Source: Betaproteobacteria bacterium
Lineage (GTDB): Bacteria > Pseudomonadota > Gammaproteobacteria > Burkholderiales > UBA3065
Assembly: GCA_027490755.1 (NCBI GenBank)
Contig: JAIXXL010000021.1
Span: 25,675-89,674, forward strand
DNA: 64,000 nucleotides
Reading direction: 5' to 3'
Every line of letters starts with the position of its first letter. Positions within the stretch are counted from its first letter, which is position 1. The notes beneath the pieces were generated by a model. The model did no database searches. It saw only the letters and a list, made by a program, of their open reading frames with translations, and was not told where the DNA came from. A program made the position numbers and the translations under genes. Below, piece by piece: positions 1-64,000 of this stretch.

Positions 1-368
1 ACCGACCCGGTCAGCCTGAGCCTGCTCGGGCACTTCGACCAGTTGCTGCTGGTGGCCACCCCCGATATCGCGTCGTTGCGGCGCGCTGCCAAGGTGCTGC
101 GCATGTGGCAGGGCATGGGCCGCGACACCTCGCGGGTCGGCCTGGTCGCCAACCGGGTCACGGCGAACCCTGAGGTTCCGGTGACGCGCTTCGCCGCGAC
201 CTTGGGTTTACCGGTGTTGCGCGAGATCGCCGAGGAGTCCGAGGGCGTCAGCCAGTCCTTGCTGGAGGGCGTACCGGTGCTGGTCACCGCGCCCGCCAGC
301 GCATTCAGTCGGGCCATCCGCCACTGGGCGGCAGACCTGTCCGGTATCCATCCTGTCGAGGAGTCCTT

Positions 369-1784
<1,416 letters not shown>

Positions 1785-1793
1785 GGAGGCGTC

Positions 1794-2771
1794 ATGCAAC
1801 AGAACACGTGGCTGATGGTGGCGGTGGGGCTGGCCTTCCTCGCCGGGGTGGTCGGGGTGTTGGCCCTGGCCGGTGTCCTCGAACTGCGCTTCGGCAAGCG
1901 TGCGCGCGCGCTCGAGCGGCAGATCGGGCGGGTGCTCGAGCGTCCCGCCACGGCGATGGCGGCCGAACTGGCACGCAGCATCGAGCTGCGCCTGCCGGCG
2001 ATGCTCCAGCGCGCTCGCCAGACCCCGCTGCTGCGTGGCCTCGAGTTGCTGTTGCTGCGCTCTGGCAGCACCCGGCACCTGGTGGAACTGCTGGGCTTGT
2101 TGGCCCTCTTGGCGTTGGTCGGGCTGATCGCCGGTCTGCTGCTGCAGGCTGGCTGGCCCGGCGTGTTGCTCGCCGTCGTCTGCGCGGTGGGTGCTCCCCT
2201 CGCCTGGCTATATCTGCGCGCCGCGCGCCGGCGGGCGCGCTTCGAGGCGCAGCTGCCCGAGGCGCTCGACTTCATCGCCCGCGCGCTGCGTGCCGGCCAC
2301 GGCCTGATGGCCGGGCTGGGCATGGTCGCCAGCGAGCTTTCCGACCCGGTGGCGGCCGAGTTCGGCACCGTCTTCGAGGAGGTCAACTTTGGCGTGCCGC
2401 TCGGCGAGGCGCTGTCGCGCATGGCGGCGCGTGTCGATAGCCGCGACCTCGACTTCTTCGTCGTCGCGGTCTCGATCCAGCGCGAGACCGGCGGCAACCT
2501 CGCCGAGCTGCTCGGCGGACTTGCGGGCACCGTCCGCGAGCGCATGAAGCTGGCCGGCAAGGTGCGCGCGCTGTCCTCTGAGGGGCGCCTGTCGGCGGTG
2601 CTGATGACGGCGCTGCCGTTCGTCCTCGGCGCCATCCTCAACTTCATCAACCCTGAATACATGTCGCTGCTCTGGACCACGCCAGAGGGCCGCCAGACCG
2701 TCGCCGTGATGCTGGTGATGATGCTGGTCGGCAGCATCTGGATCCAGGTGCTGGTGCGTATCCGCGTCTGA
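1794..2771 (+). CDS. tadB: TadB-like Flp pilus assembly membrane protein (T2SS F family)
   Basis: 325-aa polytopic ORF 9 nt after cpaF. It has the T2SF-type segment 'QLPEALDFIARALRAGHGL...' and the expected position in a tad operon. Confidence 0.85.
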   Translation: MQQNTWLMVAVGLAFLAGVVGVLALAGVLELRFGKRARALERQIGRVLERPATAMAAELARSIELRLPAMLQRARQTPLLRGLELLLLRSGSTRHLVELLGLLALLALVGLIAGLLLQAGWPGVLLAVVCAVGAPLAWLYLRAARRRARFEAQLPEALDFIARALRAGHGLMAGLGMVASELSDPVAAEFGTVFEEVNFGVPLGEALSRMAARVDSRDLDFFVVAVSIQRETGGNLAELLGGLAGTVRERMKLAGKVRALSSEGRLSAVLMTALPFVLGAILNFINPEYMSLLWTTPEGRQTVAVMLVMMLVGSIWIQVLVRIRV

Positions 2772-2792
2772 GCGGCACCCCAGGAGACCCCC

Positions 2793-3731
2793 ATGAACAC
2801 TGCCCAGATGATGTTCGCCGTATCGGTATCCGCCGCATTCCTTGCGGTGGTGATGCTTACCGTCAGCGCCGCGCTGCTGTGGCGCGACCGGCGCCTCGGC
2901 GCCCGTCTGGCGCAACTCAGCGGTCGCCCGCGTCTGCCGCAGGCGTCAGGTACGCAGCCGTATGGGCGGCGCGTCGCGCGGGTGGTCGCGGCGCTATCGA
3001 ACCTGTCGGCACCCGACCGCCGGCTCCACGATTCGAAACTGCGCCTGCGTCTGGCTACGGCGGGTCTGCGTGGTGAGCGCGCGCCCTTGGGCTACTACGC
3101 AGCGCGCACCGCGCTGACGCTGTTGCTGCCGCTGCTGGCGGTTCTGGTGCTGCCGCAATTGGGGGCTTCTTTGTCGGGCACGGCGCTGGCACTGACCGCG
3201 TTCGTCATGGCGGTGGCTGGCTACTTCCTGCCCACTCTGCTGCTCGAGTTGCGCATCCGTGCTCGCCGCGAGCAGATCCGCGAGAGCTTGCCGGACATGG
3301 TCGACCTGCTGCTGGTCTGCGTGGAATCGGGACTGGCGCTGGACGCGGCCATCAACCGCGTCTCGCGCGAGATCGCCGGCCGCAACCCGGCCCTGGCCGA
3401 GGAGTTCCACCTGGCTGCGCTGGAGATCCGCGCCGGCGCACGCCGGGTGGACGCCTTGCACAATCTCGCCTCGCGCTGCGGGCTGGACGACATCAACAAC
3501 CTGGTCGCCATGCTGGTGCAGTCGGAACGGTTTGGCACCAGCCTGGGCGATGCCCTGCGCGTCCACGCCGACTTCATGCGGGTAAAGCGCATCCAGCGCG
3601 CCGAGGAGCTGGCGGCGAAGGTCCCGCTCAAGATCCTGTTCCCACTCATCCTGCTGATCTTCCCGTCGCTGCTGGTGGTCATCCTTGGCCCGGCGATGAT
3701 CAGGCTTCCGCAGTTCCTGGGTTCGCCATGA
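2793..3731 (+). CDS. tadC: TadC-like Flp pilus assembly membrane protein (T2SS F family)
   Basis: 312-aa ORF, paralogous in layout to tadB ('LPDMVDLLLVCVESGLALDAAINRV', C-terminal TM helices). It follows tadB. Confidence 0.85.
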   Translation: MNTAQMMFAVSVSAAFLAVVMLTVSAALLWRDRRLGARLAQLSGRPRLPQASGTQPYGRRVARVVAALSNLSAPDRRLHDSKLRLRLATAGLRGERAPLGYYAARTALTLLLPLLAVLVLPQLGASLSGTALALTAFVMAVAGYFLPTLLLELRIRARREQIRESLPDMVDLLLVCVESGLALDAAINRVSREIAGRNPALAEEFHLAALEIRAGARRVDALHNLASRCGLDDINNLVAMLVQSERFGTSLGDALRVHADFMRVKRIQRAEELAAKVPLKILFPLILLIFPSLLVVILGPAMIRLPQFLGSP

Positions 3732-3744
3732 GCGGGGTGACGCG

Positions 3745-4344
3745 ATGAACCACTACCCGGCCGGCGTCATCAAGGCGCTGCAGCGCATCGTCACCTCGGC
3801 GGATGGCGCCGTCGTGGCGCTGTCCATGACCACGCTGGGCTTTGCGCTGGACTGGCGCTACGGCACATCAGCGCAGACCTGGGTCCTGATCGGCTTTGCC
3901 TGGGTGCTGGTGTGGCTGGCGGCGATCGACCGCATCACGCGCCTGCTGCCCGACGTGCTCACGCTGCCGCTGCTGTGGCTGGGACTGCTCGCGCAGCTGC
4001 ACCCGGCGACGCGCACGGTGGGCGCGGAACTGGCCATCGGTGGCGCGGTGCTGGGCTACCTGCCGCTGCGTGCGCTGGAGCTGGCCTGGTTCAACCTGCG
4101 CGGCGTCGAGGCGCTGGGTTTTGGCGATCTCAAATTGCTGGCCGCCATCGGTGCCTGGCTGGGTCCGCAGGCGGCGATGCTGGTGCTGGTCGGTGGCACC
4201 CTGGCCGGCTCGGCCTGGCACCTGCTCCGCCCGATGGTGGGACGCACGCGTCTGGCGCAGAACTTTCCGCTGGGGCCTTGGCTGGTGGGGGCGGCGCTGG
4301 CGTTACTGCTGGCCGGGCCGCAATGGATGGGGTGGGGTGGCTGA
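3745..4344 (+). CDS. A24-family prepilin peptidase (TadV/CpaA type, no methyltransferase domain)
   Basis: 199-aa polytopic ORF with both aspartyl-protease blocks ('AAIDRITRLLPD' and 'GFGDLKLLAAIGAWLG'). Its last codons and TGA stop (4342-4344) lie inside the tRNA-His-derived repeat. Confidence 0.8.
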   Translation: MNHYPAGVIKALQRIVTSADGAVVALSMTTLGFALDWRYGTSAQTWVLIGFAWVLVWLAAIDRITRLLPDVLTLPLLWLGLLAQLHPATRTVGAELAIGGAVLGYLPLRALELAWFNLRGVEALGFGDLKLLAAIGAWLGPQAAMLVLVGGTLAGSAWHLLRPMVGRTRLAQNFPLGPWLVGAALALLLAGPQWMGWGG

Positions 4345-4365
4345 TGGGACTCGAACCCACGACAA
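4332..4365 (-). repeat. 34-nt direct-repeat copy of the tRNA-His 3' end (att-like island boundary)
   Basis: 'gtggggtggctgatgggactcgaacccacgacaa' is identical to 9129-9162, which covers the 3' end of the intact tRNA-His plus 1 flanking nt. Both copies have the same orientation. Confidence 0.85.
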
Positions 4366-4553
4366 ACCAGGTTCGAACGGATTAGAAGTCATTGTTCGCA
4401 TCGGTCGGCGTGATGTTCGCTGGGGGCAGCTGCGCTGCTGGCGCGCTGGCGATGAACCTATCTCGCGACGAGCGCATCGGCGAGGCTAGCCGCTGGGCCG
4501 GTCGTGGCAGCCAATTGGCATTAAACTCACTTCATTTCCGCCCGACCTGAGCC

Positions 4554-4727
4554 ATGCAGATCTATCGCGCCGCCCTCGATGCCAGTCCGATCGCCTTTTG
4601 CATCATGCGTCGTGATGACGGGCGGCTGATACACGTCAACGCGCGCCATCTGGACCCGTTCGGTGTTTCCGCCGGTGACCTCGACAGCATCGACCCGAGC
4701 CGGCTCTATCGTGTCCGCGGCGCCTGA
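4554..4727 (+). pseudogene. PAS-like N-terminal fragment of a sensor kinase (remnant)
   Basis: 57-codon ORF '[43 protein letters not shown]...' looks like the start of a PAS sensor domain. It terminates after 57 aa and overlaps, out of frame, the linker of the downstream REC-HPt ORF. Confidence 0.4.
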
Positions 4728-5775
4728 CATCAGCGGCTTCGCTGCGGTGCGCGGCGCGCGCATCCTTCTCGCCGAGGACAACCTGCTAAACCAGCAGATC
4801 GCCTGCGAACTGCTGGCTGACGAGGGGTTGGTGGTGGAGGTTGCGACCAATGGTCGCGAGGCGTTGGAGATGGCGCTCTCGCGCCGTTACGACTTGGTCC
4901 TGATGGACATGCAGGTGCCGGAGATGGACGGCCTCGCCGCTACTCGGGCGCTTCGCGAGCGCTTCAGCACCGCTGAGTTGCCGATTCTGGCCATGACCGC
5001 CAACGCGTCCGAGGCCGACCGCCGACGGTGCGCCGAGGCAGGCATGGACGCGCACATCAGCAAGCCGATCGACCCACCGCAGCTCTACGCCACCCTGCAA
5101 CGGTGGCTGCGTCCCCCGGCGCTGCCGGTGCTTGCCGCCGACGCCGGGTATGGCAGCACGGTGCCATCATCCCAGATGCTCGGCGTTGCCGGTATCGACT
5201 CCAGCCTCGGCTTGCGCCGCGCCGGCGGCAAGCCGGCGCTCTACCGCAAGCTGCTCGCCATCTTCGTGCGCGACATGGCCAGCAGTGTCGATGCCGTGCG
5301 GTCGGCGCTGGGTGCCGGCGACCGCGCGGCGGCGGTACGCGCCGCGCATTCGCTCAAGGGTAGCGCGGGGACCATCGGCGCCGGCGCCTTGGAGTCCGCC
5401 GCGGGCGCGCTAGAGGCGCGGCTTGCCGCTGGGCAAGACCCCGAGCCACTCGCGCTGGCGATGCTGGCGGCCGATCTGGCATCGTTGGTCGCCTGCATCG
5501 AGGGCGCGCTGACGACGATGCCGGCCGCGGTGCCAGCCGTTCCCGAGGGCAACGCGGCAGCGCACGGGGCCACTGCCAACGACTCGCCCGACCCGGTGCT
5601 GCTGCGCCGGGTCGAGGCCCTTCTTGCCAGCGACGACACCGCTGCTGCCGGCCTTATCGATGAACACGCAGGCGCGCTCCGGGCACAACTCGGTCCGATG
5701 CGCTTCGAAGCGCTCCGCCAAGCCATTGACGGTTACGATTTCGAGGCGGCGCTGGCCGCCTTCCGCGGCAGTTGA
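4663..5775 (+). CDS. Receiver (REC) + HPt phosphotransfer protein; C-terminal part of a hybrid sensor kinase lacking HisKA/HATPase
   Basis: REC blocks '[18 protein letters not shown]', '[14 protein letters not shown]' and 'ILAMTANA', plus HPt motif '[13 protein letters not shown]'. No kinase core lies upstream. The true start is uncertain. Confidence 0.75.
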
Positions 5776-5834
5776 ACCGTTCATCCGGGCTTGTTCAGAC
5801 CCCTACCGCCCCCTAGCCGAGACATCGAGAACGC

Positions 5835-7118
5835 ATGATCGACACTGCCCGGCCCATCATCCTTGTTGTCGACGACACGCCTGCCAACGTCACGCTGATG
5901 AGTGGTCTGCTTCAGCAGGAGTACACCGTCAAGGCGGCGACCAACGGCGAGCGCGCGCTGAAGATCGCATTCAGCGAGCCGCCGCCGGACCTCATCCTGC
6001 TCGATATCGTCATGCCGGAGATGGATGGCTATGAGGTCTGCCGGCAACTCAAGGCCAACCCGGCCACGGCGCAGATCCCGGTGATCTTCCTCACCGCCAA
6101 GTCAGACAGCGAGGACGAGGCACTCGGTCTGGCCATGGGCGCGGTCGACTACATCACCAAGCCAGTGAGCCCGGCTATCGCCAAGGCTCGCATCGGCACG
6201 CACATGTCGCTCTATCGGCACAAGCAACGCATCAAGGAGACTTTCGGCCAGTACATCGACCCACGCATTGTGGAGAACCTCATCAGCGGTCGCGCCGAGG
6301 GAGTGCCCGCAGGTGAGAAGCAGGTGGTGACCGTCTACTTCTCCGACCTGGTCGCCTTCGCCACGCTGGCCGAGCTGCTCAGCCCGGCAGGCTTGGTCGG
6401 CTTCATCAATGAATACTTCTCGGTGATGTCTGAGCCGATCCGTGCCCACAACGGTGTCATCGACAAGTACATCGGCGACTCCATAATGGCATTCTGGTCG
6501 CCGCCTTTTTCGCCGACGGCCAGCCAGGCAGCTGACGCCTGCCTCGCTGTGGCTGCGCAACTGGAGGCGCTTGACGCCTTCCGCGCGCGGGTACCCGACC
6601 TGATCGGCCTGCGCAAGGGCGTGCGCGACGTCGGCATGCGTATCGGGCTAGCCAGCGGAGACGCCATCGTCGGCAGCATCGGCTCAGATACCTCGCGCAG
6701 CTTTACGGTGATGGGTGACACGGTCAACCTCGGCTCGCGGCTGGAGGGGGCAAACAAGGTCTACGACACGCGAGTACTTATCGACGAGAACACGCGCCGT
6801 ATGGCTGGCGCTGCGATCCAGGTGCGCGAGATCGACTCGCTGTCGGTGGTTGGCAAGACCGAGCCGGTGGTCGTATTCGAGCTGCTCGGCGTAGCCGGCA
6901 GCGCGTCACCGCTGGCCGAGGGGCTAGTCGAGGCCTACGGTCGCGGGCTTGAACGATACCGCGCTGGCGACTGGCGCGCGGCGCAGACTCACTTCGCGAC
7001 CTGCCTAAGCATTGCTCCCGACGATGGCCCGACCAAGACACTGCTGGCGCGTTGCTGGCAACTGCTGCGCGACCCGCCGGCGGAGTGGGACGGCACCTGG
7101 CGGCTGGCGACCAAGTAG
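5835..7118 (+). CDS. Response-regulator receiver fused to class III adenylate/guanylate cyclase domain
   Basis: REC 'ILVVDDTPANVTLM...DLILLDIVMPEMDGYEV...VIFLTAK'. Cyclase blocks 'VTVYFSDLVAFATLAE', 'KYIGDSIMAFW' and 'GDTVNLGSRLEG'. Confidence 0.85.
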   Translation: MIDTARPIILVVDDTPANVTLMSGLLQQEYTVKAATNGERALKIAFSEPPPDLILLDIVMPEMDGYEVCRQLKANPATAQIPVIFLTAKSDSEDEALGLAMGAVDYITKPVSPAIAKARIGTHMSLYRHKQRIKETFGQYIDPRIVENLISGRAEGVPAGEKQVVTVYFSDLVAFATLAELLSPAGLVGFINEYFSVMSEPIRAHNGVIDKYIGDSIMAFWSPPFSPTASQAADACLAVAAQLEALDAFRARVPDLIGLRKGVRDVGMRIGLASGDAIVGSIGSDTSRSFTVMGDTVNLGSRLEGANKVYDTRVLIDENTRRMAGAAIQVREIDSLSVVGKTEPVVVFELLGVAGSASPLAEGLVEAYGRGLERYRAGDWRAAQTHFATCLSIAPDDGPTKTLLARCWQLLRDPPAEWDGTWRLATK

Positions 7119-7437
7119 CGCGCAGACCTCTTGATATGTGCCCGAGTCGGAGGAAAACAAAAAGCCCAAACCCCTCTGCTCGGGCCTAGCGCTTGAATCT
7201 TTTGGCCCCCGGCCTGGGCTCGAGCAAGGGACACAAGGGTTCACAGGCCGTTGCTCTACCAGCTCCAATCGCCCGGCAAGGGATCTTGAGAGTATTCGTC
7301 CGTGATGTAGAGGGCTTGGTTGGGCGGACTCTGGGTGGCGCGGATAGAGGTGTGTGGAAGACATCTACTTGTTTTACGCGGGAGAAGGGGGTAGCGTAAC
7401 TGGGCGGTTCCCCTTTAAAAGTTAAAAACTGGAGCAA

Positions 7438-7893
7438 ATGATGATTTACAAAAAAATGTTATTTATTGTGCTTTTTTTGGGATTAACAAGTGTCTCACAT
7501 GCCGGTGATCAAGATACTATGGGCAAAACCAAGCTGACCTTTACAATAGTAGCCCCCGCTGGTCTGGCTCAGGAAGGTAAACAATTGTTTCTTTCACACG
7601 CGGCGTGGATGAAGGCTACACACAGTAGAACAGGACCGAAAGCTCTGCTGAGTTATGATGTTTCAGAAATGGATGAGCTCACAAATCCAACAGACTTAAA
7701 ATCAAAGTCGACCGGGAATAAAATCTTTATACTGTCTGAAACCTATGAGTCATCTGCGGGCGTTGAAGACCATTTTGCCAAAACACCCGATTGGAAAGAT
7801 TGGCCTAAGTTTGATGCTTGGTTAAAAAAATGCAAGGTGACCAAGGCTTCATCTACAACAATTTTTAACTCACTTACTTGGGGCGGAAAGTAG
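7438..7893 (+). CDS. Secreted hypothetical protein (signal peptide)
   Basis: 151-aa ORF in an AT-rich patch. N-terminus 'MMIYKKMLFIVLFLGLTSVSHA' is a typical signal peptide. An RBS-like 'ctggag' lies upstream and a hairpin terminator follows. Confidence 0.6.
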   Translation: MMIYKKMLFIVLFLGLTSVSHAGDQDTMGKTKLTFTIVAPAGLAQEGKQLFLSHAAWMKATHSRTGPKALLSYDVSEMDELTNPTDLKSKSTGNKIFILSETYESSAGVEDHFAKTPDWKDWPKFDAWLKKCKVTKASSTTIFNSLTWGGK

Positions 7894-7920
7894 CCCGGCT
7901 TAAGTACAAAATCAAAGAAA

Positions 7921-7947
7921 GCCACTCATCGCAGTGGCTTTTTTTAA
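7921..7947 (+). terminator. Rho-independent terminator
   Basis: Hairpin 'gccactcatcgcagtggc' followed by a T-run (ttttttt), just after the 7438-7893 ORF. Confidence 0.6.
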
Positions 7948-8166
7948 ATCGGGGAATTGCCCTCAAGAAAAACTTTTCCAAGTTCGTCCGACACCTTAAA
8001 TCGGAGAGATTCGGGGGGCATTTCTCAGGAATGAATGGGCCGACGAAACTTGGCGGGTCATCCAGATTGAGAGGGCGTTAAATATAAATTATATATTGTA
8101 AATACAGGATTAGCATAAAAATAATAGCCCTTCGCGGAGACGTTCCTTTTTTAGGAGAAAAAAATC

Positions 8167-8883
8167 ATGGAACAAGCGATCGCGGTTCTATTTCCACTCC
8201 TGAGTGGTGCCCTAGTGGTGTACGGCTTTAATCGGCTCGATAGCTCTGTATATCAAGTTAAAGGCGTCGTTGGCCCCTATTTTGCTGCATTGGCTTTGTT
8301 ATTCGGGTTGTTTGCAAGCCTCACTGCGGGTGACGTTTGGCAAAGAGTCAGCAAAGCCAATGCACAAATCACCTCTGAAGCCAACGCGATGCGAACGCTC
8401 TTGCGAATCTCGCAAGCCATGGACAGATCGGATCTGCGCGTCGGCGACTTATTGCACGCTTATACTGACAGAGAAAATGCTACAGAAAAAACCATCGAGA
8501 ATACTGGTAGGGTTGATATTCAATCCACATCGGAAATCGAGGCTTTATTTAAAACAGCGATCGATCCGGCGAATTTTTCTAACAATGTGGTGCAGGCTGA
8601 ATTCTTGAAAGCCTTGGTTCAATTGCGCTCTGCCAGATTTGAACGGCTAGAGGCCAACAAAGCCCACCTGGCTATGTATAAGCTGGTTGTCCTGGGATTT
8701 TTCGGTGTGTTGACGCAAATTGCAATTGCATTATGCCACCCCGCTAACTACCGCGCACTGCTGTGTTCGGTCATGCTATTCAGCATTGCCTTTTCCTGCA
8801 CAATGGGCTTCGTCACGATGTTCGAGAACAATGAGATCTTCTCATCGCTTCTAAATTTAAATCAGTTTGAGGATATAAATTGA
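8167..8883 (+). CDS. Hypothetical membrane protein (DUF4239-like layout)
   Basis: 238-aa ORF in the AT-rich patch. It has two N-terminal and two C-terminal hydrophobic helices flanking a soluble helical middle, and 'aggagaaaaaaatc' RBS context. Confidence 0.55.
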   Translation: MEQAIAVLFPLLSGALVVYGFNRLDSSVYQVKGVVGPYFAALALLFGLFASLTAGDVWQRVSKANAQITSEANAMRTLLRISQAMDRSDLRVGDLLHAYTDRENATEKTIENTGRVDIQSTSEIEALFKTAIDPANFSNNVVQAEFLKALVQLRSARFERLEANKAHLAMYKLVVLGFFGVLTQIAIALCHPANYRALLCSVMLFSIAFSCTMGFVTMFENNEIFSSLLNLNQFEDIN

Positions 8884-8907
8884 TGGGGGCCAAGAGTGGC
8901 CTGCCCC

Positions 8908-9128
8908 TGACCTGACCCAGGATTTTCGGGCCAGTTGAAACTTGAGAGGATGGCTTCTGCCGATGAGGAGGGGCTTGTTGAGGAAGTCCCGGTTCAGTGA
9001 AGAGAGGATGGTTCGGACGTTGCGCGAGACTGTCCGAGTGCCGTTGAGCAAATGGGAGCATGCTCAACATCCTCGCCACGTCGCCCCAGGGTTTGGGTTG
9101 ACGTAAGTCTTTGTTGTTGATGGTGTTT
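8908..9128 (+). mobile_element. IS3-family (IS407-like) left-end remnant
   Basis: It starts with an IR-like 'tgacctgacccaggattttcggg...agttgaaact'. This is followed by a truncated orfA start encoding '(L)RKSRFSEERMVRTLRE', the characteristic MRKSRF(T/S)EEQ N-terminus. By eye it is roughly 80% identical over about 90 nt to the second remnant at 32881-32990 (opposite strand). Confidence 0.6.
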
Positions 9129-9129
9129 G

Positions 9130-9206
9130 TGGGGTGGCTGATGGGACTCGAACCCACGACAACCGGAATCACAATCCGGGACTCTACCAACTGAGCTACA
9201 GCCACC
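9130..9206 (-). tRNA. tRNA-His (GTG)
   Basis: The reverse complement folds as a cloverleaf: 5' 'ggtggctg' (with G-1), anticodon arm 'ccgga ttGTGat tccgg', T-arm 'gtgggttcgagtcccat', encoded CCA. Confidence 0.92.
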
Positions 9207-9247
9207 ACTGGACCAACGATCTACAACTGGCACTGCACGGAAGAGAC

Positions 9248-9324
9248 TGGCCTGCCCGACAGGAGTCGAACCTGTAACCCCCGGCTTAGAAGGCCGGTGC
9301 TCTATCCGGTTGAGCTACGGGCAG
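9248..9324 (-). tRNA. tRNA-Arg (TCT)
   Basis: The reverse complement shows D-arm 'tagctcaaccggatagagc', anticodon arm 'ccggc ctTCTaa gccgg', T-arm 'caggttcgactcctg', CCA. Confidence 0.9.
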
Positions 9325-9347
9325 TCTGCGTAACCTGCTTCGGCGCC

Positions 9348-9424
<77 letters not shown>

Positions 9425-9436
9425 AGGGCCGCGATA

Positions 9437-10471
9437 TTAGCCGTTTCTGGCCCGCCGCACCAGCGCATCGGTCAACTCGCGGGTGTTGGCCTTGCCGCCA
9501 AGGTCACCGGTGCGGATCTTGTCGACATTCAGCGTCTCGCCCACCGCCTTGCGCACGCGGGTGGCCTTGTCCTGCAGGCCAACGTGGTCGAGCATCATGG
9601 CGCTGGCCAAAATGAGCGCGATGGGGTTGGCGATGCCCTTGCCGGCGATGTCCGGCGCGCTGCCGTGCACCGCCTCGAAGATCGCTGCATCGGCGCCGAT
9701 ATTCGCGCCCGGTGCCATGCCCAGGCCGCCGACCAGGCCCGATGTCAGGTCCGAGAGGATGTCGCCGAACAGGTTGGTGGTGACCAGCACATCGAACTGC
9801 CACGGGTTCATCACCAGCTTCATGGCGCAGGCGTCGACGATGACCTCCTCGAACTCGATCCTGCCCTTGTAGCTCGCCTCGTACATCTCGCGGGCGGTCT
9901 CCAGGAAGATGCCGGTCAACGCCTTCATGATGTTGGCCTTGTGCACCACCGTGACCTTCTTGCGGCCGTTGGCGATGGCGTACTCGAACGCGTATTCCAG
10001 AATATGGCGCGAGCCCTGACGGGTGTTCACGCCGGTCGCCATGCCCACCGCGTGCGGGTCGTTGTCGATGGCGATGAAGTTCTCGAAGCCCATGTAGAGG
10101 CCCTCGAGGTTCTCGCGGCAGATGACCAGGTCGATGTTGTCGTAGCGGCCGCCGGGGATGATGGTCAGCGCCGGGCGGATGTTGGCGTACAGCTTGAAGG
10201 CCTCGCGCAGGCGCACGTTGATCGAGCGGAAGCCGCCGCCGGACGGCGTCTCGAGCGGGCCCTTGAGGCCCAGCCGGGTACGGCGGATGCTGTCCAGCGT
10301 GGCCTGCGGCAGCGGGTCGCCGGTGTCCTTGAGCGCGCCCATTCCGGCGATCTGCCGGTCCCACTCGAAGGGCGCCTCCACCGCATCCAGGACCGCCAGC
10401 GTGGCGTCCATGATCTCGGGCCCGATGCCGTCTCCGGCGATCAGGGTGGCGGGGATGATCTTGCGGGTCAT
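9437..10471 (-). CDS. Isocitrate/isopropylmalate dehydrogenase family protein (NAD-dependent IDH-like)
   Basis: Start taken at ATG 10471 ('MTRKIIPATLIAGDGIGPEI'). Family blocks 'NIRPALTIIPG', 'DLVICRENLEGLY', 'NLFGDILSDL' and 'FEAVHGSAPDIAGKG'. The upstream part of the track ORF has no homology-like content. Confidence 0.85.
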   Translation of the reverse strand: MTRKIIPATLIAGDGIGPEIMDATLAVLDAVEAPFEWDRQIAGMGALKDTGDPLPQATLDSIRRTRLGLKGPLETPSGGGFRSINVRLREAFKLYANIRPALTIIPGGRYDNIDLVICRENLEGLYMGFENFIAIDNDPHAVGMATGVNTRQGSRHILEYAFEYAIANGRKKVTVVHKANIMKALTGIFLETAREMYEASYKGRIEFEEVIVDACAMKLVMNPWQFDVLVTTNLFGDILSDLTSGLVGGLGMAPGANIGADAAIFEAVHGSAPDIAGKGIANPIALILASAMMLDHVGLQDKATRVRKAVGETLNVDKIRTGDLGGKANTRELTDALVRRARNG

Positions 10472-10585
10472 GGGGCCTTCCGTGATGGTGACGGGAACGC
10501 AGTCGAAGCGAGGCGGCGGTGCTGGGGAGCCGGTAGCATTGCGTGCCGAGCCCCCTGCAAAACCGCCCGACTCTGGCACCCCCGC

Positions 10586-13500
10586 ATGACCGCTTCCTTA
10601 CCGCCGATCAACGACACCCTCGACACCCTGGAGCCGACTTCCAGCTGGGTGGTGGAGGCCTGCGCCGGCAGCGGCAAGACCTGGCTTCTGGTCAGCCGTA
10701 TTGTGCGCCTTTTGCTGGATGGCGCGCAGCCGCGGAGCATCCTCGGCATCACCTTCACGCGCCGCGCCGCGCGCGAGATGCGGCAGCGTCTCGACGAGTG
10801 GCTGTGGCTGCTGGCCAGCGCCCCGGACGATCAAGCCGCCGCGTTTCTGACCGAGCGCGGTGTACCCGCCGAGCGGCTGCCAGTGCTGCTGCCACGCGCC
10901 CGCGCGCTCTACGAGACGGTCCTCAACGACCCGGTCGGCGTGCGCCTCGACACCTTTCATTCGTGGTTCCTTGACCTGATCGACGCGTCGCCGCTGGACT
11001 GCCCGCAGGGTGGGCGCAGCCTCGCCGAGGCCACCGGCGCGCTCGAGGATGAGGCGTGGCGGGCGCTGATGGCCGAGGCTGGCGGCGCTGCCGGGCCTGC
11101 GCCGGCCGACGGCGACGACGAGGAGGGTGCGGACCAGGGCACGCTGGCGGTCGCCGCGGCGCTGCGGCGGCTGTGGCGGCACCTCAGCCCGGCCGCAACG
11201 CGCGACCTGCTGGTGTCACTGATGCGCCAGCGCGCCGCCTTGCGCCGGCTCGACCCCGGGCGCGCCGATCTGCCCGCTGCCGCCATGGCGGCGCTTGAGG
11301 CAGCGTTTCCCTGCGCCGCCGGCGCCGACCCCTTCGGCGCCTGGCTGCAGCGCGACGCGGGCCGACTGCGCGCCCTGGCCGACGCCCTCTCCGATGCCGA
11401 CAAGCACGGGCCGACGCAACGCGACGCCATCCTCGCCGCGCTGCAGGCGCCGGCCGATGCCCGCCGGCGCACCGCGCTCTGCCGCGTGTTCCTCAAGGGC
11501 GATGACGGGGTGGCCGCAAACCCCTTTCCCAAGACCCGCCGCACGGCCTATGGCCAGGCTGGCGAGGCGGTGGCAGCGGCCTTCATCGATCTGGTGCACG
11601 CCTGCCACGCCGCACGCGAGGCGCAGGTGCACCGCGACTGGCTGGACCTGCACGCCGACCTGTTTCCGCTGGCGGCCCGCCTGCTGCAGCACTACGAGCG
11701 GGCCAAGGCGACCGCTCGCGTCATCGACTTCGCCGACGTCGAGGACCGCGCCGTGGAGGAGTTGGCCGACGGCGAACGCCACGCCTACCTGATGGCGCGG
11801 CTGGATGCCCGCTACCGGCACGTCCTGCTCGACGAGTTCCAGGACACCAGCCCGCTGCAGTGGCTGGCGCTGGAGGCCTGGTTCAGCGCGGTCCGCGATG
11901 CTGGCACCGGCCTGACCGTATTCATGGTGGGCGACCCCAAGCAGTCGATCTACCGTTTCCGTGGCGCCGAGCCCTTGTTGTTCGACGCCGCCCGCGTCTG
12001 GCTGCAGGACAAGGGTAATTTTGGCGCCGGCACCCGCCGCACCGACAAGACCCGGCGCAACCCGGCCCGTGTCACGGATCTGGTCAACGCCGTGTTCGAT
12101 GGCCGCCCGGATTTTGCCGGCTTTGCCAGCCACAGCACCGCAAGCGCCATCGACGGCAGCGTGCTGGCGTTGTCGCTGTTCGAGCCGCCGCCGAAGGATG
12201 CGGGCGCGACATCCGCCGAGGCCGCAGCTGATGGGCAGGAGCAGGACGCCGCCGGCGCGGACGCAGACGATCTGGTCTGGCGCGACCTCCTTGCCGAGCC
12301 GCGCAGCGACCCGGAAGAGTCGAGCCGGGCCCGCGAGGCGCGCGAGGTGGCGGGCTGCATCGCCGACTGGGTGGCACGCGCGCGCGTGCCGGACGGCCAC
12401 GGCGCCGACCGCCCGGCCCGTTACGGCGACGTCGCCATCCTGTTCCGGACGCGCGCAAACCACGCGGTGTTCGAGCGCGCGCTGGCGCAGGAGGGCATCC
12501 CCAGCCTGAGCGATGGCGGCGATGGGCTGCTGGACACGCTCGAGGTCAGCGACCTGCGGGCGCTGCTGCGCTGCCTGATCGACCCGTCGGCGGATCTGGA
12601 GCTGGCGCAGACCCTGCGCTCGCCCATGTTCGGCGCGCCCACGGCGGCGCTGGCGAGCCTGGCCGCGGCCGCCGCCGATGCCGGCTCGTGGTGGTCCGGG
12701 CTCGAGGCGCTGGCGGCAGGCGGTGGCGACTGGGCGGTCTGGCGCAGCCGTCTTGCCGCTTGGCGCGAGCTGTCGCAGCGGCTGCCGGTGCACGACCTGC
12801 TCGACCGCGTCTACCACGAGGCCGGTCTGCCGGATGCCTACTGCGCGGTGCTGCCACCCGCCATGGCCAGCGTGGCGCGCGCCAACCTGGATGCCTTCCT
12901 CAACCTGGCGCTGGACATGGACGGTGGCCGCCAGCCGGGCGTCGCTGCGTTCCTCGCCCGTCTGCAGGACCTGCGCACGCGCGAGTCGGATGCCGCACCG
13001 GCGATCGCGCCGCCGCTCGAGAGCCCAGACGCGGTGCGGCTGCTCACCGTCCACTCGGCGAAGGGGCTCGAGTGGCCGATGGTCTGGCTGGCCGATGCCG
13101 CGGCCAAGGGGCGCGGCGACGGCGCCGGCGCGCTGGTCAACTGGCATCCGGGCAGCCCGCGCCCGGCCTGGGTCGGCTGCCGCTTCGCCAGCGAGGGCCC
13201 CCTGCGTGGGCCGGCGGCCTTGCTGCAGCATCTGGACCAGAACCGCGAACACGCGAGCCGCGAGATGCTCAACCTGCTCTACGTCGCGCTGACGCGTTGC
13301 CGGCAGGCGTTCGGTATCAGCGCATCGGTCGGCCGCAGGCCCGCGGCCAACCACTGGTACGCCGAGGTGGCGCTGCGGTGCGCCGAACTGGGCATCGAGC
13401 CGCTCAACGCAGCGCCCCGACGCCCGTCCGGTGGTGCGGGTGCGGGGGCTGGTGCGTCGGGCGGGCAAGGTACCGTGCCCGTTGCCCCTGCGGCCCTGCC

Positions 13501-14005
13501 TGTGCCGGTGCTCCAACAGCCGGTCGGCCAGCGTCGCGATCCGCCGGCCGAGATTAGTGATGCGCAGCGGGACGGCCTGCTGGTGCATGCGGTGATGCAG
13601 TGGTTGGCACCACCGGCCGCGCCCCGCGACGAAGAGGCGCTGGCGCAGCTGCTCGGTGTCGATGCCGCGACGCTGGCCGGGCCGCTGGCGCGCGCCAGGG
13701 CATGGCTTGCTCAGGCTCATCTCGCGCATCTGTTCGACCCGGCAGGCTATGAGGCGGCCTTCAACGAGTTTCCGCTGATCGACGCGGACGGTAGCCAGCG
13801 GCGTATCGACCGGCTGGTGCTGGCCCCGGGCGAGGCCTGGGTGGTCGATTACAAGAGTGGTGGCCTGGACGAGCAGACGATGGCGACCTACCGCAACCAG
13901 GTTCAGGCGTACCGGCGCGCGGTCGCCGCCATCTGGCCAGACCGCAGGGTGCGTGCCGGGCTTGTGGTGGGCGAGGGCGATTGGGTGCCGATAGATCAGG
14001 GCTGA
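10586..14005 (+). CDS. UvrD/Rep-type helicase with C-terminal PD-(D/E)XK nuclease (AddA-like)
   Basis: Start at ATG 10586 ('MTASLPPIND...VVEACAGSGKTWLLVSR'). Helicase motifs 'ITFTRRAAREM', 'LLDEFQDTSPLQW' and 'VGDPKQSIYRFRGA'. C-terminal nuclease block 'RIDRLVL...AWVVDYKSG'. The 5' third of the 1473-aa track ORF is antisense to the dehydrogenase gene. Confidence 0.8.
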   Translation: MTASLPPINDTLDTLEPTSSWVVEACAGSGKTWLLVSRIVRLLLDGAQPRSILGITFTRRAAREMRQRLDEWLWLLASAPDDQAAAFLTERGVPAERLPVLLPRARALYETVLNDPVGVRLDTFHSWFLDLIDASPLDCPQGGRSLAEATGALEDEAWRALMAEAGGAAGPAPADGDDEEGADQGTLAVAAALRRLWRHLSPAATRDLLVSLMRQRAALRRLDPGRADLPAAAMAALEAAFPCAAGADPFGAWLQRDAGRLRALADALSDADKHGPTQRDAILAALQAPADARRRTALCRVFLKGDDGVAANPFPKTRRTAYGQAGEAVAAAFIDLVHACHAAREAQVHRDWLDLHADLFPLAARLLQHYERAKATARVIDFADVEDRAVEELADGERHAYLMARLDARYRHVLLDEFQDTSPLQWLALEAWFSAVRDAGTGLTVFMVGDPKQSIYRFRGAEPLLFDAARVWLQDKGNFGAGTRRTDKTRRNPARVTDLVNAVFDGRPDFAGFASHSTASAIDGSVLALSLFEPPPKDAGATSAEAAADGQEQDAAGADADDLVWRDLLAEPRSDPEESSRAREAREVAGCIADWVARARVPDGHGADRPARYGDVAILFRTRANHAVFERALAQEGIPSLSDGGDGLLDTLEVSDLRALLRCLIDPSADLELAQTLRSPMFGAPTAALASLAAAAADAGSWWSGLEALAAGGGDWAVWRSRLAAWRELSQRLPVHDLLDRVYHEAGLPDAYCAVLPPAMASVARANLDAFLNLALDMDGGRQPGVAAFLARLQDLRTRESDAAPAIAPPLESPDAVRLLTVHSAKGLEWPMVWLADAAAKGRGDGAGALVNWHPGSPRPAWVGCRFASEGPLRGPAALLQHLDQNREHASREMLNLLYVALTRCRQAFGISASVGRRPAANHWYAEVALRCAELGIEPLNAAPRRPSGGAGAGAGASGGQGTVPVAPAALPVPVLQQPVGQRRDPPAEISDAQRDGLLVHAVMQWLAPPAAPRDEEALAQLLGVDAATLAGPLARARAWLAQAHLAHLFDPAGYEAAFNEFPLIDADGSQRRIDRLVLAPGEAWVVDYKSGGLDEQTMATYRNQVQAYRRAVAAIWPDRRVRAGLVVGEGDWVPIDQG

Positions 14006-14022
14006 TTCGGAGACAATGCGGT

Positions 14023-14786
14023 ATGAGCCAGAACACACCCATGCGCCCCATAGGCGCCTTCATCATTGGCGACGAGATCCTCTCGGGCAAGCGCAAGGAC
14101 AGCCACCTGGCGCATGTCATCGCCACCCTGCGCGCCCGCGGCCTGGCGCTGTCCTGGGCGCTCTACCTGGGTGACGATCGCGAGCGGCTGATCGACGAAC
14201 TGCGCCGCAGCATGGCCAGCAACGCCCTGGTGTTCTCGTTCGGCGGCATCGGCGCCACACCCGACGACCACACGCGTCAGGCGGCCGCCACGGCCGCCGG
14301 CCTGCCGCTGGAGCGGCACCCCGGCGCGGTGGCCCTGATCGAGGCGCAGTTCGGCGAATCGGCCTACCCCAAGCGCGTGCTGATGGCCGACCTGCCGCGC
14401 GACGCCGGCCTCATCCCCAACCCGGTCAACCGCGTGCCCGGCTTCTTCGTCGGGGAGCACCATTTCTTCCCCGGCTTCCCCGACATGGCCTGGCCGATGC
14501 TCGACTGGGTGCTGGCCGAGCGCTACCCCGAGTGGCGCGCCGAGCCCGAGGTCGAGCTGGCGATCCGCGTCAGCGGCGCCGGCGAGAGTCAGCTGATCGA
14601 CCTGATGGAGCGCGTGGTGCGTGACCACCCGGCCTGCAAGCTGTTCAGCCTGCCCAGCCTCAAGCCGGTGCGCACCATCGAGCTGGGTGTGCGCGGCCTG
14701 CGCGTCGATTGCGAGCCCGCCATCGCCGCCCTGCAGGACGGTGTCACCGCCGCCGGCTTCGGCTGGGAGCGGATGGCGGACCGGGT

Positions 14787-14790
<4 letters not shown>
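14023..14790 (+). CDS. CinA-like molybdopterin-binding (MoCF-biosynthesis) domain protein
   Basis: '[20 protein letters not shown]...[17 protein letters not shown]' is typical of the CinA N-terminal/MoaB-MogA fold. ATG at 14023. Confidence 0.7.
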
Positions 14791-15266
<476 letters not shown>

Positions 15267-15370
15267 GTCCGGATGAGGTGTCCGTGTAAGAGGGCAGGGG
15301 GAACACCTGCGCCGAGAACGTATCCTAGCAATACCACCCTCATGCGCGCCCCGCGACCCGACGCCGTCAC

Positions 15371-16825
15371 GTGTCTGCCACGTCATCCTCACTCCGACTC
15401 CCGCTGCTGCTGACCGGCCTGATGCTGGCCATGGCCAGTCCGGCCATCGAGCTGCCCGATCTCGGCGATCCTTCGTCTGGTGTGCTCTCGCCGGTGATGG
15501 AGCGCAAGCTCGGCGAGCAGATCATGACCGACGTCCGCAACGACCCCGGTTACCTGCGCGACGTCGAGATGGTGCAGTACCTCAACGAGCTGGCCGACCG
15601 CCTGCTGGCGGGCTCGCCCGACAAGTCGACACCGATCACCGTGTTCGCCGTTCGCGACCGCAGCATCAACGCCTTCGCTCTGCCCGGCGGTTTCATCGGC
15701 GTGCACACTGGCCTGATGCGCTCGGCGCAGAACGAGTCCGAGCTGGCCGGGGTGATGGGCCACGAGATCTCGCACGTGACCCAGCGCCACATCGCGCGCT
15801 TCTTCGAGAAGCAGCAGTCCAACTCGGTGCCCATGCTGCTGTCGTTGGCGGTCGCCCTGCTGGCGGCGCGCTCCAGCCCCGAACTCGCGGCAGCGGCCAT
15901 GACCGTGCCGCAGGCGGTGGCCATGCAGAGCGCGCTCAACTTCAGCCGCGACAACGAGCGCGAGGCCGACCGCCTGGGCTACCAGATGCTGGTCAGCGGC
16001 GGCTTCGACCCCTTGGGCATGGCCGGCTTCTTCGCCCGCCTGCAGGACGCCACGCGCTTCCTCGAGAACAACGCGCCGGCCTACCTGCGCACGCACCCGC
16101 TCACCCAGGAGCGGATGGCCGACATGCAGAACCGCTCGCAGCAGACCGGCTACAAGCAGGTCCCCGACAACCGCGACTTCCAGTTGCTGCGCGCCAAGGC
16201 GCGCGCCGCAGAGGGCGAGGCGCGCGACGCGGTGGCTGCCTTCCGCCAGCCCGATGGTCTGCGCGGCATGCCCGAGGCAGCCCGCCAGTACGGGCTCGGC
16301 CAGGCCTTGATGCGAGCCGGCGACCTCAAGCAGTCGCGCACCGCGCTGGAGGCCGCCCGCCGCGAGTGGCCGGACCACGCGATCATCGAATCGGCGTGGG
16401 GACGGCTGCTCGGCCAGCCCGGCGGCGATCGCGCCACCGCCGAGGCCTTCTACGAGTCGGCCACCAGGCGCTTCCCGCGCAGTCGCGGGCTGGTCCACGA
16501 CCAGGCGCGCTGGCTGCTCGACAATGCTCTGGGCGCCAAGGCCATGCCGCTGCTGCAGCAGCAGACGCGCAACTACCCCGGCGACCTCGACCTGCTGCCC
16601 CTGCTGGCGCGCGCCTACGCCGACACCGGCCGCCAACTGATGTCGCACTCCACGCTGGCCGAGTACCACGCCCGCCGCAACGAGCTCAACCGCGCCATCG
16701 AGCAGCTGCGCATCGCCCTGCTGGCGGGCGACGGCAACTTCTACGAGCTGTCGGTGGCCGAGGCACGCAAGCGTGAGCTCGAGGCGCTCGAGCGCGAACG
16801 CAAGGCCGAGCGCGAGAAGCGCTGA
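15371..16825 (+). CDS. M48-family periplasmic metalloprotease with TPR region (BepA/YfgC-like)
   Basis: Signal-like N-terminus, zinc motif '[14 protein letters not shown]', C-terminal TPR-like repeats. GTG start at 15371. Confidence 0.8.
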
Positions 16826-16840
16826 CGCGCAGCTGGTCGG

Positions 16841-18160
16841 TCAGGCGAGGGCGTATGCGCCGATGCCCAGCGCCGCGCCGGCGGTCACCAGCCGCACGCC
16901 GGTCAGCCCGAACCGCCACCGCAGCGTGCCCAAAGCGACCAGCAGCGCCGCCGCCTGCAGGTCGAGCCCACCCGACAGGCGCGCCTCGACCCAGCCGGCC
17001 GGCCACAGCACGTGCGCGGCGAAGGTCAGCCCCAACGCCGTCACCAGCCCCGCCACCGCCGCCGAGATGCCGCGCAGCGGTGCGCGCAGCCAGGCCAGGT
17101 CGCGACTGCGTTCGACCCACGGCGCGCCGACCAGGACGAAGGCGAACGAGGGCAGGAAGGTGAACAGTGTCACCACCAGCGCCGCGCCAAGGGCCAGGCC
17201 GGCATCACCGCCGCCCGCGTTCCAGCCGGCCATGAAGCCGATGTAGCTGTTGACCAGGATGAGCGGGCCGGGCGTGGTCTCGCCCAGCGCCAGACCGTCG
17301 ATCATCTGCGCCGGCGACAGCCACTGCGCCTCGCGCACGGCGACGTCGAACACATACGGCAGCACGGCATAGGCGCCGCCAAAGGTGACCAGCGCGGCGC
17401 GGGTGAAGAAGTCCGCCAGCTCGCCGAGCAGGGGCGGGCCGGTGCCTACGCCCAGCCGGCAGGCCGCCCACGCCAGCAGTGCGGCGCCGACGCCGGCCAG
17501 CAGCCGGCGGAGCGAGGGCGCGCGAACGCGTACCGGTAGGGGCCCGGGCTCGTTGTCTGGCGCCTGGCCGGCGGCGTGGCCTTGCACCGGGTGTGGTGCT
17601 GCCTCGCCGCGGCGCCCCACCCACCACCCGGCCAGCGCTGCCAGCCCGATGATCGCGGCGAAGTGCAGCAGGCCCGAGACCGTCGCCGCGAGGGCGGCGC
17701 CGGCGATCAGGCCCTCGCGTCCGCGTAGCTGCCCGGCCATGCGCCACGCCGCCGCCGCCACCAGCACCACCACCGCCGGCTTGAGCCCGGCCAGCGCCGC
17801 CCCCACCGCCGGCAGCTGCCCCCAGCCGGCGATCAGCCACGACAGCCCCAGCACCAGCAGCAGGCCCGGCAGGATGAACAGCATCCCGGCGGCGATGCCG
17901 CCTGCCCGCCCGTAGAGCAGCCAGCCCAGGTAGGTGGCCAGTTGCTGCGCCTCGGGGCCGGGCAGCACCATGCAGTAGCCGAGCGCGTGGCGGAACGCGG
18001 CCTCGCCGAGCCAGCCGCGTCGCTCGACCAGTTCCTCGTGCATCAGCGCGATCTGTCCGGCCGGGCCGCCGAAACCAGTCGCGCCGATGCGCAGCCAGAC
18101 CGACAGGAAGTCGCGTGGCGCGGGCGTTGGGCTCATGTTCTTGGCGGGTTCAGGGTTCAT
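16841..18160 (-). CDS. chrA: Chromate transporter (CHR family)
   Basis: 439-aa polytopic ORF with duplicated CHR halves ('FLSVWLRIGATGFGGPAGQIALMHEELVERRGWL', 'FGGAYAVLPYV'). Confidence 0.8.
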   Translation of the reverse strand: MNPEPAKNMSPTPAPRDFLSVWLRIGATGFGGPAGQIALMHEELVERRGWLGEAAFRHALGYCMVLPGPEAQQLATYLGWLLYGRAGGIAAGMLFILPGLLLVLGLSWLIAGWGQLPAVGAALAGLKPAVVVLVAAAAWRMAGQLRGREGLIAGAALAATVSGLLHFAAIIGLAALAGWWVGRRGEAAPHPVQGHAAGQAPDNEPGPLPVRVRAPSLRRLLAGVGAALLAWAACRLGVGTGPPLLGELADFFTRAALVTFGGAYAVLPYVFDVAVREAQWLSPAQMIDGLALGETTPGPLILVNSYIGFMAGWNAGGGDAGLALGAALVVTLFTFLPSFAFVLVGAPWVERSRDLAWLRAPLRGISAAVAGLVTALGLTFAAHVLWPAGWVEARLSGGLDLQAAALLVALGTLRWRFGLTGVRLVTAGAALGIGAYALA

Positions 18161-18250
18161 GCTGGGGCGGGAATCTGGTATTCTGGCGATCTGTGTTGAT
18201 CATGCAGTTGTTCGTGGGCCGTCGAGCCCATTTTTTATTTCTGCGAGACG

Positions 18251-18724
18251 ATGAAGGGTGCTGATGAAGTCGTAAGGTCTGTGGCAGCCGGGCTGGGGTT
18301 CGATGTGATCGACATCGAGCGCGCCGCCGGCGGCCGTCTGCTGCGCGTCTTCATCGATCGCCCCTGGGACGGGGTCACGCCTTACTCCGCGACCGAGGCC
18401 GGCAACGGCGTCACCATTGACGACTGCACCCTGCTGAGCAACCAGCTCACGCGTGTCTTCATGGTCGAGGACATCGACTACGAACGGCTCGAGGTCTCTT
18501 CGCCGGGGCTCGACCGTATCGTCCGCCGCGAGCAGGACTTTCCGCGATTTGTCGGGCAGCGCATGCGGGTCACGCTGCGCATGCCGATCGAGGGCCGCAC
18601 GCGGGTGCTGGTGGGCGTCCTGATGGCGGCAGGTGACGGGAGTTTGACCATGCAGGTCGACAACCGGACCCACACCGTAGAGATTGGCAACGTCGAGAAG
18701 GCCCGCCTGGTGCCTGCTTTCTGA
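18251..18724 (+). CDS. rimP: Ribosome maturation factor RimP
   Basis: 157 aa, 'LLRVFIDRP...GVTIDDCTLLSNQL...LEVSSPGLDR'. First gene of the rimP-nusA-infB operon. Confidence 0.85.
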   Translation: MKGADEVVRSVAAGLGFDVIDIERAAGGRLLRVFIDRPWDGVTPYSATEAGNGVTIDDCTLLSNQLTRVFMVEDIDYERLEVSSPGLDRIVRREQDFPRFVGQRMRVTLRMPIEGRTRVLVGVLMAAGDGSLTMQVDNRTHTVEIGNVEKARLVPAF

Positions 18725-18759
18725 AAGATAGAAAAAGTTTGAAAGGCTGAGACGCTGAG

Positions 18760-20262
18760 ATGAAATCCGAGATCCTGATGCTGGTCGATGCGCTGGCCCG
18801 CGAAAAGAACGTCGACCGCGAGACGGTGTTCGTCGCGCTCGAACTGGCGCTGGCGTCTGCCACCAAGAAGGCTTGGCAGGCGACGCAGAAGGTTGTCGAG
18901 GATGCCGACATCGTCGTGCGCATCGACCGCGAGACCGGCGAGTACGCCGCCAACCGCCGCTGGAAGGTCGTCGCCGACGACGAGAACGAGCCGTTCGAAT
19001 TCCCCGACTACCAGTACCTGCTGCAGGAAGCCCAGGAAGAGGACCCCGCCAAGCAGGTCGGTGACTATATCGAGCAAGCGATGGAGGCCGTCGACTTCGG
19101 CCGCATCGGCGCCCAGGCCGCCAAGCAGGTCATTCTGCAGCGCGTGCGCGACGCCGAGCGCGAGCAGTTGCTGAACGACTTCCTCGACCGCGACGAGAAG
19201 CTGGTCACCGGTACCGTCAAGCGCCTTGACCGCATGGGCATGATCATCGAGAGCGGCAAGCTCGAGGCCCTGCTGCCGCGCGAGCACATGATCCCGAAGG
19301 AGAATCTTCGCGTCGGTGACCGCGTCCGTGCCTTCGTACTGCGCGTGGACCGTCAGGCCCGCGGGCCGCAACTCATCCTGTCGCGCACCTCGCCCGACTT
19401 CATCATCCATCTGTTTGAGCTCGAGGTCCCGGAGATGCAGGAGGATCTGCTCGAGATCCGTGCCGCTGCCCGCGACCCGGGCCTGCGCGCCAAGATCGCG
19501 GTGAAGAGCAACGACGCCCGCGTCGACCCGATCGGCACCTGCGTCGGCATGCGCGGCTCGCGCGTGCAGGCGGTCACCAACGAACTCGCCGGCGAGCGCG
19601 TCGACATCATCCTCTGGTCGGATGATCCGGCCAGCTTTGTCATCAAGGCGCTGCAGCCGGCCGAGGTCAGCAGCATCGTCGTCGACGAGGAACTCCACTC
19701 GATGGACGTGGTGGTGCAGGAAGACCAGCTCGCCCAAGCCATCGGCCGCGGTGGCCAGAACGTGCGCCTGGCCTCCGAGCTCACCGGCTGGCAGCTGAAC
19801 ATCGTCACCGTCGAAGAGGCGGCGCAGAAGAGTGCCGAGGAATCCGACTCGATCCGCCATCTGTTCATGGAGAAGCTGGACCTGGACGAGGAGGTCGCAG
19901 ACGTGCTGATCGCCGAGGGCTTCAGCACGCTCGAGGAGATCGCCTACGTGCCGGTTTCAGAGATGCTGGAGATCGAGGGCTTCGACGAGGACGTCGTCAA
20001 CGAACTGCGCGAGCGCGCCCGCAACGTGCTGCTCACCGAGGCACTGGTGAGTGAAGAGCGGGTCGAGGAAGCAGCCGACATCGCCACGCTCGAGGGCATC
20101 GACGACGACACCATCGCCGTGCTGACCAAGGTCGGCATCCACACGCAGCAGGCGCTGGCGGATCTCGCCACCGACGAACTGGTGGAGATGACCGGCATGG
20201 ACGAGTCGCGCGCCACCGCCCTCATCATGAAGGCGCGTGCGCCGTTGTTCGCGGCGGATTGA
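18760..20262 (+). CDS. nusA: Transcription termination/antitermination factor NusA
   Basis: 500 aa, '[21 protein letters not shown]', S1/KH regions ('[21 protein letters not shown]', '[18 protein letters not shown]'). Confidence 0.95.
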
Positions 20263-20344
20263 GCGGCAACGGGATCTTGCAGGGCAGTCAAGCAGCGGCA
20301 TACATATTGATCAGCACGCGAAGCGTGCAAGGACAGCGTAGAAG

Positions 20345-22816
20345 ATGAACGTCGACGATTTCGCCAAGGAACTGAACGTACCGGTCGCCCGGCTGCTGGA
20401 GCAGCTGACCTCGGCTGGCGTCAGCAAGTCCGGAGCCGCAGATGCCGTGAGCGCGGACGACAAGGCTGCGCTGCTGGCGTATCTGCACAAGCAGCACGGC
20501 AGCACTGGCGAGCGCCGCAAGATCACGCTGACCCGTCGGCAGACCACCGAGATCAAGCAGTCCGACAGCACCGGCAAGGCCCGCACCATCCAGGTCGAGG
20601 TCCGCAAGAAGCGGGTCTTCGTCAAGCGTGAGCCAGGTGCGCCGGAAGAGGTCGAGCAGACCCCGGCAGCCCGTGCCGAGGCGGAAGCCGAGCAGGTGCG
20701 CATCCGCGAAGAGGAGGCGCGCAAGCAGGCCGAGCTGATCGCCCGTCAGGCCGCCGAGATCAAGGAGAAGCAGGACCGCCAGGTGAAGCGCATGCAGGAG
20801 ATCGAGGCCGCCGCGGTCGCTGCCGCCGCCGCCTCCGGGTTGCCTGCTCCAGTGCCTGCCACCGAGGCCGTTCCGGCTCGCCCGAGCGAGAAGCCGGGAG
20901 AGAAGAAGAAGGGCGACCGTGGCTGGCAGGATCGCCAACCGGCGCGCCGCGGCGGCCTGCGCACGCGCGGTTCAACCGGCGGCGACGGCTGGCGCGACAA
21001 GCAGCGTCCGCGGCACCGCGACGACGGCGAGCACGGCTTCCAGGCGCCGACCGAACCGGTGGTGCGCGAGGTCCACGTGCCCGAGACCATCACCGTGGCC
21101 GATCTTGCGCACAAGATGTCGGTCAAGGCCATCGAGGTCATCAAGACCATGATGGGCATGGGCTCCATGGTCACCATCAACCAGATGCTCGACCAAGAGA
21201 CGGCGATGATCGTCGTCGAGGAGATGGGTCACAAGGCGGTGCCAGCCAAGCTGGACGACCCCGACGCATTCCTCGACACCGGCGTCGAGCACCACGATGC
21301 CGAGCAGCTTGCGCGGGCGCCCGTGGTCACCGTCATGGGCCACGTCGACCACGGCAAGACCTCGCTGCTCGACTACATCCGCCGCGCCAAGGTGGCTGCG
21401 GGCGAGGCTGGCGGCATCACCCAGCACATCGGCGCCTACCACGTCGAGACGCCGCGCGGCATGGTCACCTTCCTCGACACGCCGGGCCACGAGGCCTTCA
21501 CGGCGATGCGGGCGCGGGGTGCCAAGGCCACCGACATCGTCATCATCGTGGTGGCCGCCGACGACGGTGTCATGCCGCAGACGCGCGAGGCCATCAGCCA
21601 CGCCAAGGCTGCCGGTGTCCCGATCGTCGTCGCCATGAACAAGATCGACAAGTCGGGCGCCAACCCCGACCGCGTCAAGCAGGAGATGGTCGCAGAGGAG
21701 GTGTTGCCCGAGGAGTACGGTGGTGAAGTGCCGTTCGTTCCGGTCTCGGCAAAGACCGGCGAGGGCGTCGACGACCTGCTCGAGAACGTCCTGCTGCAGG
21801 CCGAGGTGCTGGAACTCAAGGCGCCGGTCGAATCGCCGGCCAAGGGTCTGGTGATCGAAGCCCGTCTGGACAAGGGCAAGGGCCCGGTTGCCACCGTCCT
21901 GGTGCAGTCGGGCACGCTCAAGCGTGGCGACATCATCCTCGCTGGCTCGGTGTTCGGCCGCATCCGCGCCATGACCGACGAAGCCGGCAAGGCCGTGCAG
22001 AGCGCAGGCCCCTCGATCCCGGTCGAGATCCAGGGTCTGCAGGACGTGCCGGCGGCTGGCGACGAGGCGCTGGTGCTCGGTGACGAGCGCAAGGCACGCG
22101 AGATCGCGCTGTTCCGCCAGGGCAAGTTCCGCGACGTCAAGCTCGCCAAGCAGCAGGCCGCCAAGCTCGAGAACATGCTGACGCAGATGACCGAGGGCGA
22201 GGTGCAGCAGCTGCCGCTGATCATCAAGGCCGACGTGCAGGGCTCGTTCGAAGGCTTGGCCCACGCGCTGCAGAAGCTGTCGACCGGCGAGGTGCAGGTC
22301 AAGATCGTGCACGCCGCGGTCGGTGCCATCACCGAGTCCGACATCAACCTGGCGATCGCCTCCAAGGCGGTGGTCATCGGCTTCAACGTGCGTGCCGACG
22401 GCGGCGCGCGCAAGGTCGCCGAAGACAACGGCATCGACCTGCGTTACTACAACATCATCTACGAGGCGGTGGATGAGGTGAAGGCTGCGCTGTCCGGCAT
22501 GCTCGCCCCCGAGAAGCGCGAGAGCGTGATCGGTCTGGTCGAGATCCGCGAGGTCTACCGCATCAGCAAGGTCGGTGCGGTGGCAGGTTGTTACGTGCTC
22601 GACGGCATCGTCAAGCGCGGCTCGCAGGTGCGGGTGCTGCGCAACAACGTGGTCGTGCACACCGGCGAACTCGACTCGCTCAAGCGCTTCAAGGACGACG
22701 TCAAAGAGGTCAAGGCCGGCTTCGAGTGCGGCCTCACCCTGCGCAACTTCAACGACATCGAACAGGGCGATCAGCTCGAGGTGTTCGAGATCGTCGAAGT
22801 CGCGCGCACGCTGTAA
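20345..22816 (+). CDS. infB: Translation initiation factor IF-2
   Basis: 823 aa, GTPase motifs '[14 protein letters not shown]', 'DTPGHEAF' and 'NKID'. It follows nusA. Confidence 0.95.
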
Positions 22817-22825
22817 GGCGGGCGC

Positions 22826-23263
22826 TTGGCCGATAGCCGGGTCCAGCGCGTCGCCGACCAGCTGCAACGCGAGCTGGCGGAGATCATCCGCCTCGAGCTC
22901 AAGGACCCGCGCGCCGGCCTGATCACCGTCACGGGCCTGGACCTGACCTCCGACTTCGCCTACGCCAAGGTGTTCGTCTCGGTGTTCGGCGAGGCCGAGG
23001 CGCAGCAGGCCTCGCTCGCCGTGCTGCGGCGCGCTGCCGGTTTTCTGCGCAGCCAGCTGGCGCGCCGCATCAGCATCCACCAGACGCCGCAGCTGCGCTT
23101 CCTGCTCGACGAGTCGATCGAGCGCGGCTCGCGGCTTTCTGCGTTGATCGACAAGGCGGTCGCCGAGGACCGCGCGCACCCTGCGGAACCCGCGGCAGAC
23201 AGCGCCCCGGCCCCTGGCGGCGCTGCCAAGCCGGCACGCCGCAAGAGCGGCGCCGGCACTTGA
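22826..23263 (+). CDS. rbfA: Ribosome-binding factor A
   Basis: 'RVQRVADQLQRELAEIIRLELKDPR...ITVTGLDLTSDFAYAKVFVS'. TTG start at 22826. C-terminal Ala/Pro-rich tail. Confidence 0.85.
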   Translation: MADSRVQRVADQLQRELAEIIRLELKDPRAGLITVTGLDLTSDFAYAKVFVSVFGEAEAQQASLAVLRRAAGFLRSQLARRISIHQTPQLRFLLDESIERGSRLSALIDKAVAEDRAHPAEPAADSAPAPGGAAKPARRKSGAGT

Positions 23264-24174
23264 CGACGCGCTCGCGCTGGCGGGCGGTCGACGGTCTGCT
23301 GCTGCTCGACAAGCCCTCTGGCATCACCTCCACCGCCGCCCTGCAACGCGCCCGCCGTGTGCTGCAGGCGGAGAAGGCGGGCCACACCGGCACCCTCGAC
23401 CCGCTGGCCAGCGGCCTGTTACCACTGTGCTTCGGGCAAGCCACCAAGTTCGCGCGCTTCCTGCTCGACGCCGACAAGCGCTACACCGCGACCCTGCGCT
23501 TTGGCCTGACCACCACCACCGGTGACGCCGATGGCGAGCCGCTGCGGCAACGTCCGGTGGCGGTCGACGAGCCCGCCCTGCGCGCGGCGCTGGCGCGCTT
23601 CACCGGCGACATCGAGCAGGTGCCGCCGATGTACTCGGCGCTCAAGCGCGACGGCCGCCCCCTTTACGAATACGCGCGCGCCGGCATCGAGCTCGAGCGC
23701 GCGTCGCGGCCCGTGACTATCCACGCCATCGATCTGCTCTCTTTCGATGGGCAGGAGGCGGTGATCGACGTCACCTGCAGCAAGGGCACCTACATCCGCG
23801 TGCTGGCCGAGGACATCGGCGAGGCGTTGGATTGTGGCGCGCACCTGGGCGGGCTGCGGCGCACCGCGAGCTCCGGCTGGATCCTGGCGCAGGCGGTGGC
23901 GCTGGCCGACCTCGAGGCGCTGGCCGCAGACGCGGCCGAGGCCACGCTGCTCCACCCGCGGCAGATGGTCGCGCACCTGCCGCTGCTGCGCCTGCCGGAT
24001 ACGCAGCTGGCGCAGCGCTTTGCCTGGGGCCAGCGCCTTGTGCTCGACGCCCCGGCCAGCGGCCCGCTGGCGGTGTGGGGCCCCGGCGATGCCGATGCCG
24101 ACTTTCTTGGCGTGGCGGAGGCCGACGCCGAGGGCGTGCTGCAGCCGTTGCGGCTGATGTCGTCTGTGGTTTGA
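23260..24174 (+). CDS. truB: tRNA pseudouridine(55) synthase TruB
   Basis: 'GLLLLDKPSGITS...KAGHTGTLDPLASGLLPLCFG' with the catalytic Asp block. TTG start overlaps the rbfA stop (ttga). Confidence 0.9.
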   Translation: MTTRSRWRAVDGLLLLDKPSGITSTAALQRARRVLQAEKAGHTGTLDPLASGLLPLCFGQATKFARFLLDADKRYTATLRFGLTTTTGDADGEPLRQRPVAVDEPALRAALARFTGDIEQVPPMYSALKRDGRPLYEYARAGIELERASRPVTIHAIDLLSFDGQEAVIDVTCSKGTYIRVLAEDIGEALDCGAHLGGLRRTASSGWILAQAVALADLEALAADAAEATLLHPRQMVAHLPLLRLPDTQLAQRFAWGQRLVLDAPASGPLAVWGPGDADADFLGVAEADAEGVLQPLRLMSSVV

Positions 24175-24311
24175 GGCGCCGCGCTTGCGGCAGCCTGCAT
24201 TTGCGCCGCGTCCGCCGCTTCTGGTAGACACCACTTGAGGATTGCGCCCCGGCCGAGTTACAATCTTGGTTTATCTGAACCGGGCATGCCCCGTCACACG
24301 GAACCCAGAAC

Positions 24312-24581
24312 ATGGCAGTCAGTACCCAGCAGAAGGCCGAGATCGTCGGCCAGCACAAGCAAAGCACCGCCGACACCGGCTCGCCGGAAGTCCAGGTCGC
24401 CCTGCTCACCGCCCGTATCAACGACCTCACCGGTCACTTCAAGGCCAACGCCAAGGACCACCACTCGCGTCGTGGCCTGCTGAAGATGGTCAGCCGTCGT
24501 CGCAAGATGCTCGACTACCTGAAGAGCCGTAGCAATGATCGCTACAAGGCCCTGATCGAGCGCCTCGGTCTGCGCAAGTAA
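24312..24581 (+). CDS. rpsO: 30S ribosomal protein S15
   Basis: 89 aa, '[49 protein letters not shown]'. Confidence 0.95.
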
Positions 24582-24600
24582 TCGTTTTTGTTGTCTCGCT

Positions 24601-24652
24601 GACGCGGGCGCCGGTCGCAAACCATCGCGACAACCGGCCCCGCGTTTTTGTT
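24601..24652 (+). terminator. rpsO terminator / pnp leader hairpin
   Basis: Long imperfect hairpin 'gacgcgggcgccggtcgc...gcgacaaccggccccgcgt' followed by 'ttttgtttg'. It lies in the rpsO-pnp spacer, where such a structure is expected. Confidence 0.5.
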
Positions 24653-24748
24653 TGTCTGTCGCAAGCCGTTCAGTTACAGCCGTCAAAGGTTCAGGGCTGA
24701 GGTCGGAAGCATGGTGTCAGCCCGCGGCTATTCAATGTTGAGGAAATC

Positions 24749-26854
24749 GTGACCATTACCCGCAAAAGCATCCCATTCGGTCAGCAGACGCTGACCATCG
24801 AGACCGGCGAAGTCGCCCGTCAGTCCCACGGTTCCGTGATGGTCAGCCTGGACGACACCGTCGTGCTGGTGACCGCGGTCGGCCGCAAGGACATCAAGCC
24901 CGGCCAGGACTTCTTTCCCCTGACCGTCGACTACCAGGAAAAGACCTACGCCGCCGGCAAGATCCCGGGCGGCTTCTTCAAGCGTGAGGGCAAGCCCTCC
25001 GAGAAGGAGACGCTCACCAGCCGCCTGATCGACCGCCCGATCCGCCCGCTCTTTCCCGAGGGTTTCTTCAACGAGGTGCAGATCATCGCCACCGTGTTGT
25101 CGATCGACCCCGAGATCGATTCCGACATCCCCGCCGTGATCGGCGCATCGGCAGCGCTGGCGCTGTCGGGCATGCCCTTCAATGGCCCGATCGGTGCCGC
25201 TCGCGTGGGCTACCTGGATGGCGAGTACGTGCTCAACCCGACCAAGACCCAGCTTGAGACCTCCGAGCTGAACCTGGTCGTTGCCGGCACCACCGATGGC
25301 GTGCTGATGGTCGAGTCGGAAGCCATGCAGCTGCCCGAAGACGTCATGCTCGGCGCCGTGGTCTACGGCCACGAGCAGATGCAGGCGGTCATCCAGATGA
25401 TCAACGAACTGGCTGACGAGGCCGGCAAGGAAGCCTGGGACTGGACCCCGCCCCCGGTCGACGAGGCGATGGTCGCCAAGATCGCCGAGGTCGCCGAGAA
25501 GGACCTCAACGAAGCCTTCCGCATCAAGAGCAAGTCGGAGCGCAGTGGCCGCATCAGCGAGATCAAGAAGGCGGTCATGGCCGCCGTGCTGCCCGAGGGC
25601 GCCGACACCATGACCGTGAATACTGCGAATGGCGCGTTCAAGGACCTCGAGTCGAAGATCGTGCGCAACCAGATCCTGTCTGGCGAGCCGCGTATCGACG
25701 GTCGCGACACCCGCACCATCCGCCCGATCAGCATCCGCACCAGCGTGCTGCCGCGCACCCACGGTTCGGCGCTGTTCACCCGCGGTGAGACGCAGTCGCT
25801 GGCGGTGGCCACGCTGGGTACCGCGCGCGACGAGCAGATCATCGACGCGCTGCAGGGCGAGTACCACGACCGCTTCATGCTGCACTACAACATGCCCCCG
25901 TATGCCACCGGCGAGACCGGCCGCGTCGGCGTGCCCAAGCGCCGCGAGATCGGTCACGGCCGTCTGGCCAAGCGCTCGCTGATCGCTGTGCTGCCGAGCG
26001 CGGAGGAGTGCCCGTACGCCATGCGCGTGGTCTCCGAGATCACCGAGTCCAACGGTTCGTCGTCGATGGCCTCTGTCTGCGCCGGCTGCTTGGCGCTGAT
26101 GGACGCCGGCGTGCCGATGAAGGCGCACGTCGCCGGCATCGCCATGGGCCTGATCAAGGACGGCAAGCGCTTCGCGGTGCTGTCCGACATCCTCGGTGAC
26201 GAGGACCACCTGGGCGACATGGACTTCAAGGTCGCGGGCACCGAGAACGGCATCACCGCGCTGCAGATGGACCTCAAGATTGACTCGATCTCGCCGGCGA
26301 TCATGCAGAAGGCGCTGGACCAGGCGCGCGAAGGCCGCCTGCACATCCTCGGCCTGATGAAGGGTGCGCTCGACACCGCCCGTGACGACGTCTCGACCTA
26401 CGCGCCGCGCATGATCACCATCAAGATCAACCCGGAGAAGATCCGCGATGTCATCGGCAAGGGCGGTGCAGTCATCCGCGCCCTCACCGAGGAGACCAAG
26501 GCCACCATCGACATCCAGGACGACGGCACCGTCACCCTGGCCTCTGCCGTGCCGGGCGCCGTCGACGAGGCCCGCCGCCGCATCGAGGAGATCACCGCCG
26601 AGGTCGAGGTGGGCAAGGTCTACGAGGGTCCGGTGGTCAAGATCCTCGACTTCGGCGCGCTGATCAACGTGCTGCCGGGCAAGGACGGCCTGCTGCACAT
26701 CAGCCAGATCGCCAACGAGCGCGTCAATGCCGTCACCGACTACCTCAAGGAAGGTCAGGTGGTGCGCGTCAAGGTGCTCGAGGCCGACGAGAAGGGCCGT
26801 ATGCGTCTGTCGATGAAGGCGCTGCTCAGCGAGCAGGCTCCGGCCGGCGAATAA
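24749..26854 (+). CDS. pnp: Polyribonucleotide nucleotidyltransferase (PNPase)
   Basis: 701 aa, GTG start, '[27 protein letters not shown]', KH '[15 protein letters not shown]', S1 '[20 protein letters not shown]'. Confidence 0.95.
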
Positions 26855-26920
26855 GCCGCGCGGCTCGGCGAGGGCGGCTGCGGCCGCTCTGCCGGCCGTG
26901 TTGGGCGCAGCAACAAAAAA

Positions 26921-26946
26921 GCGAGGCTCCGGCCTCGCTTTTTTGT
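26921..26946. terminator. Bidirectional rho-independent terminator (pnp / dksA convergent)
   Basis: 'aaaaaagcgaggctccggcctcgctttttt': a GC hairpin flanked by an A-run and a T-run. Confidence 0.7.
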
Positions 26947-27035
26947 TGGTCAGGGGCACCGTCGCCGGGCCTGCCCTGTTCACCTGTCCCGCTGCTGCCC
27001 CGTGGCCTGTCGCCCACGGGAACGGCCGCCTGCGA

Positions 27036-27452
27036 CTAGCGAGCGACTTGGCGCTCGCGCATCTCGTCGAGCTCCTTGCAGTCGATGCACAGGGTGGCGG
27101 TGGGCCGTGCCTCGAGCCGCTTCAGACCGATCTCCACGCCGCACTTGTCGCAGAAGCCGTAGTCGTCGTCGTCGATGCGGCCGATCGTCTCGTCGATCTT
27201 TTTGATCAGCTTGCGCTCGCGGTCGCGGTTGCGCAGTTCAAGCGCCATGTCGGATTCCTGGCTGGCGCGGTCGTTGGGGTCGGCGAACACGGTGGCCTCG
27301 TCCTGCATGGTGTGTACCGTGCGGTCGATGTCCTGGCTGAGTTCTTTGCGCGTCTCTTCGAGGATGCGGCGGAAGTGGGCTAGCTGATTGGCGTTCATGT
27401 ACTCCTCGCCAGCTGCCGGCTCGTAAGGCGTGAAATGCTTCTGGGTGTCCAC
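27036..27452 (-). CDS. dksA: RNA polymerase-binding transcription factor DksA
   Basis: 138 aa, coiled-coil 'DPNDRASQESDMALELRNRDRERKLIKKI', C4 zinc finger 'CDKCGVEIGLKRLEARPTATLCIDCK'. Confidence 0.9.
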   Translation of the reverse strand: MDTQKHFTPYEPAAGEEYMNANQLAHFRRILEETRKELSQDIDRTVHTMQDEATVFADPNDRASQESDMALELRNRDRERKLIKKIDETIGRIDDDDYGFCDKCGVEIGLKRLEARPTATLCIDCKELDEMRERQVAR

Positions 27453-27617
27453 TGCAGTCTCCGTGGGAAGTGCTCGTTATCGTGGCCCCCAAGCATTCCC
27501 AGTCAGGGGGCGAGCGCTTAGATAACAGAATAGCCGGATGTCGGCAACCGCCATTTGACCGCGCTCAGTTTGTCGCGGCTTGCGGCGGTCCATATCGAAC
27601 ATGATTCATGGCAGCGC

Positions 27618-27646
27618 TTGAGCAAGCCGACCTTTCGGGCTATCAT
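27618..27646 (+). promoter_or_regulatory. Candidate sigma-70 promoter of rpmB-rpmG
   Basis: 'TTGAGC'-N17-'TATCAT' (27618-27623 / 27641-27646), 30 nt upstream of the rpmB ATG. Confidence 0.45.
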
Positions 27647-27675
27647 CTCTGGCTTTCGTGTTCTCGGAGACCGCC

Positions 27676-27912
27676 ATGTCGCGCGTCTGCATCGTTACCG
27701 GCAAGAAGCCGATGGTTGGCAACAACGTTTCGCACGCCAACAACAAGACCAAGCGCCGTTTTCTGCCCAACCTCCAGTACCGTCGTTTCTGGTCGGAGAC
27801 CGAGAACCGCTGGGTCAGCATGCGCCTGTCCAACGCCGGCCTTCGTCTGATCGACAAGAAGGGCCTGGACGTCGTTGTTGCAGAGCTGCGCGCTCGCGGC
27901 GAGAAGGTCTGA
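27676..27912 (+). CDS. rpmB: 50S ribosomal protein L28
   Basis: Start at ATG 27676: '[34 protein letters not shown]'. Confidence 0.95.
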
Positions 27913-27922
27913 GGGTCCGATC

Positions 27923-28078
27923 ATGCGCGACAAGATCAAGCTCGAATCGACCGCCGGCACCGGCCATTTCTACACCACCACCAAGAACAAGAAGACCACG
28001 CCGGACAAGCTCGAGATCAAGAAATTCGATCCGAAGGCTCGCAAGCACGTGACCTACAAGGAAACCAAGCTCAAGTAA
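27923..28078 (+). CDS. rpmG: 50S ribosomal protein L33
   Basis: Start at ATG 27923: '[37 protein letters not shown]'. Confidence 0.95.
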
Positions 28079-28160
28079 GGTCTGCCGTCACAGGGTTGGC
28101 TCAGGCCACCTCGGACCACTTGAAGCCGCCGCTCGGATGACCTCCGCGCTGGACAGAAAG

Positions 28161-28194
28161 GGCGTCGGGACAACAGTCCCGGCGCCTTTTTGTT
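28161..28194 (+). terminator. Rho-independent terminator after rpmG
   Basis: Hairpin 'ggcgtcgggacaacagtcccggcgcc' followed by 'tttttgttt'. Confidence 0.65.
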
Positions 28195-29245
28195 TGCCCG
28201 ACGCGGGGCCGGGGGCGTGATGCCGGCTCTGCCCGTCTGGCTTGTTCCGGCCATTGCCGCCGCGGTGCTGCTGCACCTGCTGGGCGATGTTCTGGTGCCG
28301 TTCGCCCTGGCCGGTGTGCTGGCCTACATCTTCGAGCCGCTGGTGCTCTGGCTGCACGCGCGCCGCGTCCCGCGTGGCGCGGCAGCGGCGCTGGTGCTGC
28401 TGCTTCTGGTGGCGCTGCTGGCCGGGCTGGTGCTGCTGATCCTGCCACTGCTGCTGGCGCAGACGGCCGCCCTTGCCGAGCGGGTGCCGCAGATGATCGC
28501 GCTGTTGCACGAGCGCCTGCCGGAGCTGCTGCACCACTACGGCATCGACGGCGATCCGGTGACCGACCTGCAGGGTCTGGCAAGACGTCACGCTGGTGAG
28601 GTGTCGGGCTGGCTGCGCAGCGGTCTGCTGCGCGCCGGGCAGGGTGGCGCGGCGCTGGCCGGCACGCTCGGCATGCTGGTGCTGTTCCCGGTGGTCCTGT
28701 TCTACGCCCTGCGCGACCTGCCAAGCATCGGCCCGGCGCTGCTCGGGCTGTGCCCGCCCAACATCCGCGGCACCGTGGCCACGCTGGCGGCCGATGCCGA
28801 CGCGGTGCTGGGCGAGTTCGTGCGCGGGCAACTGGCGGTGATGCTGACCATGGCGGTGGTCTACTCGGTCGCGCTCGGCCTGCTGAACGTGCCGCACGCG
28901 CTGTCGATCGGCGTGCTGGCCGGCATCCTCACCTTCGTGCCGATGCTGGGCGTGGTCGGTGGTGCGCTGCTCGCCCTGGGTGCGGCCGCTCTGCTGCCGG
29001 GCGAGCCGACGCCACTGTGGGCCATCGTGCTGCTGTTCGCCGGCGGCAACCTGCTGGAGAACTTTGTCGTGACGCCGTGGCTGGTGGGCGAGCGCATCGG
29101 CCTGCATCCACTCACGGTCATCTTCGCGCTGCTCGCCTTCGGGCAGCTGTTCGGCTTCAGCGGCGTGCTGGTGGCGCTGCCGGCGACCGCCGTGATGCAG
29201 GCCTGGCTGGCGCGCTGGCAAGCCACCCATGCGGGGGCCGGCTAG
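28190..29245 (+). CDS. AI-2E family transporter (PerM-like permease)
   Basis: 351-aa polytopic ORF, 'FVRGQLAVMLTMAVVYSVALGLLNVPHALSIGVLAGILTFVPMLG' and 'LENFVVTPWLVGERIGLHPL' are typical of the family. The start may be slightly downstream. Confidence 0.75.
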   Translation: MFARRGAGGVMPALPVWLVPAIAAAVLLHLLGDVLVPFALAGVLAYIFEPLVLWLHARRVPRGAAAALVLLLLVALLAGLVLLILPLLLAQTAALAERVPQMIALLHERLPELLHHYGIDGDPVTDLQGLARRHAGEVSGWLRSGLLRAGQGGAALAGTLGMLVLFPVVLFYALRDLPSIGPALLGLCPPNIRGTVATLAADADAVLGEFVRGQLAVMLTMAVVYSVALGLLNVPHALSIGVLAGILTFVPMLGVVGGALLALGAAALLPGEPTPLWAIVLLFAGGNLLENFVVTPWLVGERIGLHPLTVIFALLAFGQLFGFSGVLVALPATAVMQAWLARWQATHAGAG

Positions 29246-29787
29246 CCGCGCGGCGGTGTCCGTTCGATCTGGCCGACGTGCAGGCCAAAGTCACCGCCGC
29301 GGCGGTCCTCGAAGAAATGTTCGAGCGTGCGGCGGATGGTGCTGAAGGCCAGCTCGTCCCAGGGGATGTCGGCCTCGTCGAACAGAGCCACCTCAAGGCT
29401 CTCGACGCCGGCAGCGAAGACCGGCTCTGGCAGGGTGGCGCGGAACATCATGTAGATCTGGTTGGCGTGGACGATGCTCAGCACGGTGTAGAGCCCGTCG
29501 ATCTGCACTGTCGCGCCGGCCTCTTCCTGCGTCTCGCGCAAAGCCCCGTTCTCGAGTGTCTCGCCGCACTCCAGGAAGCCGGCCGGCAGGGTCCACTTGC
29601 CGTAGCGCGGCTCGATGGCGCGCCGGCACAGCAGCACCTGGTCGCCGATCACCGGCAGGCAGCCGACCACCACCTTCGGGTTGACGTAGTGGATCTCGCC
29701 GCAGGCGCTGCAGACATGGCGGGGCCGGTTGTCGTCATCCGGGATACGGAGGGCGACCGGCGCGGCGCATAGGGTGCAATAGTTCAA
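29242..29787 (-). CDS. NUDIX hydrolase with N-terminal zinc ribbon
   Basis: 'YCTLCAAPV...HVCSACGEIHYVNPK' followed by Nudix box 'GFLECGETLENGALRETQEEAGA'. Confidence 0.8.
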   Translation of the reverse strand: MNYCTLCAAPVALRIPDDDNRPRHVCSACGEIHYVNPKVVVGCLPVIGDQVLLCRRAIEPRYGKWTLPAGFLECGETLENGALRETQEEAGATVQIDGLYTVLSIVHANQIYMMFRATLPEPVFAAGVESLEVALFDEADIPWDELAFSTIRRTLEHFFEDRRGGDFGLHVGQIERTPPRG

Positions 29788-29924
29788 GAATCAGACCTCT
29801 TTCAGGGGCCAAGTTAGCAGAAAGCCATGTCGGCGGTAAGGCTAGAATGCGGGTCAATCGCCGGCCCGTGGGTCGGTCCCGCCAGACTGCTGGCTAGCCT
29901 CGATACGGTTCGTCCGCCCCTCGC

Positions 29925-31724
29925 GTGAGCAAGCCCCCGTCAGCCCCACCGGCGCCCGCCGCCAACTTCATCCGCAACATCATCGAGGCCGACCTCGCCG
30001 CCGGCGCTTATGCCGCGCGCCGCTGGTCGGGCAAGCCCGGCACCGCCGTGCAGCAGCAGGCCGGCGCGCCCGATCCGGCGAAGATCCGCACACGCTTTCC
30101 GCCCGAGCCCAATGGCTACCTGCACTACGGACACGCCAAGAGCATCTGCCTCAATTTTGGCTTGGCGCGCGACTTTGGCGGCGTGTGCCACATGCGCTTC
30201 GACGACACCAACCCCACCCGCGAGGAGCAGGAGTACGTCGACGGCATTCTGGAAGCGGTGCAGTGGCTCGGCTTCGGCTGGGACGCGTTCGGCGCCTCGC
30301 ACCAGTATTTCGCCAGCGACTACTTCGGCTGGCTCTACGAATTCGCCGAGAAGTTGATCGAGAGCGGTGCCGCCTACGTCGACAGCCAGAGCGCGGACGA
30401 GATGCGCACCCGCCGCGGCACGCTGACGCAGGTGGGCGAGGACTCGCCGTTCCGTGGCCGCAGCGTCGCCGAGAATCTGGACCTGTTCCGCCGCATGAAG
30501 GCTGGCGAGTTCGCCGATGGGGCGCACGTGCTGCGCCTCAAGATCGACATGCAGAGCCCCAACATCAACCTGCGCGACCCGGTGGCCTACCGCATCCGCC
30601 ACGCGCACCACCATCGTACGGGCGACGCCTGGTGCATCTACCCGATGTACGACTACACCCACGGTGTGTCGGACGCGCTGGAGAACGTGACCCACAGCAT
30701 CTGCACGCTCGAGTTCGAGGACCACCGCCCGCTCTACGACTGGCTCAACGAAAAGCTTGCCGCACTGGGTCTGCTCAACACGCCGCTGCCGCGCCAGTAC
30801 GAGTTCAGCCGCCTCAACCTGAGCTATGTCGTGCTCTCCAAACGCAAGCTGATCCAGCTGGTGGAGGAGGGCCATGTGGCCGGCTGGGACGACCCGCGCC
30901 TGCCGACGCTGGTGGGCGCGCGCCGACGCGGCTTTACGGCCGAGGGCTTCCGCCTGTTCGCCGACCGCATCGGCGTGAGCAAGTCCGACAGCTGGATCGA
31001 CATGAGCGTGCTCGAGGAGTGCATGCGCGAGCACCTCAACGAGGCCGCCGAGCGTCGCGTGGCGGTGCTCGACCCGCTCAAGCTGGTCATCACCAACTTT
31101 CCCGAGGGCGCGGTCGAGACCTGCCACGCGCCCAACCACCCGCTTCACCCCGAACTGGGCAAGCGCGACATGCCCTTCACACGTGAGCTGTGGATCGAGC
31201 GCGAGGACTTTCAGGAGGTGCCGGAGAAGGGCTTCCACCGCCTGTACCCGGGCAACACGGTGCGGTTGCGCTACGGGTTCGTGGTGACCTGCACCGGCTG
31301 CGAGAAGGATGCGGCCGGCAACGTGACCGCGGTGCACGCCGAGTACTTTGCCGATTCCAAGTCCGGCACCCCCGGTGCCGACAACTACAAGACCAAGGGC
31401 AACCTGCACTGGGTCTCGGTGGCGCATGCGTATGCGGCCACCGTGCGGCTGTATGACCGCCTGTTCGCGCACCCCAACCCGGGCGCGCGGCGTGAGGGCG
31501 ACGCGCCGGACGCGGAACGTGATTTCCTCGAGGACATCAACCCGGACTCGCTGCGTGTGATCAGCGCCCAGCTGGAGCCGTCACTGCGCGATGCCGCGCC
31601 CGAGCAGCGCTTTCAGTTCGAGCGGCATGGTTACTTCGTGGCCGACCGCCACGACAGCCAGCCGGGCGAGCCGGTGTTCAACCGGGCAGTGACGCTGAAG
31701 GACGGTTGGGCGCAACGCAGCTAG
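29925..31724 (+). CDS. glnS: Glutaminyl-tRNA synthetase
   Basis: GTG start. 'RFPPEPNGYLHYGHAKS' (HIGH region), 'VLSKRKL' (KMSKS-like), GlnRS-type C-terminal anticodon-binding region. Confidence 0.9.
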   Translation: MSKPPSAPPAPAANFIRNIIEADLAAGAYAARRWSGKPGTAVQQQAGAPDPAKIRTRFPPEPNGYLHYGHAKSICLNFGLARDFGGVCHMRFDDTNPTREEQEYVDGILEAVQWLGFGWDAFGASHQYFASDYFGWLYEFAEKLIESGAAYVDSQSADEMRTRRGTLTQVGEDSPFRGRSVAENLDLFRRMKAGEFADGAHVLRLKIDMQSPNINLRDPVAYRIRHAHHHRTGDAWCIYPMYDYTHGVSDALENVTHSICTLEFEDHRPLYDWLNEKLAALGLLNTPLPRQYEFSRLNLSYVVLSKRKLIQLVEEGHVAGWDDPRLPTLVGARRRGFTAEGFRLFADRIGVSKSDSWIDMSVLEECMREHLNEAAERRVAVLDPLKLVITNFPEGAVETCHAPNHPLHPELGKRDMPFTRELWIEREDFQEVPEKGFHRLYPGNTVRLRYGFVVTCTGCEKDAAGNVTAVHAEYFADSKSGTPGADNYKTKGNLHWVSVAHAYAATVRLYDRLFAHPNPGARREGDAPDAERDFLEDINPDSLRVISAQLEPSLRDAAPEQRFQFERHGYFVADRHDSQPGEPVFNRAVTLKDGWAQRS

Positions 31725-32098
31725 GGCGTATTCCAAGCCTGCCAGGCGGCGACCAGCAGCGCCAACCAGATGGCGGCGATCAGCACCGCACCGAGCATCA
31801 TGCGCGGCTTGGCGCGCCCGTCAGCCAGCCACTGCTCGGCCTGTGCGCGGCATTCGGCCATCACCCCGGCGGGCAGGGCGCGCGCCAGCAGGCCCACCGC
31901 CAGCGGCAGCAGCAGCGCCTCGTCCAGATAGCCGATCACCGGAATGAAGTCGGGGATGAGGTCGATCGGCGAGAGCGCGTAGGCCACCACCAGCAGCAGT
32001 CCGGCCTTGATCCAGGCCGGTGTGAGCGGGTGGCGGAGAGCGAACCAGAGCGCGAGGCCGTCGCGTTTGGCGGCGCGGATCCAGGTTTTGAGGTCCAT
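31721..32098 (-). CDS. YkvA/DUF1232 family membrane protein
   Basis: Start at ATG 32098. 'VAYALSPIDLIPDFIPVIGYLDEALLL' is the DUF1232 signature. Confidence 0.65.
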   Translation of the reverse strand: MDLKTWIRAAKRDGLALWFALRHPLTPAWIKAGLLLVVAYALSPIDLIPDFIPVIGYLDEALLLPLAVGLLARALPAGVMAECRAQAEQWLADGRAKPRMMLGAVLIAAIWLALLVAAWQAWNTP

Positions 32099-32258
32099 TG
32101 CGGCATTGTGCCGCAGCCTTGTCAGGCGCGCCCCGGGTGGGGCGGGTTGCGCCGGCATCCATCTGGAGCGGTTCAAGAAAATGGCCGCAGCGTTGACCGC
32201 AAGCAGCATTCGCCCCTACTGTTCGCAACGCTGCACCCCTTCATCCTGGAGACAAAGC

Positions 32259-32426
32259 ATGGACAAGTTGATGTACTACGCAGGCATCGGCGGCATGGTC
32301 GCCAGCATCTCGATCGTCACCTACCTGATCCTCCCGGCCTCCAGTTCGCCGGGCAAGCTTGTTGCCTGCCTTGGTATCGGTGTCGCTTTTTCTGCCCTGA
32401 CGATGCTCAACCGCGGCCGCGCCTGA
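32259..32426 (+). CDS. Small hypothetical membrane protein (55 aa)
   Basis: ATG 32259 after 'ctggagac'. The translation has two hydrophobic segments 'YYAGIGGMVASISIVTYLIL' and 'LVACLGIGVAFSALTML'. No homology assessed. Confidence 0.35.
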   Translation: MDKLMYYAGIGGMVASISIVTYLILPASSSPGKLVACLGIGVAFSALTMLNRGRA

Positions 32427-32529
32427 CCGCTCTCTTTGGTGGCACGGGGCCCGCCGCGCGCGGGCCTCTTTAATTTCTGGACGCCGACTTGACTCCGGAG
32501 GGGCCGGCCAGTACCCTCGCGACTCTCTT

Positions 32530-32605
32530 GGCTAGGTAGCTCAGTTGGTAGAGCATGCGATTGAAAATCGCAGTGTCGGCAGTTCGATTCTGCCCCTGGC
32601 CACCA
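32530..32605 (+). tRNA. tRNA-Phe (GAA)
   Basis: 'ggctaggtagctcagttggtagagcatgcgattGAAaatcgcagtgtcggcagttcgattctgcccctggccacca'. The acceptor, anticodon and T stems all pair. Confidence 0.92.
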
Positions 32606-32610
32606 GACAC

Positions 32611-32641
32611 CAACGCCCAACCCCAAACGGTTGGGCGTTTT
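32611..32641 (+). repeat. Terminator hairpin after tRNA-Phe; left copy of a 31-nt direct repeat
   Basis: 'caacgcccaaccccaaacggttgggcgtttt'. It matches 38004-38034 at 29 of 31 positions, and both differences fall in the hairpin loop. Confidence 0.8.
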
Positions 32642-32644
32642 CAT

Positions 32645-32990
32645 GTGTACTAGCCCCAGAAGCCGCGGCTTCGCGCCGGTTCTGGCTGCGTCGCAGGGGT
32701 CGACGCATACCCTACCGTGGGACCCGACGAGGACAGCAGCGCGCAGGCCCTTCGCTGTGACAGGCACCGCACCATTGCGTAACGGACCTGTTCGCGGCGA
32801 GCCGATGCGCTCACTGTTCTTTGCGGGCATCTCCTTCATCGCGTCGATCTCAAGATTCCGATCGACCAGCAACTTCTGCAGGCTTCTCTTCACCGAACCG
32901 CGACTTCCTCATCAGCCCCTCACTGATCGGAAGGAGCCATCATCTGAAGTTTCAACTGCGCCGAAAATCCCGGGGCAAGTTGGCACTGCA
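32645..32990 (-). mobile_element. IS3-family (IS407-like) remnant with internally deleted, frameshifted orfA/orfB start
   Basis: The minus strand reads an IR-like end, then 'MRKSRFGEE'. This is joined out of frame to '...LQKLLVDRNLEIDAMKEM' (orfA C-terminus). Another frame then gives 'RREQVRYAMVR.LSQRRACALL' (orfB N-terminus). No full transposase is present. Confidence 0.6.
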
Positions 32991-33037
32991 TCGCCGAGAA
33001 GTCAGGCACGTAAAGTAGTTTTACGGCGATACCTTGA

Positions 33038-33658
33038 TCAGCGTTTGGCATCAAAGCCGACATAGCGCCAGAAAACCAGCTTCAACTCAGAAATCGCTGC
33101 AGCAAGATCGAAGTCAGGTTGTATTTGGCTGCGGACGATCACTCCATCGAGCATGGTCGATGCCACCTGCGCAGCATTGTTGATATCTAAATCACCAAAA
33201 AGGCCTTGCGTGATGCCATCGTTCAGATATTTGACGAGGATATCCCTTTCGGTGCAATAAAATCGCTGGATCCCACTCTCAATCATGTCGCGCTGGGGAT
33301 GGGTTGCGGCGAAATCCAGCATTACCTTGACCATGTACCTGATCAGATCGGCTGACTCGATGTGATTATCAAACCAAGCCTCAATAAATTCGGGTGGAGT
33401 GGTGAGCCCCTTGCACATATCTTCATAGCGCGCGATCGCTATATCTGCGGCGTGGTCTAACGAAGCTCGAAATAGCGCTTCCTTGTTCTCAAAGTAATAG
33501 TAAATCAACGCGCTGTTAACCGGGATCGAGTTGGCAATGTCCTTGATGGTCACGGTATTGAAGTCATGTCGGGCGAAATGATAAAGCGCCGCATTCATAA
33601 GTTCGCCGGCTCGATCGGGTCGTTGGCGCATTTTGGTGGTGTTCCGTTCTTTCGGCAT
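33038..33658 (-). CDS. TetR/AcrR family transcriptional regulator
   Basis: Start at ATG 33658 ('MPKERNTTKMRQRPDRAGELMNAALYHFARHDFNTVTIKDIANSIPVNSALIYYYFENKEALF' is the TetR HTH). The gene is AT-rich relative to the backbone. Confidence 0.8.
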   Translation of the reverse strand: MPKERNTTKMRQRPDRAGELMNAALYHFARHDFNTVTIKDIANSIPVNSALIYYYFENKEALFRASLDHAADIAIARYEDMCKGLTTPPEFIEAWFDNHIESADLIRYMVKVMLDFAATHPQRDMIESGIQRFYCTERDILVKYLNDGITQGLFGDLDINNAAQVASTMLDGVIVRSQIQPDFDLAAAISELKLVFWRYVGFDAKR

Positions 33659-33932
33659 AAAACAATTAAAAATCCGGATTTTGCTAGCGAAATATACGAT
33701 ACAAAGCCCAAGGCCACACTGATCCATCTCCGCACCAGAGATGGGAAGGGGCCACTGCCCTGAGGCGATGTGGGCGTCGACCTGGAACTAGCGTGAGCAA
33801 CTTGACCTCGGGGTGCTTCCCGCGAGCAGGTGCAGCCGTGCGCGAATCCCGCCCCGCTCCGGGCGCATCACAAACGGTTCAGGGGGCATCGTCACTTGCA
33901 CCGCACGGCAACCGCGTGGATCTGCTTGTGCC

Positions 33933-33961
33933 TGATTTCAATCAGCAAATGAAAGTTCATT
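33933..33961. promoter_or_regulatory. Two adjacent inverted repeats, candidate TetR operator
   Basis: 'TGATT-tc-AATCA' (33933-33944) and 'AATGAA-ag-TTCATT' (33948-33961). They lie in the roughly 530-bp tetR/permease divergent spacer. Confidence 0.3.
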
Positions 33962-34189
33962 GACGGATTAAGTAATACATGTTGTGATTGGTCTATGGTG
34001 AAGTAGTAGTAGGCCCCAACCAGCACGACTTGGCATCATCAGGCAGCACCGATTGGCTCGACACATGATCGAGCACCGTAGGGAGCAACACAGAAGATGC
34101 TGCGCAGCTGCATGTACTGACCTGCGCTTTCCTGAAGGCCTCACAAATCGATGCCTGCGCCTTTTTGGTGGTGGGCTCAGGAGGTACAC

Positions 34190-35812
34190 ATGAGCATTGC
34201 CGAGTCGGCGGGCGCGTCCGCTTCTCCCCAGCCTCACACCCTCCAGCGCAGCCTTACGTGGGTTCACGCCTTCTGGTTTGCGGCGGGAACGCCCGCGCTT
34301 GTCCTGTTCTCGATCGGAGCGATCGCTGCCACGGTAGGCAACGTGTCGCCTTTGGTGTGGTTCCTTTCGATCAGCTTCGGGTTCCTGCAGTGCTTCACCT
34401 ATGCAGAGATCGCCAGCATGTACCCCCACAAATCGGGCGGTGCCTCTGTCTACGGCGCGATCGCGTGGGTCCGCTACGGCAAGTTGCTGGGACCGATCTC
34501 GGTGTGGTCCAACTGGTTCTCTTGGTCTCCAGTGCTTGCAATCGGGACGGGCTTGGGAGCCGGCTACATTCTTACCCTGCTTTTTCCGCCCGATGCGGCC
34601 GTACACACGTGGGAAGTAACGGTGCTGCCCCTGTCCTGGTTGGGAGAAGGGCTGAAATTGCGTATCAACGCGACTTTTTTACTGGGATGGTTCCTGGTGC
34701 TGCTGGTCTTCGCGATCCAGCACCGCGGTGCCCTGAAGGCAGCGCGCGCTCAGATGATCATGGCAGTGATCGCTCTTCTTCCGCTGCTTATCATCGGCAT
34801 CCTTCCTGTGCTTCGGGGCGATATTCCGGAAGCGCACTACACACCTTTCGTCCCGCTCGCCCATGACGAAAAGGGTGCACCCGTTTCTGGCATGTGGGAC
34901 ATCGCTGGCATCACCGTATTCGCCGGCGGCCTGTTCATCGCGGGTTGGTCCACCTACGCGTTCGAGACGGCCATCTGTTACACCCGCGAGTTCAAGGACC
35001 CCGCGCGCGATACCTTCCGCGCCATCTTCACTGCCGGCATGCTCTGCATGGCTGTCTTCACCTTGGTGCCTTTCGCCTTCCAGGGCGCCTTGGGCCTCGA
35101 CGGCATGCTGGACCCAGGTATCTACAGCGGCATGGGTGTGGCAAAGGCCATGGCAGGTATCGTCGGCGGTGGTGCATGGGTGGAGGACATCATCGTCATC
35201 CTGCTCATCGTCTCCCTGTTGCTGACCGTCAGCATGGCGATGGCGGGGTCCGCGCGCACCCTTTATCAGGGCTCGCTCGACGGGTGGCTGCCCAAGTACC
35301 TGTCGCATGTGAACGAGAACGGCGCGCCGACCGCGGCGATGTGGACCGATCTCTGCTTCAACATGTTGCTGCTGATGATGTCGGACTATGTGTTCTTGCT
35401 CGCGATCGCGAACGTGAACTACATGATCTTCATCTTCATGAACCTCCAGGCCGGCTGGCTTCACCGCATCGACCGTCCGCACACCCCGCGCCCTTATCGC
35501 GCGCCGAGCCTGCTGCTGGCGGTCGGCGCTCTGCTCGGCTTTGTGAACCTCTTCCTGATGGGCATGGGCGCCAACGTCTGGGGGCAGGGCACGCTGGGGG
35601 CTGGCATCATCGTGGCGGTCCTCATCATTCCTGTCTTCCTGTTCCGCCACTATGTTCAGGACAAGGGCAAGTTCCCGGCGCAGCTCGCCGAGGACATGCG
35701 TCCGGTGGGTGCCGATGAGGAGACTGTTGCACCCCGTGCCGGCGTGCTTCCCTATCTGGCGCTTGCAGCCGGCGGCGGCGCTGTCGTCTGCGGCTACCTT
35801 CTTTCAGCATGA
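34190..35812 (+). CDS. APC-superfamily amino acid/amine permease
   Basis: ATG 34190 after 'caggaggt'. The 540-aa ORF has about 12 hydrophobic segments, and 'FTYAEIASMYPHKSGGASVYG' matches the APC signature region. Confidence 0.8.
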   Translation: MSIAESAGASASPQPHTLQRSLTWVHAFWFAAGTPALVLFSIGAIAATVGNVSPLVWFLSISFGFLQCFTYAEIASMYPHKSGGASVYGAIAWVRYGKLLGPISVWSNWFSWSPVLAIGTGLGAGYILTLLFPPDAAVHTWEVTVLPLSWLGEGLKLRINATFLLGWFLVLLVFAIQHRGALKAARAQMIMAVIALLPLLIIGILPVLRGDIPEAHYTPFVPLAHDEKGAPVSGMWDIAGITVFAGGLFIAGWSTYAFETAICYTREFKDPARDTFRAIFTAGMLCMAVFTLVPFAFQGALGLDGMLDPGIYSGMGVAKAMAGIVGGGAWVEDIIVILLIVSLLLTVSMAMAGSARTLYQGSLDGWLPKYLSHVNENGAPTAAMWTDLCFNMLLLMMSDYVFLLAIANVNYMIFIFMNLQAGWLHRIDRPHTPRPYRAPSLLLAVGALLGFVNLFLMGMGANVWGQGTLGAGIIVAVLIIPVFLFRHYVQDKGKFPAQLAEDMRPVGADEETVAPRAGVLPYLALAAGGGAVVCGYLLSA

Positions 35813-36594
35813 GCGCCGCGATGAGGGGTAACGGCTCACCCGTCCGCTGGCAGGACCTCACCTGGGAACAGGTCGCGGCCTTGAGGGACAGCGGAATAGA
35901 CCTTGCCATCCTGCCGGTAGGGGCCACAGAACAGCACGCGCTTCATCTGCCCTTGGGCGTCGATACGCTCTCTGCGGTGGCCGTGGCGGAAGGTGTTTCG
36001 GCGCGCACCGGGTTCCCTGTGCTGCCCGCCATCCCGGTAGGGTGCTCGCTGGGCCACAGCAAGCACTGGCCTGGAACACTCTCGCTGCGGCCCGAGACGC
36101 TCGCTCGCGTGGTCTACGAGATCGCCGAATGGGTCGAGGCCGCGGGCTTCCAGCGTCTGGTCATCCTCAATGGGCACGTCACCAACTGGGCGCCGCTGCG
36201 TTGTGCGCTTGAGAATGTGCGGGCCGATTTTCCCGAAGTGCGCATCGCATTGCGCTCCATCTGGGAGATCACTCGCGAGATCGGGGAGGTCTATTTCAGC
36301 GACGGCGGGACCAATTTCCACGCCAACACGGCGGAAACGTCGCTGATGCTGCACCTTCACCCAGAGCTCGTCGACATGGACAAGGCCACGGCCGAGCCGG
36401 ACCGCTCTACATGCTGCTTCTTTTCCTACACGGTGAACAAGGAGAGTGTCCACGGCGGTTGCGGCGACCCGACCGGTGCCACTGCCGAGGACGGTGCGGC
36501 GTTACTCGCAAAATGTGTCGAGGAATTCTCGATTCAACTGGTCAAGGCTCAAGCCGAACGCAACCCCCTGGAGGAGATGCCTCCACCTGGTTGA
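35809..36594 (+). CDS. Creatininase-family amidohydrolase
   Basis: 'AILPVGATEQHALHLPLGVD' and 'ILNGHVTNW...' are creatininase-fold metal-binding blocks. The start overlaps the permease stop (atga). Confidence 0.8.
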   Translation: MSAAMRGNGSPVRWQDLTWEQVAALRDSGIDLAILPVGATEQHALHLPLGVDTLSAVAVAEGVSARTGFPVLPAIPVGCSLGHSKHWPGTLSLRPETLARVVYEIAEWVEAAGFQRLVILNGHVTNWAPLRCALENVRADFPEVRIALRSIWEITREIGEVYFSDGGTNFHANTAETSLMLHLHPELVDMDKATAEPDRSTCCFFSYTVNKESVHGGCGDPTGATAEDGAALLAKCVEEFSIQLVKAQAERNPLEEMPPPG

Positions 36595-36624
36595 ATCACC
36601 CCCGACGAACGCAAGGAGAACACA

Positions 36625-37986
36625 TTGGAAAAGTCCAACAATCCCGAGTTGGTAAAGCTCAGGGAGCAACTCACCGCCAAGGGCGTGAAGCACCTGTTTG
36701 CCAGCTATGTCGACATGCATGGCGTATCGAAGAGCAAGGTGGTGCCGATCGCGCACTTCGATCGCATGATGACGGGCTCCGAACTCTGCACGGGCGCGGC
36801 TCTGGAAGGCGTCCCGCAGGACGTCAGCGACGAAGAGGTGGCGGCCCACCCCGATCCCGCATCGTGCATGGTGCTGCCGTGGCAGCGCGACACGGCGTGG
36901 TTCGCCAGCGATCTGTGGTGCGAGGGCAAGCCCTTCGAGCCCTGCAGCCGCAACATCCTCGGCCGCCAGATGAAGAGGGCCAGCGACATGGGCTTCACCT
37001 TCAACCTGGGGATCGAGGCCGAATTCTTTGTCCTGAAGGACGACCCGGTGCATGGCTTCGTCCCCATGTCGGATCGCAAGCACCTGGAGAAGCCCGCCTA
37101 CGACGTCTCGCGCATGCTGGACAACATGGGCTGGATGAGCGAACTCGTCGCGGCCATGAACGAACTCGGCCTCGATGTCTATTCTTTCGACCACGAGGAC
37201 GGCATCGGCCAGTTCGAGGTGGACTTCAACTACTTCAACGCGCTCGCGATGTCGGATCGCTTCGTGCTGCTCCGCCTCATGGCACATGAGATCGCGAGAA
37301 AGCACGGCGGCTTTGCCACCTTCATGCCCAAGCCGTATGGTGACCGGGCCGGGAGCGGCGCTCATTTCAACATGTCGCTCGCCGACTCGAAGACCGGCAA
37401 GAACCTGTTCGCCGACGACAACGACCCGCGCAAGCTCGGCATCTCCAAGCTTGCCTATCAGTTCATCGGCGGTGTTCTGCGGCACCTGCCGGCGATCTGC
37501 GCCGTTGTCGCGCCGACGGTGAATAGTTACAAGCGACTCATCCTCAAGGGAAGCATGTCCGGCTTCACCTGGGCGCCAGTGTGGGCCTGCTACGGCAACA
37601 ACAACCGGACCAATACCGTGCGTATCCCGCGCGGAGGCGGCCGTGTGGAATTGCGCGCCGCAGACAGCGCCTGCAACCCCTATCTGGGCGCAGCCTTGAC
37701 CCTGGCAGCCGGCCTGGAGGGCATCGAGCAGGGGATCGACCCCGGCGATCCGCATCTTGAGAACATGTATCTGAAGTCGGATAAGGAGCTGAAGAAGCTG
37801 GGCGTCAAGCGCCTGCCCAAGACGCTGGAAGAAGCGGTGAATGCCTTCGAGGCCGATCCGCTGGCCGAGCAGGTCTTCGGCAAGAAGATGCGTGACACCT
37901 GGATCGACTTCAAGCGCGACGAGTGGCTCAGCTACCTCAACCACGTATCAGACTGGGAACGCGCCCGTTACCTGAAATTCTTCTGA
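36625..37986 (+). CDS. Glutamine synthetase family protein (gamma-glutamyl ligase-like)
   Basis: 453 aa, 'FASYVDMHGVSKSKVVP', 'NLGIEAEFFV', 'FMPKPYGDRAGSGAHFNMSL' and 'NNRTNTVRIP' are GS type I-like catalytic blocks. TTG start. Confidence 0.85.
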   Translation: MEKSNNPELVKLREQLTAKGVKHLFASYVDMHGVSKSKVVPIAHFDRMMTGSELCTGAALEGVPQDVSDEEVAAHPDPASCMVLPWQRDTAWFASDLWCEGKPFEPCSRNILGRQMKRASDMGFTFNLGIEAEFFVLKDDPVHGFVPMSDRKHLEKPAYDVSRMLDNMGWMSELVAAMNELGLDVYSFDHEDGIGQFEVDFNYFNALAMSDRFVLLRLMAHEIARKHGGFATFMPKPYGDRAGSGAHFNMSLADSKTGKNLFADDNDPRKLGISKLAYQFIGGVLRHLPAICAVVAPTVNSYKRLILKGSMSGFTWAPVWACYGNNNRTNTVRIPRGGGRVELRAADSACNPYLGAALTLAAGLEGIEQGIDPGDPHLENMYLKSDKELKKLGVKRLPKTLEEAVNAFEADPLAEQVFGKKMRDTWIDFKRDEWLSYLNHVSDWERARYLKFF

Positions 37987-38003
37987 TCGCCTCGAGCTGG
38001 CGA

Positions 38004-38035
38004 CAACGCCCAACCCTGAACGGTTGGGCGTTTTT
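38004..38035 (+). repeat. Terminator hairpin; right copy of the 31-nt direct repeat
   Basis: 'caacgcccaaccctgaacggttgggcgttttt', a near-identical copy of 32611-32641. Confidence 0.8.
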
Positions 38036-38213
38036 ATTTTGGCGCGTACAGCGGTGCTGCAATGCAGCCGCTCGTCACAAAGATTTCGCTTGCTTTGTGC
38101 GGCGCAACGTGAGATTTTCGTATATAAATCAGATAGATATAGATTCAGTATAAACCGGGGGGGGGGTAACCTGATCTCAGGTCGCCCACGCCCAAACATT
38201 CCGGGGTCCCGAC

Positions 38214-38588
38214 ATGGCGACTAAGATCTGCGACACCGAATACCCGGGCTTGCAGCTCGAGGCGCAACTCTGCTTCAAGCTGTATTCCGCGTACTCGCGC
38301 TTCTTTGGCCGTTTCGATCGGCTTCTGCGCGCGCACAACCTGAACTTCACCGAGTACATCATCCTGCTGACGGTGTGGGACGAAGGCCCGGTCGAGGCGA
38401 CCTTGGAAAGTCTCGAACTGCGCCCCACACTCAACAGTGCGCGGCCGGGTTTTCTCTGCGATTCCGGCTTGCCCGAGGCCGACTGGAAGATGCTGGGTGC
38501 GCAACTCGACAAGATGTCCGATGCGCTCGCGCAGATCGGGCTGGAGGGTTTTGATTTCGCCGCCTCGGCAGTCCGGCGAGACACCTGA
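38214..38588 (+). CDS. MarR/OhrR-like protein, apparently internally shortened
   Basis: N-terminus '[19 protein letters not shown]...[18 protein letters not shown]' resembles OhrR, including the reactive-Cys context. The ORF is only 124 aa, and the recognition-helix/wing segment seems to be missing. Confidence 0.5.
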
Positions 38589-38670
38589 CCGACACCTTGC
38601 GACCGCGCCGGACGTGCGGTCCGGCGGTATGGCTCGCGTACAATCGGGCATCGCCAGACAGGGCCCTGAG

Positions 38671-39237
38671 ATGAGCATCAAGTCCGACAAGTGGATCCGC
38701 CGCATGGCGGAGCAGCACGGCCTTATCGAGCCGTTCGAGCCGTCCCTGGTGCGCGAGGTCGACGGCCGCAAGGTGGTGAGCTATGGCACCAGCAGCTACG
38801 GGTACGACATCCGCTGCGCGCCTGATTTTCGCGTGTTCACCAACATCAACTCGACCATCGTCGACCCGAAGAACTTCGACCCGGACAGCTTCGTCGAGAT
38901 GCACGGGGAGAGCTGCATCATCCCACCCAACTCGTTCGCCCTGGCGCGCACCGTGGAGTACTTCCGCATCCCGCGCAATGTCCTCACCATCTGCCTCGGC
39001 AAGAGCACCTACGCGCGTTGCGGCATCATCGTCAACGTCACGCCCTTCGAGCCGGAGTGGGAGGGCTATGTGACGCTCGAGTTCTCCAACACCACGCCGC
39101 TGCCGGCCCGCATCTATGCCGGGGAGGGCTGTGCTCAGGTCATCTTCTTCGAGTCCGACGAGGTCTGCGAGACCAGTTACAAGGACCGTGGCGGCAAGTA
39201 CCAGGGCCAGACCGGCGTCACGCTGCCGAAGATCTGA
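38671..39237 (+). CDS. dcd: dCTP deaminase
   Basis: Start at ATG 38671: '[24 protein letters not shown]...[14 protein letters not shown]...[33 protein letters not shown]'. Confidence 0.92.
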
Positions 39238-39245
39238 GGGGCGGC

Positions 39246-40613
39246 GTGGCGCGCCCCAAGACCCTCCACACCTGCACCGAGTGCGGTGCGTCCTCGTCCA
39301 AGTGGCAGGGCCAGTGCCCCGGCTGCGGGCTCTGGAACACCCTGGTCGAGACGGTCGCCGAGCCAGCCTCGGGCACCCGCTTCGTTCCGGTCGCCGGTGA
39401 GGCCGGCGGCGCCCGCGTCGTCACGCTGGCCAGCGTCGATGCGCGCGAGGAAGCCCGCACCCCGACCGGCATCGACGAACTCGACCGCGTGCTCGGCGGC
39501 GGCATCGTCCGCGGTGGCGTGGTGCTGCTCGGCGGAGACCCCGGCATCGGCAAGTCGACCCTGCTCATGCAGGCCGGCGCCCGCGTCGCCGCGGTGGCGT
39601 CGGTGCTCTACGTTTCCGGGGAGGAATCGGCGCAGCAGATCGCGCTGCGCGCGCAGCGCCTGCAGGTCGATGCCGAGCGGCTGCACCTGCTCACCGAGAT
39701 CCGGCTCGAATCCATCCTCGCCCACCTGCAGGAGCGCAAGCCGGCGCTGGCGGTGATCGATTCGATCCAGACCGTCTACTCGGACGCGCTCACCTCCGCA
39801 CCCGGTTCGGTGGCGCAGGTGCGCGAATGCGCCGCGCAACTGACCCGCTACGCCAAGCAGTCGGGCACCGCCATCGTACTGGTGGGGCACGTGACCAAGG
39901 AGGGCGCGCTGGCCGGGCCGCGTGTGCTCGAGCACATCGTCGACACGGTGCTCTACTTCGAGGGCGATACGCACAGCAGCTATCGCCTCGTCCGCGCCAT
40001 CAAGAACCGCTTCGGCGCCGCCAACGAGCTCGGCGTGTTCGGCATGACCGAGCGCGGCCTCAAGCCCATCAGCAACCCCTCGGCGCTGTTCCTCGCCGGG
40101 CACGCCAAGCCGGTGCCGGGCACCTCGGTGCTGGCGACGCTAGAGGGTACGCGCCCGCTGCTTATCGAGCTGCAGGCGCTGGTCGACACCGCATACGGCT
40201 CCGCGCCGCGCCGCGTCTCGGTGGGCCTGGAGAACAACCGCCTTGCCCTGCTGCTGGCGGTGCTGCACCGCCACGCCGGCATCGCTACCGGCGACCAGGA
40301 GGTCTACATCAACGCGGTCGGCGGCATGCGTGTCTCCGAGCCCGCCGCCGACCTGCCGGTGCTGCTGGCGATCGTCTCCTCGCTCAAGAACCGGCCGCTG
40401 CCGGCGGGGCTGATCGCTTTTGGCGAGGTCGGTCTTGCCGGCGAGGTTCGGCCCGTGCAGCGCGGCCAAGACCGCCTGCGCGAGGCGGCCAAGCTCGGCT
40501 TCAGCCGTGCGCTGTTGCCGAAAGCGAACGTCGCCAAGCCGGCCGTGCCTGGCATAGAGGCGATCGGCGTGGAGCGCCTCGAGGACGCATTGGAGGCTGC
40601 ATGGCGCAACTAG
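39246..40613 (+). CDS. radA: DNA repair protein RadA
   Basis: GTG 39246. Zinc finger 'CTECGASSSKWQGQCPGCGLWNT', Walker A 'LGGDPGIGKSTLLMQ', 'KNRFG' motif, Lon-like C-terminus. Confidence 0.92.
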   Translation: MARPKTLHTCTECGASSSKWQGQCPGCGLWNTLVETVAEPASGTRFVPVAGEAGGARVVTLASVDAREEARTPTGIDELDRVLGGGIVRGGVVLLGGDPGIGKSTLLMQAGARVAAVASVLYVSGEESAQQIALRAQRLQVDAERLHLLTEIRLESILAHLQERKPALAVIDSIQTVYSDALTSAPGSVAQVRECAAQLTRYAKQSGTAIVLVGHVTKEGALAGPRVLEHIVDTVLYFEGDTHSSYRLVRAIKNRFGAANELGVFGMTERGLKPISNPSALFLAGHAKPVPGTSVLATLEGTRPLLIELQALVDTAYGSAPRRVSVGLENNRLALLLAVLHRHAGIATGDQEVYINAVGGMRVSEPAADLPVLLAIVSSLKNRPLPAGLIAFGEVGLAGEVRPVQRGQDRLREAAKLGFSRALLPKANVAKPAVPGIEAIGVERLEDALEAAWRN

Positions 40614-40635
40614 GGCGGTCACCCGGGGGCGCAGC

Positions 40636-41541
40636 ATGACCGGCAACGCGGCACGTGGACCAGCGGGTGGCGAGGGAGCGGGCCAGCTCCCGATCGCCAC
40701 CCTGGCCGCAACGGCGGCGGCAGATGCCGTGCGTGCCCTCGCCGAGGACATCGGCAGCGGCGACGTGACCGCGCGCCTGGTGCCGGCCGACGCCGTGGCG
40801 CGCGCGCGACTGGTCTGCCGTGACGCCGCAGTGGTGTGCGGCCAGCCCTGGGCCGAGGCGGTGCTGGCTGCGGTCGATCCGCGCCTCTCGTTCAAGTGGA
40901 GGGTGGAGGAGGGTGCTGGCGTGGCCCCCGGTACCGTGATCGCCGAATTCGAGGGCCCCGCGGCGGGCCTGCTGACCGCCGAGCGCACCATGCTCAACTT
41001 CCTGCAGACGCTGTCGGCCATCGCCACCCGCACGCGGATCTTTGTGGATGCCGTCTCGCACACCCGTGCCCGCATCTGCGACACCCGCAAGACGCTGCCG
41101 GGCCTGCGACTGGCCAGCAAGTACGCGGTACGCGTGGGCGGCGGCCACAACCAGCGCATTGGTTTGAGTGATGGCGTACTCATCAAAGAGAATCACATCC
41201 GCGCCTGCGGCGGCATCGCGCAGGCGGTCGCCGCGGTACACTGCACTGCAGCAAATGTCCCGTTGCAGGTCGAAGTGACCACGCTGGACGAATTGCGGCA
41301 GGCGCTTGGCGCAGGCGTGTCGAGGGTCCTGCTCGACAACTTCAGCCTGGAGGCGCTGCGTGTCGCAGTGCAACAGGCTGGTGATGTTGCTGAGCTTGAG
41401 GCGTCTGGCGGTGTTAATCTGGACACTGTCCGAAATATCGCTGAGACGGGTGTTCACCGGATCTCGGTCGGCTCGCTGACCAAAGACCTCGTGGCCACTG
41501 ATCTGTCGTTGCAGTTCTGGCCGTGGCCGGAAGCGGGTTGA
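40636..41541 (+). CDS. nadC: Nicotinate-nucleotide pyrophosphorylase (quinolinate phosphoribosyltransferase)
   Basis: 'LLTAERTMLNFLQTLSAIAT', 'DTRKTLPGLRLASKYAVRVGGGHNQRIGLSDGVLIKENH', 'LEASGGVNLDTV'. Confidence 0.88.
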   Translation: MTGNAARGPAGGEGAGQLPIATLAATAAADAVRALAEDIGSGDVTARLVPADAVARARLVCRDAAVVCGQPWAEAVLAAVDPRLSFKWRVEEGAGVAPGTVIAEFEGPAAGLLTAERTMLNFLQTLSAIATRTRIFVDAVSHTRARICDTRKTLPGLRLASKYAVRVGGGHNQRIGLSDGVLIKENHIRACGGIAQAVAAVHCTAANVPLQVEVTTLDELRQALGAGVSRVLLDNFSLEALRVAVQQAGDVAELEASGGVNLDTVRNIAETGVHRISVGSLTKDLVATDLSLQFWPWPEAG

Positions 41542-41607
41542 TAGCGCAAACACGCGCGCCCCGGTCCGGGTCCCGGCGAATGTCTTCAAATCGCAGAGGG
41601 ATTCACC

Positions 41608-42027
41608 ATGGGTACCACGCAACTTTTCATCATCGGCAGGACCAAGGCGGGCAAGCAGTTCCGTCCCAGCGACTGGGCCGAGCGGCTGTGCAGCCAGACC
41701 GCCACCTTTTGCAGCAAGGCGCGGATGACCTATTCACCTCACATGAAGCCAGTGGTGGTGGAGGGCTTCCGCAGCGTGCTGGTCAGCGGTGAGTTCGAGC
41801 AGGCCGATCCGCGCGCCTGGCAGTTCGTCCTGGCTTTCGCCCGCGACAACGACCTTGAGGTGCGTACCGAGGCCGTCTGCGAGGAAGCGCCCCCGGTCGA
41901 GGTCGGCGCCGACGAGCCCGACCTGCCGTGGCCGGTCGCGGTCGAGGAGGTGCCCTACGGCGCCATGCTCGCTTCTATCTACGCGCAGCGCGACTCGCTG
42001 GACGGTGGCTCGGGCAGCAGCCCCTGA
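41608..42027 (+). CDS. DUF3579-like conserved hypothetical protein
   Basis: 139 aa, 'FIIGRTKAGKQFRPSDWAERLC...TYSPHMKPV'. RBS 'agaggg'. This ORF type recurs beside rpsT/murJ in betaproteobacteria (recollection, not searched). Confidence 0.6.
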   Translation: MGTTQLFIIGRTKAGKQFRPSDWAERLCSQTATFCSKARMTYSPHMKPVVVEGFRSVLVSGEFEQADPRAWQFVLAFARDNDLEVRTEAVCEEAPPVEVGADEPDLPWPVAVEEVPYGAMLASIYAQRDSLDGGSGSSP

Positions 42028-42050
42028 TTTGTGCTGTTCCGCTGGTACCA

Positions 42051-42076
42051 AGCCGCTCGATGGGCGGCTTTTTTAC
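42051..42076 (+). terminator. Rho-independent terminator
   Basis: 'agccgctcgatgggcggctttttt'. Confidence 0.6.
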
Positions 42077-42112
42077 GTCGGTTTGGATGGCTCGGCTGGC
42101 GGTGGCGGCAAC

Positions 42113-42140
42113 AAAAAAGCCGCCCTCGGGCGGCTTTTTG
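42113..42140 (-). terminator. Rho-independent terminator of rpsT (bidirectional hairpin)
   Basis: 'aaaaaagccgccctcgggcggcttttt', 30 nt beyond the rpsT stop. Confidence 0.65.
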
Positions 42141-42171
42141 CGACCCACCGGCAGAGCCGGCGGGGGCGGAC

Positions 42172-42435
42172 TCAGGCCATGGCCTTGATCGCGGCCGACA
42201 GGCGGCTCTTGTGGCGCGCGGCCTTGTTCTTGTGATAGATCTTCTTGTCGGCGATGCTGTCGAGCGTGCTCACTGCGGTCTGGAAGACGGCGCGGGCAGC
42301 TGCCTTGTCACCGGTCTCGATCGCGGCACGCACGCGCTTGATCGCGGTGCGGAACTCGGAGCGGAGGCTGGCGTTGTGCTCGCGCTGGGCGTCGTTCTGG
42401 CGGGCGCGCTTGCGGGCTTGTACGGTATTGGCCAT
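42172..42435 (-). CDS. rpsT: 30S ribosomal protein S20
   Basis: Start at ATG 42435: '[35 protein letters not shown]'. Confidence 0.93.
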
Positions 42436-42504
42436 TTGTGCGGATATCCTTGCTGTTTCTGCTTTATCGGCGGGCCTGCCAACGGCGGGCCGGAAAAACC
42501 CGCG

Positions 42505-42533
42505 ATAATACGCGCCGTCATGGCTGGTGGCAA
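42505..42533 (-). promoter_or_regulatory. Candidate sigma-70 promoter of rpsT
   Basis: The minus strand reads 'TTGCCA'-N17-'TATTAT'. It lies about 70 nt upstream of the rpsT ATG and directly abuts the divergent murJ start. Confidence 0.5.
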
Positions 42534-42539
42534 GCACGC

Positions 42540-44078
42540 ATGAACCTTCTGAAGGCCCTGTTCACCGTCAGCAGCATGACGCTGCTGTCGCGCGTACTCG
42601 GCTTCGTCCGCGATGCCGTGATCGCCCGTGTGTTCGGCGCTGGCGCCGTCACCGATGCCTTCTTTGTTGCCTTCAGGCTGCCCAATCTGTTGCGCCGCAT
42701 GTTCGCCGAGGGCGCCTTCTCTCAGGCCTTCGTGCCCATCTTCGCCGAGGTGCGCAACCGTCAGGGTGAGGATGCCGCCCGCGCACTCGCCGTGCGCTGC
42801 GCTGGTGCCCTGGGCCTGATGCTGCTGCTGGTGACGCTGCTCGGGGTTCTTCTGGCACCGGTGGTGGTGATGGTCACGGCGCCGGGGTTTGCCGCAGACC
42901 CGGCCACCTTCGACCTGACCGTCGACCTGCTGCGGGTGACCTTCCCCTACATCCTGTTCATCTCGCTCACCGCGCTCGCCGCCGGCATCCTCAACAGCCA
43001 CGGCCGTTTCAGCATCCCGGCGCTGGCGCCGGCGTTGCTCAACGTCTGCTTCATCGTCGCCGCGCTGTTCGTCGCGCCGCATCTGGAGCAGCCGGTCATG
43101 GCGCTGGCCTGGGGCGCGCTGGTCGGTGGCGTGCTCCAGCTCGGCCTGCAGTGGCCGGTGCTGCGCCGCATCGGCTACGCGCTCATGCCGCGCCTCGACC
43201 TCGCTGACGCGGGCGTGCGACGGGTGGCGAAGCAGATGGGGCCGGCTCTTTTTGGCGTTTCCATCGGCCAGATCTCGCTCGTCATCAACACCATCTTTGC
43301 CAGCTTCCTGGCGGTAGGCAGCGTGTCCTGGCTCTACTACGCCGACCGCCTGATGGAGTTTCCCACCGGCCTGCTAGGCGCGGCGCTGGGCACCATCCTG
43401 CTGCCATCGCTGGCTCGTCACTACGCCGACGACGACCGCGAGGCCTTCTCGACGCTGCTCGACTGGGGGCTGCGGCTGACCATCCTGCTGGCCGCGCCGT
43501 CGGCGCTGGGCTTGGCCCTGCTCGCCACGCCTCTGGTGGCCACGCTGTTTCTGCACGGCGCCTTCACTGCGCACGACATGGAGATGACGCGTCAGGCGCT
43601 GTGGGCCTACAGCGCCGGACTGGTCGGGCTGATCATGGTCAAGGTGCTGGCCCCGGGCTTCTACGCCCGGCAGAACATCCGCACGCCGGTGAAGATCGGC
43701 CTCGCCACGCTGGGGGTCACGCAGGCGCTCAACCTGGTGCTGGTGGTGCCGCTGGGCCACGCCGGTCTGGCGCTGGGCATCGGGCTGGGTGCCTGCTTCA
43801 ACGCGGCGCTGCTGCTGTACTTCCTGCGCCGTCACGGCATCTACCAGCCGGAGCCACGCTGGGGCCGTTTCGCGTTGCAACTTTTGGCCGGCCTGCTGGC
43901 GATGGGCGCGTTCCTGTTCACCCTCTCGCCGCCCGCAGCCGACTGGGTCGCGATGGACCTGTTCGAGCGGGTACGCAGCCTCGCCGGGTTGGTCGGCGGT
44001 GGCGTGGTGGTGTACTTCGCGACGCTGTATGCCGCCGGCATCCGTCCGATGCAGTATGTGCGCCGCGGCGCCGTGTGA
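42540..44078 (+). CDS. murJ: Lipid II flippase MurJ (MviN)
   Basis: Start at ATG 42540: '[64 protein letters not shown]'. Confidence 0.9.
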
Positions 44079-44091
44079 GAGACTCGCGGCC

Positions 44092-44931
44092 ATGGCAAAC
44101 AAGACCGGGATCGACCTTTACTCGCCGGCCGAGATCGTCGACAAGTTGGAGAATGTCGGGGTGGTCAAGGCCAACCTCGCGTTCCGCTCGATGGCCATGC
44201 TGGGCCTGCTGGCCGGTGCTTTCATTGGTTTCGGCGGTCTCTTCTTCGTCCTGATGACCAGCGACCCGGGCGTACCCTGGGCGATGTCTCGTCTGGTGGG
44301 TGGCGTGGCCTTTTCGCTCGGCCTGATCCTGGTAGTGGTGGCCGGCGCCGAACTCTTCACCGGCAATACCTTCCTCGTCATGGCCTGGGCCGAGGGGCGC
44401 ATCAGCCTCGGCCTGCTGTTGCGCAACTGGGCCATCGTCTACGGCGCCAACGTGGTCGGTGCGCTCGCCATGGTCTTGCTGGTTTGGGCCTCGCACCACC
44501 CCGAGATGAACCACGGCGCCATCGCCGATAACTATGTGCGCATCGCCACGGCCAAGGTATCGGCGCCGTTCAGCGCGATCTTCGTCAAGGGCCTGCTGTG
44601 CAACGCGCTGGTCTGCCTGGCGGTGTGGCTGGCCTACGCCGGGCGCACGGTGACCGACAAGATCCTCGCTATCCTCTTCCCGGTCTCGGCATTCGTTGCG
44701 GCTGGCTTCGAGCACTGCATCGCCAACTTCTACCTCATCCCCATGGGTCTGCTGCTGCACCTGGTCGACGGCGTGACGCCCGAGGGCGTGGCGGTCGGCG
44801 CGCTGACCATCCCGGCGGCCGCCACCAACATCCTCGCCGCCACGCTCGGCAACATCGTCGGCGGCAGCGTCATGGTGGCCGGCGTCTACTACGTGACCTT
44901 CCGCGGCGCGCCCCGCCTGCCGCGTGGCTGA
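44092..44931 (+). CDS. Formate/nitrite transporter (FNT) family channel
   Basis: ATG 44092. 'AELFTGN' and 'FEHCIANF' are the two FNT signature blocks. Six TM segments. Confidence 0.85.
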   Translation: MANKTGIDLYSPAEIVDKLENVGVVKANLAFRSMAMLGLLAGAFIGFGGLFFVLMTSDPGVPWAMSRLVGGVAFSLGLILVVVAGAELFTGNTFLVMAWAEGRISLGLLLRNWAIVYGANVVGALAMVLLVWASHHPEMNHGAIADNYVRIATAKVSAPFSAIFVKGLLCNALVCLAVWLAYAGRTVTDKILAILFPVSAFVAAGFEHCIANFYLIPMGLLLHLVDGVTPEGVAVGALTIPAAATNILAATLGNIVGGSVMVAGVYYVTFRGAPRLPRG

Positions 44932-46876
44932 GTCGGGCGCCGGCATCTCCCGCGAGATCGCCGGCGTCTTTGCACCCGAGGGCCCGCTCGGCGCGCGCAT
45001 CCCTGGCTTCAACGCCCGCCCGCAGCAGGTCGAGATGGCGCATGCGGTGATGGACGCCATCGACGACAACGGCGTGCTGGTGGCAGAGGCCGAGACCGGC
45101 ACCGGCAAGACTTTCGCCTATCTGGTCCCGGCGCTGCTCTCCGGTGGCAAGGTGATCGTCTCCACCGGCACGCGTGCGCTGCAGGACCAGCTGTACCAGC
45201 GCGATCTGCCGGCGGTGCGTGACGCGCTCGGCCGCCCGGTCACCATGGCGCTGCTCAAGGGCCGCTCCAACTACGTCTGCCACCACCACCTGCGGCGCAC
45301 GCTGGCCGAGGGGCTGCTGGATTTTGCCGAGCAGGTGCCGCAGCTGCGCGCCATCGAGCGCTTCGCCGCGCGCAACGCCAGCGGTGACCGTGCCTTGCTG
45401 GCCGAGGTGCCGGAGGACGCGCCGGTCTGGCAGAAGGTCACCTCCACCCGCGAGAACTGCCTGGGCAACCGTTGCGAGGACCACGAGCGTTGTTTTGTCT
45501 TGAACGCTCGCAGGAACGCGCTCAAGGCCGACGTCGTGGTGGTCAATCACCACCTGTTCTTCGCCGACATCCTGCTCAAGGACGAGGGCGGTGGCGAGTT
45601 GCTGCCGTCCTGCAACACCGTGATCTTCGACGAGGCGCACCAGCTGCCGGAGACGGCGACGCTGTTCTTCGGCGCCAACCGTTCCACTGCGCAGTTGCTG
45701 GAGGCCGCGCGCGAGGTGCGTGCGGAGTTGCGCGTGCTGGGCGATGACGACCCGGTACTCAAGGCCGCCACGCTGGCGCTGGAGCCCGCATGCAAGCGGC
45801 TGCGCAACCTGCTGGGCGAGGCCGGGCAACGGCTGACCCGCGGTCAGGCGCTGGATGTCGGCGGTTTTGGCGCCGCGCTGGATGCCCTGGTCGACGCGCA
45901 GCAGGCCATCTCCGACCGGCTTGCCGCGGTGGCCACGCGCAGCGAGACGCTGACCCGCTGCAACGAGGTGGCGCTGGCCAGCGCCACCGAGCTCGAGACC
46001 TGGCGGGCGGGCCAGGGCGCCGACCGCGTGTTCTGGCTGGAGTGCGCGGCGCAGTCGGTGCGCCTGCACCGCTCGCCGCTGTCGGTCGCGCCGCTGATGG
46101 CCGAGACGCTACAGAACAACCGTCGCGGCTGGGTCTTCACCTCGGCCACGCTGTCGGCCGGTGGCGACTTCCGCCTGTTCCGCGAGCAGATGGGGCTGGT
46201 CGATGCCGTCGAGCGGCACTGGGACAGCCCCTTCGACTACGCCACCCAGGCCCGGCTGTACGTGCCGCCGGGTCTGCCGGAGCCCGCATCGCGCGACTAC
46301 AACGCCGCGGTGATCGACACCCTGCGCGACTTGCTGCCGGTCAGCCGCGGCCGCGCCTTCGGCCTGTTCACCAGCCTGCGCGCGCTGCGCGAGGCGGCCG
46401 CAGCGTTGCGGCGACCGGGGGCGACGCGCTACCCGGTGCTGGTGCAGGGCGACGCCCCCCGCCACGAGTTGCTGGAGCGTTTCAAGCAGCTCGGCAACGC
46501 CGTGCTGCTAGGGAGCATGTCGTTCTGGGAGGGTGTCGACGTGCGTGGCGAGGCGCTCTCGCTGGTGCTGATAGACCGGCTGCCGTTCGCGCCGCCCGAC
46601 GACCCGGTGCTGGCCGCGCGCCTCGAGCAGGTCCGCCAGTCGGGCGGCAACCCTTTCAACGACTGGCAGGTACCGCAGGCGGCGATCCTGCTGCGCCAAG
46701 GTGCCGGTCGGCTGATCCGCGATGCATCAGACCGCGGCGTGCTGGTCATCTGCGACCCGCGCCTGCTCGGCAAGCCCTACGGACGAAAGTTGCGCGAGGC
46801 ATTGCCACCGATGCCGCTGGTGCGCGACATCGATGAGGTGCGTCAATTCTTTGCTGCGCTGGATTCCGCAGCATGA
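44924..46876 (+). CDS. DinG/YoaA-family ATP-dependent DNA helicase
   Basis: GTG start overlapping the FNT stop. 'VAEAETGTGKTFAYLVPAL', 'IFDEAHQLPE', Fe-S cysteines 'CHHH...C..C..C', 'LLGSMSFWEGVDVRGEALSLVLIDRLPF'. Confidence 0.85.
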   Translation: MAESGAGISREIAGVFAPEGPLGARIPGFNARPQQVEMAHAVMDAIDDNGVLVAEAETGTGKTFAYLVPALLSGGKVIVSTGTRALQDQLYQRDLPAVRDALGRPVTMALLKGRSNYVCHHHLRRTLAEGLLDFAEQVPQLRAIERFAARNASGDRALLAEVPEDAPVWQKVTSTRENCLGNRCEDHERCFVLNARRNALKADVVVVNHHLFFADILLKDEGGGELLPSCNTVIFDEAHQLPETATLFFGANRSTAQLLEAAREVRAELRVLGDDDPVLKAATLALEPACKRLRNLLGEAGQRLTRGQALDVGGFGAALDALVDAQQAISDRLAAVATRSETLTRCNEVALASATELETWRAGQGADRVFWLECAAQSVRLHRSPLSVAPLMAETLQNNRRGWVFTSATLSAGGDFRLFREQMGLVDAVERHWDSPFDYATQARLYVPPGLPEPASRDYNAAVIDTLRDLLPVSRGRAFGLFTSLRALREAAAALRRPGATRYPVLVQGDAPRHELLERFKQLGNAVLLGSMSFWEGVDVRGEALSLVLIDRLPFAPPDDPVLAARLEQVRQSGGNPFNDWQVPQAAILLRQGAGRLIRDASDRGVLVICDPRLLGKPYGRKLREALPPMPLVRDIDEVRQFFAALDSAA

Positions 46877-46913
46877 CCGGCATAGGCTGACAAGCTTGCC
46901 CCAGGAGAACCCA

Positions 46914-47471
46914 ATGGACCCGATCCCCGGCGAAGTCGTCGGACTGCTGAAAGAGGTGCGTGCGCATCTGGCGAATTCCGGTGACCCATGGGAGCGCCGG
47001 CGCGAACTGATTGTCGCCATCAACCAGTTCGTCGAGGGCGGTGAGGCCGACCTGTTTGTCGGCACGGTGCGCGAGATGAGCCGCATCGGCGCCACCTACA
47101 CCAACCTGATCCAGACCTTGGCGCAGATGAATACCGGGCCCGACGCCGCAGCCCGCCTCAGCCAACTGATGGCTGGGACGATGCCCACCGCGGCTTTCCT
47201 GATGCCGGGGGCATTCAATCCGGCCACGGCGTTTGGCATGGGCAACGCGGCCATGTCCAACGCCGCGCAGCAGGCTTTCTCCAACCCGTTCATGGGCGGT
47301 CAGGCTGGGTCCAACGGCGCCCCGCCGCCCATCCCCGGGATGGACTACTTCCGCATGGTCACCGACTTCCTCAACGCGCAGGCCACCAGCTTCAAGGCAG
47401 CCAGCGGAGCGGCCGGGAACAGCGCCGCCGCCCCCGCTGCCGAGCAGGGCGGAGAATCCGCGCGGCCCTGA
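46914..47471 (+). CDS. Hypothetical protein with Met/Ala/Gly/Asn-rich low-complexity C-terminal half
   Basis: ATG 46914 after 'caggagaac'. 185 aa, with G/C-rich third codon positions like its neighbours. No recognisable motif. Confidence 0.5.
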   Translation: MDPIPGEVVGLLKEVRAHLANSGDPWERRRELIVAINQFVEGGEADLFVGTVREMSRIGATYTNLIQTLAQMNTGPDAAARLSQLMAGTMPTAAFLMPGAFNPATAFGMGNAAMSNAAQQAFSNPFMGGQAGSNGAPPPIPGMDYFRMVTDFLNAQATSFKAASGAAGNSAAAPAAEQGGESARP

Positions 47472-47480
47472 GGGTTGGGT

Positions 47481-48638
47481 TCAGCCGGCCAGGTGCGTCA
47501 GGGTCTCGGCGTAGACGGCCGAAAGCGGTTCCAGCTCGTCCACTGCGACGCATTCGTTGATCTTGTGGATGGTCCCATTGGGCGGACCGAACTCGATCAC
47601 CTGCGGGCACCACTTGGCAATAAAGCGCCCGTCTGACGTGCCGCCCGTGGTGGATAGCTCGGTGTCGAGCCCCGTGACACCGCGGATCGCGCCGCGGATG
47701 GCATCGACCAGGCTGCCGGCCGGCGTCACGAAAGGCGCACCGGGGCGCGCCCAGGCCAGCGTGTAGTCCAGGCCGTGGCTGCGCAGGATCACATCGACCC
47801 GATCCTTGAGTTCGTCGGCCGTCACTGCTGTGCTGTGGCGGAAGTTGAAGTCGATCGACACCTCGCCGGGGATGACGTTGTTGGCCCCGGTGCCACCGTG
47901 GATATTGCTGATCTGCCAGGTGGTCTTGGGGAAGTGGGCGTTGCCCTCGTCCCAGATTTCCCTCGCCAATTGTGCGATCGCCGGCGCGACCTCGTGGATC
48001 GGGTTGCGCGCCAGGTGCGGGTAGGCGATGTGGCCCTGGATGCCGCGCACCGTCAGGCGTGCCGAAAGTGATCCGCGGCGGCCGTTCTTGATGGTGTCGC
48101 CCAGGCGTGCTGAGCAGGTCGGCTCGCCGATGATGCAGTGATCGGCCTTGACACCACGCGCCTGCAGCGCCTGCACCACCTTCTCGGTGCCGTCGACGGC
48201 GTCGCCTTCTTCATCGGACGTCAGCAGCAGCGCGATCGAGCCGCGCGGGCCCGGGTTGGCCGCGTAGAAGCGCTCCAGCCCGGTGACGAAGGCCGCAAGA
48301 CCCGCCTTCATGTCGGCAGCGCCACGTCCGTAGAGCAGGCCGTCGCGCACCGTCGGCTCGAACGGCGCGCTGGTCCACTGCTCAAGCGGGCCGGTCGGCA
48401 CCACGTCGGTGTGGCCGGCCAGTACCGTGAGTGTTGCGGCATCGCCGGCGCCATGGCCATCGCGCACCGCCCAGAGGTTGTCGACGCGGCCGAAGCGCAT
48501 GCGCTCAAGCCGGAAGCCGAGTGGTTCCAGGCGCGCCGAGAGCAGGTCCAGGCAACCGGCATCGTCCGGCGTGATCGAAGGCCGTCGGATCAGGTCCTCG
48601 AGCAGGGACTGGGTGGGCGTGCTCACGGTCAAGGTCAC
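47481..48638 (-). CDS. dapE: Succinyl-diaminopimelate desuccinylase
   Basis: GTG start at 48638 ('[29 protein letters not shown]'). '[11 protein letters not shown]', '[10 protein letters not shown]', 'TSDEEG'. The upstream part of the track ORF overlaps the arsC-like gene. Confidence 0.9.
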
Positions 48639-48982
48639 ACCCCGAACAGCGCGGCGTAGCGCTTTTCCGAAAAGCCCAGCTCGATCTGGCCGTCCTTCTC
48701 CAGCACCGGTCGCTTGATCAGCGAGGGCTTCTCCATCATCAGCTCGATGGCCTGCTCGGGGCTGGTCACGGCCTCCTTGCGCTCGGCCGGCAGCGCCCGC
48801 CAGGTCAGCCCGGCGCGGTTGCACAGCCGCTCCCAAGGCACCTGCGCCAGCCACACCTCCAGCTGCTCGCGCGTCACCCCCTGCGACTTGAAGTCATGGA
48901 AGTCGTAGGCCTGGCCGCTGGCATCCAGCCAGGCGCGCGCCTTCTGCACCGTGCCGCACTTCTCGAGTCCGTACATCCTCAT
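48635..48982 (-). CDS. ArsC/Spx-family reductase-like protein (YffB type)
   Basis: 115 aa, '[19 protein letters not shown]...IKRPVLE'. Its stop overlaps the dapE GTG (gtga). Confidence 0.8.
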
Positions 48983-49073
48983 GGCCTGCTCCTCCTTGTG
49001 AGCCGGGGCCCGCAGTCGCGGACCCGCAGCAGCACGGGTTCCGTTGCTACGGACCCGCGCGCCGGCTCCAGGT

Positions 49074-49895
49074 TCAGACGCCGCGCAGCAGTTCGTTGAT
49101 GCTGGTCTTGGCGCGCGTCTTGGCGTCGACCTTTTTGACGATGACCGCGCAGTAGAGGCTGCAGGTGCCGTCGGAGGAGGGCAGGTTGCCGCTGACCACC
49201 ACCGAGCCGGCCGGGATGCGGCCGTAGCTGACCTCGCCGGTCTCGCGGTCGTAGATCTTGGTCGATTGGCCGATGTAGACGCCCATCGAGATGACCGAGC
49301 CCTCTTCGACGATCACGCCCTCGACCACTTCCGAGCGGGCGCCGATGAAGCAGTTGTCCTCGATGATCGTGGGGTTGGCCTGCACCGGCTCCAGCACGCC
49401 GCCGATGCCGACGCCGCCAGAGAGGTGCACGTTCTTGCCGATCTGCGCGCACGAACCCACGGTGGCCCAGGTGTCGACCATGGTGCCCTCGTCCACGTAG
49501 GCGCCGATGTTCACGTAGCTGGGCATCAGCACCACGTTCTTGCCGATGAATGCGCCACGGCGCACGGCAGCGGGCGGCACGACGCGGAAGCCACCGTCGC
49601 GGAAGTCGCGGCTGGAGTAGTCGGCGAACTTGCTCGGCACCTTGTCGAAGTAGTTGGTGTAGCCGCCGCGGGTGAACTGGTTGTCCTCCAGCCGGAAGGA
49701 CAGCAGCACGGCCTTCTTCAGCCACTGGTGGGTGTTCCACTGGCCATCGATCTTCTCGGCGACGCGCAGCTTGCCGCTGTCGATGTCGGCCAGAACGTGG
49801 TCGACCGCCTCACGCAGTTGCGAGTCGGCGTTGCGGGGGGTGATGTCGGCGCGGCGCTCGAAGGCCGCTTCGATGAGTTGCTTGACGTCTGACAT
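49074..49895 (-). CDS. dapD: 2,3,4,5-tetrahydropyridine-2,6-dicarboxylate N-succinyltransferase
   Basis: 273 aa, '[18 protein letters not shown]' and hexapeptide repeats '[47 protein letters not shown]'. Confidence 0.93.
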
Positions 49896-49940
49896 GTGGG
49901 GCTCCTTGGGGATCGTGTTGTTCGGTGAGGGTGTTCAGGT

Positions 49941-51185
49941 TCAGGCGCCAAGACGCTGCCAGTGGCGGGCGATGCGGTGGGCGCCTTCGACACACTGCTC
50001 GAAGGGTGCCACCAGCGCGATACGGGCGTAGTTTGCGCCGGGGTTGATGCCGTGCGCCTCCCGTGCCAGGTAGCTGCCGGGCAGCAGCAGCACGTTCTCT
50101 TCCGCCAGCAGCGTCTTCACAAAGGTCTCGTCATCAACCGGCGTCGGTAGCCACAGATAGAAGCCGGCGTCCGGCCGCTCCACGCCAGTCACCGGGCCGA
50201 GGATGGGCAGCAGGGCGTCGAACTTGGCCTTGTACAGCGCGCGGTTCTCGCGCACGTGAGCCTCGTCGTGCCAGGCCGCCACGCTGGCAGCCGCCACCGC
50301 CTCGCTCATGGCGCAGCCGTGGTAGGTCCGGTAGAGCAGGAACTTCTTGATCAGCTCGTCTTCGCCGATGACATAGCCGGACCGCAGGCCCGGCGCGTTG
50401 GAGCGCTTGGACAGCGAGCCGAACACCAGCAGCTTGCGGTAGTCGCTGCGGCCCAGCTCCTGAGCTGCCTGCAGCGCACCCAGCGGCGGGTGCGCCTCGT
50501 CGAAGTAGATCTCCGAGTAGCACTCGTCGGAGGCGATGACGAAGCCGTAGCGGTCGGCGAGTGCGAACAGTGTCCGCCAGAAGTCGAGGCCTAGCACGGC
50601 GCCGGTGGGGTTGCCGGGTGAGCAGATGTAGAAGAGCTGGGTGCGCGCCCAGATGGCATCCGGCACGCTGCCGAGGTCTGGCACGTAGCCTGAGGCCGAG
50701 ACCGTGTTCAGGTAATAGGGCTCGGCGCCAGCCAGCAGGGCCGCACCTTCGTAGATCTGATAGAACGGGTTGGGCGAGATGACCACCGGCCGCACGCCGC
50801 CCTCGGGCGCTGGCCGCACCACCGCCTGCGCGATGGCGAACAGCGCCTCGCGGCTGCCGTTGACCGGGATCACCTGGCTGCCGATGTCCAACGCCGGCAG
50901 GCCATACCGGCGCTGCGCCCAGTCGGCGATAGCTTGGCGCAGGCTGGCCGGGCCTTGCGTGGTCGGGTAATTGGAAAGACTGCCCAGCCCCGCAGTCAAC
51001 GCCTCGCCTATGAGTGCCGGCGTGGCGTGGCGCGGCTCGCCGATGGACAGGTTGACGCGCGGCAGGTCGCTGCGTTCGGGGATGCCGGCCACCAGCGCCG
51101 AGAGCTTCTGGAACGGGTAGGTCTGAAGGGTGTCTAGGCGAGGGTTCAAAAACGTGTCCAGGTTGGGGCCGTGCCCGGGCTTCAC
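49941..51185 (-). CDS. dapC: Succinyldiaminopimelate aminotransferase (class I PLP aminotransferase)
   Basis: 'NPRLDTLQTYPFQKL', 'SPGNPTG', 'SLSKRSNAPGLRSG' (PLP Lys). A TTG at 51149 giving 'MNPRLD...' is a likely alternative start. Confidence 0.85.
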   Translation of the reverse strand: MKPGHGPNLDTFLNPRLDTLQTYPFQKLSALVAGIPERSDLPRVNLSIGEPRHATPALIGEALTAGLGSLSNYPTTQGPASLRQAIADWAQRRYGLPALDIGSQVIPVNGSREALFAIAQAVVRPAPEGGVRPVVISPNPFYQIYEGAALLAGAEPYYLNTVSASGYVPDLGSVPDAIWARTQLFYICSPGNPTGAVLGLDFWRTLFALADRYGFVIASDECYSEIYFDEAHPPLGALQAAQELGRSDYRKLLVFGSLSKRSNAPGLRSGYVIGEDELIKKFLLYRTYHGCAMSEAVAAASVAAWHDEAHVRENRALYKAKFDALLPILGPVTGVERPDAGFYLWLPTPVDDETFVKTLLAEENVLLLPGSYLAREAHGINPGANYARIALVAPFEQCVEGAHRIARHWQRLGA

Positions 51186-51246
51186 TCGTGATAGGGTCGG
51201 CGCGGTCCGGCCACCGGGGTGGGCCGGAGATTATAGGGGGGCGGGA

Positions 51247-52161
51247 GTGGTCGGCAAAGGCACTGGGGCGGGAGACGTCTCTTCCGGGCGTGAGGGGGCG
51301 GTTGTCGTGATCGGGGTGATGACCGGTGCCGCGGTCTGGGGCTTGGTCTGGTATCCCTACCGCGCGCTTGAGGCCGCCGGGTTCTCTTCTACCGCATCGA
51401 CGGCGCTGACCTACGCCATCAGTCTGGCCGTTGGCGTCGCGTTGTTCGGCACCCGGCTCGGCGAGCTGCGACGGCACTGGCGCGCGGTGCTGCTGATCGC
51501 GGTCATCGCCGGCTGGACCAATCTTTCCTATGTGCTCGGCATGGTCGGCGGCGAGGTCATGCGCGTGCTGCTGTTGTTCTACCTGGCGCCGCTGTGGACC
51601 GTGATTCTTGCGCGCATCGTGCTCGGCGAGCGGCTGACGCTGCAGTCCGGTGTACTGGTCGCGCTGTCGCTGGCGGGCGCCCTGATCATGCTCTGGCCGG
51701 AGCAGGGCCTGCCCCTGCCGGCCAATGCGGCCGAATGGTTCGGCGTGACCGGCGGCATGAGCTTCGCCAGCATGAACGTGCTGTCGAAGGGCGCAGACCA
51801 GGTGAGCATCGAGACCAAGTCGGTGGCGACCTGGGCAGGCGTCCTCATCGTGTCCGCCATCTGGCTGGCGGTGGGCGGGGGGGCGTGGGCGGTGCCGGCG
51901 GCCGGCTGGGCGGAGTGGCTGATCCTCGTCCTGCTTGGTGTGGCGATGTTTGCCAGCACGGTGATCATTCAACACGGCATCCAGCGGGTCCCGGCCAATA
52001 CCGCGATCGTTCTGTTCCTGATCGAGCTGGTGGCGGGTGCGGTGTCCGCGGCGTTGTTGTCGGACGAGATGCTGCGGCCACAGGACTGGCTGGGTGGGTC
52101 GCTGATCATCGGCGCGAGTCTGGTGGCTGCGGCGAGAAAGGTAGGGGGCAGACGAGATTGA
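51247..52161 (+). CDS. EamA/DMT-family transporter
   Basis: About 10 TM helices with two EamA-like halves. GTG 51247 was chosen so that TM1 ('AVVVIGVMTGAAVWGLVW') is retained. Start uncertain (track ORF begins at 51130). Confidence 0.7.
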   Translation: MVGKGTGAGDVSSGREGAVVVIGVMTGAAVWGLVWYPYRALEAAGFSSTASTALTYAISLAVGVALFGTRLGELRRHWRAVLLIAVIAGWTNLSYVLGMVGGEVMRVLLLFYLAPLWTVILARIVLGERLTLQSGVLVALSLAGALIMLWPEQGLPLPANAAEWFGVTGGMSFASMNVLSKGADQVSIETKSVATWAGVLIVSAIWLAVGGGAWAVPAAGWAEWLILVLLGVAMFASTVIIQHGIQRVPANTAIVLFLIELVAGAVSAALLSDEMLRPQDWLGGSLIIGASLVAAARKVGGRRD

Positions 52162-52241
52162 GTGGACATGAAGCGCAGGTGTCGCTCAGCCGGTATCTGA
52201 CCGGGCCCAGCCTTTTTGGCGCGTGCTCCGGGGCACTGGTC

Positions 52242-54836
52242 ATGATGCGTCTTTCGCCTCAGTTGATTGCCTGGCTGGGTGGTGTAGCCAAGCGCGTTGA
52301 TCTGGCGATTTGGCGAAAGACCCTAGAGCTCGTGCTCGGGCGAGCGCCTGAACCGGCGCGTCACGGGCCCGGCACTGCGCAGACTCTCCGCTGGATCGAC
52401 CACCTGCTCGCGCTCAATGATGCCCTGCGTCTTTACTACTGCATCGCACAGGAGCCAGCGCGCGTCCACGAGTTGTCCTCGACTCGCTTGGTCACTTTTG
52501 TGCCTTGTGATGATTCACAGTTGGGCTTGCGCGCCACTGCCGTATCGGTCGCCATGCTTCTCGACATGCTTGGGCCGCGCCTGGGCAATACCCGCTTCGG
52601 ATCGTTCCAACCACTGGATCACGGCTTGTCTGAACGTTTGCGTGAACGGGTCCGCGCCTGGCGCGAATGGGCCGAGGCCAACGCGCTGAACGTCAACGCC
52701 CGCTGGATCGCGCGCGAGGCTGTTGCGCGGGGCATCCCGTATCACCGTGAACCTGGATCCAAGCTGCTCGTTCGGCTCGGGCATGGTGCGAGCCAGCGGC
52801 GACTCAACGGCCCGTACGTGGACCGGGTGAGCAGCGTTGCCACGCATTGGTCAAATGACAAATGGCAGACCAGCAACCTCTTCGCCGCGCACGGCCTGCC
52901 GACGGCCGGGACCCGGTTGGTCGCCAGTTTCGAGCAGGCTCTGGCCCAGGCTAAGCGGTTCGGCTGGCCGGTCGTCGTCAAGCCGCGTTCTACTGACAAG
53001 GGCGTCGGCATCACCATCAACATCACCGACGAACCCGGCCTGCGGCAAGCTTTTGAGCATGCCACCAGATTTCGCGGGGGTGTCCTCGTGGAGCGCCATG
53101 TATCCGGATATGACCATCGCCTGCTGGTGGTCGGTGGCCGCTTTGTCGCCGCTGCTCTCCGACTGCCCGCACGCGTCGAGGGCGATGGCCAAAGGACCAT
53201 CGCGGAACTTGTCCATGCCCTGAATCTGGCCCGGTTTACGGGTCGGTTGCCAGGCGCCTACCGCTCTGAGGTGCCTGTGGTCCTGGACCATGAAGCGCTG
53301 CGGGTCCTCATAGCCCAGGGGTATGCGCCGGGTGACGTTCCAGCGGCAGGCGCCACGGTCACCCTTCGTGGGAACGCGAATCTTTCGACAGGCGGGAGTG
53401 CCGAGGACGTTACCGAGCAGGTTCACGTCGACAACCGCGCGCTGGCGGAGCAAGCGGCACGCCTCATAGGGCTGTGCACGGCAGGGCTCGACCTGCAGAC
53501 GAGCGATATCAGCCGGTCTTGGCGCGAGGTCGGCGGCGCTATCCTCGAGATCAACGCCGGCCCGGGTCTGCCGGTGCACCACTCGAGAACGTCCCGCTAC
53601 ACGGTACGAAAGGCCATCGTCGACGATCTGTTCCCGGCAGGGGCGACCGGTCGGATCCCCACCGCAGGTGTGACTGGCAGCATCGGCAAGACCACAACCT
53701 GCCGCATGCTTTCGAGCATCCTGAAGCATGCCGGGCACACGGTAGCGCTCACGGGCACCCAAGGCGCCTTCCTCGACGAGCGGCAGTTGCGAAAGGGCGA
53801 TCTGGCGGGGGGGCGGGCGGCACTGTCTCTGCTGCAAGACCCTGCGGCCACCGCCTGCGTCGCTGAGCTGGCGCGTGGGGGCCTCATCCGTAGCGGCTTG
53901 GGGTTGGACGTCCTCGATGTCGGTTCGGTGCTGAATGTGTACGACAACCATGTCGGGCTCGACGGCATCGAGACCCGCGAGCAGATGGCCCGCGTCAAGC
54001 AGTTGGTCGTCAGGCATGCCCGGCAGCTGGCGGTCCTGAACGCGGATGACCCGCTATGTCTGGCGATGAGCGATGGTATGGACCCGACCAGGGTGTGTCT
54101 GGTCAGCGAGGCGATGAGTCCGCGACTGACGGCGCACCTTGAGGCGGGTGGCATGGTCGCGACGATGCGCGACGCGGAACGAGGCCCGCTGCTCAGTTTG
54201 CAACGGGGCGCCGACATTCTGGGGGAGATGCCCGTCGCAGACATCCCGGCGACGTGGGGTGCCAGATTCCGCCCGGCGATGCTCAACGCACTGTTCGCTG
54301 CGGCTCTGGCTCACGGGCTCCGCGTACCGTTTCGGCATATCGAGACCGGCCTGGCGGCCTTTACGTCCGATTACGCCAGCAACCCGGGGCGGACGAACCG
54401 CATCTCGGGTCTGCCGTTCGATCTGTGGGTCGCGTGGTGCGATGGCCCCGAGGCGTGCACCGAGATGTCGCGCTTGATGTCCCGAATCGGGGGCGATGTG
54501 ATAGGGCATCTGGTGATCTATGCGGTTGGCAATCGCCCTGACGCCTTCACCCGCGCCTCAGCAGACGCTGTCGCCGGCGCTTTCGATCGCTACTACTGCA
54601 CCGACATGGAAGAAGACCGTCGCGGACGGGCGTTCGGCGAGGTCGCTGGGCTGCTGGCCGACAGCCTTCGGAAGGCAGGGGTCGCCGACTCCGCGATCGT
54701 CGTCGAGCCCTCCAGCAGTGCCGCCGTAAAAAGGGCCTTGGCCGAGATGCCAGCGGGGGGCATGTTGGTCATCCAGACCTACCATCCCGACACAGTCATG
54801 GCCTCGGTGCGTGCCATGTGGCCCGACGCCGCCTAG
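52242..54836 (+). CDS. Cyanophycin synthetase-like protein (N-terminal region + ATP-grasp + Mur-ligase-like domain)
   Basis: ATG-ATG at 52242 (in-frame GTG alternative at 52179). ATP-grasp blocks 'GWPVVVKPRSTDKGVGI', 'VLVERHVSGYDHRLLVVGGRFVAAALR' and 'AILEINAGPGLPVH'. Mur-ligase P-loop 'GVTGSIGKTTTCRML' and 'VAELARGGLIRSGLGLD...NVYDNHVG', as in CphA. The upstream part of the 1080-aa track ORF overlaps the EamA gene in another frame. Confidence 0.8.
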   Translation: MMRLSPQLIAWLGGVAKRVDLAIWRKTLELVLGRAPEPARHGPGTAQTLRWIDHLLALNDALRLYYCIAQEPARVHELSSTRLVTFVPCDDSQLGLRATAVSVAMLLDMLGPRLGNTRFGSFQPLDHGLSERLRERVRAWREWAEANALNVNARWIAREAVARGIPYHREPGSKLLVRLGHGASQRRLNGPYVDRVSSVATHWSNDKWQTSNLFAAHGLPTAGTRLVASFEQALAQAKRFGWPVVVKPRSTDKGVGITINITDEPGLRQAFEHATRFRGGVLVERHVSGYDHRLLVVGGRFVAAALRLPARVEGDGQRTIAELVHALNLARFTGRLPGAYRSEVPVVLDHEALRVLIAQGYAPGDVPAAGATVTLRGNANLSTGGSAEDVTEQVHVDNRALAEQAARLIGLCTAGLDLQTSDISRSWREVGGAILEINAGPGLPVHHSRTSRYTVRKAIVDDLFPAGATGRIPTAGVTGSIGKTTTCRMLSSILKHAGHTVALTGTQGAFLDERQLRKGDLAGGRAALSLLQDPAATACVAELARGGLIRSGLGLDVLDVGSVLNVYDNHVGLDGIETREQMARVKQLVVRHARQLAVLNADDPLCLAMSDGMDPTRVCLVSEAMSPRLTAHLEAGGMVATMRDAERGPLLSLQRGADILGEMPVADIPATWGARFRPAMLNALFAAALAHGLRVPFRHIETGLAAFTSDYASNPGRTNRISGLPFDLWVAWCDGPEACTEMSRLMSRIGGDVIGHLVIYAVGNRPDAFTRASADAVAGAFDRYYCTDMEEDRRGRAFGEVAGLLADSLRKAGVADSAIVVEPSSSAAVKRALAEMPAGGMLVIQTYHPDTVMASVRAMWPDAA

Positions 54837-54846
54837 CGCCTTCCCG

Positions 54847-56646
54847 TCAGCGTGCGTTCGCCGTGTCGGCGGCGTTGGCCTCGAGCATCGGCTCCAGCAG
54901 TTCCTTGAGGCGGCGGATGACGTTGGTATCCAGGTCAGCTTTGTTGCGCTGCCGCCCCGAGTGATCCTCCACCGTCGTGAAGCGGTCGACAGGGCTGCCG
55001 GTGCGCAGTAGTTCTTCGTTACTCACCACCAAGACGATGCGGTCGACGTCCGGGTCCAGCAGAAGGGCGGTGCAGCGTGCGTAAAGCCCTCGCGCTGTCA
55101 GGACCAACTCGGTTCGGTCGGGCCCGACCGTCCGGTCGTGGTCGGTGATGTAACAGCGCTCGTTGCTCGCGGCCGCCTCCGCGCGGATTTTCTCGGCGCG
55201 CTTCCAGGCCGACCCACCGCCAAGGATTGCATGGACAGGGATGCGGCCAGCGTGCGGAAGTACCGTCTCGAACATCTTGCGCAACAACGCTCGCGTACGC
55301 GGACCGCCGGACACGAAAGGTGCCGAGTTCACCTCGATGATGACGGCAGAGTTCTCGTGCCAAGGTATGGATGCGTCATCCGTCATAAGGTCCACACCGG
55401 CGATGTCCAGCCCCATCTGCCGCGCGGCCCGCACGCAGATCGCCGCGTTATCCGGGTGCAGATGGTCCGTTACGTTCCCAGATTCACCACCCCACTCTGT
55501 GGATTCTCGCGGGCGCAGGTAGACCCATCGTCCCTCAGTCGGCACAGACTCTACGGTGAGTCCCTGGCGGGAGAGTTCGGCCTCGGCGACCTTGTCGATC
55601 TGCGGCACATTCGATCGCTCCCACAATGGCTTGAGGCTCGCCTGGTGGTTTGCCAGCGTGATGAGCTCTTGTACCGTCGATGTCCCATCGCCCTGAATAC
55701 GTCTCGGAAAGCGCGTCACAGCAAACAGCACGCTGCCGAATCCCACCAGTACACGGTGGCAGATTCCGGGCGCCTGAGCTTCGACGAGGACCCGGCGCGA
55801 CAGTCTGTTTGCAGCCTCGAAGGCGGCGGCGAGGGTCGTCTCGTCGCCGATGCCGGTGGTCACGCCCTCTCCCCGGTCACGGTCGTTGGGTTTCACAACC
55901 ACGGGCCATCCGATCGCACGCGCGGCCTCAGCAGCTTGCTGCTCATCCAGAACCAGATGGTTCAAAGGCACAGGGATCCCAACCTGGCGCAAGATCTGCG
56001 TGGTCAGGGATTTTCTTTGAGCTGCACTTGCACCCAGATGAGAATCGGTGGAGACGTTGCTGCGGTGCAAGCGCATGGCTCTCGCTCCCCAGCCCAGGCA
56101 GTAGCGCGATGCTCCGAGGTGCAGGAAGGGAATGTCAGCGTCGTACGCGGCCCACAAAAGGCCGATCGAAGACTTGCCGCCTTCGCTCATGGTGCTTCGG
56201 ACCGGTTCGATGAACCCATCATGGATGCTCTTCTGCAGGCTCTCGTGGTCTCGTTCCGCAGCCGCGGGTTCAAGCCCCGCTTGCAGGATCCGTATGGCCA
56301 ACTTGTAGGCACTGTTGCGCTGCGCGGGCGGAAGAGGGTCGACGACCGGGACGCGGGCCACCACTTCGAACATGTCGTTCTCACCGGGCACGATCCGAAC
56401 GACAAGCCCGGCCTCGAAGACCGGTGCCCGGGCGGCCCGAAGGAGATGCGCGGCGAGCGCCAGCAGCCGATCGACGAGCAGCGCCGGGGTCGGGCTGGCG
56501 CCGGCCGACTCACCGGGCGGGAGACCAGTCCAACGCTCGAGCACTTGATCGAGTCTGGCTATCTCGCATGTGGTCTGGAGCGTGGCCTTGTCGACCCGGA
56601 GCGTGATGGTTCGCGTCCTTTGGCGGAGGCCGGGTAGGTAGCTCAT
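54847..56646 (-). CDS. CphA2-like ATP-grasp protein (CphA-type N/ATP-grasp regions, vestigial Mur-ligase region without P-loop)
   Basis: 599 aa. 'GKSSIGLLWAAYDADIPFLHLG...CLGWGARAMRL', 'GWPVVVKPNDRDRGEGV', 'VLVEAQAPGICHRVLV' and 'AVIIEVNSAPFV' are paralogous to 52242-54836. At the position of the P-loop it reads 'ILGGGSAWKRA'. Confidence 0.75.
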   Translation of the reverse strand: MSYLPGLRQRTRTITLRVDKATLQTTCEIARLDQVLERWTGLPPGESAGASPTPALLVDRLLALAAHLLRAARAPVFEAGLVVRIVPGENDMFEVVARVPVVDPLPPAQRNSAYKLAIRILQAGLEPAAAERDHESLQKSIHDGFIEPVRSTMSEGGKSSIGLLWAAYDADIPFLHLGASRYCLGWGARAMRLHRSNVSTDSHLGASAAQRKSLTTQILRQVGIPVPLNHLVLDEQQAAEAARAIGWPVVVKPNDRDRGEGVTTGIGDETTLAAAFEAANRLSRRVLVEAQAPGICHRVLVGFGSVLFAVTRFPRRIQGDGTSTVQELITLANHQASLKPLWERSNVPQIDKVAEAELSRQGLTVESVPTEGRWVYLRPRESTEWGGESGNVTDHLHPDNAAICVRAARQMGLDIAGVDLMTDDASIPWHENSAVIIEVNSAPFVSGGPRTRALLRKMFETVLPHAGRIPVHAILGGGSAWKRAEKIRAEAAASNERCYITDHDRTVGPDRTELVLTARGLYARCTALLLDPDVDRIVLVVSNEELLRTGSPVDRFTTVEDHSGRQRNKADLDTNVIRRLKELLEPMLEANAADTANAR

Positions 56647-56782
56647 CGAGATCTTCGCGCGGGTTCGATATAGATACGCCGCAGGATACTTGCTCGCGAC
56701 GCGGCTTTCGAGTTAGCCTGCGGATGCGATGGGGGTCTCGCCCCGCAAAGTAGTTTTTCGCCAACTCTTGAGGGAACCACAG

Positions 56783-56881
56783 ATGCAAAATCAAGCTCCG
56801 CTCGCCCCGTATGGCGCGCTTCGTTTCACTCCGATCTCTACCAAAGTCGGTGGTGGCAAGGGTCTCGACAAGCCCGCCTGA
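56783..56881 (+). CDS. Unannotated 32-codon ORF (candidate precursor/primer peptide)
   Basis: 'gaggga'-N7-ATG. Translation 'MQNQAPLAPYGALRFTPISTKVGGGKGLDKPA'. It ends 20 nt before the HExxH ORF and is too short for the ORF track. Only positional evidence supports it. Confidence 0.3.
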   Translation: MQNQAPLAPYGALRFTPISTKVGGGKGLDKPA

Positions 56882-56901
56882 TCCCCGAGTGGTCCTCCAG
56901 T

Positions 56902-58014
56902 TTGCCATTGCTCGAACCTTGCTTTGCTGAAGGTGCTTCGCTTGACGCGGACATAAACGCCGCGCTTCGTGAAGGGGTGGCATGGTGTGCGCAACAAGCC
57001 GGGCTTGACCCGGCTTGTTGTTTTGATGGCGGGCCGATGCCGTCTGCGTGGTGCGGCAGCCCGGTCGATTTCGCTGCCTATTACGATTGGGCCATAGCCT
57101 TGACGTCGGCCGTCGACGATCCGCCGGCTCCCTGGGAGCCGGCTTCTTCTTCCGGTTCTGATGCAGCGGCGCGGCGTTGGCGTCCCTTTCTGCAACATTT
57201 CTCCGCCGCGTTCGCCTCGTCGGCCCGACCCGCGACCGATCACGCGACCCGTAACGTGTTGGCCGCGCCCGCCGTCGTCACCTTGGGCGAGCCTTGGTTC
57301 GACGCCGCAGCGAGCGAGCGCATCGTCCGCTGGTTGGACCTTGAGCCTGACAACGCCATGGCGCTGGTCGGCCTCAGCGCCGCTGAACTCCACGAGGCTC
57401 GCAGCGATGTCGAGCGCGCATTGGCTGCGTTGGCGGCCTGGGCACCCGGTTTCCACGGCGAGTTCGTCGCGGTGGTGCGGCGGTTGATCGTCGTCAAGCC
57501 GTCTGGCTCGCAGCGGATGACCTTCCGTGCCGCATCTTCGTTTGCGCTGTGGGGCGCTCTGGCCGGCAACCAGCAGGTGCACCCGCGCTGGTGGGACTGG
57601 GTGCCCACCTTGGTCCATGAGACGGCGCACTCGATCCTGTTCGCCCTGTCGCGACACGCCCCACTGGTCGAGAACGACCCAGCGGAGCGTTACGCCTCGC
57701 CCTTGCGCGATGATCCTCGGCCGATCGACGGCATCTACCACGCAGCATTTGTCTCGGCGCGCGAGGCGGTGGCTTTGGGCGAGTGTCTGCAGGCGATCGA
57801 TGCTGGCGTGGCACTTCCCGGAGTGGGTGATGATGAAGTCAGCGCTGTGCGCGCCGACTTTGCCGCGGTGCGGGAGAACTCGGTGCGGTCTTTTCATGAC
57901 TGCGTCGCCGTGCTCGAGCGGCATGCGCGGTTGAGCCCGTCTGGTCGCGACATACTTGATACGCTGCGACGGGAGCTTGAGGCGTTGGTCGGTGCGGCGG
58001 TCCACGCTGCTTAG
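56902..58014 (+). CDS. HExxH-motif domain protein (peptide beta-hydroxylase-like family)
   Basis: 370 aa, TTG start. The central 'PTLVHETAHSILF' HExxH motif sits in a helix-rich protein with no signal peptide, so it resembles the HEXXH-motif domain family rather than a classical zincin protease. Confidence 0.65.
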   Translation: MPLLEPCFAEGASLDADINAALREGVAWCAQQAGLDPACCFDGGPMPSAWCGSPVDFAAYYDWAIALTSAVDDPPAPWEPASSSGSDAAARRWRPFLQHFSAAFASSARPATDHATRNVLAAPAVVTLGEPWFDAAASERIVRWLDLEPDNAMALVGLSAAELHEARSDVERALAALAAWAPGFHGEFVAVVRRLIVVKPSGSQRMTFRAASSFALWGALAGNQQVHPRWWDWVPTLVHETAHSILFALSRHAPLVENDPAERYASPLRDDPRPIDGIYHAAFVSAREAVALGECLQAIDAGVALPGVGDDEVSAVRADFAAVRENSVRSFHDCVAVLERHARLSPSGRDILDTLRRELEALVGAAVHAA

Positions 58015-58087
58015 CTTCGCCAGCCAGCCCCGAGGCTGATCAAGCCCGTGCGGGTTGACTTGCCGCGGCAGCCCTAGCCCGCCAACC

Positions 58088-58999
58088 ATGAACATCCTGC
58101 TCACCGGGGCATCGGGGTATTTCGGCAGCGCGCTTTTGGCCGAACTCTTGCCGGCCCACCGCGCGAACCTGCACCGGGTGACCGTGCTAGTTCGCGGGGA
58201 CCAGGCAGCGCAGTCGGGTCGGTCAGACGTCCCCACGCTGCGCGAGATGGACTTGCACGCGTCGACGCTCCGCTCGCGAGGCATCGATACCGTCATCCAT
58301 CTTGCTGCAGCGCGCTCGTCCACAGATATCCCAGCGCAGAACCGCTCCCTGGAGTTGAGCCGCAGACTGCTCGAAGCCTCAGCGGGTGCAGATGTGAGGC
58401 GCCTCGTCCTCGCGTCCAGTCACGCCGTGTACGGGACACAGCCAACGCCGTGGGACGAGGATGTGACTGTTCCCGCGCCCGTGACCTTGTACGGCTTGGC
58501 AAAACGCGCAACCGAGTTGATGCTCGATGCCAGTCCGGTGTCGACGGTCTCGGCCCGTCTGGCCAAGCTGGTCGGGCCGTCGCCGAGGTTCCGCGTTCAG
58601 CCAAGCGAACTCCCCCACGTCCTCTTGTCGTACGCCCTCAAGGGAAAGCTGGTTGTGATGCGCAACCCTAAACAGCGTTTCGATTTCCTCGACGTGCGCG
58701 ATGCAGTGCAGGGGGTCATCGCGATCGCCAACCACTCTGGGGAGGGGTTGCCAGGTGCGATCAACTTGGGTTCAGGTGGCGTGGTGATGAGTGCGGAGGT
58801 TGCCGCAATGGTCGATGACGTGTTCCGACCAATGGGTTTTCCCCTGCGTTATCAATTCGAGACCGAGAGTACGCCAGCACCGAGGGACTTCGGGATGTCC
58901 ATCAAACTTGCCCACCGTTGCTTGGGGTGGAGCCCGGAAATCGCCCTGCGGATGACGCTTGAAGGTATTGCAGGGCAATGGGCAATACGTGCCCTCTAA
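58088..58999 (+). CDS. NAD-dependent epimerase/dehydratase (extended SDR)
   Basis: ATG 58088: 'MNILLTGASGYFGSAL' (Rossmann GxxGxxG) and catalytic 'YGLAK' (YxxxK). Confidence 0.8.
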   Translation: MNILLTGASGYFGSALLAELLPAHRANLHRVTVLVRGDQAAQSGRSDVPTLREMDLHASTLRSRGIDTVIHLAAARSSTDIPAQNRSLELSRRLLEASAGADVRRLVLASSHAVYGTQPTPWDEDVTVPAPVTLYGLAKRATELMLDASPVSTVSARLAKLVGPSPRFRVQPSELPHVLLSYALKGKLVVMRNPKQRFDFLDVRDAVQGVIAIANHSGEGLPGAINLGSGGVVMSAEVAAMVDDVFRPMGFPLRYQFETESTPAPRDFGMSIKLAHRCLGWSPEIALRMTLEGIAGQWAIRAL

Positions 59000-59038
59000 A
59001 CCCCTGGACCGTGACGCTGGCCCGTCCTGACGACCCTA

Positions 59039-62000
59039 TCAATGAACCCAAGTGCGCAACAGTTCGTGCAGCCCGGTCAGCCTGCTCCGGGTAAGCAGCG
59101 AGGCTTTGTCGGAGTACGCATGCACCTGCTCATCGACGAACTCGACCCGATCGATCTGTCCCAGGGGCATCCCTCTGGCGAGGAACTCGTCGGTCTGCAC
59201 CACGACCACCAGCGCCCCGACATCCTTTCTTAGAACCAAGGCTCGGGTTCGCTCATATAAGACCCTTCCCGACGCCATTGCATGCGTTCGGCCTGACGGT
59301 GCAATTGTACGTTCTGCGCTGCTCAAGAACGCCGCGAGCCCTTTTCTGCAGAGTTCTTGCCATCGTGTCTCCGCCGCGCTCCACGCCGCGTCCCCACCCA
59401 CAAAAGCCTCCACAGGTATCCGGCCTTTGTTCACCAGCAGTCGGTCGAGATACTCGGGCAGGTAGCGGCGCGAGATCTCTCCGCCACCCAGCAAGGGCGC
59501 GTAGTTCACCTCATTGATGACCGCACCGTTCTCGTACCATGGCCGGGTGATGTCGGGGCTGATGATGTCCACGCCAGCGACCTCCAGGCTCATGAGCGCG
59601 GTGGCATCGAGCGCGATCCTCAGGTTGTCCGGATGAAGGTCGTGCGTAACTTCCTCGTCGACGCCGCCCCATGCCGAGGTCTCGATGCGTCGCAGACGCA
59701 CAAAGCGCCCCTTGCCGGGGACCGACTCGGCTAGCCAGCCGTCGCGCTTTAGGGTCTGCACGGCAAGTTCGTCCAGGGCGATCGGGTTGCACTGCCACGG
59801 CGGGATGAGCGACTGTCGCGCCCGTTCTCGCTCGACCAGCTCCCGTACTGTCGATTCGCCGTCCCCGTAGACGCCGATTGGGAGTCTGCGCACGGCATAC
59901 AGCAGCCGACCCGCGGTGATGAACAGCCGATGGCAAACCCCCTCGACCTGCTGCTCGACCAGTACCTGCTTGCCTCGTGATAGCTTGAGCGCTGCCGCGA
60001 ACGCAGCGTCGAGTGTCTCTGCATTGACATCGACGCTGACGCCTTCGCCACGCTCGCGGTCGGCCGGTTTCACGACCACCGGGTAACCCAGCCGGTCGGC
60101 GATCTGCTGCGCTTGTTCGCGTGCGCGCGCAACCCCGTGCCGCGGCGCTGGCAGACCTGCTTCGCGCAACAACTGCGCGGTCACGCGCTTGTTCTCTGTC
60201 AGCGCCATGCCGAAGACCGAATCCCGGTCGGTCGTGCTCCGGTCGATCCTCCGTGCCCGTTCACCCCAGCCCAATTGGTAGATGCCGCCGCTGATCGGTC
60301 GGAACGGTACGCCAGTCTCCCGCGCGACACGGAGCACCTCGAACGTGGATTTCCCGGCAGATACAGCTTGGGCGTGGCGCTTTACCAAGCTTTCATAGAT
60401 CTTTGCAAAGAACCCTTCGCGGAGCGAGGCATCTGCAGGGTCGGCGTTGTTCGCCCATTTGGCGACGGCGGATGCCTGCTTGAGAACATCCTGCAACACG
60501 CTATTTGGCGCCGCCTCGGTACCATTCAGACGGATAGTGGCTTGCCAACGCCCAGCGCGTGCGGTGTCAGGCTGACAGGTGAGGACCATCGGCTCATCAA
60601 ACATCGGCACTCGGACCGCATGCAGCAGGGCCAAGGCAAACCGCAAGACGCCGTGCAGCCAGAATCGGGCCCGCTCCTCTGTCCCCGAGGGAACCGTCTG
60701 GGGTTCCTCTGCGCGACCCGCATGGCCCGCGAGCAGTGTCAGCCAAGCCTGGAGTCTTAAGGCGTCTGGCTGGGCAGGGGGCTCGAAAGCCACATTCAGC
60801 GTTCCATTGGTGGCGACATGCGGCGCAGATGCCATTGGGGTCTTGCCACTCGTGGCCCCGGTCAAGTACTTGTGGAGCAGGGCCTGCACCGCATCGTGCT
60901 GGATCTTCCCTTGCTCGTTGCGGGGTATGCGATCAACCACCACTGCAGCGTGCAGCGCATGTGCCCCCAATCGTTCTTTCACATGCTCGACCAGGTGCGG
61001 CGGAGCGGCATCCATGGCGCGCCTGAGTTCGACAAGTGCCACAGGGACGTCCTGTAGAACAGAGTGCCGTATTGGCATGACGTGCGCGTCAGCGACAGCG
61101 GGGTGTGTCCGTAGGCACTCCTCCACCTCGGCGGGGTAGAGGTTGACGCCGCTGATGATCATCATGCCGTCGGCTCGACCGCGGTGGACGAGTTGCCCGC
61201 CAGGGGTCAACAAGCCTATATCGCCCGTCGCAAACCAGCCCTTCTTGAAAACGCGGCGGTTGTGTTCTCCCTCACCCACATAGCCGCAGATCGCAGCCGG
61301 GGAGTGGATCTCGATGAGGCCTTCTTGTCCATCAGGTAAGCGCTTGCCGTGCGCATCGACGACCCGCAAGCGGAAACCCGGGAGGGGGCTGCCCACGCCA
61401 CCGGGAAGCGTAAAAACATCCTCTGGCCTGGTTATCGTCGATGTGTGTGTCTCGTTGGTGCCGTAGAACAGGAACAGGTTGGGTGTCAGGCGGTCACGGA
61501 TCCTCTGGCGCAGGCCCATCGATACTGTTGAGCCTCCGATCATCAGGGCGTGCAGTCCAGCCAAGGGGCCCTTTCGCTCATTTTCAGGCTTCCTCAGCAT
61601 CAGCTCGGCGTGGAAGGCCGTGCCGTAGACAGCAGAGACTTGGCCAGACGTGACGAGAGACTCGAAATCGAACGCACCTGGTTTGCCAAGAAACACGCTG
61701 GCGCCTATGGCAAAGGCCTCGAGGCAACGTTGTTTGGCGGCATAGAAATGCATGCTCACCAAGCTGAGCAATGAGTCTTCGGGCCCGTATGGGAGCCACT
61801 TTGGCCCCAGGTTTGCGCGGGTGAGCTGTTGTCGATGGGTCACCGGTATGACCTTCGGCACGCCTGTGGACCCAGACCCGGTCACGTAGAGCCACGGTTG
61901 GTCGGCCACGTCTTCAGCGGCCGGTGGGACAGAGTCAGGGTCACCCGAGAGGGTCCCGAAGTCGATCGTGGGTAGGCCGTATGCCTTTGATTGAGGGGTG

Positions 62001-62356
62001 GCGTCGCCAGTCAGGATCGTGGCGGCGCTCGTGAGTGACAGCTGGCGTCGTGCATGTTCTTCGGGAGTCGAACTTGCGAGGCTCAGCGAGGTTGCACCAA
62101 TGTGCGCGAGTGCGAGCATTGCGACCAGATGGTCCAAAGGATCGTCCAGCGCTATGGCTACGGTACTACCCGTAACAATCCCGTATGCAAGCAGTCCGGA
62201 AGCGGTGGCGGCGACCCGCTGTTGCAATTCCACATAGGTGAGACGTTGGTCCGAGGTGGCGACAGCCGCCACGCCGGGATGCTGAATTGCCTCCCGGGAG
62301 AGGAGGCTTACGATGTTCTGTGACACTAGGGGGCTCTGCGGTGGTCGGCTAGGCAA
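59039..62356 (-). CDS. Fusion protein: ANL-superfamily adenylate-forming domain + CphA-like N/ATP-grasp module
   Basis: N-terminal approx. 500 aa: 'YVTGSGSTGVPKVIPVTH', 'FYGTNE', 'GWFATGDIG', 'GRADGMMIISGVNLYPAEVEE' and 'PRNEQGKIQ' (AMP-binding core motifs). C-terminal approx. 580 aa: 'GKSTFEVLRVARETGVPF...QLGWGERARRI', 'GYPVVVKPADRERGEGV', 'VLVEQQVEGVCHRLFI', 'AVINEVNYAPLL', then a P-loop-less region 'FVGGDAAWSAA'. An alternative GTG start at 62326 overlaps the GT stop (tagtg). Confidence 0.8.
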   Translation of the reverse strand: MPSRPPQSPLVSQNIVSLLSREAIQHPGVAAVATSDQRLTYVELQQRVAATASGLLAYGIVTGSTVAIALDDPLDHLVAMLALAHIGATSLSLASSTPEEHARRQLSLTSAATILTGDATPQSKAYGLPTIDFGTLSGDPDSVPPAAEDVADQPWLYVTGSGSTGVPKVIPVTHRQQLTRANLGPKWLPYGPEDSLLSLVSMHFYAAKQRCLEAFAIGASVFLGKPGAFDFESLVTSGQVSAVYGTAFHAELMLRKPENERKGPLAGLHALMIGGSTVSMGLRQRIRDRLTPNLFLFYGTNETHTSTITRPEDVFTLPGGVGSPLPGFRLRVVDAHGKRLPDGQEGLIEIHSPAAICGYVGEGEHNRRVFKKGWFATGDIGLLTPGGQLVHRGRADGMMIISGVNLYPAEVEECLRTHPAVADAHVMPIRHSVLQDVPVALVELRRAMDAAPPHLVEHVKERLGAHALHAAVVVDRIPRNEQGKIQHDAVQALLHKYLTGATSGKTPMASAPHVATNGTLNVAFEPPAQPDALRLQAWLTLLAGHAGRAEEPQTVPSGTEERARFWLHGVLRFALALLHAVRVPMFDEPMVLTCQPDTARAGRWQATIRLNGTEAAPNSVLQDVLKQASAVAKWANNADPADASLREGFFAKIYESLVKRHAQAVSAGKSTFEVLRVARETGVPFRPISGGIYQLGWGERARRIDRSTTDRDSVFGMALTENKRVTAQLLREAGLPAPRHGVARAREQAQQIADRLGYPVVVKPADRERGEGVSVDVNAETLDAAFAAALKLSRGKQVLVEQQVEGVCHRLFITAGRLLYAVRRLPIGVYGDGESTVRELVERERARQSLIPPWQCNPIALDELAVQTLKRDGWLAESVPGKGRFVRLRRIETSAWGGVDEEVTHDLHPDNLRIALDATALMSLEVAGVDIISPDITRPWYENGAVINEVNYAPLLGGGEISRRYLPEYLDRLLVNKGRIPVEAFVGGDAAWSAAETRWQELCRKGLAAFLSSAERTIAPSGRTHAMASGRVLYERTRALVLRKDVGALVVVVQTDEFLARGMPLGQIDRVEFVDEQVHAYSDKASLLTRSRLTGLHELLRTWVH

Positions 62357-63582
62357 TGCTGTACCCGCTCCATCAGCCGGTCGCCATTGCTTTGTAGATC
62401 ATGAAGTTTTCGCCCGGCCCCTCGAGCGCGGTCAACGTGGCGCCCATACACGGCCTCATCGTCAAACAACTCCTCCAGTCGTTGCGAAACATGCTCGACG
62501 ATTTCTTGGGGCACTAACCTTAAGTAGGGGGCTTCCTGGTACTCGGGCGGGAAGGCTATTGTCTCGCCGCCCTCCCCAAGTATCTCCGGGATACCGCCGG
62601 AGGTGCTGCCGATAACCGGGATACCATTCAGCAAAGCCTCAACGACCACGCGGGGACCGCTGTCCCACCAAAGGCTGGGGGCCAGAAGCACGCGAGCGCG
62701 GCCGTAAACCGGGCGCATATCCCGGGTGTTTGGGGTTAGGAGGACGTTTCGGACCTCATCCGGATCGATGCCCGTCTGGCTGGCGACGCTTTCAAGTAAG
62801 GCCAGCCATGTCGCGCGCGTGTCGACCACCTCAAACGGTATGTCTGGTCGACGCTGCGCCATGTGCAGGATCAGTTGAGCGACGAACACGCCTCCTTTGG
62901 CAGGTATCGGGTTGATAAACAGAACCCGCTCCCGCCTGTGAGCGTTCGCTGTGACCGGTGCCGGGTCTACGAAGGTCCCGAGCGGAATCATGTGGTAGCC
63001 CTCGCGCTGGCGATACATCTCAGCCGTTGCGCGGGTGTCGGTGAAAATGAAGTCGACATCTCTACACCATGTTGTTCCCCGGTTGTTGCCGTGCATTAGG
63101 AAGACACCTACGGCGATGTTCCTGCGGTGTGCCTCGTTCGCCGTCAACAGTGTGATGAGGGAGTTGTCGAAGAACAAGACGAGATCTGGCGAGTCTGCAT
63201 CGAGCAGGCGGCAGTACTCATCGAACCAGCGTTGCTCCTCGAAAGAGAGCATCAGCCGGCGCTGGCTGCGCTCGGTGACAAGGAGGCGGTGTCGTAGCAA
63301 GCCGTCGGGCACCTCGACGAATCTCCCTTTCTGTGCAAGCAGCCTTGGCCACAACTCTGCGCGACTCGCCATGCCCTGGGGGTTGACGAAAACCGTCGCG
63401 CCAATTGCCGCAACGTCGCATCCACGCAGTGCCAATTGGTTGAGGCACTCCCGGACCATCAGGCCGGCTCCGTTTGCGGTGTCGAGGAGCGTATTGGGGG
63501 AGGCCCAGAGGATTCTGATTGGCGGACTCATCTTGGATCCAACAACCGCAGCGGCGAGACTGTATCTAGCAGATTCAATCAC
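62326..63582 (-). CDS. Glycosyltransferase family 1/4 (GT-B)
   Basis: C-terminal 'LLAPSLWWDSGPRVVVEALLNGIPVIGSTSGGIPEILGEGGETIAF' is the GT1 EX7E-type region. The probable ATG start at 63531 gives 'MSPPIRILWASPN'; the track ORF starts at GTG 63582. Confidence 0.8.
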   Translation of the reverse strand: MIESARYSLAAAVVGSKMSPPIRILWASPNTLLDTANGAGLMVRECLNQLALRGCDVAAIGATVFVNPQGMASRAELWPRLLAQKGRFVEVPDGLLRHRLLVTERSQRRLMLSFEEQRWFDEYCRLLDADSPDLVLFFDNSLITLLTANEAHRRNIAVGVFLMHGNNRGTTWCRDVDFIFTDTRATAEMYRQREGYHMIPLGTFVDPAPVTANAHRRERVLFINPIPAKGGVFVAQLILHMAQRRPDIPFEVVDTRATWLALLESVASQTGIDPDEVRNVLLTPNTRDMRPVYGRARVLLAPSLWWDSGPRVVVEALLNGIPVIGSTSGGIPEILGEGGETIAFPPEYQEAPYLRLVPQEIVEHVSQRLEELFDDEAVYGRHVDRARGAGRKLHDLQSNGDRLMERVQHCLADHRRAP

Positions 63583-63754
63583 GGCCCCGGTCCGATGTGG
63601 CAGTGGGAGGACTTGCCCGCGCTACTGTGCCTCTGGATGGGGCTCCTCGCAAGGCGTCGGGCAGATACTCACGATATGCCTGGTGAGGAACGGGCAAAGC
63701 AAGACTGACGAACGAGACGCGGTATCCTGAGCCCCGAAACGGCGCAAACACCTT

Positions 63755-64000
63755 ATGCACCCTCCCATCAATTCACCCGATCGTCCCGCCTTTATCATCT
63801 GGACGATGCAGCGAACTGGTGGTACCAACTTCGCCCGTTGGCTGGATGGCTTCACCGGTAAACCCTTAGCCTTGCATGAACCGTTTATGGAGACACGAAT
63901 CCTCGGTCATGCCTCACGGGGTTGGAGACTAAACCAAAATGTAAGCATGCTTGAGGATGCTTTGTGCGCCGCACTGCACCAGCGACCTAGTTTAAAACAT
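63755..64000 (+). CDS. Hypothetical protein, 5' part only (possible sulfotransferase-like P-loop); continues beyond window
   Basis: ATG 63755, and the frame is open for 82 codons to the window edge. 'RPAFIIWTMQRTGGTNFARWL' is reminiscent of a PAPS-binding 5'-PSB loop. It is missing from the ORF track because no stop is reached. G+C is lower here. Confidence 0.35.
   Translation, partial: MHPPINSPDRPAFIIWTMQRTGGTNFARWLDGFTGKPLALHEPFMETRILGHASRGWRLNQNVSMLEDALCAALHQRPSLKH

What the first reader, a model, noticed from the sequence alone, without database searches (positions are those of the whole stretch)
52179..64000. Atypical cyanophycin-synthetase-like cluster: three CphA-type ATP-grasp paralogues plus peptide-tailoring genes, no cyanophycinase
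Gene order from the EamA transporter gene to the window edge:
- a full-length CphA-like protein (N region + ATP-grasp + Mur-ligase-like domain with P-loop GSIGKTTT);
- a convergent 599-aa CphA-like protein lacking that P-loop;
- a 32-codon ORF;
- a HExxH-motif protein;
- an SDR epimerase/dehydratase;
- a 1105-aa fusion of an ANL adenylating domain to a third CphA-like module;
- a GT-B glycosyltransferase;
- a partial ORF.
The three ATP-grasp modules are clearly paralogous. They share the blocks G[WY]PVVVKP..[DE].G.G[VI], VLVE....G..HR and EVN.AP/EINAGP. Known cyanophycin loci pair cphA with a cyanophycinase (cphB/cphE) and often an isoaspartyl dipeptidase. Neither is visible here. Hydroxylase, SDR, GT and adenylating partners are not part of the described pathway. 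The inference is a modified, branched or capped poly-amino-acid or peptide-polymer product made non-ribosomally by ATP-grasp chemistry. Third codon positions look less G/C-biased than in the flanking dap and ribosomal genes, which suggests horizontal acquisition.
Basis: partly seen in the sequence, partly recalled or inferred. Interest (0 to 1): 0.9.

Follow-up and report, generated by a model that had tools for sequence, protein, structure and literature searches.

The report
Ribosomal peptide cassette with cyanophycin-synthetase-like ligases
The cluster is not a cyanophycin storage locus: its conserved core is a tiny, widely conserved peptide gene with a peptide hydroxylase and cyanophycin-synthetase-like ATP-grasp ligases, which looks like an undescribed kind of modified-peptide pathway sitting in a horizontally acquired, mosaic island.

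Summary
Its reading as a peptide-independent poly-amino-acid polymer misses the centre of the locus.

- **Peptide gene.** The 32-codon ORF (56783-56881) belongs to a conserved peptide family. Its unit is LAPYG-x8-(T/A)KVG, in 1-4 tandem copies. I found 47 clusters among 1.84 billion representative proteins.
- **Conserved cassette.** In unrelated Proteobacteria the peptide gene lies beside the same aKG-HExxH peptide hydroxylase subfamily, and usually beside a ~600-aa cyanophycin-synthetase-like ligase.
- **Ligase type ("NG").** These ligases have the CphA2-like architecture (N, G and a truncated M domain). They keep the ATP-grasp catalytic residues but have lost the residues that read cyanophycin or aspartate.
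- **Minimal form.** A close relative carries only NG-A, peptide, HExxH and NG-B between eamA and thiG.
- **Extras in this genome.** The same site also holds a divergent full-length CphA1-like gene, an SDR, an ANL domain fused to NG-B, a GT4 and three sulfotransferase-like genes. GC3 is depressed across the island.
- **Beyond the window.** A fourth NG paralogue lies past the window edge.
- **Cyanophycinase.** None was found, but none was found in any congener either, and four of those carry canonical cphA1 (a fifth a near-threshold fragment).

Best reading: a RiPP-like hybrid pathway. The chemistry is unresolved.

The parts
51130..52161 (+). EamA-family transporter. Conserved left flank of the island and a possible exporter.
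   Evidence: Pfam EamA 2.9e-18. The same gene flanks the cassette in L094 and L096, 78% aa identity. GC3 is 0.84, like the core genome.
52242..54836 (+). Divergent full-length CphA1-like ligase (N + ATP-grasp G + Mur-ligase-like M), 864 aa ('CphA864').
   Evidence: NF010623 581 bits, under the 877 cut-off; the N domain is unmatched. It keeps K220, K261, R309, R323, N394 (loop NANLSTGG), D431, E450, G456 and M-domain K499, T500, T522, E558, R731. It has E215H, H267K and R458P. In the G-domain tree it is basal sister of the CphA1 clade, SH-aLRT 90. It is absent from the relatives' islands L094 and L096. It is not orthologous to the congeners' canonical cphA1 (36-38% identity).
54847..56646 (-). 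NG-A: 599-aa CphA-like ligase with N, G and truncated M-core, no M P-loop. It is divergently transcribed from the peptide gene.
   Evidence: NF010623 251 bits over positions 157-565. AF2 model pLDDT 89.3. Foldseek: CphA1 7WAE/7LGN E~1e-38; CphA2 7TA5 TMq 0.67, TMt 0.69. The catalytic K220, K261, R309, R323, D431, E450 and N452 are kept. E215S, H267R, N394S, G456F; R458 is lost. Orthologues sit next to peptide + HExxH in L096, L094, L097, L029, L114, L023, L015 and L105.
56783..56881 (+). Precursor-type peptide gene, 32 aa: MQNQAPLAPYGALRFTPISTKVGGGKGLDKPA (one LAPYG-x8-TKVG unit).
   Evidence: Sequence and RBS. Against L094, codons 1-23 show 15 synonymous and 2 non-synonymous differences, while the upstream 120 nt is unalignable (36/120). 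A profile search gave 54 hits at E<=1e-3, the best 7e-25. 68 units in 47 clusters share a fixed 8-residue spacing. L029 has 4 tandem units. No Pfam or NCBIfam model matches it.
56902..58014 (+). aKG-HExxH-type peptide beta-hydroxylase, 370 aa (HETAH). It starts 20 nt after the peptide gene.
   Evidence: TIGR04267 89.2 bits, cut-off 40. Its only PDB relative is ChlH 8S5F (2e-7), with HExxH and the downstream His aligned. Homologues lie next to peptide genes in 9 other loci. The N-terminal 44 residues are conserved in L029 and L094, which supports the long ORF.
58055..58999 (+). SDR (NAD-dependent epimerase/dehydratase family), 314 aa. Same strand as peptide and HExxH, 40 nt gap. A variable tailoring gene.
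   Evidence: Pfam Epimerase 3.7e-32. It reaches no NCBIfam equivalog cut-off. This position is occupied by a methyltransferase, an unknown gene and a xylose-isomerase-like TIM barrel in L094, and by nothing in L096.
59039..62356 (-). ANL adenylating domain (aa 1-~495) fused to NG-B (aa ~500-1105), 1105 aa.
   Evidence: AMP-binding 9e-44 plus AMP-binding_C; NF010623 218 bits on aa 658-955. The NG part is 70% identical to the free-standing NG-B of L096. More than 500 homologues exist, most with the same fusion and some with a FemAB_like N-terminus. The fused modules form one clade, SH-aLRT 98. The ANL part has no specific PDB or NCBIfam assignment.
62326..63582 (-). GT4-family (GT-B) glycosyltransferase, 418 aa. 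It lies upstream of the fusion gene and overlaps it.
   Evidence: Glyco_trans_1_4 2.1e-10, Glycos_transf_1 4.4e-9. The same GT-then-fusion pair with overlap occurs in L011/L012 (68% aa) and in the Novosphingobium locus L013 (55%).
63755..64000 (+). 5' part of a 277-aa Stf0-like sulfotransferase candidate (runs to window-equivalent 64588). It is the first gene of the low-GC tail of the island.
   Evidence: The full ORF is L001:2430-3263. No Pfam hit. Atlas feature search 0.97 to Stf0 sulfotransferase clusters, which is a lead only. A homologue (37%) lies upstream of the GT in L011. GC3 0.55.

Best explanation
The region is a horizontally acquired, mosaic biosynthetic island between eamA and thiG.

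**Core.** Its conserved core is a RiPP-like cassette with four genes:
- a short ribosomal peptide of the LAPYG-x8-(T/A)KVG family;
- an aKG-dependent HExxH peptide hydroxylase;
- two cyanophycin-synthetase-like ATP-grasp ligases, NG-A and NG-B, with CphA2-like architecture.

**Proposed mechanism (inferred, not shown).** The peptide is made on the ribosome. The HExxH enzyme hydroxylates a residue of the conserved unit, or cleaves next to it. The NG ligases use ATP to form acyl-phosphates and add amino-acid or other amine/acid building blocks to the peptide. The two candidate sites are the invariant Lys and a C-terminal carboxylate exposed after the TKVG motif, the latter being the chemistry a CphA G domain performs on its primer.

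**Extras in this genome.** The cassette has been elaborated with an ANL adenylating domain fused to NG-B, a GT4, an SDR, three sulfotransferase-like genes and a divergent full-length CphA1-like enzyme. These plausibly add acyl, sugar, sulfate and Asp/Arg-type decorations. Whether they act on the same product is open.

The island is not a cyanophycin storage locus.
For: **The peptide gene is real and forms a family**
- Purifying selection: 15 synonymous against 2 non-synonymous codon changes versus L094, next to an unalignable intergenic region.
- A profile search of 1.84e9 representatives gave 54 hits, the best 7e-25.
- 68 units in 47 clusters share a fixed spacing, with 1-3 units per peptide. 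L029 has 4 units.

**Co-location in independent lineages**
- NG | peptide | HExxH is found in L096, L094/95, L097/98 (Nitrotoga-like), L029 (Alphaproteobacteria), L114, and G084/L105.
- L023 and L015 carry a second peptide type, LxKLFGFKI plus repeated (A/S)K(I/V)G.
- L109 has peptide followed by HExxH.
- L104 has a Lys/Gly-rich peptide followed by HExxH.

**Enzyme assignments**
- HExxH is a TIGR04267 member at 89 bits against a cut-off of 40. That family modifies RiPP precursors (PMC12636437; PMC13060819).
- The minimal island in a close relative holds only NG-A, peptide, HExxH and NG-B.
- NG modules keep the ATP-grasp catalytic residues but lack E215, H267, N394 and R458, which bind cyanophycin or Asp in CphA1.
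- NG-A rows and fused NG-B rows each form one clade inside a 99-supported NG clade separate from CphA1.

**Links between modules**
- ANL-NG, NG, HExxH and peptide also co-occur in the Comamonadaceae locus L015.
- A Mur-ligase-like ORF follows a 3-unit peptide gene in L110/L111.

**Acquisition**
- GC3 is 0.70-0.76 and 0.48-0.56 in the island against 0.84-0.85 in the flanks.
- HExxH was not found in 6 congeners or 34 same-order genomes.
- It was found in 3 of 399 other genomes of the class. The peptide profile was found in 0 of 399.
Against: - No experiment or expression data exists; no RNA run holds the locus.
- The conserved peptide unit has no conserved Asp or Glu. The carboxylate that an ATP-grasp enzyme must activate is therefore not evident on the peptide itself.
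- Several NG-A-like genes (Sulfurimonas, Pseudomonas, Stutzerimonas, Poseidonibacter loci) have no HExxH or recognisable peptide within 10 kb.
- The GT + ANL-NG pair occurs without peptide or HExxH in L011 and L013.
- Ca. Nitrotoga fabula has an orphan peptide gene far from the enzymes.
- The groups in the tree were defined after looking at the contexts, and the loci were sampled by similarity to one query.
Confidence: 0.6

Rival explanations
1. First reader's reading. The ATP-grasp paralogues make, without any ribosomal template or primer, a modified cyanophycin-like poly- or oligo-amino acid. The hydroxylase, SDR, GT and ANL domain decorate that polymer. The small ORF is irrelevant.
For: - CphA864 keeps the Asp-binding loop and an intact M-domain ATP site.
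- Multi-paralogue CphA-like arrays with a GT but no peptide or HExxH exist: L108, L011, L013, L057.
- The NG fold equals CphA2, a polymerase.
Against: - The small ORF is under strong purifying selection.
- It recurs with HExxH and NG across classes.
- HExxH belongs to a family known only from ribosomal peptide substrates.
- NG modules have lost the residues that bind cyanophycin and Asp.
- The minimal island has no full CphA.
Confidence: 0.12
2. Three unrelated systems merely juxtaposed in a recombination hot spot:
1. CphA864 makes a cyanophycin-like storage polymer.
2. The peptide/HExxH/NG cassette makes a small RiPP.
3. GT4 + ANL-NG + sulfotransferases modify an envelope glycan or glycolipid.

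There is no joint product.
For: - The modules occur separately: L096 has the cassette only, and L011/L013 have GT + ANL-NG without it.
- Three compositional layers are visible.
- Alternative contents at the same eamA-thiG site occur in related contigs.
- Stf0-type enzymes sulfate glycolipids (own knowledge).
Against: - NG-B of the minimal cassette is the orthologue (70% aa) of the NG half of the ANL fusion. The 'glycan' module and the cassette therefore share a component.
- ANL-NG, NG, HExxH and peptide co-occur again in L015.
- A Mur-ligase-like gene is adjacent to a peptide gene in L111.
Confidence: 0.2
3. The peptide is a carrier or scaffold, not the product. As with LysW/LysX or the pearlin pathways, amino acids are ligated to it, tailored (hydroxylation, oxidation, glycosylation) and then released as a small molecule. 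The peptide is recycled.
For: - ATP-grasp ligases of the same superfamily load LysW (3VPB and 3VPD appear among the fold hits).
- Tailoring genes are variable around a constant peptide/ligase core.
- There is no clear leader/core split or dedicated protease in the minimal island.
Against: - The C-termini of the peptides are not conserved, whereas the internal unit is.
- Multi-unit precursors are typical of products, not carriers.
- The second peptide type repeats only the short (A/S)K(I/V)G element.
Confidence: 0.08

Closest known systems
Cyanophycin synthetase 1 (CphA1; e.g. Synechocystis 7LG5, Trichodesmium 7WAC)
   Same: - CphA864 has the N-G-M domain order.
- All four modules share the G-domain fold and the catalytic residues K220, K261, R309, R323, D431 and E450.
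- CphA1 is the best sequence and fold match of every module.
   Different: - No module reaches the curated cut-offs (581, 251, 225 and 218 bits against 877).
- The residues that bind the Arg side chain (E215), the P-loop His (H267) and the Asp carboxylates (N394, R458) are replaced in the NG modules, and partly replaced in CphA864.
- The modules sit beside a ribosomal peptide gene and a peptide hydroxylase.
- Congeners have true cphA1 elsewhere.
Cyanophycin synthetase 2 (CphA2; 7TA5, 8FXH)
   Same: - Architecture: N domain, G domain, M-core without P-loop and without M-lid, about 600 aa.
- Foldseek TMq 0.67 and TMt 0.69 over the full length (PMC9427784).
   Different: - By sequence the NG modules are closer to CphA1 (167 bits) than to CphA2 (129 bits).
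- They form their own clade.
- They lack the cyanophycin-binding residues, so the truncation is probably independent and the substrate different.
aKG-HExxH RiPP hydroxylases (ChlH/ChlBH 8S5F; PflC/PosC; BipH/BpmH; the nitrilobacillin enzyme)
   Same: - Family membership: TIGR04267 above cut-off.
- The HExxH motif plus the downstream His aligns to ChlH.
- The gene is adjacent to a short precursor peptide (PMC12636437, PMC13060819, PMC12707348).
   Different: - No radical SAM, MNIO or nitroreductase partner.
- The partner is a CphA-like ATP-grasp ligase.
- The precursor family (LAPYG..TKVG, and LFGFKI plus (A/S)K(I/V)G repeats) is matched by no curated model.
Graspetides (microviridin-type ATP-grasp RiPPs)
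   Same: A ribosomal peptide next to ATP-grasp ligases, and precursors with several core repeats.
   Different: - Graspetide cores carry conserved Asp/Glu with Thr/Ser/Lys for side-chain esters and amides. The unit here has no conserved acidic residue.
- The ligases are CphA-type with N and M-core domains, not the small MdnB/MdnC type.
RimK, LysX/ArgX-LysW and PGM1-type ATP-grasp ligases that extend ribosomally made polypeptides (own knowledge; RimK 5ZCT and LysX/ArgX 3VPD/3VPB are among the fold hits)
   Same: ATP-grasp chemistry applied to a ribosomal polypeptide substrate. This is a precedent for C-terminal addition of amino acids.
   Different: Only the ATP-grasp core is shared (TMq about 0.3). 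Those substrates end in conserved acidic residues, whereas the peptide termini here vary.

Membership tests
Cyanophycin synthetase CphA1 (TIGR02068 / NF010623) | Full-length match above the curated score cut-off (850 / 877 bits) | tested here: not met
   CphA864 scores 576 / 581 bits with the N domain unmatched; the NG modules score 200-251 bits. As a control, congeners' cphA1 genes score 956-972 bits, over the cut-off.
Cyanophycin synthetase CphA1 (TIGR02068 / NF010623) | N + G (ATP-grasp) + M (Mur-ligase-like, P-loop, M-lid) architecture | tested here: met
   Met for CphA864 only: Mur_ligase_M 3.5e-14, P-loop SIGKTTT, and K499, T500, T522, E558, R731 kept. Not met for NG-A, NG-B or NG601, which have no P-loop and no M-lid.
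Cyanophycin synthetase CphA1 (TIGR02068 / NF010623) | G-domain residues that bind the cyanophycin primer and substrate Asp (E215, H267, N394, R458; PMC9427784) | tested here: not met
   In the NG modules all four are replaced. In CphA864 only N394 is kept, with E215H, H267K and R458P.
Cyanophycin metabolism locus | Cyanophycinase (cphB/cphE) and/or isoaspartyl dipeptidase nearby | tested here: not met
   - No TIGR02069 hit in G000 (79% complete) or in 6 congeners.
- Nothing of the kind lies in the 36 kb of contig beyond the window edge, as far as the called ORFs were scanned.
- iadA/iaaA were not searched separately.
- This feature is weak: it is absent from most CphA1 genomes.
Cyanophycin synthetase 2 (CphA2) | N + G + M-core lacking P-loop and M-lid | tested here: met
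   AF2 model of NG-A (pLDDT 89.3) superposes on 7TA5 over both full lengths, TMq 0.67 and TMt 0.69. The P-loop is replaced by GGxxAW.
Cyanophycin synthetase 2 (CphA2) | Descent from the CphA2 lineage and a beta-Asp-Arg polymerising active site | tested here: inconclusive
   phmmer gives a higher score to CphA1 (167 bits) than to CphA2 (129 bits). The cyanophycin-binding residues are lost. No CphA2 sequence could be placed in the tree.
RiPP biosynthetic gene cluster | A conserved, translated precursor peptide gene next to the modifying enzymes | tested here: met
RiPP biosynthetic gene cluster | A recognised RiPP-modifying enzyme family | tested here: met
   TIGR04267 aKG-HExxH peptide beta-hydroxylase, 89.2 bits against a cut-off of 40. 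PDB relative ChlH 8S5F.
RiPP biosynthetic gene cluster | The peptide is actually modified by the neighbouring enzymes (a mature product exists) | not testable with these tools
   Needs expression and mass spectrometry.
Graspetides | Core with conserved Asp/Glu plus Thr/Ser/Lys that form side-chain macrolactones or macrolactams | tested here: not met
   No conserved acidic position in 68 aligned units.
ANL superfamily (adenylate-forming enzymes) | AMP-binding N- and C-subdomains | tested here: met
   PF00501 9e-44 and PF13193 1.7e-11 on aa 21-484 of the fusion. No equivalog cut-off is reached, so the substrate is unassigned.

The most novel reading that the evidence does not exclude
A new class of hybrid natural product in which a ribosomally made peptide (the LAPYG..TKVG family) serves as primer or acceptor for template-independent amino-acid addition by cyanophycin-synthetase-like ATP-grasp (and Mur-ligase-like) enzymes, after aKG-HExxH hydroxylation or cleavage. 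This would be a bridge between RiPP and cyanophycin-type biosynthesis. It is spread sporadically in freshwater and other Proteobacteria, including Ca. Nitrotoga.
Probability: 0.35. Interest if true: 0.85.

Novelty: new variant of a known kind. Interest (0 to 1): 0.72.

Why it matters
- **Enzymology.** CphA-type enzymes are known only as cyanophycin polymerases. A large, uncharacterised sister clade (over 500 homologues found with one query) working beside a ribosomal peptide and a RiPP hydroxylase would widen both fields. It would mean new chemistry for the CphA fold and a new RiPP-type family with a very short, repeatable 17-residue unit.
- **Testability.** The minimal four-gene form (about 5.2 kb) is small enough to express directly. 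A culturable-lineage representative exists (Ca. Nitrotoga fabula).
- **Annotation.** 'Cyanophycin synthetase' or 'AMP-binding protein' labels on these genes are likely misleading.

Tried and rejected
- **Complex prediction.** Complex prediction of NG-A with the 32-aa peptide (plus ATP and Mg) gave no verdict, score 0.00. It is not used as evidence.
- **Expression.** The look-up of sequencing runs listed only freshwater-metagenome DNA holders and no RNA holder. It says nothing on expression.
- **Curated families for the peptides.** Pfam and NCBIfam scans of six peptides found no family.
- **Literature.** Searches for HExxH + ATP-grasp + RiPP, 'cyanophycin synthetase-like' + precursor peptide, cyanophycin synthetase + RiPP, and 'LAPYG' found no description of this system. 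'CphA3' returned only carbapenemase papers.
- **Artefact ORFs.** Two long minus-strand ORFs beyond the window (348 and 245 aa) were first taken as genes. They were rejected because the real genes on the other strand are thiG and trmB.
- **CphA2 stand-in.** The 645-aa ORF next to cphA1 in L056 was tried as a CphA2 stand-in for the tree, but it is unrelated.
- **Other NG-A-like loci.** An HExxH profile and peptide-motif scans of the other NG-A-like loci (L017-L028) and of the fusion loci L011, L013, L014, L016 and L107 found nothing.
- **Promoter/terminator scan.** Not above shuffled expectation.
- **ANL substrate.** PDB and NCBIfam matches are spread evenly over fatty-acyl, aryl and amino-acid activating enzymes. 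No call was made.
- **Not done.** The last homologous-protein search (for CphA864) was not spent, because contexts could no longer be fetched.

Full report
**Observation**

The window is part of a 125-kb contig of a 2.06-Mb, 79%-complete freshwater MAG.
- EamA, 51130-52161.
- A full-length CphA-like protein, 52242-54836. It has ATP-grasp plus Mur_ligase_M and the P-loop SIGKTTT.
- A convergent 599-aa CphA-like protein, 54847-56646.
- A 32-codon ORF, 56783-56881.
- A HExxH protein, 56902-58014.
- An SDR, 58055-58999.
- A 1105-aa ANL + CphA-like fusion, 59039-62356.
- A GT4, 62326-63582.
- A partial ORF from 63755.

The best curated-family and PDB matches of all ATP-grasp modules are cyanophycin synthetases, not RimK, Ddl or carboxylases. 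None reaches the curated cut-off. Scores are 581, 251 and 218 bits against 877.

The GC3 claim is right. Flanking eamA, thiG and trmB have 0.84-0.85. Most island genes have 0.70-0.76, and the last four have 0.48-0.56.

**Extent of the island**

Reading the contig beyond the window shows that the island continues. The partial ORF is a 277-aa protein with Stf0-sulfotransferase-like features (a lead only). It is followed by three further genes:
- a Sulfotransfer_2 protein;
- a 221-aa unknown;
- a second sulfotransferase-like protein.

Then come thiG and trmB. I first mistook these two for long antisense ORFs. A fourth CphA-like module (601 aa) lies just beyond trmB, next to a trypsin-like peptidase. 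All four CphA-like modules of the assembly are at this locus.

**The small ORF is the key gene**

It encodes MQNQAPLAPYGALRFTPISTKVGGGKGLDKPA.

Between this genome and contig L094 (about 78% nucleotide identity in the neighbouring genes), the first 23 codons differ by 15 synonymous and 2 non-synonymous changes. The 120 nt upstream are unalignable.

In an alphaproteobacterial MAG (L029), the ORF between an NG-type ligase gene and a HExxH gene (38% identical to ours) encodes four tandem copies of PLAPYGxLxNLxLSTKVGG.

A profile of five such peptides, searched against 1.84 billion representative proteins, gave 54 hits at E<=1e-3, the best at 7e-25. Of these, 47 contain in all 68 units with an invariant 8-residue spacing and the consensus L-A-P-Y-G-(S/A)-(M/L)-K-F-x-x-L-(A/S)-(T/A)-K-V-G, with 1-3 units per peptide. 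A few hits are translated DNA repeats and are not members. No Pfam or NCBIfam model matches any of these peptides.

**Conserved neighbourhood**

Wherever enough DNA was available, the peptide gene lies by the same HExxH subfamily and usually by a ~600-aa CphA-like gene:

| Locus | Lineage or similarity | Arrangement |
|---|---|---|
| L096 | 94% nt identity | eamA, NG-A, peptide, HExxH, NG-B, thiG |
| L094/L095 | about 78% nt identity | as L096, plus methyltransferase, unknown and TIM-barrel genes |
| L097/L098 | HExxH 87% identical to one in Ca. Nitrotoga fabula | two peptide genes |
| L114 | metagenome contig | NG, peptide, HExxH |
| L109 | metagenome contig | peptide, HExxH |

A second peptide type has an LxKLFGFKI(V/L) head followed by several (A/S)K(I/V)G repeats. 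It occupies the same position in L023, L015 and G084/L105, and lies beside a lone HExxH gene in L104. The shared element of the two types is (S/T/A)-K-(V/I)-G.

The HExxH protein is a member of TIGR04267 (89 bits, cut-off 40). Its only solved relative is ChlH, 8S5F. This family is known as aKG-dependent hydroxylases, and in one case backbone-cleaving enzymes, of RiPP precursors (PMC12636437, PMC13060819, PMC12707348).

**What the ligases are**

An AlphaFold model of NG-A (pLDDT 89.3) superposes over its whole length on CphA1 and on CphA2 (7TA5: TMq 0.67, TMt 0.69). The ~600-aa proteins therefore have the N domain, the G domain and an M-core without P-loop or lid. This is the architecture that distinguishes CphA2 (PMC9427784).

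I mapped residues onto SuCphA1/TeCphA1 numbering:

| Residue group | CphA1 role | NG modules | CphA864 |
|---|---|---|---|
| K220, K261, R309, R323, D431, E450, N452 | ATP, Mg and acyl-phosphate | kept | kept |
| E215 | binds the primer's Arg | Ser, Lys or Ala | His |
| H267 | P-loop His | Arg (P-loop DRxRGEG) | Lys |
| N394 | binds substrate Asp | Ser or Thr | kept (NANLSTGG) |
| G456, R458 | oxyanion and Asp carboxylate | lost | G456 kept, R458P |

CphA864 also keeps an M-domain ATP site.

A G-domain tree of 107 rows (quick IQ-TREE, SH-aLRT) separates a CphA1 clade, with CphA864 as its basal sister (90), from an NG super-clade (95). Within the super-clade:
- all nine NG genes that sit by peptide + HExxH, and all eight ANL- or FemAB-fused modules, fall in one 99-supported clade;
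- the fused modules form a single 98-supported group;
- NG601 is sister of NG-A.

The groups were defined after inspection, and the loci were sampled by similarity to one query, so this is descriptive.

**A mosaic, not one fixed cluster**

The NG half of the ANL fusion is the orthologue (70% aa, about 78% nt) of the free-standing NG-B of L096. ANL-NG fusions are a large family, with more than 500 hits, mostly Proteobacteria. Some carry a FemAB_like domain in place of ANL.

The overlapping GT-then-fusion pair recurs in L011/L012 and in a Novosphingobium contig without peptide or HExxH. L011 has thiG directly after the fusion gene (86% nt identity to ours) and NRPS-like genes in place of the cassette.

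On the other hand, ANL-NG, NG, HExxH and peptide co-occur again in a Comamonadaceae MAG (L015). A Mur-ligase-like ORF also follows a three-unit peptide gene in L110/L111.

The eamA-thiG site is thus a variable hot spot, and this genome holds its most elaborate version.

**Rarity**

The system is rare in reference genomes.
- HExxH homologues were not found in 6 congeners and 34 same-order genomes.
- They were found in 3 of 399 other genomes of the class.
- The type-1 peptide profile was found in 0 of 399.

**Cyanophycin context**

Four congeners carry a cphA1 that passes the curated cut-off (956-972 bits); three of them have a ~710-aa second cphA copy beside it, and a fifth congener has only near-threshold pieces (650 and 614 bits). 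These genes are only 36-38% identical to CphA864.

None of the seven genomes of the genus has a cyanophycinase hit. In RefSeq only 658 of 1614 CphA1 genomes have one (PMC10206079). The missing cyanophycinase is therefore not what makes this locus unusual.

**Mechanism**

Shown:
- the gene content, and conservation of the peptide and its neighbourhood;
- family membership of HExxH;
- the fold and catalytic residues of the ligases, and loss of the cyanophycin-specific residues;
- the compositional oddity of the island.

Inferred:
- the peptide is the substrate;
- HExxH hydroxylates it, or cleaves it as PflC/PosC can;
- the NG ligases add building blocks through acyl-phosphate chemistry.

Because the conserved unit has no conserved acidic residue, there are two options. 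Either the invariant Lys (or a hydroxyl) is the nucleophile for an activated free acid, or a carboxylate is created at the end of the unit and extended, as CphA extends its primer and RimK or LysX extend ribosomal polypeptides. I cannot decide between these.

Whether the ANL domain, GT4, SDR, sulfotransferase candidates and CphA864 decorate the same molecule is open. I put about 0.6 on the RiPP-like hybrid reading and 0.2 on mere juxtaposition of independent systems. I put about 0.1 each on the peptide-independent polymer and on a carrier-peptide pathway.

**Novelty**

Within the searchable literature I found no description of a CphA-like ligase working with a ribosomal peptide, of this peptide family, or of the ANL-NG fusions. 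RiPPs, ATP-grasp RiPP enzymes and aKG-HExxH hydroxylases are all known kinds. I therefore rate this a new variant of a known kind, with a real chance (about 0.35) of being a new hybrid class.

Noticed in passing
beyond the window: G000:C3:94540-96345 (window-equivalent 68866-70671, minus strand; L001:7541-9346): A fourth CphA-like NG module (601 aa). It is separated from the island by thiG and trmB, is sister to NG-A in the tree, and lies next to a trypsin-like peptidase and a SoxYZ fusion gene.
   Followed up: partly
window 63755-64000 and on to window-equivalent ~66800 (L001:2430-5447): The low-GC tail of the island (GC 0.48-0.55) holds three sulfotransferase-like genes (Stf0-like, Sulfotransfer_2, and one by Atlas features only) and a 221-aa unknown.
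   Followed up: partly
congeners G001-G005 (e.g. G003:C10:30088-34784; G005:C22:4980-9688): Four congeners carry a canonical cphA1 (956-972 bits); three of them have a ~710-aa second cphA copy beside it, and a fifth congener has only near-threshold pieces. No genome of the genus has a cyanophycinase hit. The pair is not in the assembled 79% of G000.
   Followed up: partly
L113:10001-10177 (Ca. Nitrotoga fabula, GCA_905221025.1) and G441:C2:21100-22140: An orphan two-unit LAPYG peptide gene (WP_213036159.1) lies between phoX and an ABC transporter, far from the genome's HExxH/NG cluster.
   Followed up: partly
L110:549-953 and L111:564-986: A Mur-ligase-like ORF (P-loop region 51% identical to CphA864 residues 460-524) directly follows a three-unit peptide gene. 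The contigs end before the gene does.
   Followed up: partly
L108:5586-8648; proteins P0015, P0028, P0045: Some NG-B-type modules are fused to a FemAB_like (PF04339) domain instead of ANL. In L108 this occurs within an array of three further CphA-like or ATP-grasp genes and a GT2/GT1 protein.
   Followed up: no
L057:4439-12264 (Thermomicrobiales MAG): Four CphA1-clade G domains lie in tandem within about 8 kb.
   Followed up: no
window 5835-9424: A low-GC patch (0.55-0.57) holds a response-regulator/nucleotide-cyclase gene and a bestrophin-like gene. It lies beside three tRNA genes (9133-9424, minus strand). It may be another acquired segment.
   Followed up: partly
window 32530-37300: A lower-GC patch (0.57-0.62) starts at a tRNA gene (32530-32602). 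It holds TetR, amino-acid permease and creatininase genes.
   Followed up: partly
proteins P0205, P0212, P0214: These hits of the peptide profile are 4-7 near-identical repeats such as NPLAPYGAR embedded in long ORFs. They look like translated DNA repeats rather than family members.
   Followed up: no

What the first reader, a model, noticed from the sequence alone, without database searches (positions are those of the whole stretch)
52179..64000. Atypical cyanophycin-synthetase-like cluster: three CphA-type ATP-grasp paralogues plus peptide-tailoring genes, no cyanophycinase
Gene order from the EamA transporter gene to the window edge:
- a full-length CphA-like protein (N region + ATP-grasp + Mur-ligase-like domain with P-loop GSIGKTTT);
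- a convergent 599-aa CphA-like protein lacking that P-loop;
- a 32-codon ORF;
- a HExxH-motif protein;
- an SDR epimerase/dehydratase;
- a 1105-aa fusion of an ANL adenylating domain to a third CphA-like module;
- a GT-B glycosyltransferase;
- a partial ORF.
The three ATP-grasp modules are clearly paralogous. They share the blocks G[WY]PVVVKP..[DE].G.G[VI], VLVE....G..HR and EVN.AP/EINAGP. Known cyanophycin loci pair cphA with a cyanophycinase (cphB/cphE) and often an isoaspartyl dipeptidase. Neither is visible here. Hydroxylase, SDR, GT and adenylating partners are not part of the described pathway. The inference is a modified, branched or capped poly-amino-acid or peptide-polymer product made non-ribosomally by ATP-grasp chemistry. 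Third codon positions look less G/C-biased than in the flanking dap and ribosomal genes, which suggests horizontal acquisition.
Basis: partly seen in the sequence, partly recalled or inferred. Interest (0 to 1): 0.9.

Follow-up and report, generated by a model that had tools for sequence, protein, structure and literature searches.

The report
Peptide-tailoring cluster built around cyanophycin-synthetase-like ligases
A freshwater bacterium of the Rhodocyclaceae carries a horizontally acquired block of genes: three relatives of cyanophycin synthetase (the enzyme that makes a nitrogen-storage polymer), one of them fused to an amino-acid-activating domain, lying beside a small gene for a 32-residue peptide and an iron/α-ketoglutarate peptide hydroxylase. 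Peptide–hydroxylase–ligase pairs in this arrangement recur in other bacteria, so the block most likely makes a modified peptide, not the ordinary storage polymer.

Summary
In window 52242–63582 there are three cyanophycin-synthetase-like (CphA-like) ATP-grasp ligases: a three-domain CphA1-like protein, a CphA2-sized protein, and an adenylation (ANL) domain fused to a CphA2-like module. A fourth paralogue lies about 5 kb past the window edge. Next to them are an α-ketoglutarate HExxH peptide β-hydroxylase (TIGR04267, above the curated cut-off), an NAD-dependent epimerase and a GT-B glycosyltransferase. No cyanophycinase, IadA or IaaA was found anywhere in this 79%-complete MAG. In a relative of the same genus, the fusion gene sits directly beside EamA, so about 6.8 kb here was inserted; these genes also have lower GC3. 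First, a conserved 32-codon ORF sits just upstream of the hydroxylase. Second, the same head-to-head pairing of hydroxylase and CphA-like ligase recurs in other genera, where short ORFs with a [ST]K[IV]G motif sit upstream of the hydroxylase. The CphA2-like ligases fall in their own clade, where an Arg replaces the G-domain His that CphA1 needs for activity. Best reading, with moderate confidence: a RiPP-like (ribosomally made, then enzyme-modified) pathway in which CphA-like ATP-grasp ligases and the hydroxylase modify a small precursor peptide. Not a standard cyanophycin locus.

The parts
51130..52161 (+). EamA transporter; ancestral neighbour of the fusion gene, and the left edge of the insertion
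   Evidence: Pfam EamA; EamA next to the fusion in the same-genus relative G005 (L094) and in Rhodocyclaceae ZLKRG27 (L037)
52242..54836 (+). CphA1-like three-domain ATP-grasp/Mur-ligase ligase (divergent; P-loop GSIGKTT; G-loop KPRSTDKGVG)
   Evidence: NCBIfam TIGR02068 576 bits, below cut-off; Pfam Mur_ligase_M, RimK; motif scan; tree: long branch next to the genus CphA1/CphA2
54847..56646 (-). CphA2-sized CphA-like ligase (N + G domains, no P-loop), head-to-head with the HExxH gene
   Evidence: NCBIfam cyanophycin synthetase 251 bits; PDB hits to CphA1/CphA2 G domains; sister of the 4th paralogue inside the fusion-type clade; G-loop KPNDRDRGEG
56770..56775 (+). Shine-Dalgarno-like GAGGGA before pep32
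   Evidence: sequence
56783..56881 (+). pep32: 32-codon ORF, candidate precursor peptide (MQNQAPLAPYGALRFTPISTKVGGGKGLDKPA)
   Evidence: shares a LAPYG.{5}P.{3}[ST]KVG segment, at the same place upstream of an HExxH gene, with a small ORF in Verticiella L069; weak [ST]K[IV]G motif shared with HExxH-upstream ORFs in G084 and G250 (alignment A2)
56902..58014 (+). αKG-HExxH peptide β-hydroxylase (TIGR04267); start codon uncertain (TTG)
   Evidence: NCBIfam TIGR04267 89.2 bits, cut-off 40; HETAH motif; not found in 40 close relatives; rare in the phylum, 13/401 genomes
58055..58999 (+). NAD-dependent epimerase/dehydratase (SDR), probably a sugar-nucleotide epimerase feeding the GT
   Evidence: Pfam Epimerase 112 bits; NCBIfam hits below cut-off
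59039..62356 (-). ANL adenylation domain fused to a CphA2-like ATP-grasp module (A3 SGSTG.PK and A10 Lys motifs present; G-loop KPADRERGEG)
   Evidence: Pfam AMP-binding, AMP-binding_C, CPSase_L_D2, RimK; widespread family: about 40 full fusions and about 25 split pairs in 80 genome loci; ancestral in the genus (L094)
62326..63582 (-). GT-B (GT4-type) glycosyltransferase; its 3' end overlaps the fusion start (likely translationally coupled)
   Evidence: Pfam Glycos_transf_1; 53-55% identical GTs in the same overlapping position upstream of the fusion in L005, L012, L070
63755..64000 (+). Start of an AT-rich insert (ORF277, then a sulfotransferase and two unknown ORFs past the window); membership in the cluster uncertain
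   Evidence: GC about 0.48-0.53, GC3 0.48-0.56; Pfam Sulfotransfer_2 in L002 855-1481

Best explanation
This is most likely a RiPP-like peptide-modification gene cluster. It was acquired by the Rhodocyclaceae MAG and inserted next to a pre-existing ANL-CphA fusion gene. In the proposed mechanism, pep32 is made by the ribosome. The αKG-HExxH enzyme β-hydroxylates one or more of its residues (this enzyme family β-hydroxylates His, Asp, Phe, Gln or Pro in RiPP precursors). One or more CphA-like ATP-grasp ligases then form amide bonds on the peptide, most plausibly at its C-terminal carboxylate, as the CphA G domain does on the cyanophycin chain end: it phosphorylates the terminal carboxylate and adds an amino acid. 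The ANL-CphA fusion could instead activate a carboxylate by adenylation. The GT with its epimerase, and perhaps the nearby sulfotransferase, would decorate the product. Shown: the genes, domains, motifs and insertion; the head-to-head HExxH/CphA-like pairing in several genera; the conserved small ORF upstream of HExxH; the separate ligase clade with a changed G-domain loop. Inferred: that pep32 is translated and is the substrate, and every chemical step.
For: (1) HExxH is TIGR04267, the 'aKG-HExxH-type peptide β-hydroxylase'. Characterised members act on RiPP precursors: PflC/PosC (PMC12636437), PesO in nitrilobacillin biosynthesis (PMC13060819), ChlBH and BpmH. (2) pep32 sits 20 nt upstream of HExxH on the same strand, with an SD-like site. 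A small ORF in the same place upstream of HExxH in Verticiella (L069) shares the LAPYG.{5}P.{3}[ST]KVG segment. Small ORFs upstream of HExxH in G084 (two loci), G250 and G638 share KLLGF and [ST]K[IV]G/KAP motifs. (3) The CphA-like ligase lies head-to-head with HExxH in the window, L063 (Ca. Nitrotoga), L069 (Verticiella) and L108 (G084). It is also adjacent in L112 (G456) and L013 (Comamonadaceae). ANL proteins sit next to HExxH in L113 and L116. (4) These ligases and the fusion modules form one clade, apart from canonical CphA1/CphA2. The clade shares a G-loop DR[DE]RGEG where CphA1 has DGNHGRG with the catalytic His267, which suggests a different substrate. (5) No cyanophycin-degradation genes were found. 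(6) It is a coherent inserted block with its own codon bias, between EamA and the fusion, which are adjacent in the same-genus relative. A single Logan contig from the source sample spans 50500-64000 with no mismatches, so the assembly is real.
Against: The peptide alignment across loci is weak: mean column identity 33%. Only one other locus (L069) shares pep32's specific motif, and short ORFs in high-GC DNA arise easily by chance. No RNA or proteomic evidence shows pep32 is made (one search found no RNA holder). No protease or exporter typical of RiPPs is obvious (EamA lies outside the insertion). CphA_full keeps a full CphA1 architecture with a Mur-ligase domain, which fits polymer chemistry as well as peptide tailoring. 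The MAG is 79% complete, so missing context cannot be excluded. No enzyme activity was tested.
Confidence: 0.4

Rival explanations
1. A cyanophycin-like polymer pathway. CphA_full makes a poly-Asp backbone with side chains; the CphA2-like paralogues and the fusion polymerise dipeptide units; HExxH, GT and SDR modify the polymer.
For: CphA_full has all three CphA1 domains and a P-loop. Three or four CphA-like ligases are present. No cyanophycinase or IadA/IaaA means the product would not be recycled as storage.
Against: CphA_full scores far below the CphA1 equivalog cut-off and has K in place of CphA1's catalytic G-domain His. The CphA2-like ligases are not CphA2 orthologues. The HExxH family is a known peptide hydroxylase, not a polymer tailor. 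Same-genus relatives carry their own canonical CphA1/CphA2 pair.
Confidence: 0.2
2. A cell-surface glycoconjugate pathway, for example amino acids or peptide attached to a polysaccharide or lipopolysaccharide. The ligases amidate sugar acids, the GT/SDR build the glycan, and the sulfotransferase sulfates it.
For: GT plus epimerase plus sulfotransferase nearby. The GT–fusion operon recurs in L005, L012, L070. HExxH loci in G250 and G084 sit beside GT2, Wzy O-antigen ligase and CapD-like genes.
Against: No membrane-bound polymerase, flippase or lipid carrier enzyme sits in the window cluster. The small ORF next to HExxH fits a peptide substrate better.
Confidence: 0.2
3. No single pathway. The genes are a mosaic of independent acquisitions near a pre-existing fusion gene, each with its own unrelated role.
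For: Gene orientations are mixed. The fusion is ancestral in the genus while the rest is inserted. An AT-rich insert follows with a separate composition. The fusion's neighbourhood is not conserved across 78 loci.
Against: The HExxH–CphA-like head-to-head pairing and the upstream peptide recur in distant genera. The GT–fusion coupling recurs.
Confidence: 0.15
4. pep32 is a regulatory leader peptide (uORF or attenuator) controlling HExxH translation, not a substrate.
For: Its stop is 20 nt from the HExxH start codon. Its conserved segment is internal, not at a C-terminus.
Against: Other HExxH-upstream ORFs share only weak motifs, and their lengths vary from 32 to 80 aa.
Confidence: 0.1

Closest known systems
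Cyanophycin synthetase 1 (CphA1; e.g. Synechocystis sp. UTEX2470 SuCphA1, PDB 7LG5/7LGJ)
   Same: CphA_full has the N, G (ATP-grasp) and M (Mur-ligase) domains and the P-loop. All the window ligases align to the CphA1 G domain.
   Different: CphA_full scores 576 bits, below the 850-bit equivalog cut-off. The catalytic His267 loop DGNHGRG is DKGVG here, the P-loop reads GSIGKTT instead of GTNGKTT, and the N-domain Cx19HxxEH primer motif is absent. No cyanophycinase is partnered.
Cyanophycin synthetase 2 (CphA2; Stanieria StCphA2, PDB 8FXH; Gloeothece GcCphA2)
   Same: CphA_short and the 4th paralogue have CphA2's size (about 600 aa) and N + G + short C-terminal layout (CphA2 paper).
   Different: They fall in a separate clade with the ANL-CphA fusion modules, not with the genus's own CphA2-like protein. 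Their G-loop is DR[DE]RGEG.
αKG-HExxH peptide β-hydroxylases in RiPP pathways (ChlBH, BpmH, PflC/PosC, PesO)
   Same: Same TIGR04267 family; encoded beside a small candidate precursor ORF.
   Different: Not fused to a radical SAM enzyme. The partners here are CphA-like ATP-grasp ligases and an ANL-CphA fusion, not MNIOs, GNATs or an asparagine-synthetase-like enzyme. The peptide motif is unrelated to the ARMD or R(V/T)DN motifs of characterised systems.
Nitrilobacillin (pes) RiPP cluster of Peribacillus simplex
   Same: Pairs an αKG-HExxH β-hydroxylase with an ATP-dependent enzyme that acts at the precursor C-terminus by adenylation (PMC13060819). That is a working analogy for the HExxH + ANL/ATP-grasp pairing here.
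   Different: Its ATP-dependent enzyme is asparagine-synthetase-like, not CphA-like or ANL. Its precursor motifs and organisms differ.
ATP-grasp peptide ligases of RiPPs (graspetide MdnB/C; pheganomycin PGM1)
   Same: ATP-grasp enzymes forming amide or ester bonds on ribosomal peptides: the proposed way this cluster works.
   Different: Unrelated ATP-grasp families (not CphA-like). No ATP-grasp of the CphA lineage is known to act on a RiPP precursor.

Membership tests
CphA1 cyanophycin synthetase (for CphA_full) | N + G (ATP-grasp) + M (Mur-ligase) domains | tested here: met
   NCBIfam PRK14016/TIGR02068 match residues 133-858; Pfam Mur_ligase_M, RimK
CphA1 cyanophycin synthetase (for CphA_full) | Scores above the curated equivalog cut-off of TIGR02068 | tested here: not met
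   576 bits against 850. The genus CphA1 P0121 scores about 960-970.
CphA1 cyanophycin synthetase (for CphA_full) | G-domain catalytic His (SuCphA1 H267, DGNHGRG loop) | tested here: not met
   Loop reads KPRSTDKGVG, Lys at the His position
CphA1 cyanophycin synthetase (for CphA_full) | M-domain P-loop GTNGKTT | tested here: inconclusive
   GSIGKTT: the K and T that bind phosphate are kept, the N is changed
CphA1 cyanophycin synthetase (for CphA_full) | Cyanophycin synthesis from Asp + Arg + ATP | not testable with these tools
   Needs an in vitro assay
CphA2 (for CphA_short, 4th paralogue) | N + G + truncated M layout, about 600-650 aa | tested here: met
   599 and 601 aa; cyanophycin synthetase models match only the N-G region
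CphA2 (for CphA_short, 4th paralogue) | Groups with characterised or canonical CphA2 | tested here: not met
   Placed with the ANL-CphA fusion modules and HExxH-paired ligases (100/99 node). The genus CphA2-like P0122 groups with CphA1.
αKG-HExxH peptide β-hydroxylase (TIGR04267) | HMM above curated cut-off; HExxH motif | tested here: met
   89.2 bits against a 40-bit cut-off; HETAH motif
αKG-HExxH peptide β-hydroxylase (TIGR04267) | Encoded next to a precursor peptide | tested here: met
   pep32 20 nt upstream, same strand; a similar ORF in the same place in L069
αKG-HExxH peptide β-hydroxylase (TIGR04267) | Fe/αKG-dependent β-hydroxylation activity | not testable with these tools
   Needs an enzyme assay
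RiPP biosynthetic gene cluster | Ribosomal precursor peptide gene beside its modifying enzymes | tested here: inconclusive
   Candidate ORF with an SD site, conserved in one other genus; weak motif shared across 6 loci; no RNA or protein evidence
RiPP biosynthetic gene cluster | Leader-processing protease / exporter | tested here: not met
   None found in the window cluster
Cyanophycin metabolism locus | cphA1 with cyanophycinase (cphB/cphE) and isoaspartyl dipeptidase | tested here: not met
   No PF03575, TIGR01975 or PF01112 in the MAG. Caveat: 79% complete, and β-proteobacteria often lack cphB (PMC10206079).
ANL-CphA fusion family (JGI-named 'cyanophycin synthetase') | Full-length homology, A domain + CphA2-like module | tested here: met
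   50-57% identity to many homologues over 99% of the length

The most novel reading that the evidence does not exclude
The CphA-like ligases build a short cyanophycin-type chain (Asp backbone with Arg or other side chains, β-hydroxylated by the HExxH enzyme) on the C-terminus of ribosomal pep32. The precursor peptide would serve as the primer that primer-dependent CphA enzymes need. The result would be a hybrid peptide–polyamino-acid natural product made by CphA chemistry. No such class has been reported.
Probability: 0.1. Interest if true: 0.85.

Novelty: new variant of a known kind. Interest (0 to 1): 0.6.

Why it matters
If confirmed, this would be the first case of cyanophycin-synthetase-lineage ATP-grasp ligases working in a RiPP-like (peptide natural product) pathway. 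That would extend CphA chemistry, which adds amino acids to a chain end, from storage-polymer making to peptide tailoring, and would give a new enzyme pairing with αKG-HExxH hydroxylases. The widespread ANL-CphA fusion family, annotated as 'cyanophycin synthetase' but uncharacterised, and its clade-specific G-loop (DR[DE]RGEG instead of DGNHGRG) suggest a substrate different from cyanophycin. It is also a warning: automated annotation would call these genes cyanophycin synthetases. The cluster is small and coherent, so heterologous expression with LC-MS is a straightforward test.

Tried and rejected
The second (cphB/cphE plus iadA just past the window) also failed: none in L002 or anywhere in the MAG. 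I did not test CphE, which has no family model here. I considered and dropped the claim that 'no cyanophycinase' argues against cyanophycin: β-proteobacteria often lack cphB (PMC10206079), and so do same-genus relatives with canonical CphA1. Conserved-neighbour clustering around the fusion across 78 genome loci found no conserved neighbour family at or above 12 loci. The largest 'clusters' were spurious antisense ORFs, so the fusion's usual partners are unknown. For the unknown 320-aa HExxH partner (L106/L107), Pfam, NCBIfam and PADLOC found nothing. hhalign against the CphA2-like profile gave probability 0.9%. Its C-terminal 'EINTNP' resembles an ATP-grasp motif, but that is not shown. No RNA holder was listed for pep32/HExxH: not evidence either way. 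A search of the literature for a CphA-AMP-binding fusion found nothing, and none for CphA-like enzymes in RiPPs. Direct repeats in the region are coding similarity between paralogues, with no mobile-element boundaries and no tRNA at the edges. PADLOC: no defence-system hits for the island genes. Stachelhaus-code prediction for the A domain was not tried: the ANL domain scores higher to acyl-CoA ligases than to the NRPS A-domain model, so the code would be unreliable.


Full report
Identity of the window and its genome. The window is G000 contig C3:25675-89674 of a 2.06-Mb metagenome-assembled genome (49 contigs, 79% complete, 0.2% contaminated). It comes from a freshwater metagenome: a Logan contig from the probable source run spans 50500-64000 with no mismatches, so this part of the assembly is real. 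A same-genus genome's CphA1 is the NCBI protein MBU3694031 'MAG: cyanophycin synthetase [Rhodocyclaceae bacterium]', so the organism is a Rhodocyclaceae (β-proteobacterium). Upstream the context is MurJ, FNT, DinG, DapE, DapD and an aminotransferase (DapC). Past the window are an AT-rich insert (an ORF of unknown function, a Sulfotransfer_2 protein, two unknown ORFs), then ThiG, TrmB, a fourth CphA-like gene, a trypsin-like protease, GreA and SoxYZ.

Checking the observation. CphA_full (52242-54836, +) matches cyanophycin synthetase models over residues 133-858 at 576-581 bits, below the curated cut-offs of 850/877. It carries Mur_ligase_M and the P-loop GSIGKTT. CphA_short (54847-56646, −, 599 aa) and the fusion's C-terminal module match only the N-G region. 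The ANL-CphA fusion (59039-62356, −) has AMP-binding plus AMP-binding_C, with A3 (SGSTGVPK) and A10 (PRNEQGK) motifs, then a CphA2-like ATP-grasp. HExxH (56902-58014, +) is TIGR04267, the 'aKG-HExxH-type peptide β-hydroxylase', at 89 bits against a cut-off of 40. The SDR is an NAD-dependent epimerase and the GT a GT-B/GT4 glycosyltransferase. All three ligases score best against cyanophycin synthetase, not RimK, Ddl or carboxylase models. The 32-codon ORF is at 56783-56881 with a GAGGGA site at 56770-56775. Genome-wide there is no cyanophycinase (PF03575), IadA (TIGR01975) or IaaA (PF01112). There is no canonical CphA1 above the cut-off either. The four CphA-like hits on C3 are the only ones, and a fourth paralogue lies about 5 kb past the window edge. 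GC3 is 0.70-0.76 in the cluster against 0.79-0.93 in the flanking housekeeping genes. The insert past the window is much more AT-rich, with GC3 about 0.5.

An insertion into an ancestral fusion locus. The ANL-CphA fusion belongs to a widespread family. About 34 close homologues of 1040-1160 aa were found, several named 'cyanophycin synthetase' by JGI. The genome-collection scan found 80 loci across Proteobacteria, Chlorobiota, Campylobacterota and Actinomycetota (Microthrixaceae), with full fusions and split A + CphA gene pairs. In the same-genus relative G005 (L094) and in Rhodocyclaceae ZLKRG27 (L037), the fusion sits directly beside EamA and DapC, at 60% and 70-86% identity. In the window, CphA_full, CphA_short, pep32, HExxH and the SDR (about 6.8 kb) lie between EamA and the fusion. 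So that block was inserted, which agrees with its codon usage. None of the 40 close relatives has the HExxH gene. The same-genus relatives carry their own canonical CphA1 (about 960 bits) next to a 725-aa CphA-like protein, and also lack PF03575.

Phylogeny and active-site signature. An ML tree of CphA-like modules puts CphA_full on a long branch next to the genus's canonical CphA1/CphA2 pair (weak support). CphA_short and the 4th paralogue are sisters (99/98). They sit inside a well-supported clade (100/99) with the fusion modules and the standalone CphA-like ligases that pair with HExxH in Ca. Nitrotoga (L063), Verticiella (L069) and a Comamonadaceae (L013). Canonical CphA1 and CphA2 have the G-domain loop DGN(H/Q)G(R/K)G. 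There His267 of SuCphA1 is the residue whose mutation kills G-domain activity (PMC9262961). The aligned position was mapped from the HMMER alignment to 7LG5. Nearly every member of this clade has DR[DE]RGEG there, Arg replacing the His; CphA_full has K. None of the window ligases has the Cx19HxxEH N-domain primer-generating motif.

A recurring hydroxylase–ligase–peptide module. The TIGR04267 hydroxylase is rare: 13 of 401 sampled Pseudomonadota genomes, and 4 of 400 in the class by protein search. Head-to-head pairs of HExxH and a CphA-like ligase occur in the window, Ca. Nitrotoga (L063), Verticiella (L069) and G084 (L104/L108). Adjacent pairs occur in G456 (L112) and a Comamonadaceae (L013). 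ANL proteins sit next to HExxH in two more genomes (L113, L116). A small ATG ORF sits just upstream of HExxH on the same strand in the window, Verticiella, G084 (two loci), G250 and G638. Two of these (window, Verticiella) share LAPYG.{5}P.{3}[ST]KVG. A regex scan of all fetched loci found this only in those two places. The G084, G250 and G638 ORFs share K(L/M)LG(F/Y) and repeated [ST]K[IV]G-K.P motifs. The overall alignment is weak, 33% mean identity. Characterised αKG-HExxH enzymes β-hydroxylate residues of RiPP precursors and often pair with enzymes that modify the C-terminus (PflC, PMC12636437; PesO with an adenylating nitrile synthetase, PMC13060819). So a reasonable model is a RiPP-like system with pep32 as precursor. 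The CphA-like ATP-grasp ligases, whose family chemistry is phosphorylation of a chain-end carboxylate followed by amide formation, would act on that precursor. Separately, the GT–fusion unit is conserved. GTs 53-55% identical to the window GT lie upstream of the fusion, overlapping its start, in three other genomes (L005, L012, L070). This suggests glycosylation is part of the fusion's own pathway.

What is shown and what is inferred. Shown: the domain content and the insertion; codon bias; the ligase clade and its loop signature; HExxH–ligase pairing in several genera; a small ORF upstream of HExxH, with one specific motif conserved in one other genus. Inferred: that pep32 is translated and modified; the order and chemistry of the steps; the product. 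Rivals were weighed: a cyanophycin-like polymer pathway (0.2), a glycoconjugate pathway (0.2), an unlinked mosaic (0.15), and pep32 as a regulatory leader (0.1). The most novel reading still open is a peptide-primed, cyanophycin-like tail added to pep32 by CphA chemistry (probability 0.1).

Tools that failed. An AlphaFold2 model of the unknown 320-aa HExxH partner from G084/G250 was unusable (pLDDT 36). Profile comparison to CphA2-like ligases found nothing. That partner's family remains unknown, although it carries an EINTNP ATP-grasp-like motif.

Noticed in passing
window 9130-9424 (-), 32530-32605 (+): tRNA-His, tRNA-Arg and tRNA-Pro form a cluster; tRNA-Phe sits separately. Both lie near low-GC segments (6001-10000 and 32001-34000, GC 0.55-0.57), which are possible genomic islands.
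   Followed up: no
C3 about 89.4-92.5 kb (window-equivalent 63755 to about 66800; L001 2927-3760, L002 855-2847): AT-rich insert (GC about 0.5) right after the GT: an ORF with no Pfam hit, a Sulfotransfer_2 sulfotransferase, and two unknown ORFs. It may or may not belong to the cluster.
   Followed up: partly
L002 4941-6746 (-) (C3 about 94.5-96.3 kb): A fourth CphA2-like paralogue, sister to CphA_short, next to ThiG, TrmB and a trypsin-like protease.
   Followed up: partly
same-genus G005 contig C22 (L105 445-2622 and 2637-5204): The genus's canonical CphA1 (P0121) lacks the N-domain Cx19HxxEH primer motif. The adjacent 725-aa CphA-like protein (P0122) carries it (CSVGERGGFLQRLHRGTWPAHIMEH), as if the primer-generating N-domain activity sat on a separate protein.
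   Followed up: partly
The search for related loci L003-L082: The ANL-CphA fusion family (about 40 full fusions and about 25 split A + CphA pairs in 80 genome loci) is widespread and uncharacterised. Its CphA modules share a DR[DE]RGEG G-loop instead of CphA1's DGNHGRG.
   Followed up: yes
L003 vs L026: The fusion C-modules from a Microthrixaceae MAG and Thauera aminoaromatica are almost identical (tip branches about 0.09): either recent horizontal transfer or contamination of the MAG.
   Followed up: no
L106/L107 (G084, G250): HExxH loci in which the head-to-head partner is an unknown 320-aa protein family with no Pfam or NCBIfam hit, with a C-terminal EINTNP motif. Nearby are GT2, Wzy O-antigen ligase and CapD-like genes.
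   Followed up: partly
Read laying X8, window 50850-54150: A Logan contig from another lake metagenome joins 50850 directly to 54150. This suggests a related population that lacks about 3.3 kb of the EamA–CphA_full region.
   Followed up: no

What the first reader, a model, noticed from the sequence alone, without database searches (positions are those of the whole stretch)
54847..56646. CphA2-like paralogue with a vestigial, P-loop-less Mur-ligase region, convergent with the full-length gene at 10-bp spacing
The 599-aa protein keeps the CphA-type region preceding and including the ATP-grasp fold. Where the full-length paralogue has GVTGSIGKTTT, it reads ILGGGSAWKRA. Where that paralogue has ELARGGLIRSGLGLD, it reads SNEELLRTGSPVD. 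The same degeneration is seen in the C-terminus of the fusion protein (FVGGDAAWSAA). This parallels the described CphA2 type, which polymerises preformed dipeptides. If so, only one of the three enzymes can add side-chain residues, while two act on backbone carboxylates. The stop codons of the two convergent genes are only 10 nt apart, with no terminator hairpin between them.
Basis: partly seen in the sequence, partly recalled or inferred. Interest (0 to 1): 0.55.

Follow-up and report, generated by a model that had tools for sequence, protein, structure and literature searches.

The report
Cyanophycin-synthetase-derived ligase in a peptide-modification cassette
The gene encodes a cut-down relative of cyanophycin synthetase with one working active site, and it probably acts with a small conserved peptide gene and a peptide hydroxylase next to it, not in recycling the nitrogen-storage polymer cyanophycin.

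Summary
The ORF at 54847-56646 (-) encodes 599 aa with CphA-like N and ATP-grasp (G) domains plus a ~130-aa tail. The tail is a Mur-ligase remnant without a P-loop. Its stop lies 10 nt from the stop of a full-length CphA-like gene.

The CphA2 reading holds for architecture only. The protein belongs to a large, mostly proteobacterial family ("NGm", G-domain clade bootstrap 99) that also includes the C-terminal half of the AMP-binding fusion. The ATP-grasp catalytic core is intact. The residues that bind cyanophycin, Asp or beta-Asp-Arg in CphA1 and CphA2 are replaced. All three paralogues score far below the cyanophycin-synthetase cut-offs.

The full-length gene is an insertion absent from the two closest relatives.

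The conserved partners are:
- a 32-aa ORF (56783-56881), under purifying selection;
- an aKG-HExxH peptide beta-hydroxylase (56902-58014), hidden under a spurious 510-aa antisense ORF.

In 17 of 18 HExxH-ascertained metagenome loci with enough flank, the hydroxylase sits beside either an NGm ligase (5) or a separate ~330-aa partner protein of uncertain fold (12).

Best reading: a CphA-derived ligase working in an undescribed RiPP-like cassette. The chemistry is unknown.

The parts
54847..56646 (-). NGm-A: a 599-aa CphA-derived ATP-grasp ligase (the finding). It has an N domain (aa 1-~155), a G domain (aa ~156-470) and a vestigial M stub (aa ~471-599).
55237..56181 (-). G (ATP-grasp) domain of NGm-A. 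The catalytic core is intact (equivalents of Te CphA1 K220, K261, R309, R323, E450, N452). The cyanophycin/Asp-binding positions are replaced.
   Evidence: Residue roles come from PMC9427784 and PMC10273328.
54850..55236 (-). Vestigial Mur-ligase (M) stub. It has no P-loop (ILGGGSAWKRA) and SNEELLRTGSPVD in place of E-ARGG-LRSGLG. It is well conserved across the family.
54837..54846 (.). 10-nt spacer between the two convergent stop codons. An inverted repeat (54823-54833 / 54868-54878) straddles it, with no T-run.
52158..54836 (+). Full-length CphA-like protein (892 aa; N, G and an M domain with an intact P-loop). Its start overlaps the EamA stop. It sits within a ~2.75-kb segment (~52135-54882) that replaces ~140 bp in the closest relative.
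51130..52161 (+). EamA-family transporter. It is conserved next to NGm-A in close relatives and is translationally coupled here to the full-length gene.
56783..56881 (+). Small ORF of 32 aa (MQNQAPLAPYGALRFTPISTKVGGGKGLDKPA) with a GAGGGA ribosome-binding site. It is a candidate precursor or substrate peptide (LAPYG-x9-K[VI]G type).
56902..58014 (+). aKG-HExxH-type peptide beta-hydroxylase (370 aa from a TTG; other gene callers start at 57037, giving 325 aa). The 510-aa ORF at 56791..58323 (-) is its antisense shadow.
58055..58999 (+). NAD-dependent epimerase/dehydratase (SDR). It is an accessory gene, absent from the closest relative.
59039..62356 (-). AMP-binding (adenylate-forming) domain fused to NGm-B, which has the same N-G-stub layout (FVGGDAAWSAA). 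NGm-B is a separate paralogous lineage within the NGm clade.
62326..63582 (-). GT4-type glycosyltransferase, an accessory gene of the island in this lineage.

Best explanation
Shown: the 599-aa protein belongs to a distinct, widespread family of cyanophycin-synthetase-derived ligases, which I call NGm. The family keeps the CphA N domain and a catalytically competent ATP-grasp G domain. It retains only the first ~100-130 residues of the Mur-ligase M domain, as a conserved non-catalytic stub. That stub is probably structural, as it is in CphA2.

Inferred: the protein does one ATP-dependent step. It phosphorylates a carboxylate to an acyl-phosphate and joins it to an amine, or possibly a hydroxyl. 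Its substrate pockets are rebuilt away from Asp, Arg and cyanophycin.

Inferred from conserved linkage: its substrate pathway is the adjacent, divergently transcribed pair. This is a small Lys/Gly-motif peptide (LAPYG-x9-KVG) and an aKG-HExxH peptide beta-hydroxylase. Together they form a compact RiPP-like cassette in which the ligase decorates, extends or cyclises the hydroxylated peptide.

In this genome the cassette has been enlarged with a second NGm fused to an adenylating domain, an SDR, a glycosyltransferase and, most recently, an inserted full-length CphA-like gene coupled to the EamA exporter. That insertion is what created the 10-nt convergent junction.
For: Family and fold:
- About 600-aa homologues at 35-44% identity occur in many taxa.
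- In an NJ tree of 130 G domains, the NGm clade (68 sequences, including both NGm copies of the window and all AMP fusions) has bootstrap 99. It is separate from CphA1 and from the full-length paralogue's clade.
- The AF2 model (pLDDT 91.7) aligns along its whole length to CphA1 and CphA2.
- The tail is a Mur-ligase remnant and is conserved across the family.

Active site:
- The catalytic core is invariant or nearly so in the clade: the K220, K261, E450 and N452 equivalents in 68/68, R309 in 65/68, R323 in 67/68.
- E215, H267, R269, N394, S396, T397, G456 and R458 (conserved in 15-22 of 22 CphA1 sequences) become S, R, E, S, E, W, F and S here. The clade consensus is R/K, R, E, S, A/E, W, L, G.

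Linkage:
- The HExxH hydroxylase (TIGR04267, 89 bits against a cut-off of 40) is the only conserved neighbour. It is present in 18 of 65 NGm loci.
- A motif-bearing small ORF lies upstream of the hydroxylase in 17 of 17 evaluable genome loci.
- No such ORF was found by the same search in the 47 NGm loci without HExxH, each about 20 kb searched on both strands.
- The ORF shows 15 synonymous against 2 non-synonymous codon differences over 23 codons versus the relative whose NGm is 61% identical.
- In HExxH-ascertained metagenome loci with at least 2.5 kb on both sides, 17 of 18 have a partner within 3 kb: 5 NGm and 12 a ~330-aa family.
- Pooling genome and metagenome loci, all 11 LAPYG-type loci with enough flank carry NGm.
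- Gene order and orientation vary (divergent, convergent, co-directional) while adjacency is kept.
- NGm-A phylogeny broadly tracks peptide type.

Insertion: the closest relatives have EamA and NGm-A convergent with ~100 bp between them and no full-length gene.
Against: - No chemistry is shown.
- The peptide family has no conserved Asp or Glu, so the carboxylate partner is unknown. It could be the peptide C-terminus or a free acid.
- About 70% of NGm loci (47 of 65) lack HExxH and the peptide. They sit next to other genes such as MFS transporters, ornithine cyclodeaminase or AMP-binding enzymes. The family as a whole is therefore not tied to this peptide.
- The genome loci were ascertained through NGm. 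The unbiased set is small (18 loci).
- The alternative ~330-aa partner is only weakly ATP-grasp-like (E = 0.007 to Ddl; hhalign not significant).
- CphA2 sequences could not be placed in the tree.
- The absence of a published description was checked only in the open-access library.
Confidence: 0.6

Rival explanations
1. CphA2-type recycling enzyme. The 599-aa protein polymerises beta-Asp-Arg, or a similar preformed dipeptide, into cyanophycin made by the adjacent full-length CphA1-like enzyme.
For: It has the CphA2-like N-G-truncated-M architecture. A full-length CphA-like gene with an intact M-domain P-loop lies next to it.
Against: - Substrate-binding residues shared by CphA1 and CphA2 are replaced: acidic 215/212, N394/393, S396/395, G456/455 and R458 (PMC9427784, PMC10273328).
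- All three paralogues score far below the cyanophycin-synthetase cut-offs: 251, 581 and 218 bits against 877.
- The full-length gene is absent from the closest relatives.
- The full-length protein itself lacks E215, H267, R269 and R458.
- Family members are rarely near any full-length CphA. No M domain lies near the conserved cassette.
- CphA2 is described as a cyanobacterial enzyme (PMC10273328).
Confidence: 0.05
2. A non-ribosomal, cyanophycin-like branched polyamide. The two NGm ligases extend backbone carboxylates and the full-length enzyme adds side-chain residues. The product is then hydroxylated, glycosylated or sulfated and exported through EamA. The small peptide would be only a primer, or unrelated.
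For: - Three CphA-type ligases are clustered with an adenylating domain, an SDR, a glycosyltransferase, a sulfotransferase and an exporter.
- The CphA G domain works on C-terminal carboxylates of primers (PMC9427784).
- Full-length family members are coupled to exporters or to a ~584-aa ATP-grasp elsewhere.
Against: - The accessory genes and the full-length gene are missing from the 94%-identical relative. That relative keeps only the peptide, HExxH and two NGm genes.
- Across taxa only the peptide and HExxH co-occur with NGm.
- Known aKG-HExxH enzymes act on ribosomal peptides (PMC12636437).
Confidence: 0.17
3. A small-molecule ligase, for example making a dipeptide, a compatible solute or a siderophore-like amide. 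The link to the peptide and hydroxylase would be only co-regulation or co-transfer.
For: - Many NGm genes stand alone beside MFS or EamA transporters, ornithine cyclodeaminase, TonB receptors or AMP-binding enzymes, with no HExxH.
- The nearest non-CphA relatives are GshAB and NAGGN-type small-molecule ligases.
Against: - Linkage with HExxH plus the peptide is tight and independent of gene order in the subfamily to which the window's gene belongs: 11 of 11 LAPYG-type loci.
- In 17 of 18 HExxH-ascertained loci the hydroxylase sits beside NGm or a single alternative partner protein.
- NGm-A phylogeny tracks peptide type.
Confidence: 0.15
4. A decaying pseudogene copy of a CphA1 that lost its M domain and has no function.
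For: It has lost the P-loop and about two thirds of the M domain.
Against: - The ORF is intact, and the family is large and conserved with an invariant catalytic core.
- The stub itself is conserved and folds confidently.
Confidence: 0.02

Closest known systems
Cyanophycin synthetase 2 (CphA2; PDB 7ta5, 8fxh/8fxi)
   Same: Both have three domains: N, an active ATP-grasp G domain, and a truncated, P-loop-less, non-catalytic M domain. Size is similar, about 600-640 aa. The whole-chain structural match is TMq 0.65-0.67. The tail superposes on the CphA2 M stub with TMq 0.53-0.61 and rmsd ~3 A.
   Different: - Sequence identity is lower than to CphA1 (19-21% against 23-27%).
- The profile alignment to CphA2 ends with the G domain, whereas it continues into the M domain of CphA1.
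- The cyanophycin and beta-Asp-Arg contact residues are not conserved.
- The family is proteobacterial, not cyanobacterial.
- The genomic partners are a small peptide and a hydroxylase, not cyanophycin genes.
- The truncation is therefore probably independent (convergent).
Cyanophycin synthetase 1 (CphA1; PDB 7wac, 7lg5, 7lgn, 7lgm)
   Same: These are the best sequence and structure matches. The N and G domains are homologous, the ATP-grasp catalytic residues are identical, and the tail is homologous to the first part of the M domain.
   Different: - There is no functional M domain.
- There is no Cx19HxxEH peptidase motif in the N domain (motif from PMC9262961).
- The G-domain P-loop is DRDRGEG instead of DGNHGRG, and the large loop is RESTEWGG instead of TANLSTGG.
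- It scores 251 bits against a curated cut-off of 877.
aKG-HExxH RiPP pathways (ChlBH triceptides, BpmH biphenomycins, PflC/PosC)
   Same: A TIGR04267-type hydroxylase is encoded next to a short conserved peptide gene. In the known systems the enzyme hydroxylates beta-carbons of residues in a ribosomal precursor (PMC12636437).
   Different: No radical-SAM, MNIO or nitroreductase partner is present. The partner is a CphA-derived ATP-grasp ligase or a ~330-aa protein. The precursor motifs (LAPYG-x9-K[VI]G; LLGF...[AS]K[IV]G) match no Pfam or NCBIfam model.
Peptide-directed ATP-grasp ligases (RimK, LysX/LysW, PGM1 of pheganomycin, graspetide ligases). This comparison rests on my own knowledge.
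   Same: These are ATP-grasp enzymes that ligate onto a ribosomally made peptide or protein. RimK, Ddl and LysX are distant structural matches to the G domain.
   Different: They are not closely related in sequence. Graspetide precursors need Asp/Glu plus Ser/Thr/Lys, whereas this peptide family has no conserved acidic residue. None of them carries CphA N or M-stub domains.

Membership tests
Cyanophycin synthetase 2 (CphA2) | Three-domain layout N - G - truncated M (PMC10273328: N 1-158, G 159-486, M 487-636). | tested here: met
   The AF2 model (pLDDT 91.7) aligns over its whole chain to 7ta5 (TMq 0.67 / TMt 0.68) and to 8fxi. The tail modelled alone matches the CphA2 and CphA1 M region and MurE.
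Cyanophycin synthetase 2 (CphA2) | The M domain is catalytically dead, with no ATP-binding P-loop. | tested here: met
   ILGGGSAWKRA aligns with GTNGKTTT, and SNEELLRTGS aligns with ETARGGILRSG.
Cyanophycin synthetase 2 (CphA2) | G-domain residues that bind cyanophycin or beta-Asp-Arg (StCphA2 D212, R308, N393, S395, G455; PMC10273328). | tested here: not met
   Only the R308/R309 equivalent is kept. The equivalents of 212/215, 393/394, 395/396 and 455/456 are S, S, E and F here and are also non-conserved across the clade. Positions were mapped through Te CphA1 numbering. The CphA2 sequences themselves could not be aligned here.
Cyanophycin synthetase 2 (CphA2) | Groups with cyanobacterial CphA2 sequences. 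| tested here: inconclusive
   Bit scores are higher to CphA1 (142-167) than to CphA2 (124-129). The family profile gives 268-284 against 246-247. Family members come mostly from Proteobacteria. CphA2 sequences could not be retrieved, so they are missing from the tree.
Cyanophycin synthetase 2 (CphA2) | Genomic or functional link to cyanophycin metabolism (CphA1, cyanophycinase). | tested here: not met
   Family loci rarely contain a full-length CphA. None of 18 unbiased cassette loci has an M domain nearby. The window's full-length gene is an indel. Cyanophycinase was not searched for across the whole window.
Cyanophycin synthetase 2 (CphA2) | Beta-Asp-Arg polymerase activity. | not testable with these tools
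   This needs an enzyme assay.
Cyanophycin synthetase 1 (NCBIfam NF010623 / TIGR02068) | Whole-protein score above the curated cut-off (877 / 850 bits). | tested here: not met
   Against NF010623 the 599-aa protein scores 251 bits, the full-length paralogue 581 and the fusion 218.
Cyanophycin synthetase 1 | N-domain Cx19HxxEH primer-generating peptidase motif (PMC9262961; present in 83% of CphA1). | tested here: not met
   Residues 1-155 of the 599-aa protein contain no HxxEH. Pfam PF18921 is not reported for it or for its family.
ATP-grasp superfamily (CphA G-domain type) | ATP-phosphate lysines, Mg ligands E-x-N, and the acyl-phosphate-stabilising Arg. | tested here: met
   The K220, K261, R309, R323, E450 and N452 equivalents are present in the protein. 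Across the NGm clade they are conserved in 65-68 of 68 sequences.
Mur ligase central domain | P-loop GxxGK[ST][ST] and the Mg-binding Glu of the E-x-ARGG region. | tested here: not met
   Both are absent in the 599-aa protein and in the fusion. Both are present in the full-length paralogue (GVTGSIGKTTT). The fold remnant is nevertheless retained.
aKG-HExxH peptide beta-hydroxylase (TIGR04267), for the neighbouring gene 56902-58014 | Score above the cut-off, with an invariant HExxH plus a downstream His. | tested here: met
   It scores 89.2 bits against a cut-off of 40, over profile positions 1-176 of 177. H104, E105, H108 and H145 are invariant in 15 relatives.
RiPP-type cassette (precursor peptide plus tailoring enzymes) | A short, conserved, translated ORF adjacent to the modifying enzymes. 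| tested here: met
   A motif-bearing ORF lies upstream of HExxH in 17 of 17 evaluable genome loci and in 40 of 80 metagenome loci. It has a ribosome-binding site. Codon differences are 15 synonymous against 2 non-synonymous.
RiPP-type cassette (precursor peptide plus tailoring enzymes) | The peptide is actually modified by the enzymes. | not testable with these tools
   This needs co-expression and mass spectrometry.
Graspetide (microviridin-type) ATP-grasp system | A precursor with conserved Asp/Glu and Ser/Thr/Lys for side-chain macrocycles, and a graspetide-type ligase. | tested here: not met
   The peptides have no conserved acidic residue; the L005 homologue has none at all. The ligase's nearest relatives are CphA enzymes.

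The most novel reading that the evidence does not exclude
The small peptide, the aKG-HExxH hydroxylase and the NGm ligase constitute a previously undescribed RiPP class. In it, an enzyme descended from cyanophycin synthetase has been recruited to ligate onto a ribosomal Lys/Gly-motif peptide. The target would be a (hydroxy)lysine side chain, the new hydroxyl group or the C-terminus. A parallel branch of the same class would use an unrelated ~330-aa partner instead. This would be the first link between the cyanophycin-synthetase lineage and ribosomal peptide natural products.
Probability: 0.4. Interest if true: 0.8.

Novelty: new variant of a known kind. Interest (0 to 1): 0.66.

Why it matters
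Cyanophycin synthetases are known as polymerases for one nitrogen-storage polymer, and CphA2 is regarded as a cyanobacterial speciality.

This work points to a large, unannotated proteobacterial family. Databases label its members 'hypothetical', 'acetate--CoA ligase family' or 'cyanophycin synthetase'. The family reached the same N-G-stub architecture, kept a live ATP-grasp site and rebuilt its substrate pockets.

One branch of the family is locked to a conserved small peptide and a peptide hydroxylase. If confirmed, three things follow:
- a new RiPP-like family is defined, with simple precursor motifs that can be mined;
- a new ligation chemistry becomes available for peptide engineering;
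- automatic 'cyanophycin' annotations, which would misreport nitrogen-storage capacity in many genomes, can be corrected.

It also gives a clean example of how a gene insertion creates an extremely tight convergent junction.

Tried and rejected
1. Placing CphA2 in the tree. The PDB sequence tool prints only the five best alignments, and CphA2 always ranked 6-7. P0073, a 643-aa candidate, was not a CphA2. Only four CphA1 G domains could be transcribed.
2. The tail-only profile against PDB sequences found nothing significant; the best hits were chance matches to DapA. Homology needed profile-profile and structural comparison.
3. The 510-aa ORF at 56791..58323 (-) has no Pfam hit and is conserved only in close relatives. 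I rejected it as the antisense shadow of the HExxH gene.
4. A 589-aa ORF in L116 recurs by tblastn in 19 metagenome loci. It is Arg-rich, shows no similarity to NGm, and I rejected it as spurious.
5. The ~330-aa alternative partner is not demonstrably an ATP-grasp. It gives only a weak Ddl C-terminal match (E = 0.007), hhalign is not significant, and Pfam hits are marginal.
6. The search for further conserved neighbours of the cassette found none.
7. Precursor peptides matched nothing in NCBIfam or Pfam.
8. Literature searches for a CphA-like enzyme in a RiPP context, or HExxH with ATP-grasp, found nothing relevant. One search was swamped by the CphA beta-lactamase.
9. A terminator at the junction was not found; only a non-significant straddling inverted repeat is present.
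10. The M20 peptidase at 47484-48854 was considered as a possible dipeptidase for cyanophycin. It is a bona fide DapE.
Full report
**1. The observation**

The ORF at 54847..56646 (-) encodes 599 aa. It carries the quoted motifs ILGGGSAWKRA and SNEELLRTGSPVD. The convergent + strand gene ends at 54836 and carries GVTGSIGKTTT and ELARGGLIRSGLGLD. The fusion protein at 59039..62356 (-) carries FVGGDAAWSAA. The two stop codons leave a 10-nt spacer, 54837-54846.

No terminator-like site lies at the junction. An 11-nt GC-rich inverted repeat straddles both stops (54823-54833 / 54868-54878). The region folds no better than shuffled controls (z = 0.63) and lacks a T-run.

**2. What the protein is**

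Pfam sees only ATP-grasp fragments. The NCBIfam cyanophycin-synthetase models match residues ~155-555 at 251 bits, against a cut-off of 877. The full-length neighbour scores 581 bits and the fusion 218, so none of the three qualifies as cyanophycin synthetase.

The best solved relatives are CphA1 enzymes (142-167 bits), ahead of CphA2 (124-129 bits).

An AlphaFold model built on 39 family members is confident (pLDDT 91.7). It aligns along its whole length to CphA1 (TMq 0.63-0.71) and to CphA2 (7ta5, TMq 0.67 / TMt 0.68). The N-G-truncated-M architecture that defines CphA2 (PMC10273328) is therefore present.

**3. The tail**

The family profile aligns colinearly through the tail onto the beginning of the CphA1 M domain, placing GGxxA under the P-loop GTNGKTT and VVQTDELLxTGLP under ETARGGILRSGL.

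A tail-only profile finds nothing significant in PDB sequences. Two more sensitive tests do work:
- hhalign against M-domain alignments gives P = 1.9e-4 (CphA1) and 7.3e-5 (the full-length paralogue's family), at exactly the expected position.
- An independently modelled tail (pLDDT 90.2) retrieves CphA1, CphA2 and MurE as the best matches in the PDB (TMq 0.5-0.66).

The tail is well conserved across the family. 'Vestigial' therefore means non-catalytic, not decaying.

**4. Family and phylogeny**

Homologues of ~600 aa at 35-44% identity are common in metagenomes. They also occur in genomes of Ramlibacter, Stutzerimonas, Pseudomonas, Vogesella, Novosphingobium, Solemya symbionts and others.

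I built a neighbour-joining tree of 130 G domains with 100 bootstraps:
- The 599-aa protein, the C-terminal half of the fusion and all AMP-binding fusions form one clade of 68 sequences (bootstrap 99). I call this clade NGm.
- The full-length paralogue sits in a separate 12-member clade (bootstrap 100) of ~880-900-aa proteins that lack the Pfam CphA N-domain model.
- Bona fide CphA1 sequences are separate again.

The 599-aa protein and the fusion share 37% identity over 544 aa, including the tail. Similarity to the full-length paralogue stops at the GRIP..G junction. CphA2 sequences could not be retrieved for the tree, which is a limitation.

**5. Active site**

I used the residue roles established for Trichodesmium CphA1 (PMC9427784) and Stanieria CphA2 (PMC10273328).

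The ATP-grasp core is present in the protein and invariant or nearly so across the NGm clade: the K220, K261, E450 and N452 equivalents in 68 of 68 sequences, R309 in 65 and R323 in 67.

The positions that hold the Arg side chain of the primer, the acyl-phosphate and the incoming Asp are replaced. These positions are E215/D212, H267, R269, N394, S396, G456 and R458.
- The G-domain P-loop DGNHGRG becomes DRDRGEG.
- The large loop TANLSTGG becomes RESTEWGG.
- R458 becomes Ser in this protein and Gly in most of the clade.

The enzyme is therefore predicted to be active but not specific for cyanophycin, Asp or beta-Asp-Arg.

The full-length paralogue keeps N394, S396 and G456. It has changed E215 (to H), H267 (to K), R269 (to V) and R458 (to P).

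**6. Genomic context**

Flanking genes are housekeeping: dapC, dapD and a bona fide dapE. Next comes an EamA transporter.

The island that follows has lower GC, 0.60-0.65 against 0.68-0.70 in the flank. Its genes, in order, are:
- the full-length CphA-like gene (+);
- NGm-A (-);
- a region previously read as a 510-aa ORF (-);
- an SDR epimerase (+);
- the AMP-binding-NGm-B fusion (-);
- a glycosyltransferase (-).

Beyond the window's end there is a 277-aa unknown protein and a sulfotransferase.

I clustered neighbour ORFs across 65 NGm loci. The only conserved neighbour, present in 18 loci, corresponds to the + strand ORF at 56902..58014, not the 510-aa antisense ORF. It is an aKG-HExxH-type peptide beta-hydroxylase (TIGR04267, 89 bits against a cut-off of 40). 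HExxH and a downstream His are invariant among its relatives. Characterised members hydroxylate residues of ribosomal precursor peptides (PMC12636437).

**7. The small ORF**

Directly upstream of the hydroxylase, with a GAGGGA ribosome-binding site, lies a 32-codon ORF at 56783-56881: MQNQAPLAPYGALRFTPISTKVGGGKGLDKPA.

Equivalent ORFs lie upstream of the hydroxylase in 17 of 17 evaluable genome loci. They come in two motif types:
- [LM][AM]PYG-x9-K[VI]G;
- LLGF/LYGFK followed by repeated [AS]K[IV]G.

The same search found no such ORF in the 47 NGm loci that lack the hydroxylase.

Against the relative whose NGm is 61% identical, the first 23 codons differ at 15 synonymous and 2 non-synonymous codons. 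The upstream DNA is unalignable. This is a translated gene under strong purifying selection. Neither Pfam nor NCBIfam knows it.

**8. Reverse test**

I scanned metagenomes with the hydroxylase alignment and obtained 80 loci. Of the 18 loci with at least 2.5 kb on both sides, 17 have a partner within 3 kb:
- 5 have NGm;
- 12 have an unrelated ~330-aa protein, which shows only a weak D-Ala-D-Ala-ligase-like C-terminal motif.

None has a Mur-ligase M domain nearby.

Pooling all loci, every LAPYG-type locus with enough flank has NGm (11 of 11). Gene order and orientation vary while adjacency persists. NGm-A sequences cluster by peptide type. NGm-B, the fusion lineage, is a separate and older paralogue found with both peptide types. 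No other neighbour is conserved.

**9. Origin of the tight junction**

The closest relatives are L007 (94% identity) and L005 (61%). In both, EamA and NGm-A are convergent with ~100 bp between them and no full-length gene.

Alignment to L007 shows homology breaking at ~52135, in the 3' end of EamA, and at ~54882, inside the last ~12 codons of the 599-aa ORF. A ~2.75-kb segment carrying the full-length gene therefore replaces ~140 bp.

The inserted gene's start overlaps the EamA stop. The 10-nt spacing is a by-product of this insertion.

L007 also lacks the SDR and the AMP-binding domain, and shows no glycosyltransferase on its 7.2-kb contig. It keeps the peptide, HExxH, NGm-A and an unfused NGm-B. 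Elsewhere, members of the full-length family pair with a 584-aa ATP-grasp or with an MFS exporter.

**10. Interpretation**

- Shown: a CphA-derived ligase with a single active site and a conserved Mur-ligase stub; membership of a large distinct family; tight linkage of its subfamily to a small conserved peptide gene and a peptide hydroxylase.
- Inferred: the ligase acts on that peptide, which would make a RiPP-like cassette. The chemistry is unknown. The peptide lacks conserved acidic residues, so the activated carboxylate is either the peptide's C-terminus or a free acid. Loss of the Asp-carboxylate binders (N394, R458), with Glu and Trp appearing in the nucleophile pocket, is compatible with a cationic nucleophile such as the invariant Lys. 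This last point is speculative.
- Against: about 70% of NGm loci lack the hydroxylase and the peptide. The family as a whole has other substrates.

I rate the CphA2-style beta-Asp-Arg polymerase reading at about 5%.

**11. Novelty**

Seven full-text searches found no description of a CphA-like enzyme in a RiPP context, nor of an HExxH with ATP-grasp cassette. The library covers open-access papers and bioRxiv only.

I classify the finding as a new variant of a known kind: a CphA-lineage ligase with a probably independent CphA2-like truncation. There is a substantial chance (about 0.4) that it marks a new RiPP class.

Noticed in passing
window 56791..58323 (-): The 510-aa ORF is a spurious antisense shadow of the real + strand HExxH hydroxylase gene (56902..58014). 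It has no Pfam hit and is conserved only in close relatives.
   Followed up: yes
window ~52135..54882; L007 5960-6070: The full-length CphA-like gene lies on a ~2.75-kb segment that is absent from relatives at 94% and 61% identity. Its start overlaps the EamA stop, and the segment supplies the last ~12 codons of the 599-aa ORF.
   Followed up: yes
L116, L128, L129, L140, L153, L158, L160, L164 (for example L153:4161-5153): HExxH-plus-peptide loci without NGm carry instead a conserved ~330-aa protein with no Pfam or NCBIfam family. It has only a weak Ddl-like 'GRADF...YEINxNP' motif. It may be an alternative ligase partner.
   Followed up: partly
L092 8250-12676: The 63%-identical homologue of the full-length paralogue is translationally coupled to an upstream 584-aa ATP-grasp. 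The pair sits beside two large ankyrin-repeat proteins.
   Followed up: no
L058, L059, L063 (Vogesella); L035: Tandem pairs of NGm genes occur without HExxH or the peptide. Other stand-alone NGm genes sit next to ornithine cyclodeaminase (L003) or an MFS transporter (L001). This points to other substrates for other NGm branches.
   Followed up: no
L090 14298-15379 (just beyond the window's 3' end): The island continues past the window with a 277-aa protein with no family and a Sulfotransfer_2 gene.
   Followed up: partly
window 54823-54833 / 54868-54878: An 11-nt, 91%-complementary GC-rich inverted repeat has its arms inside the 3' ends of both convergent genes. Its folding energy is not above shuffled controls.
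   Followed up: yes
window 9130-9424 and 5835-8880: A tRNA-His/Arg/Pro cluster sits next to a lower-GC block (0.55-0.57). The block encodes a response-regulator-cyclase protein, a 151-aa unknown protein and a bestrophin-like protein.
   Followed up: partly
window 32530-38000: tRNA-Phe is followed by a lower-GC block (0.57-0.62) with a TetR regulator, an amino-acid permease, a creatininase-family amidohydrolase and a glutamine-synthetase-like gene. It looks like a small catabolic island.
   Followed up: partly
L062 6917-7129; L068 11654-11884; L107: Some precursor candidates contain two full leader-like-plus-core units in one ORF, for example two LAPYG...VG units. Each ~30-aa unit may therefore be an independent substrate module.
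   Followed up: no
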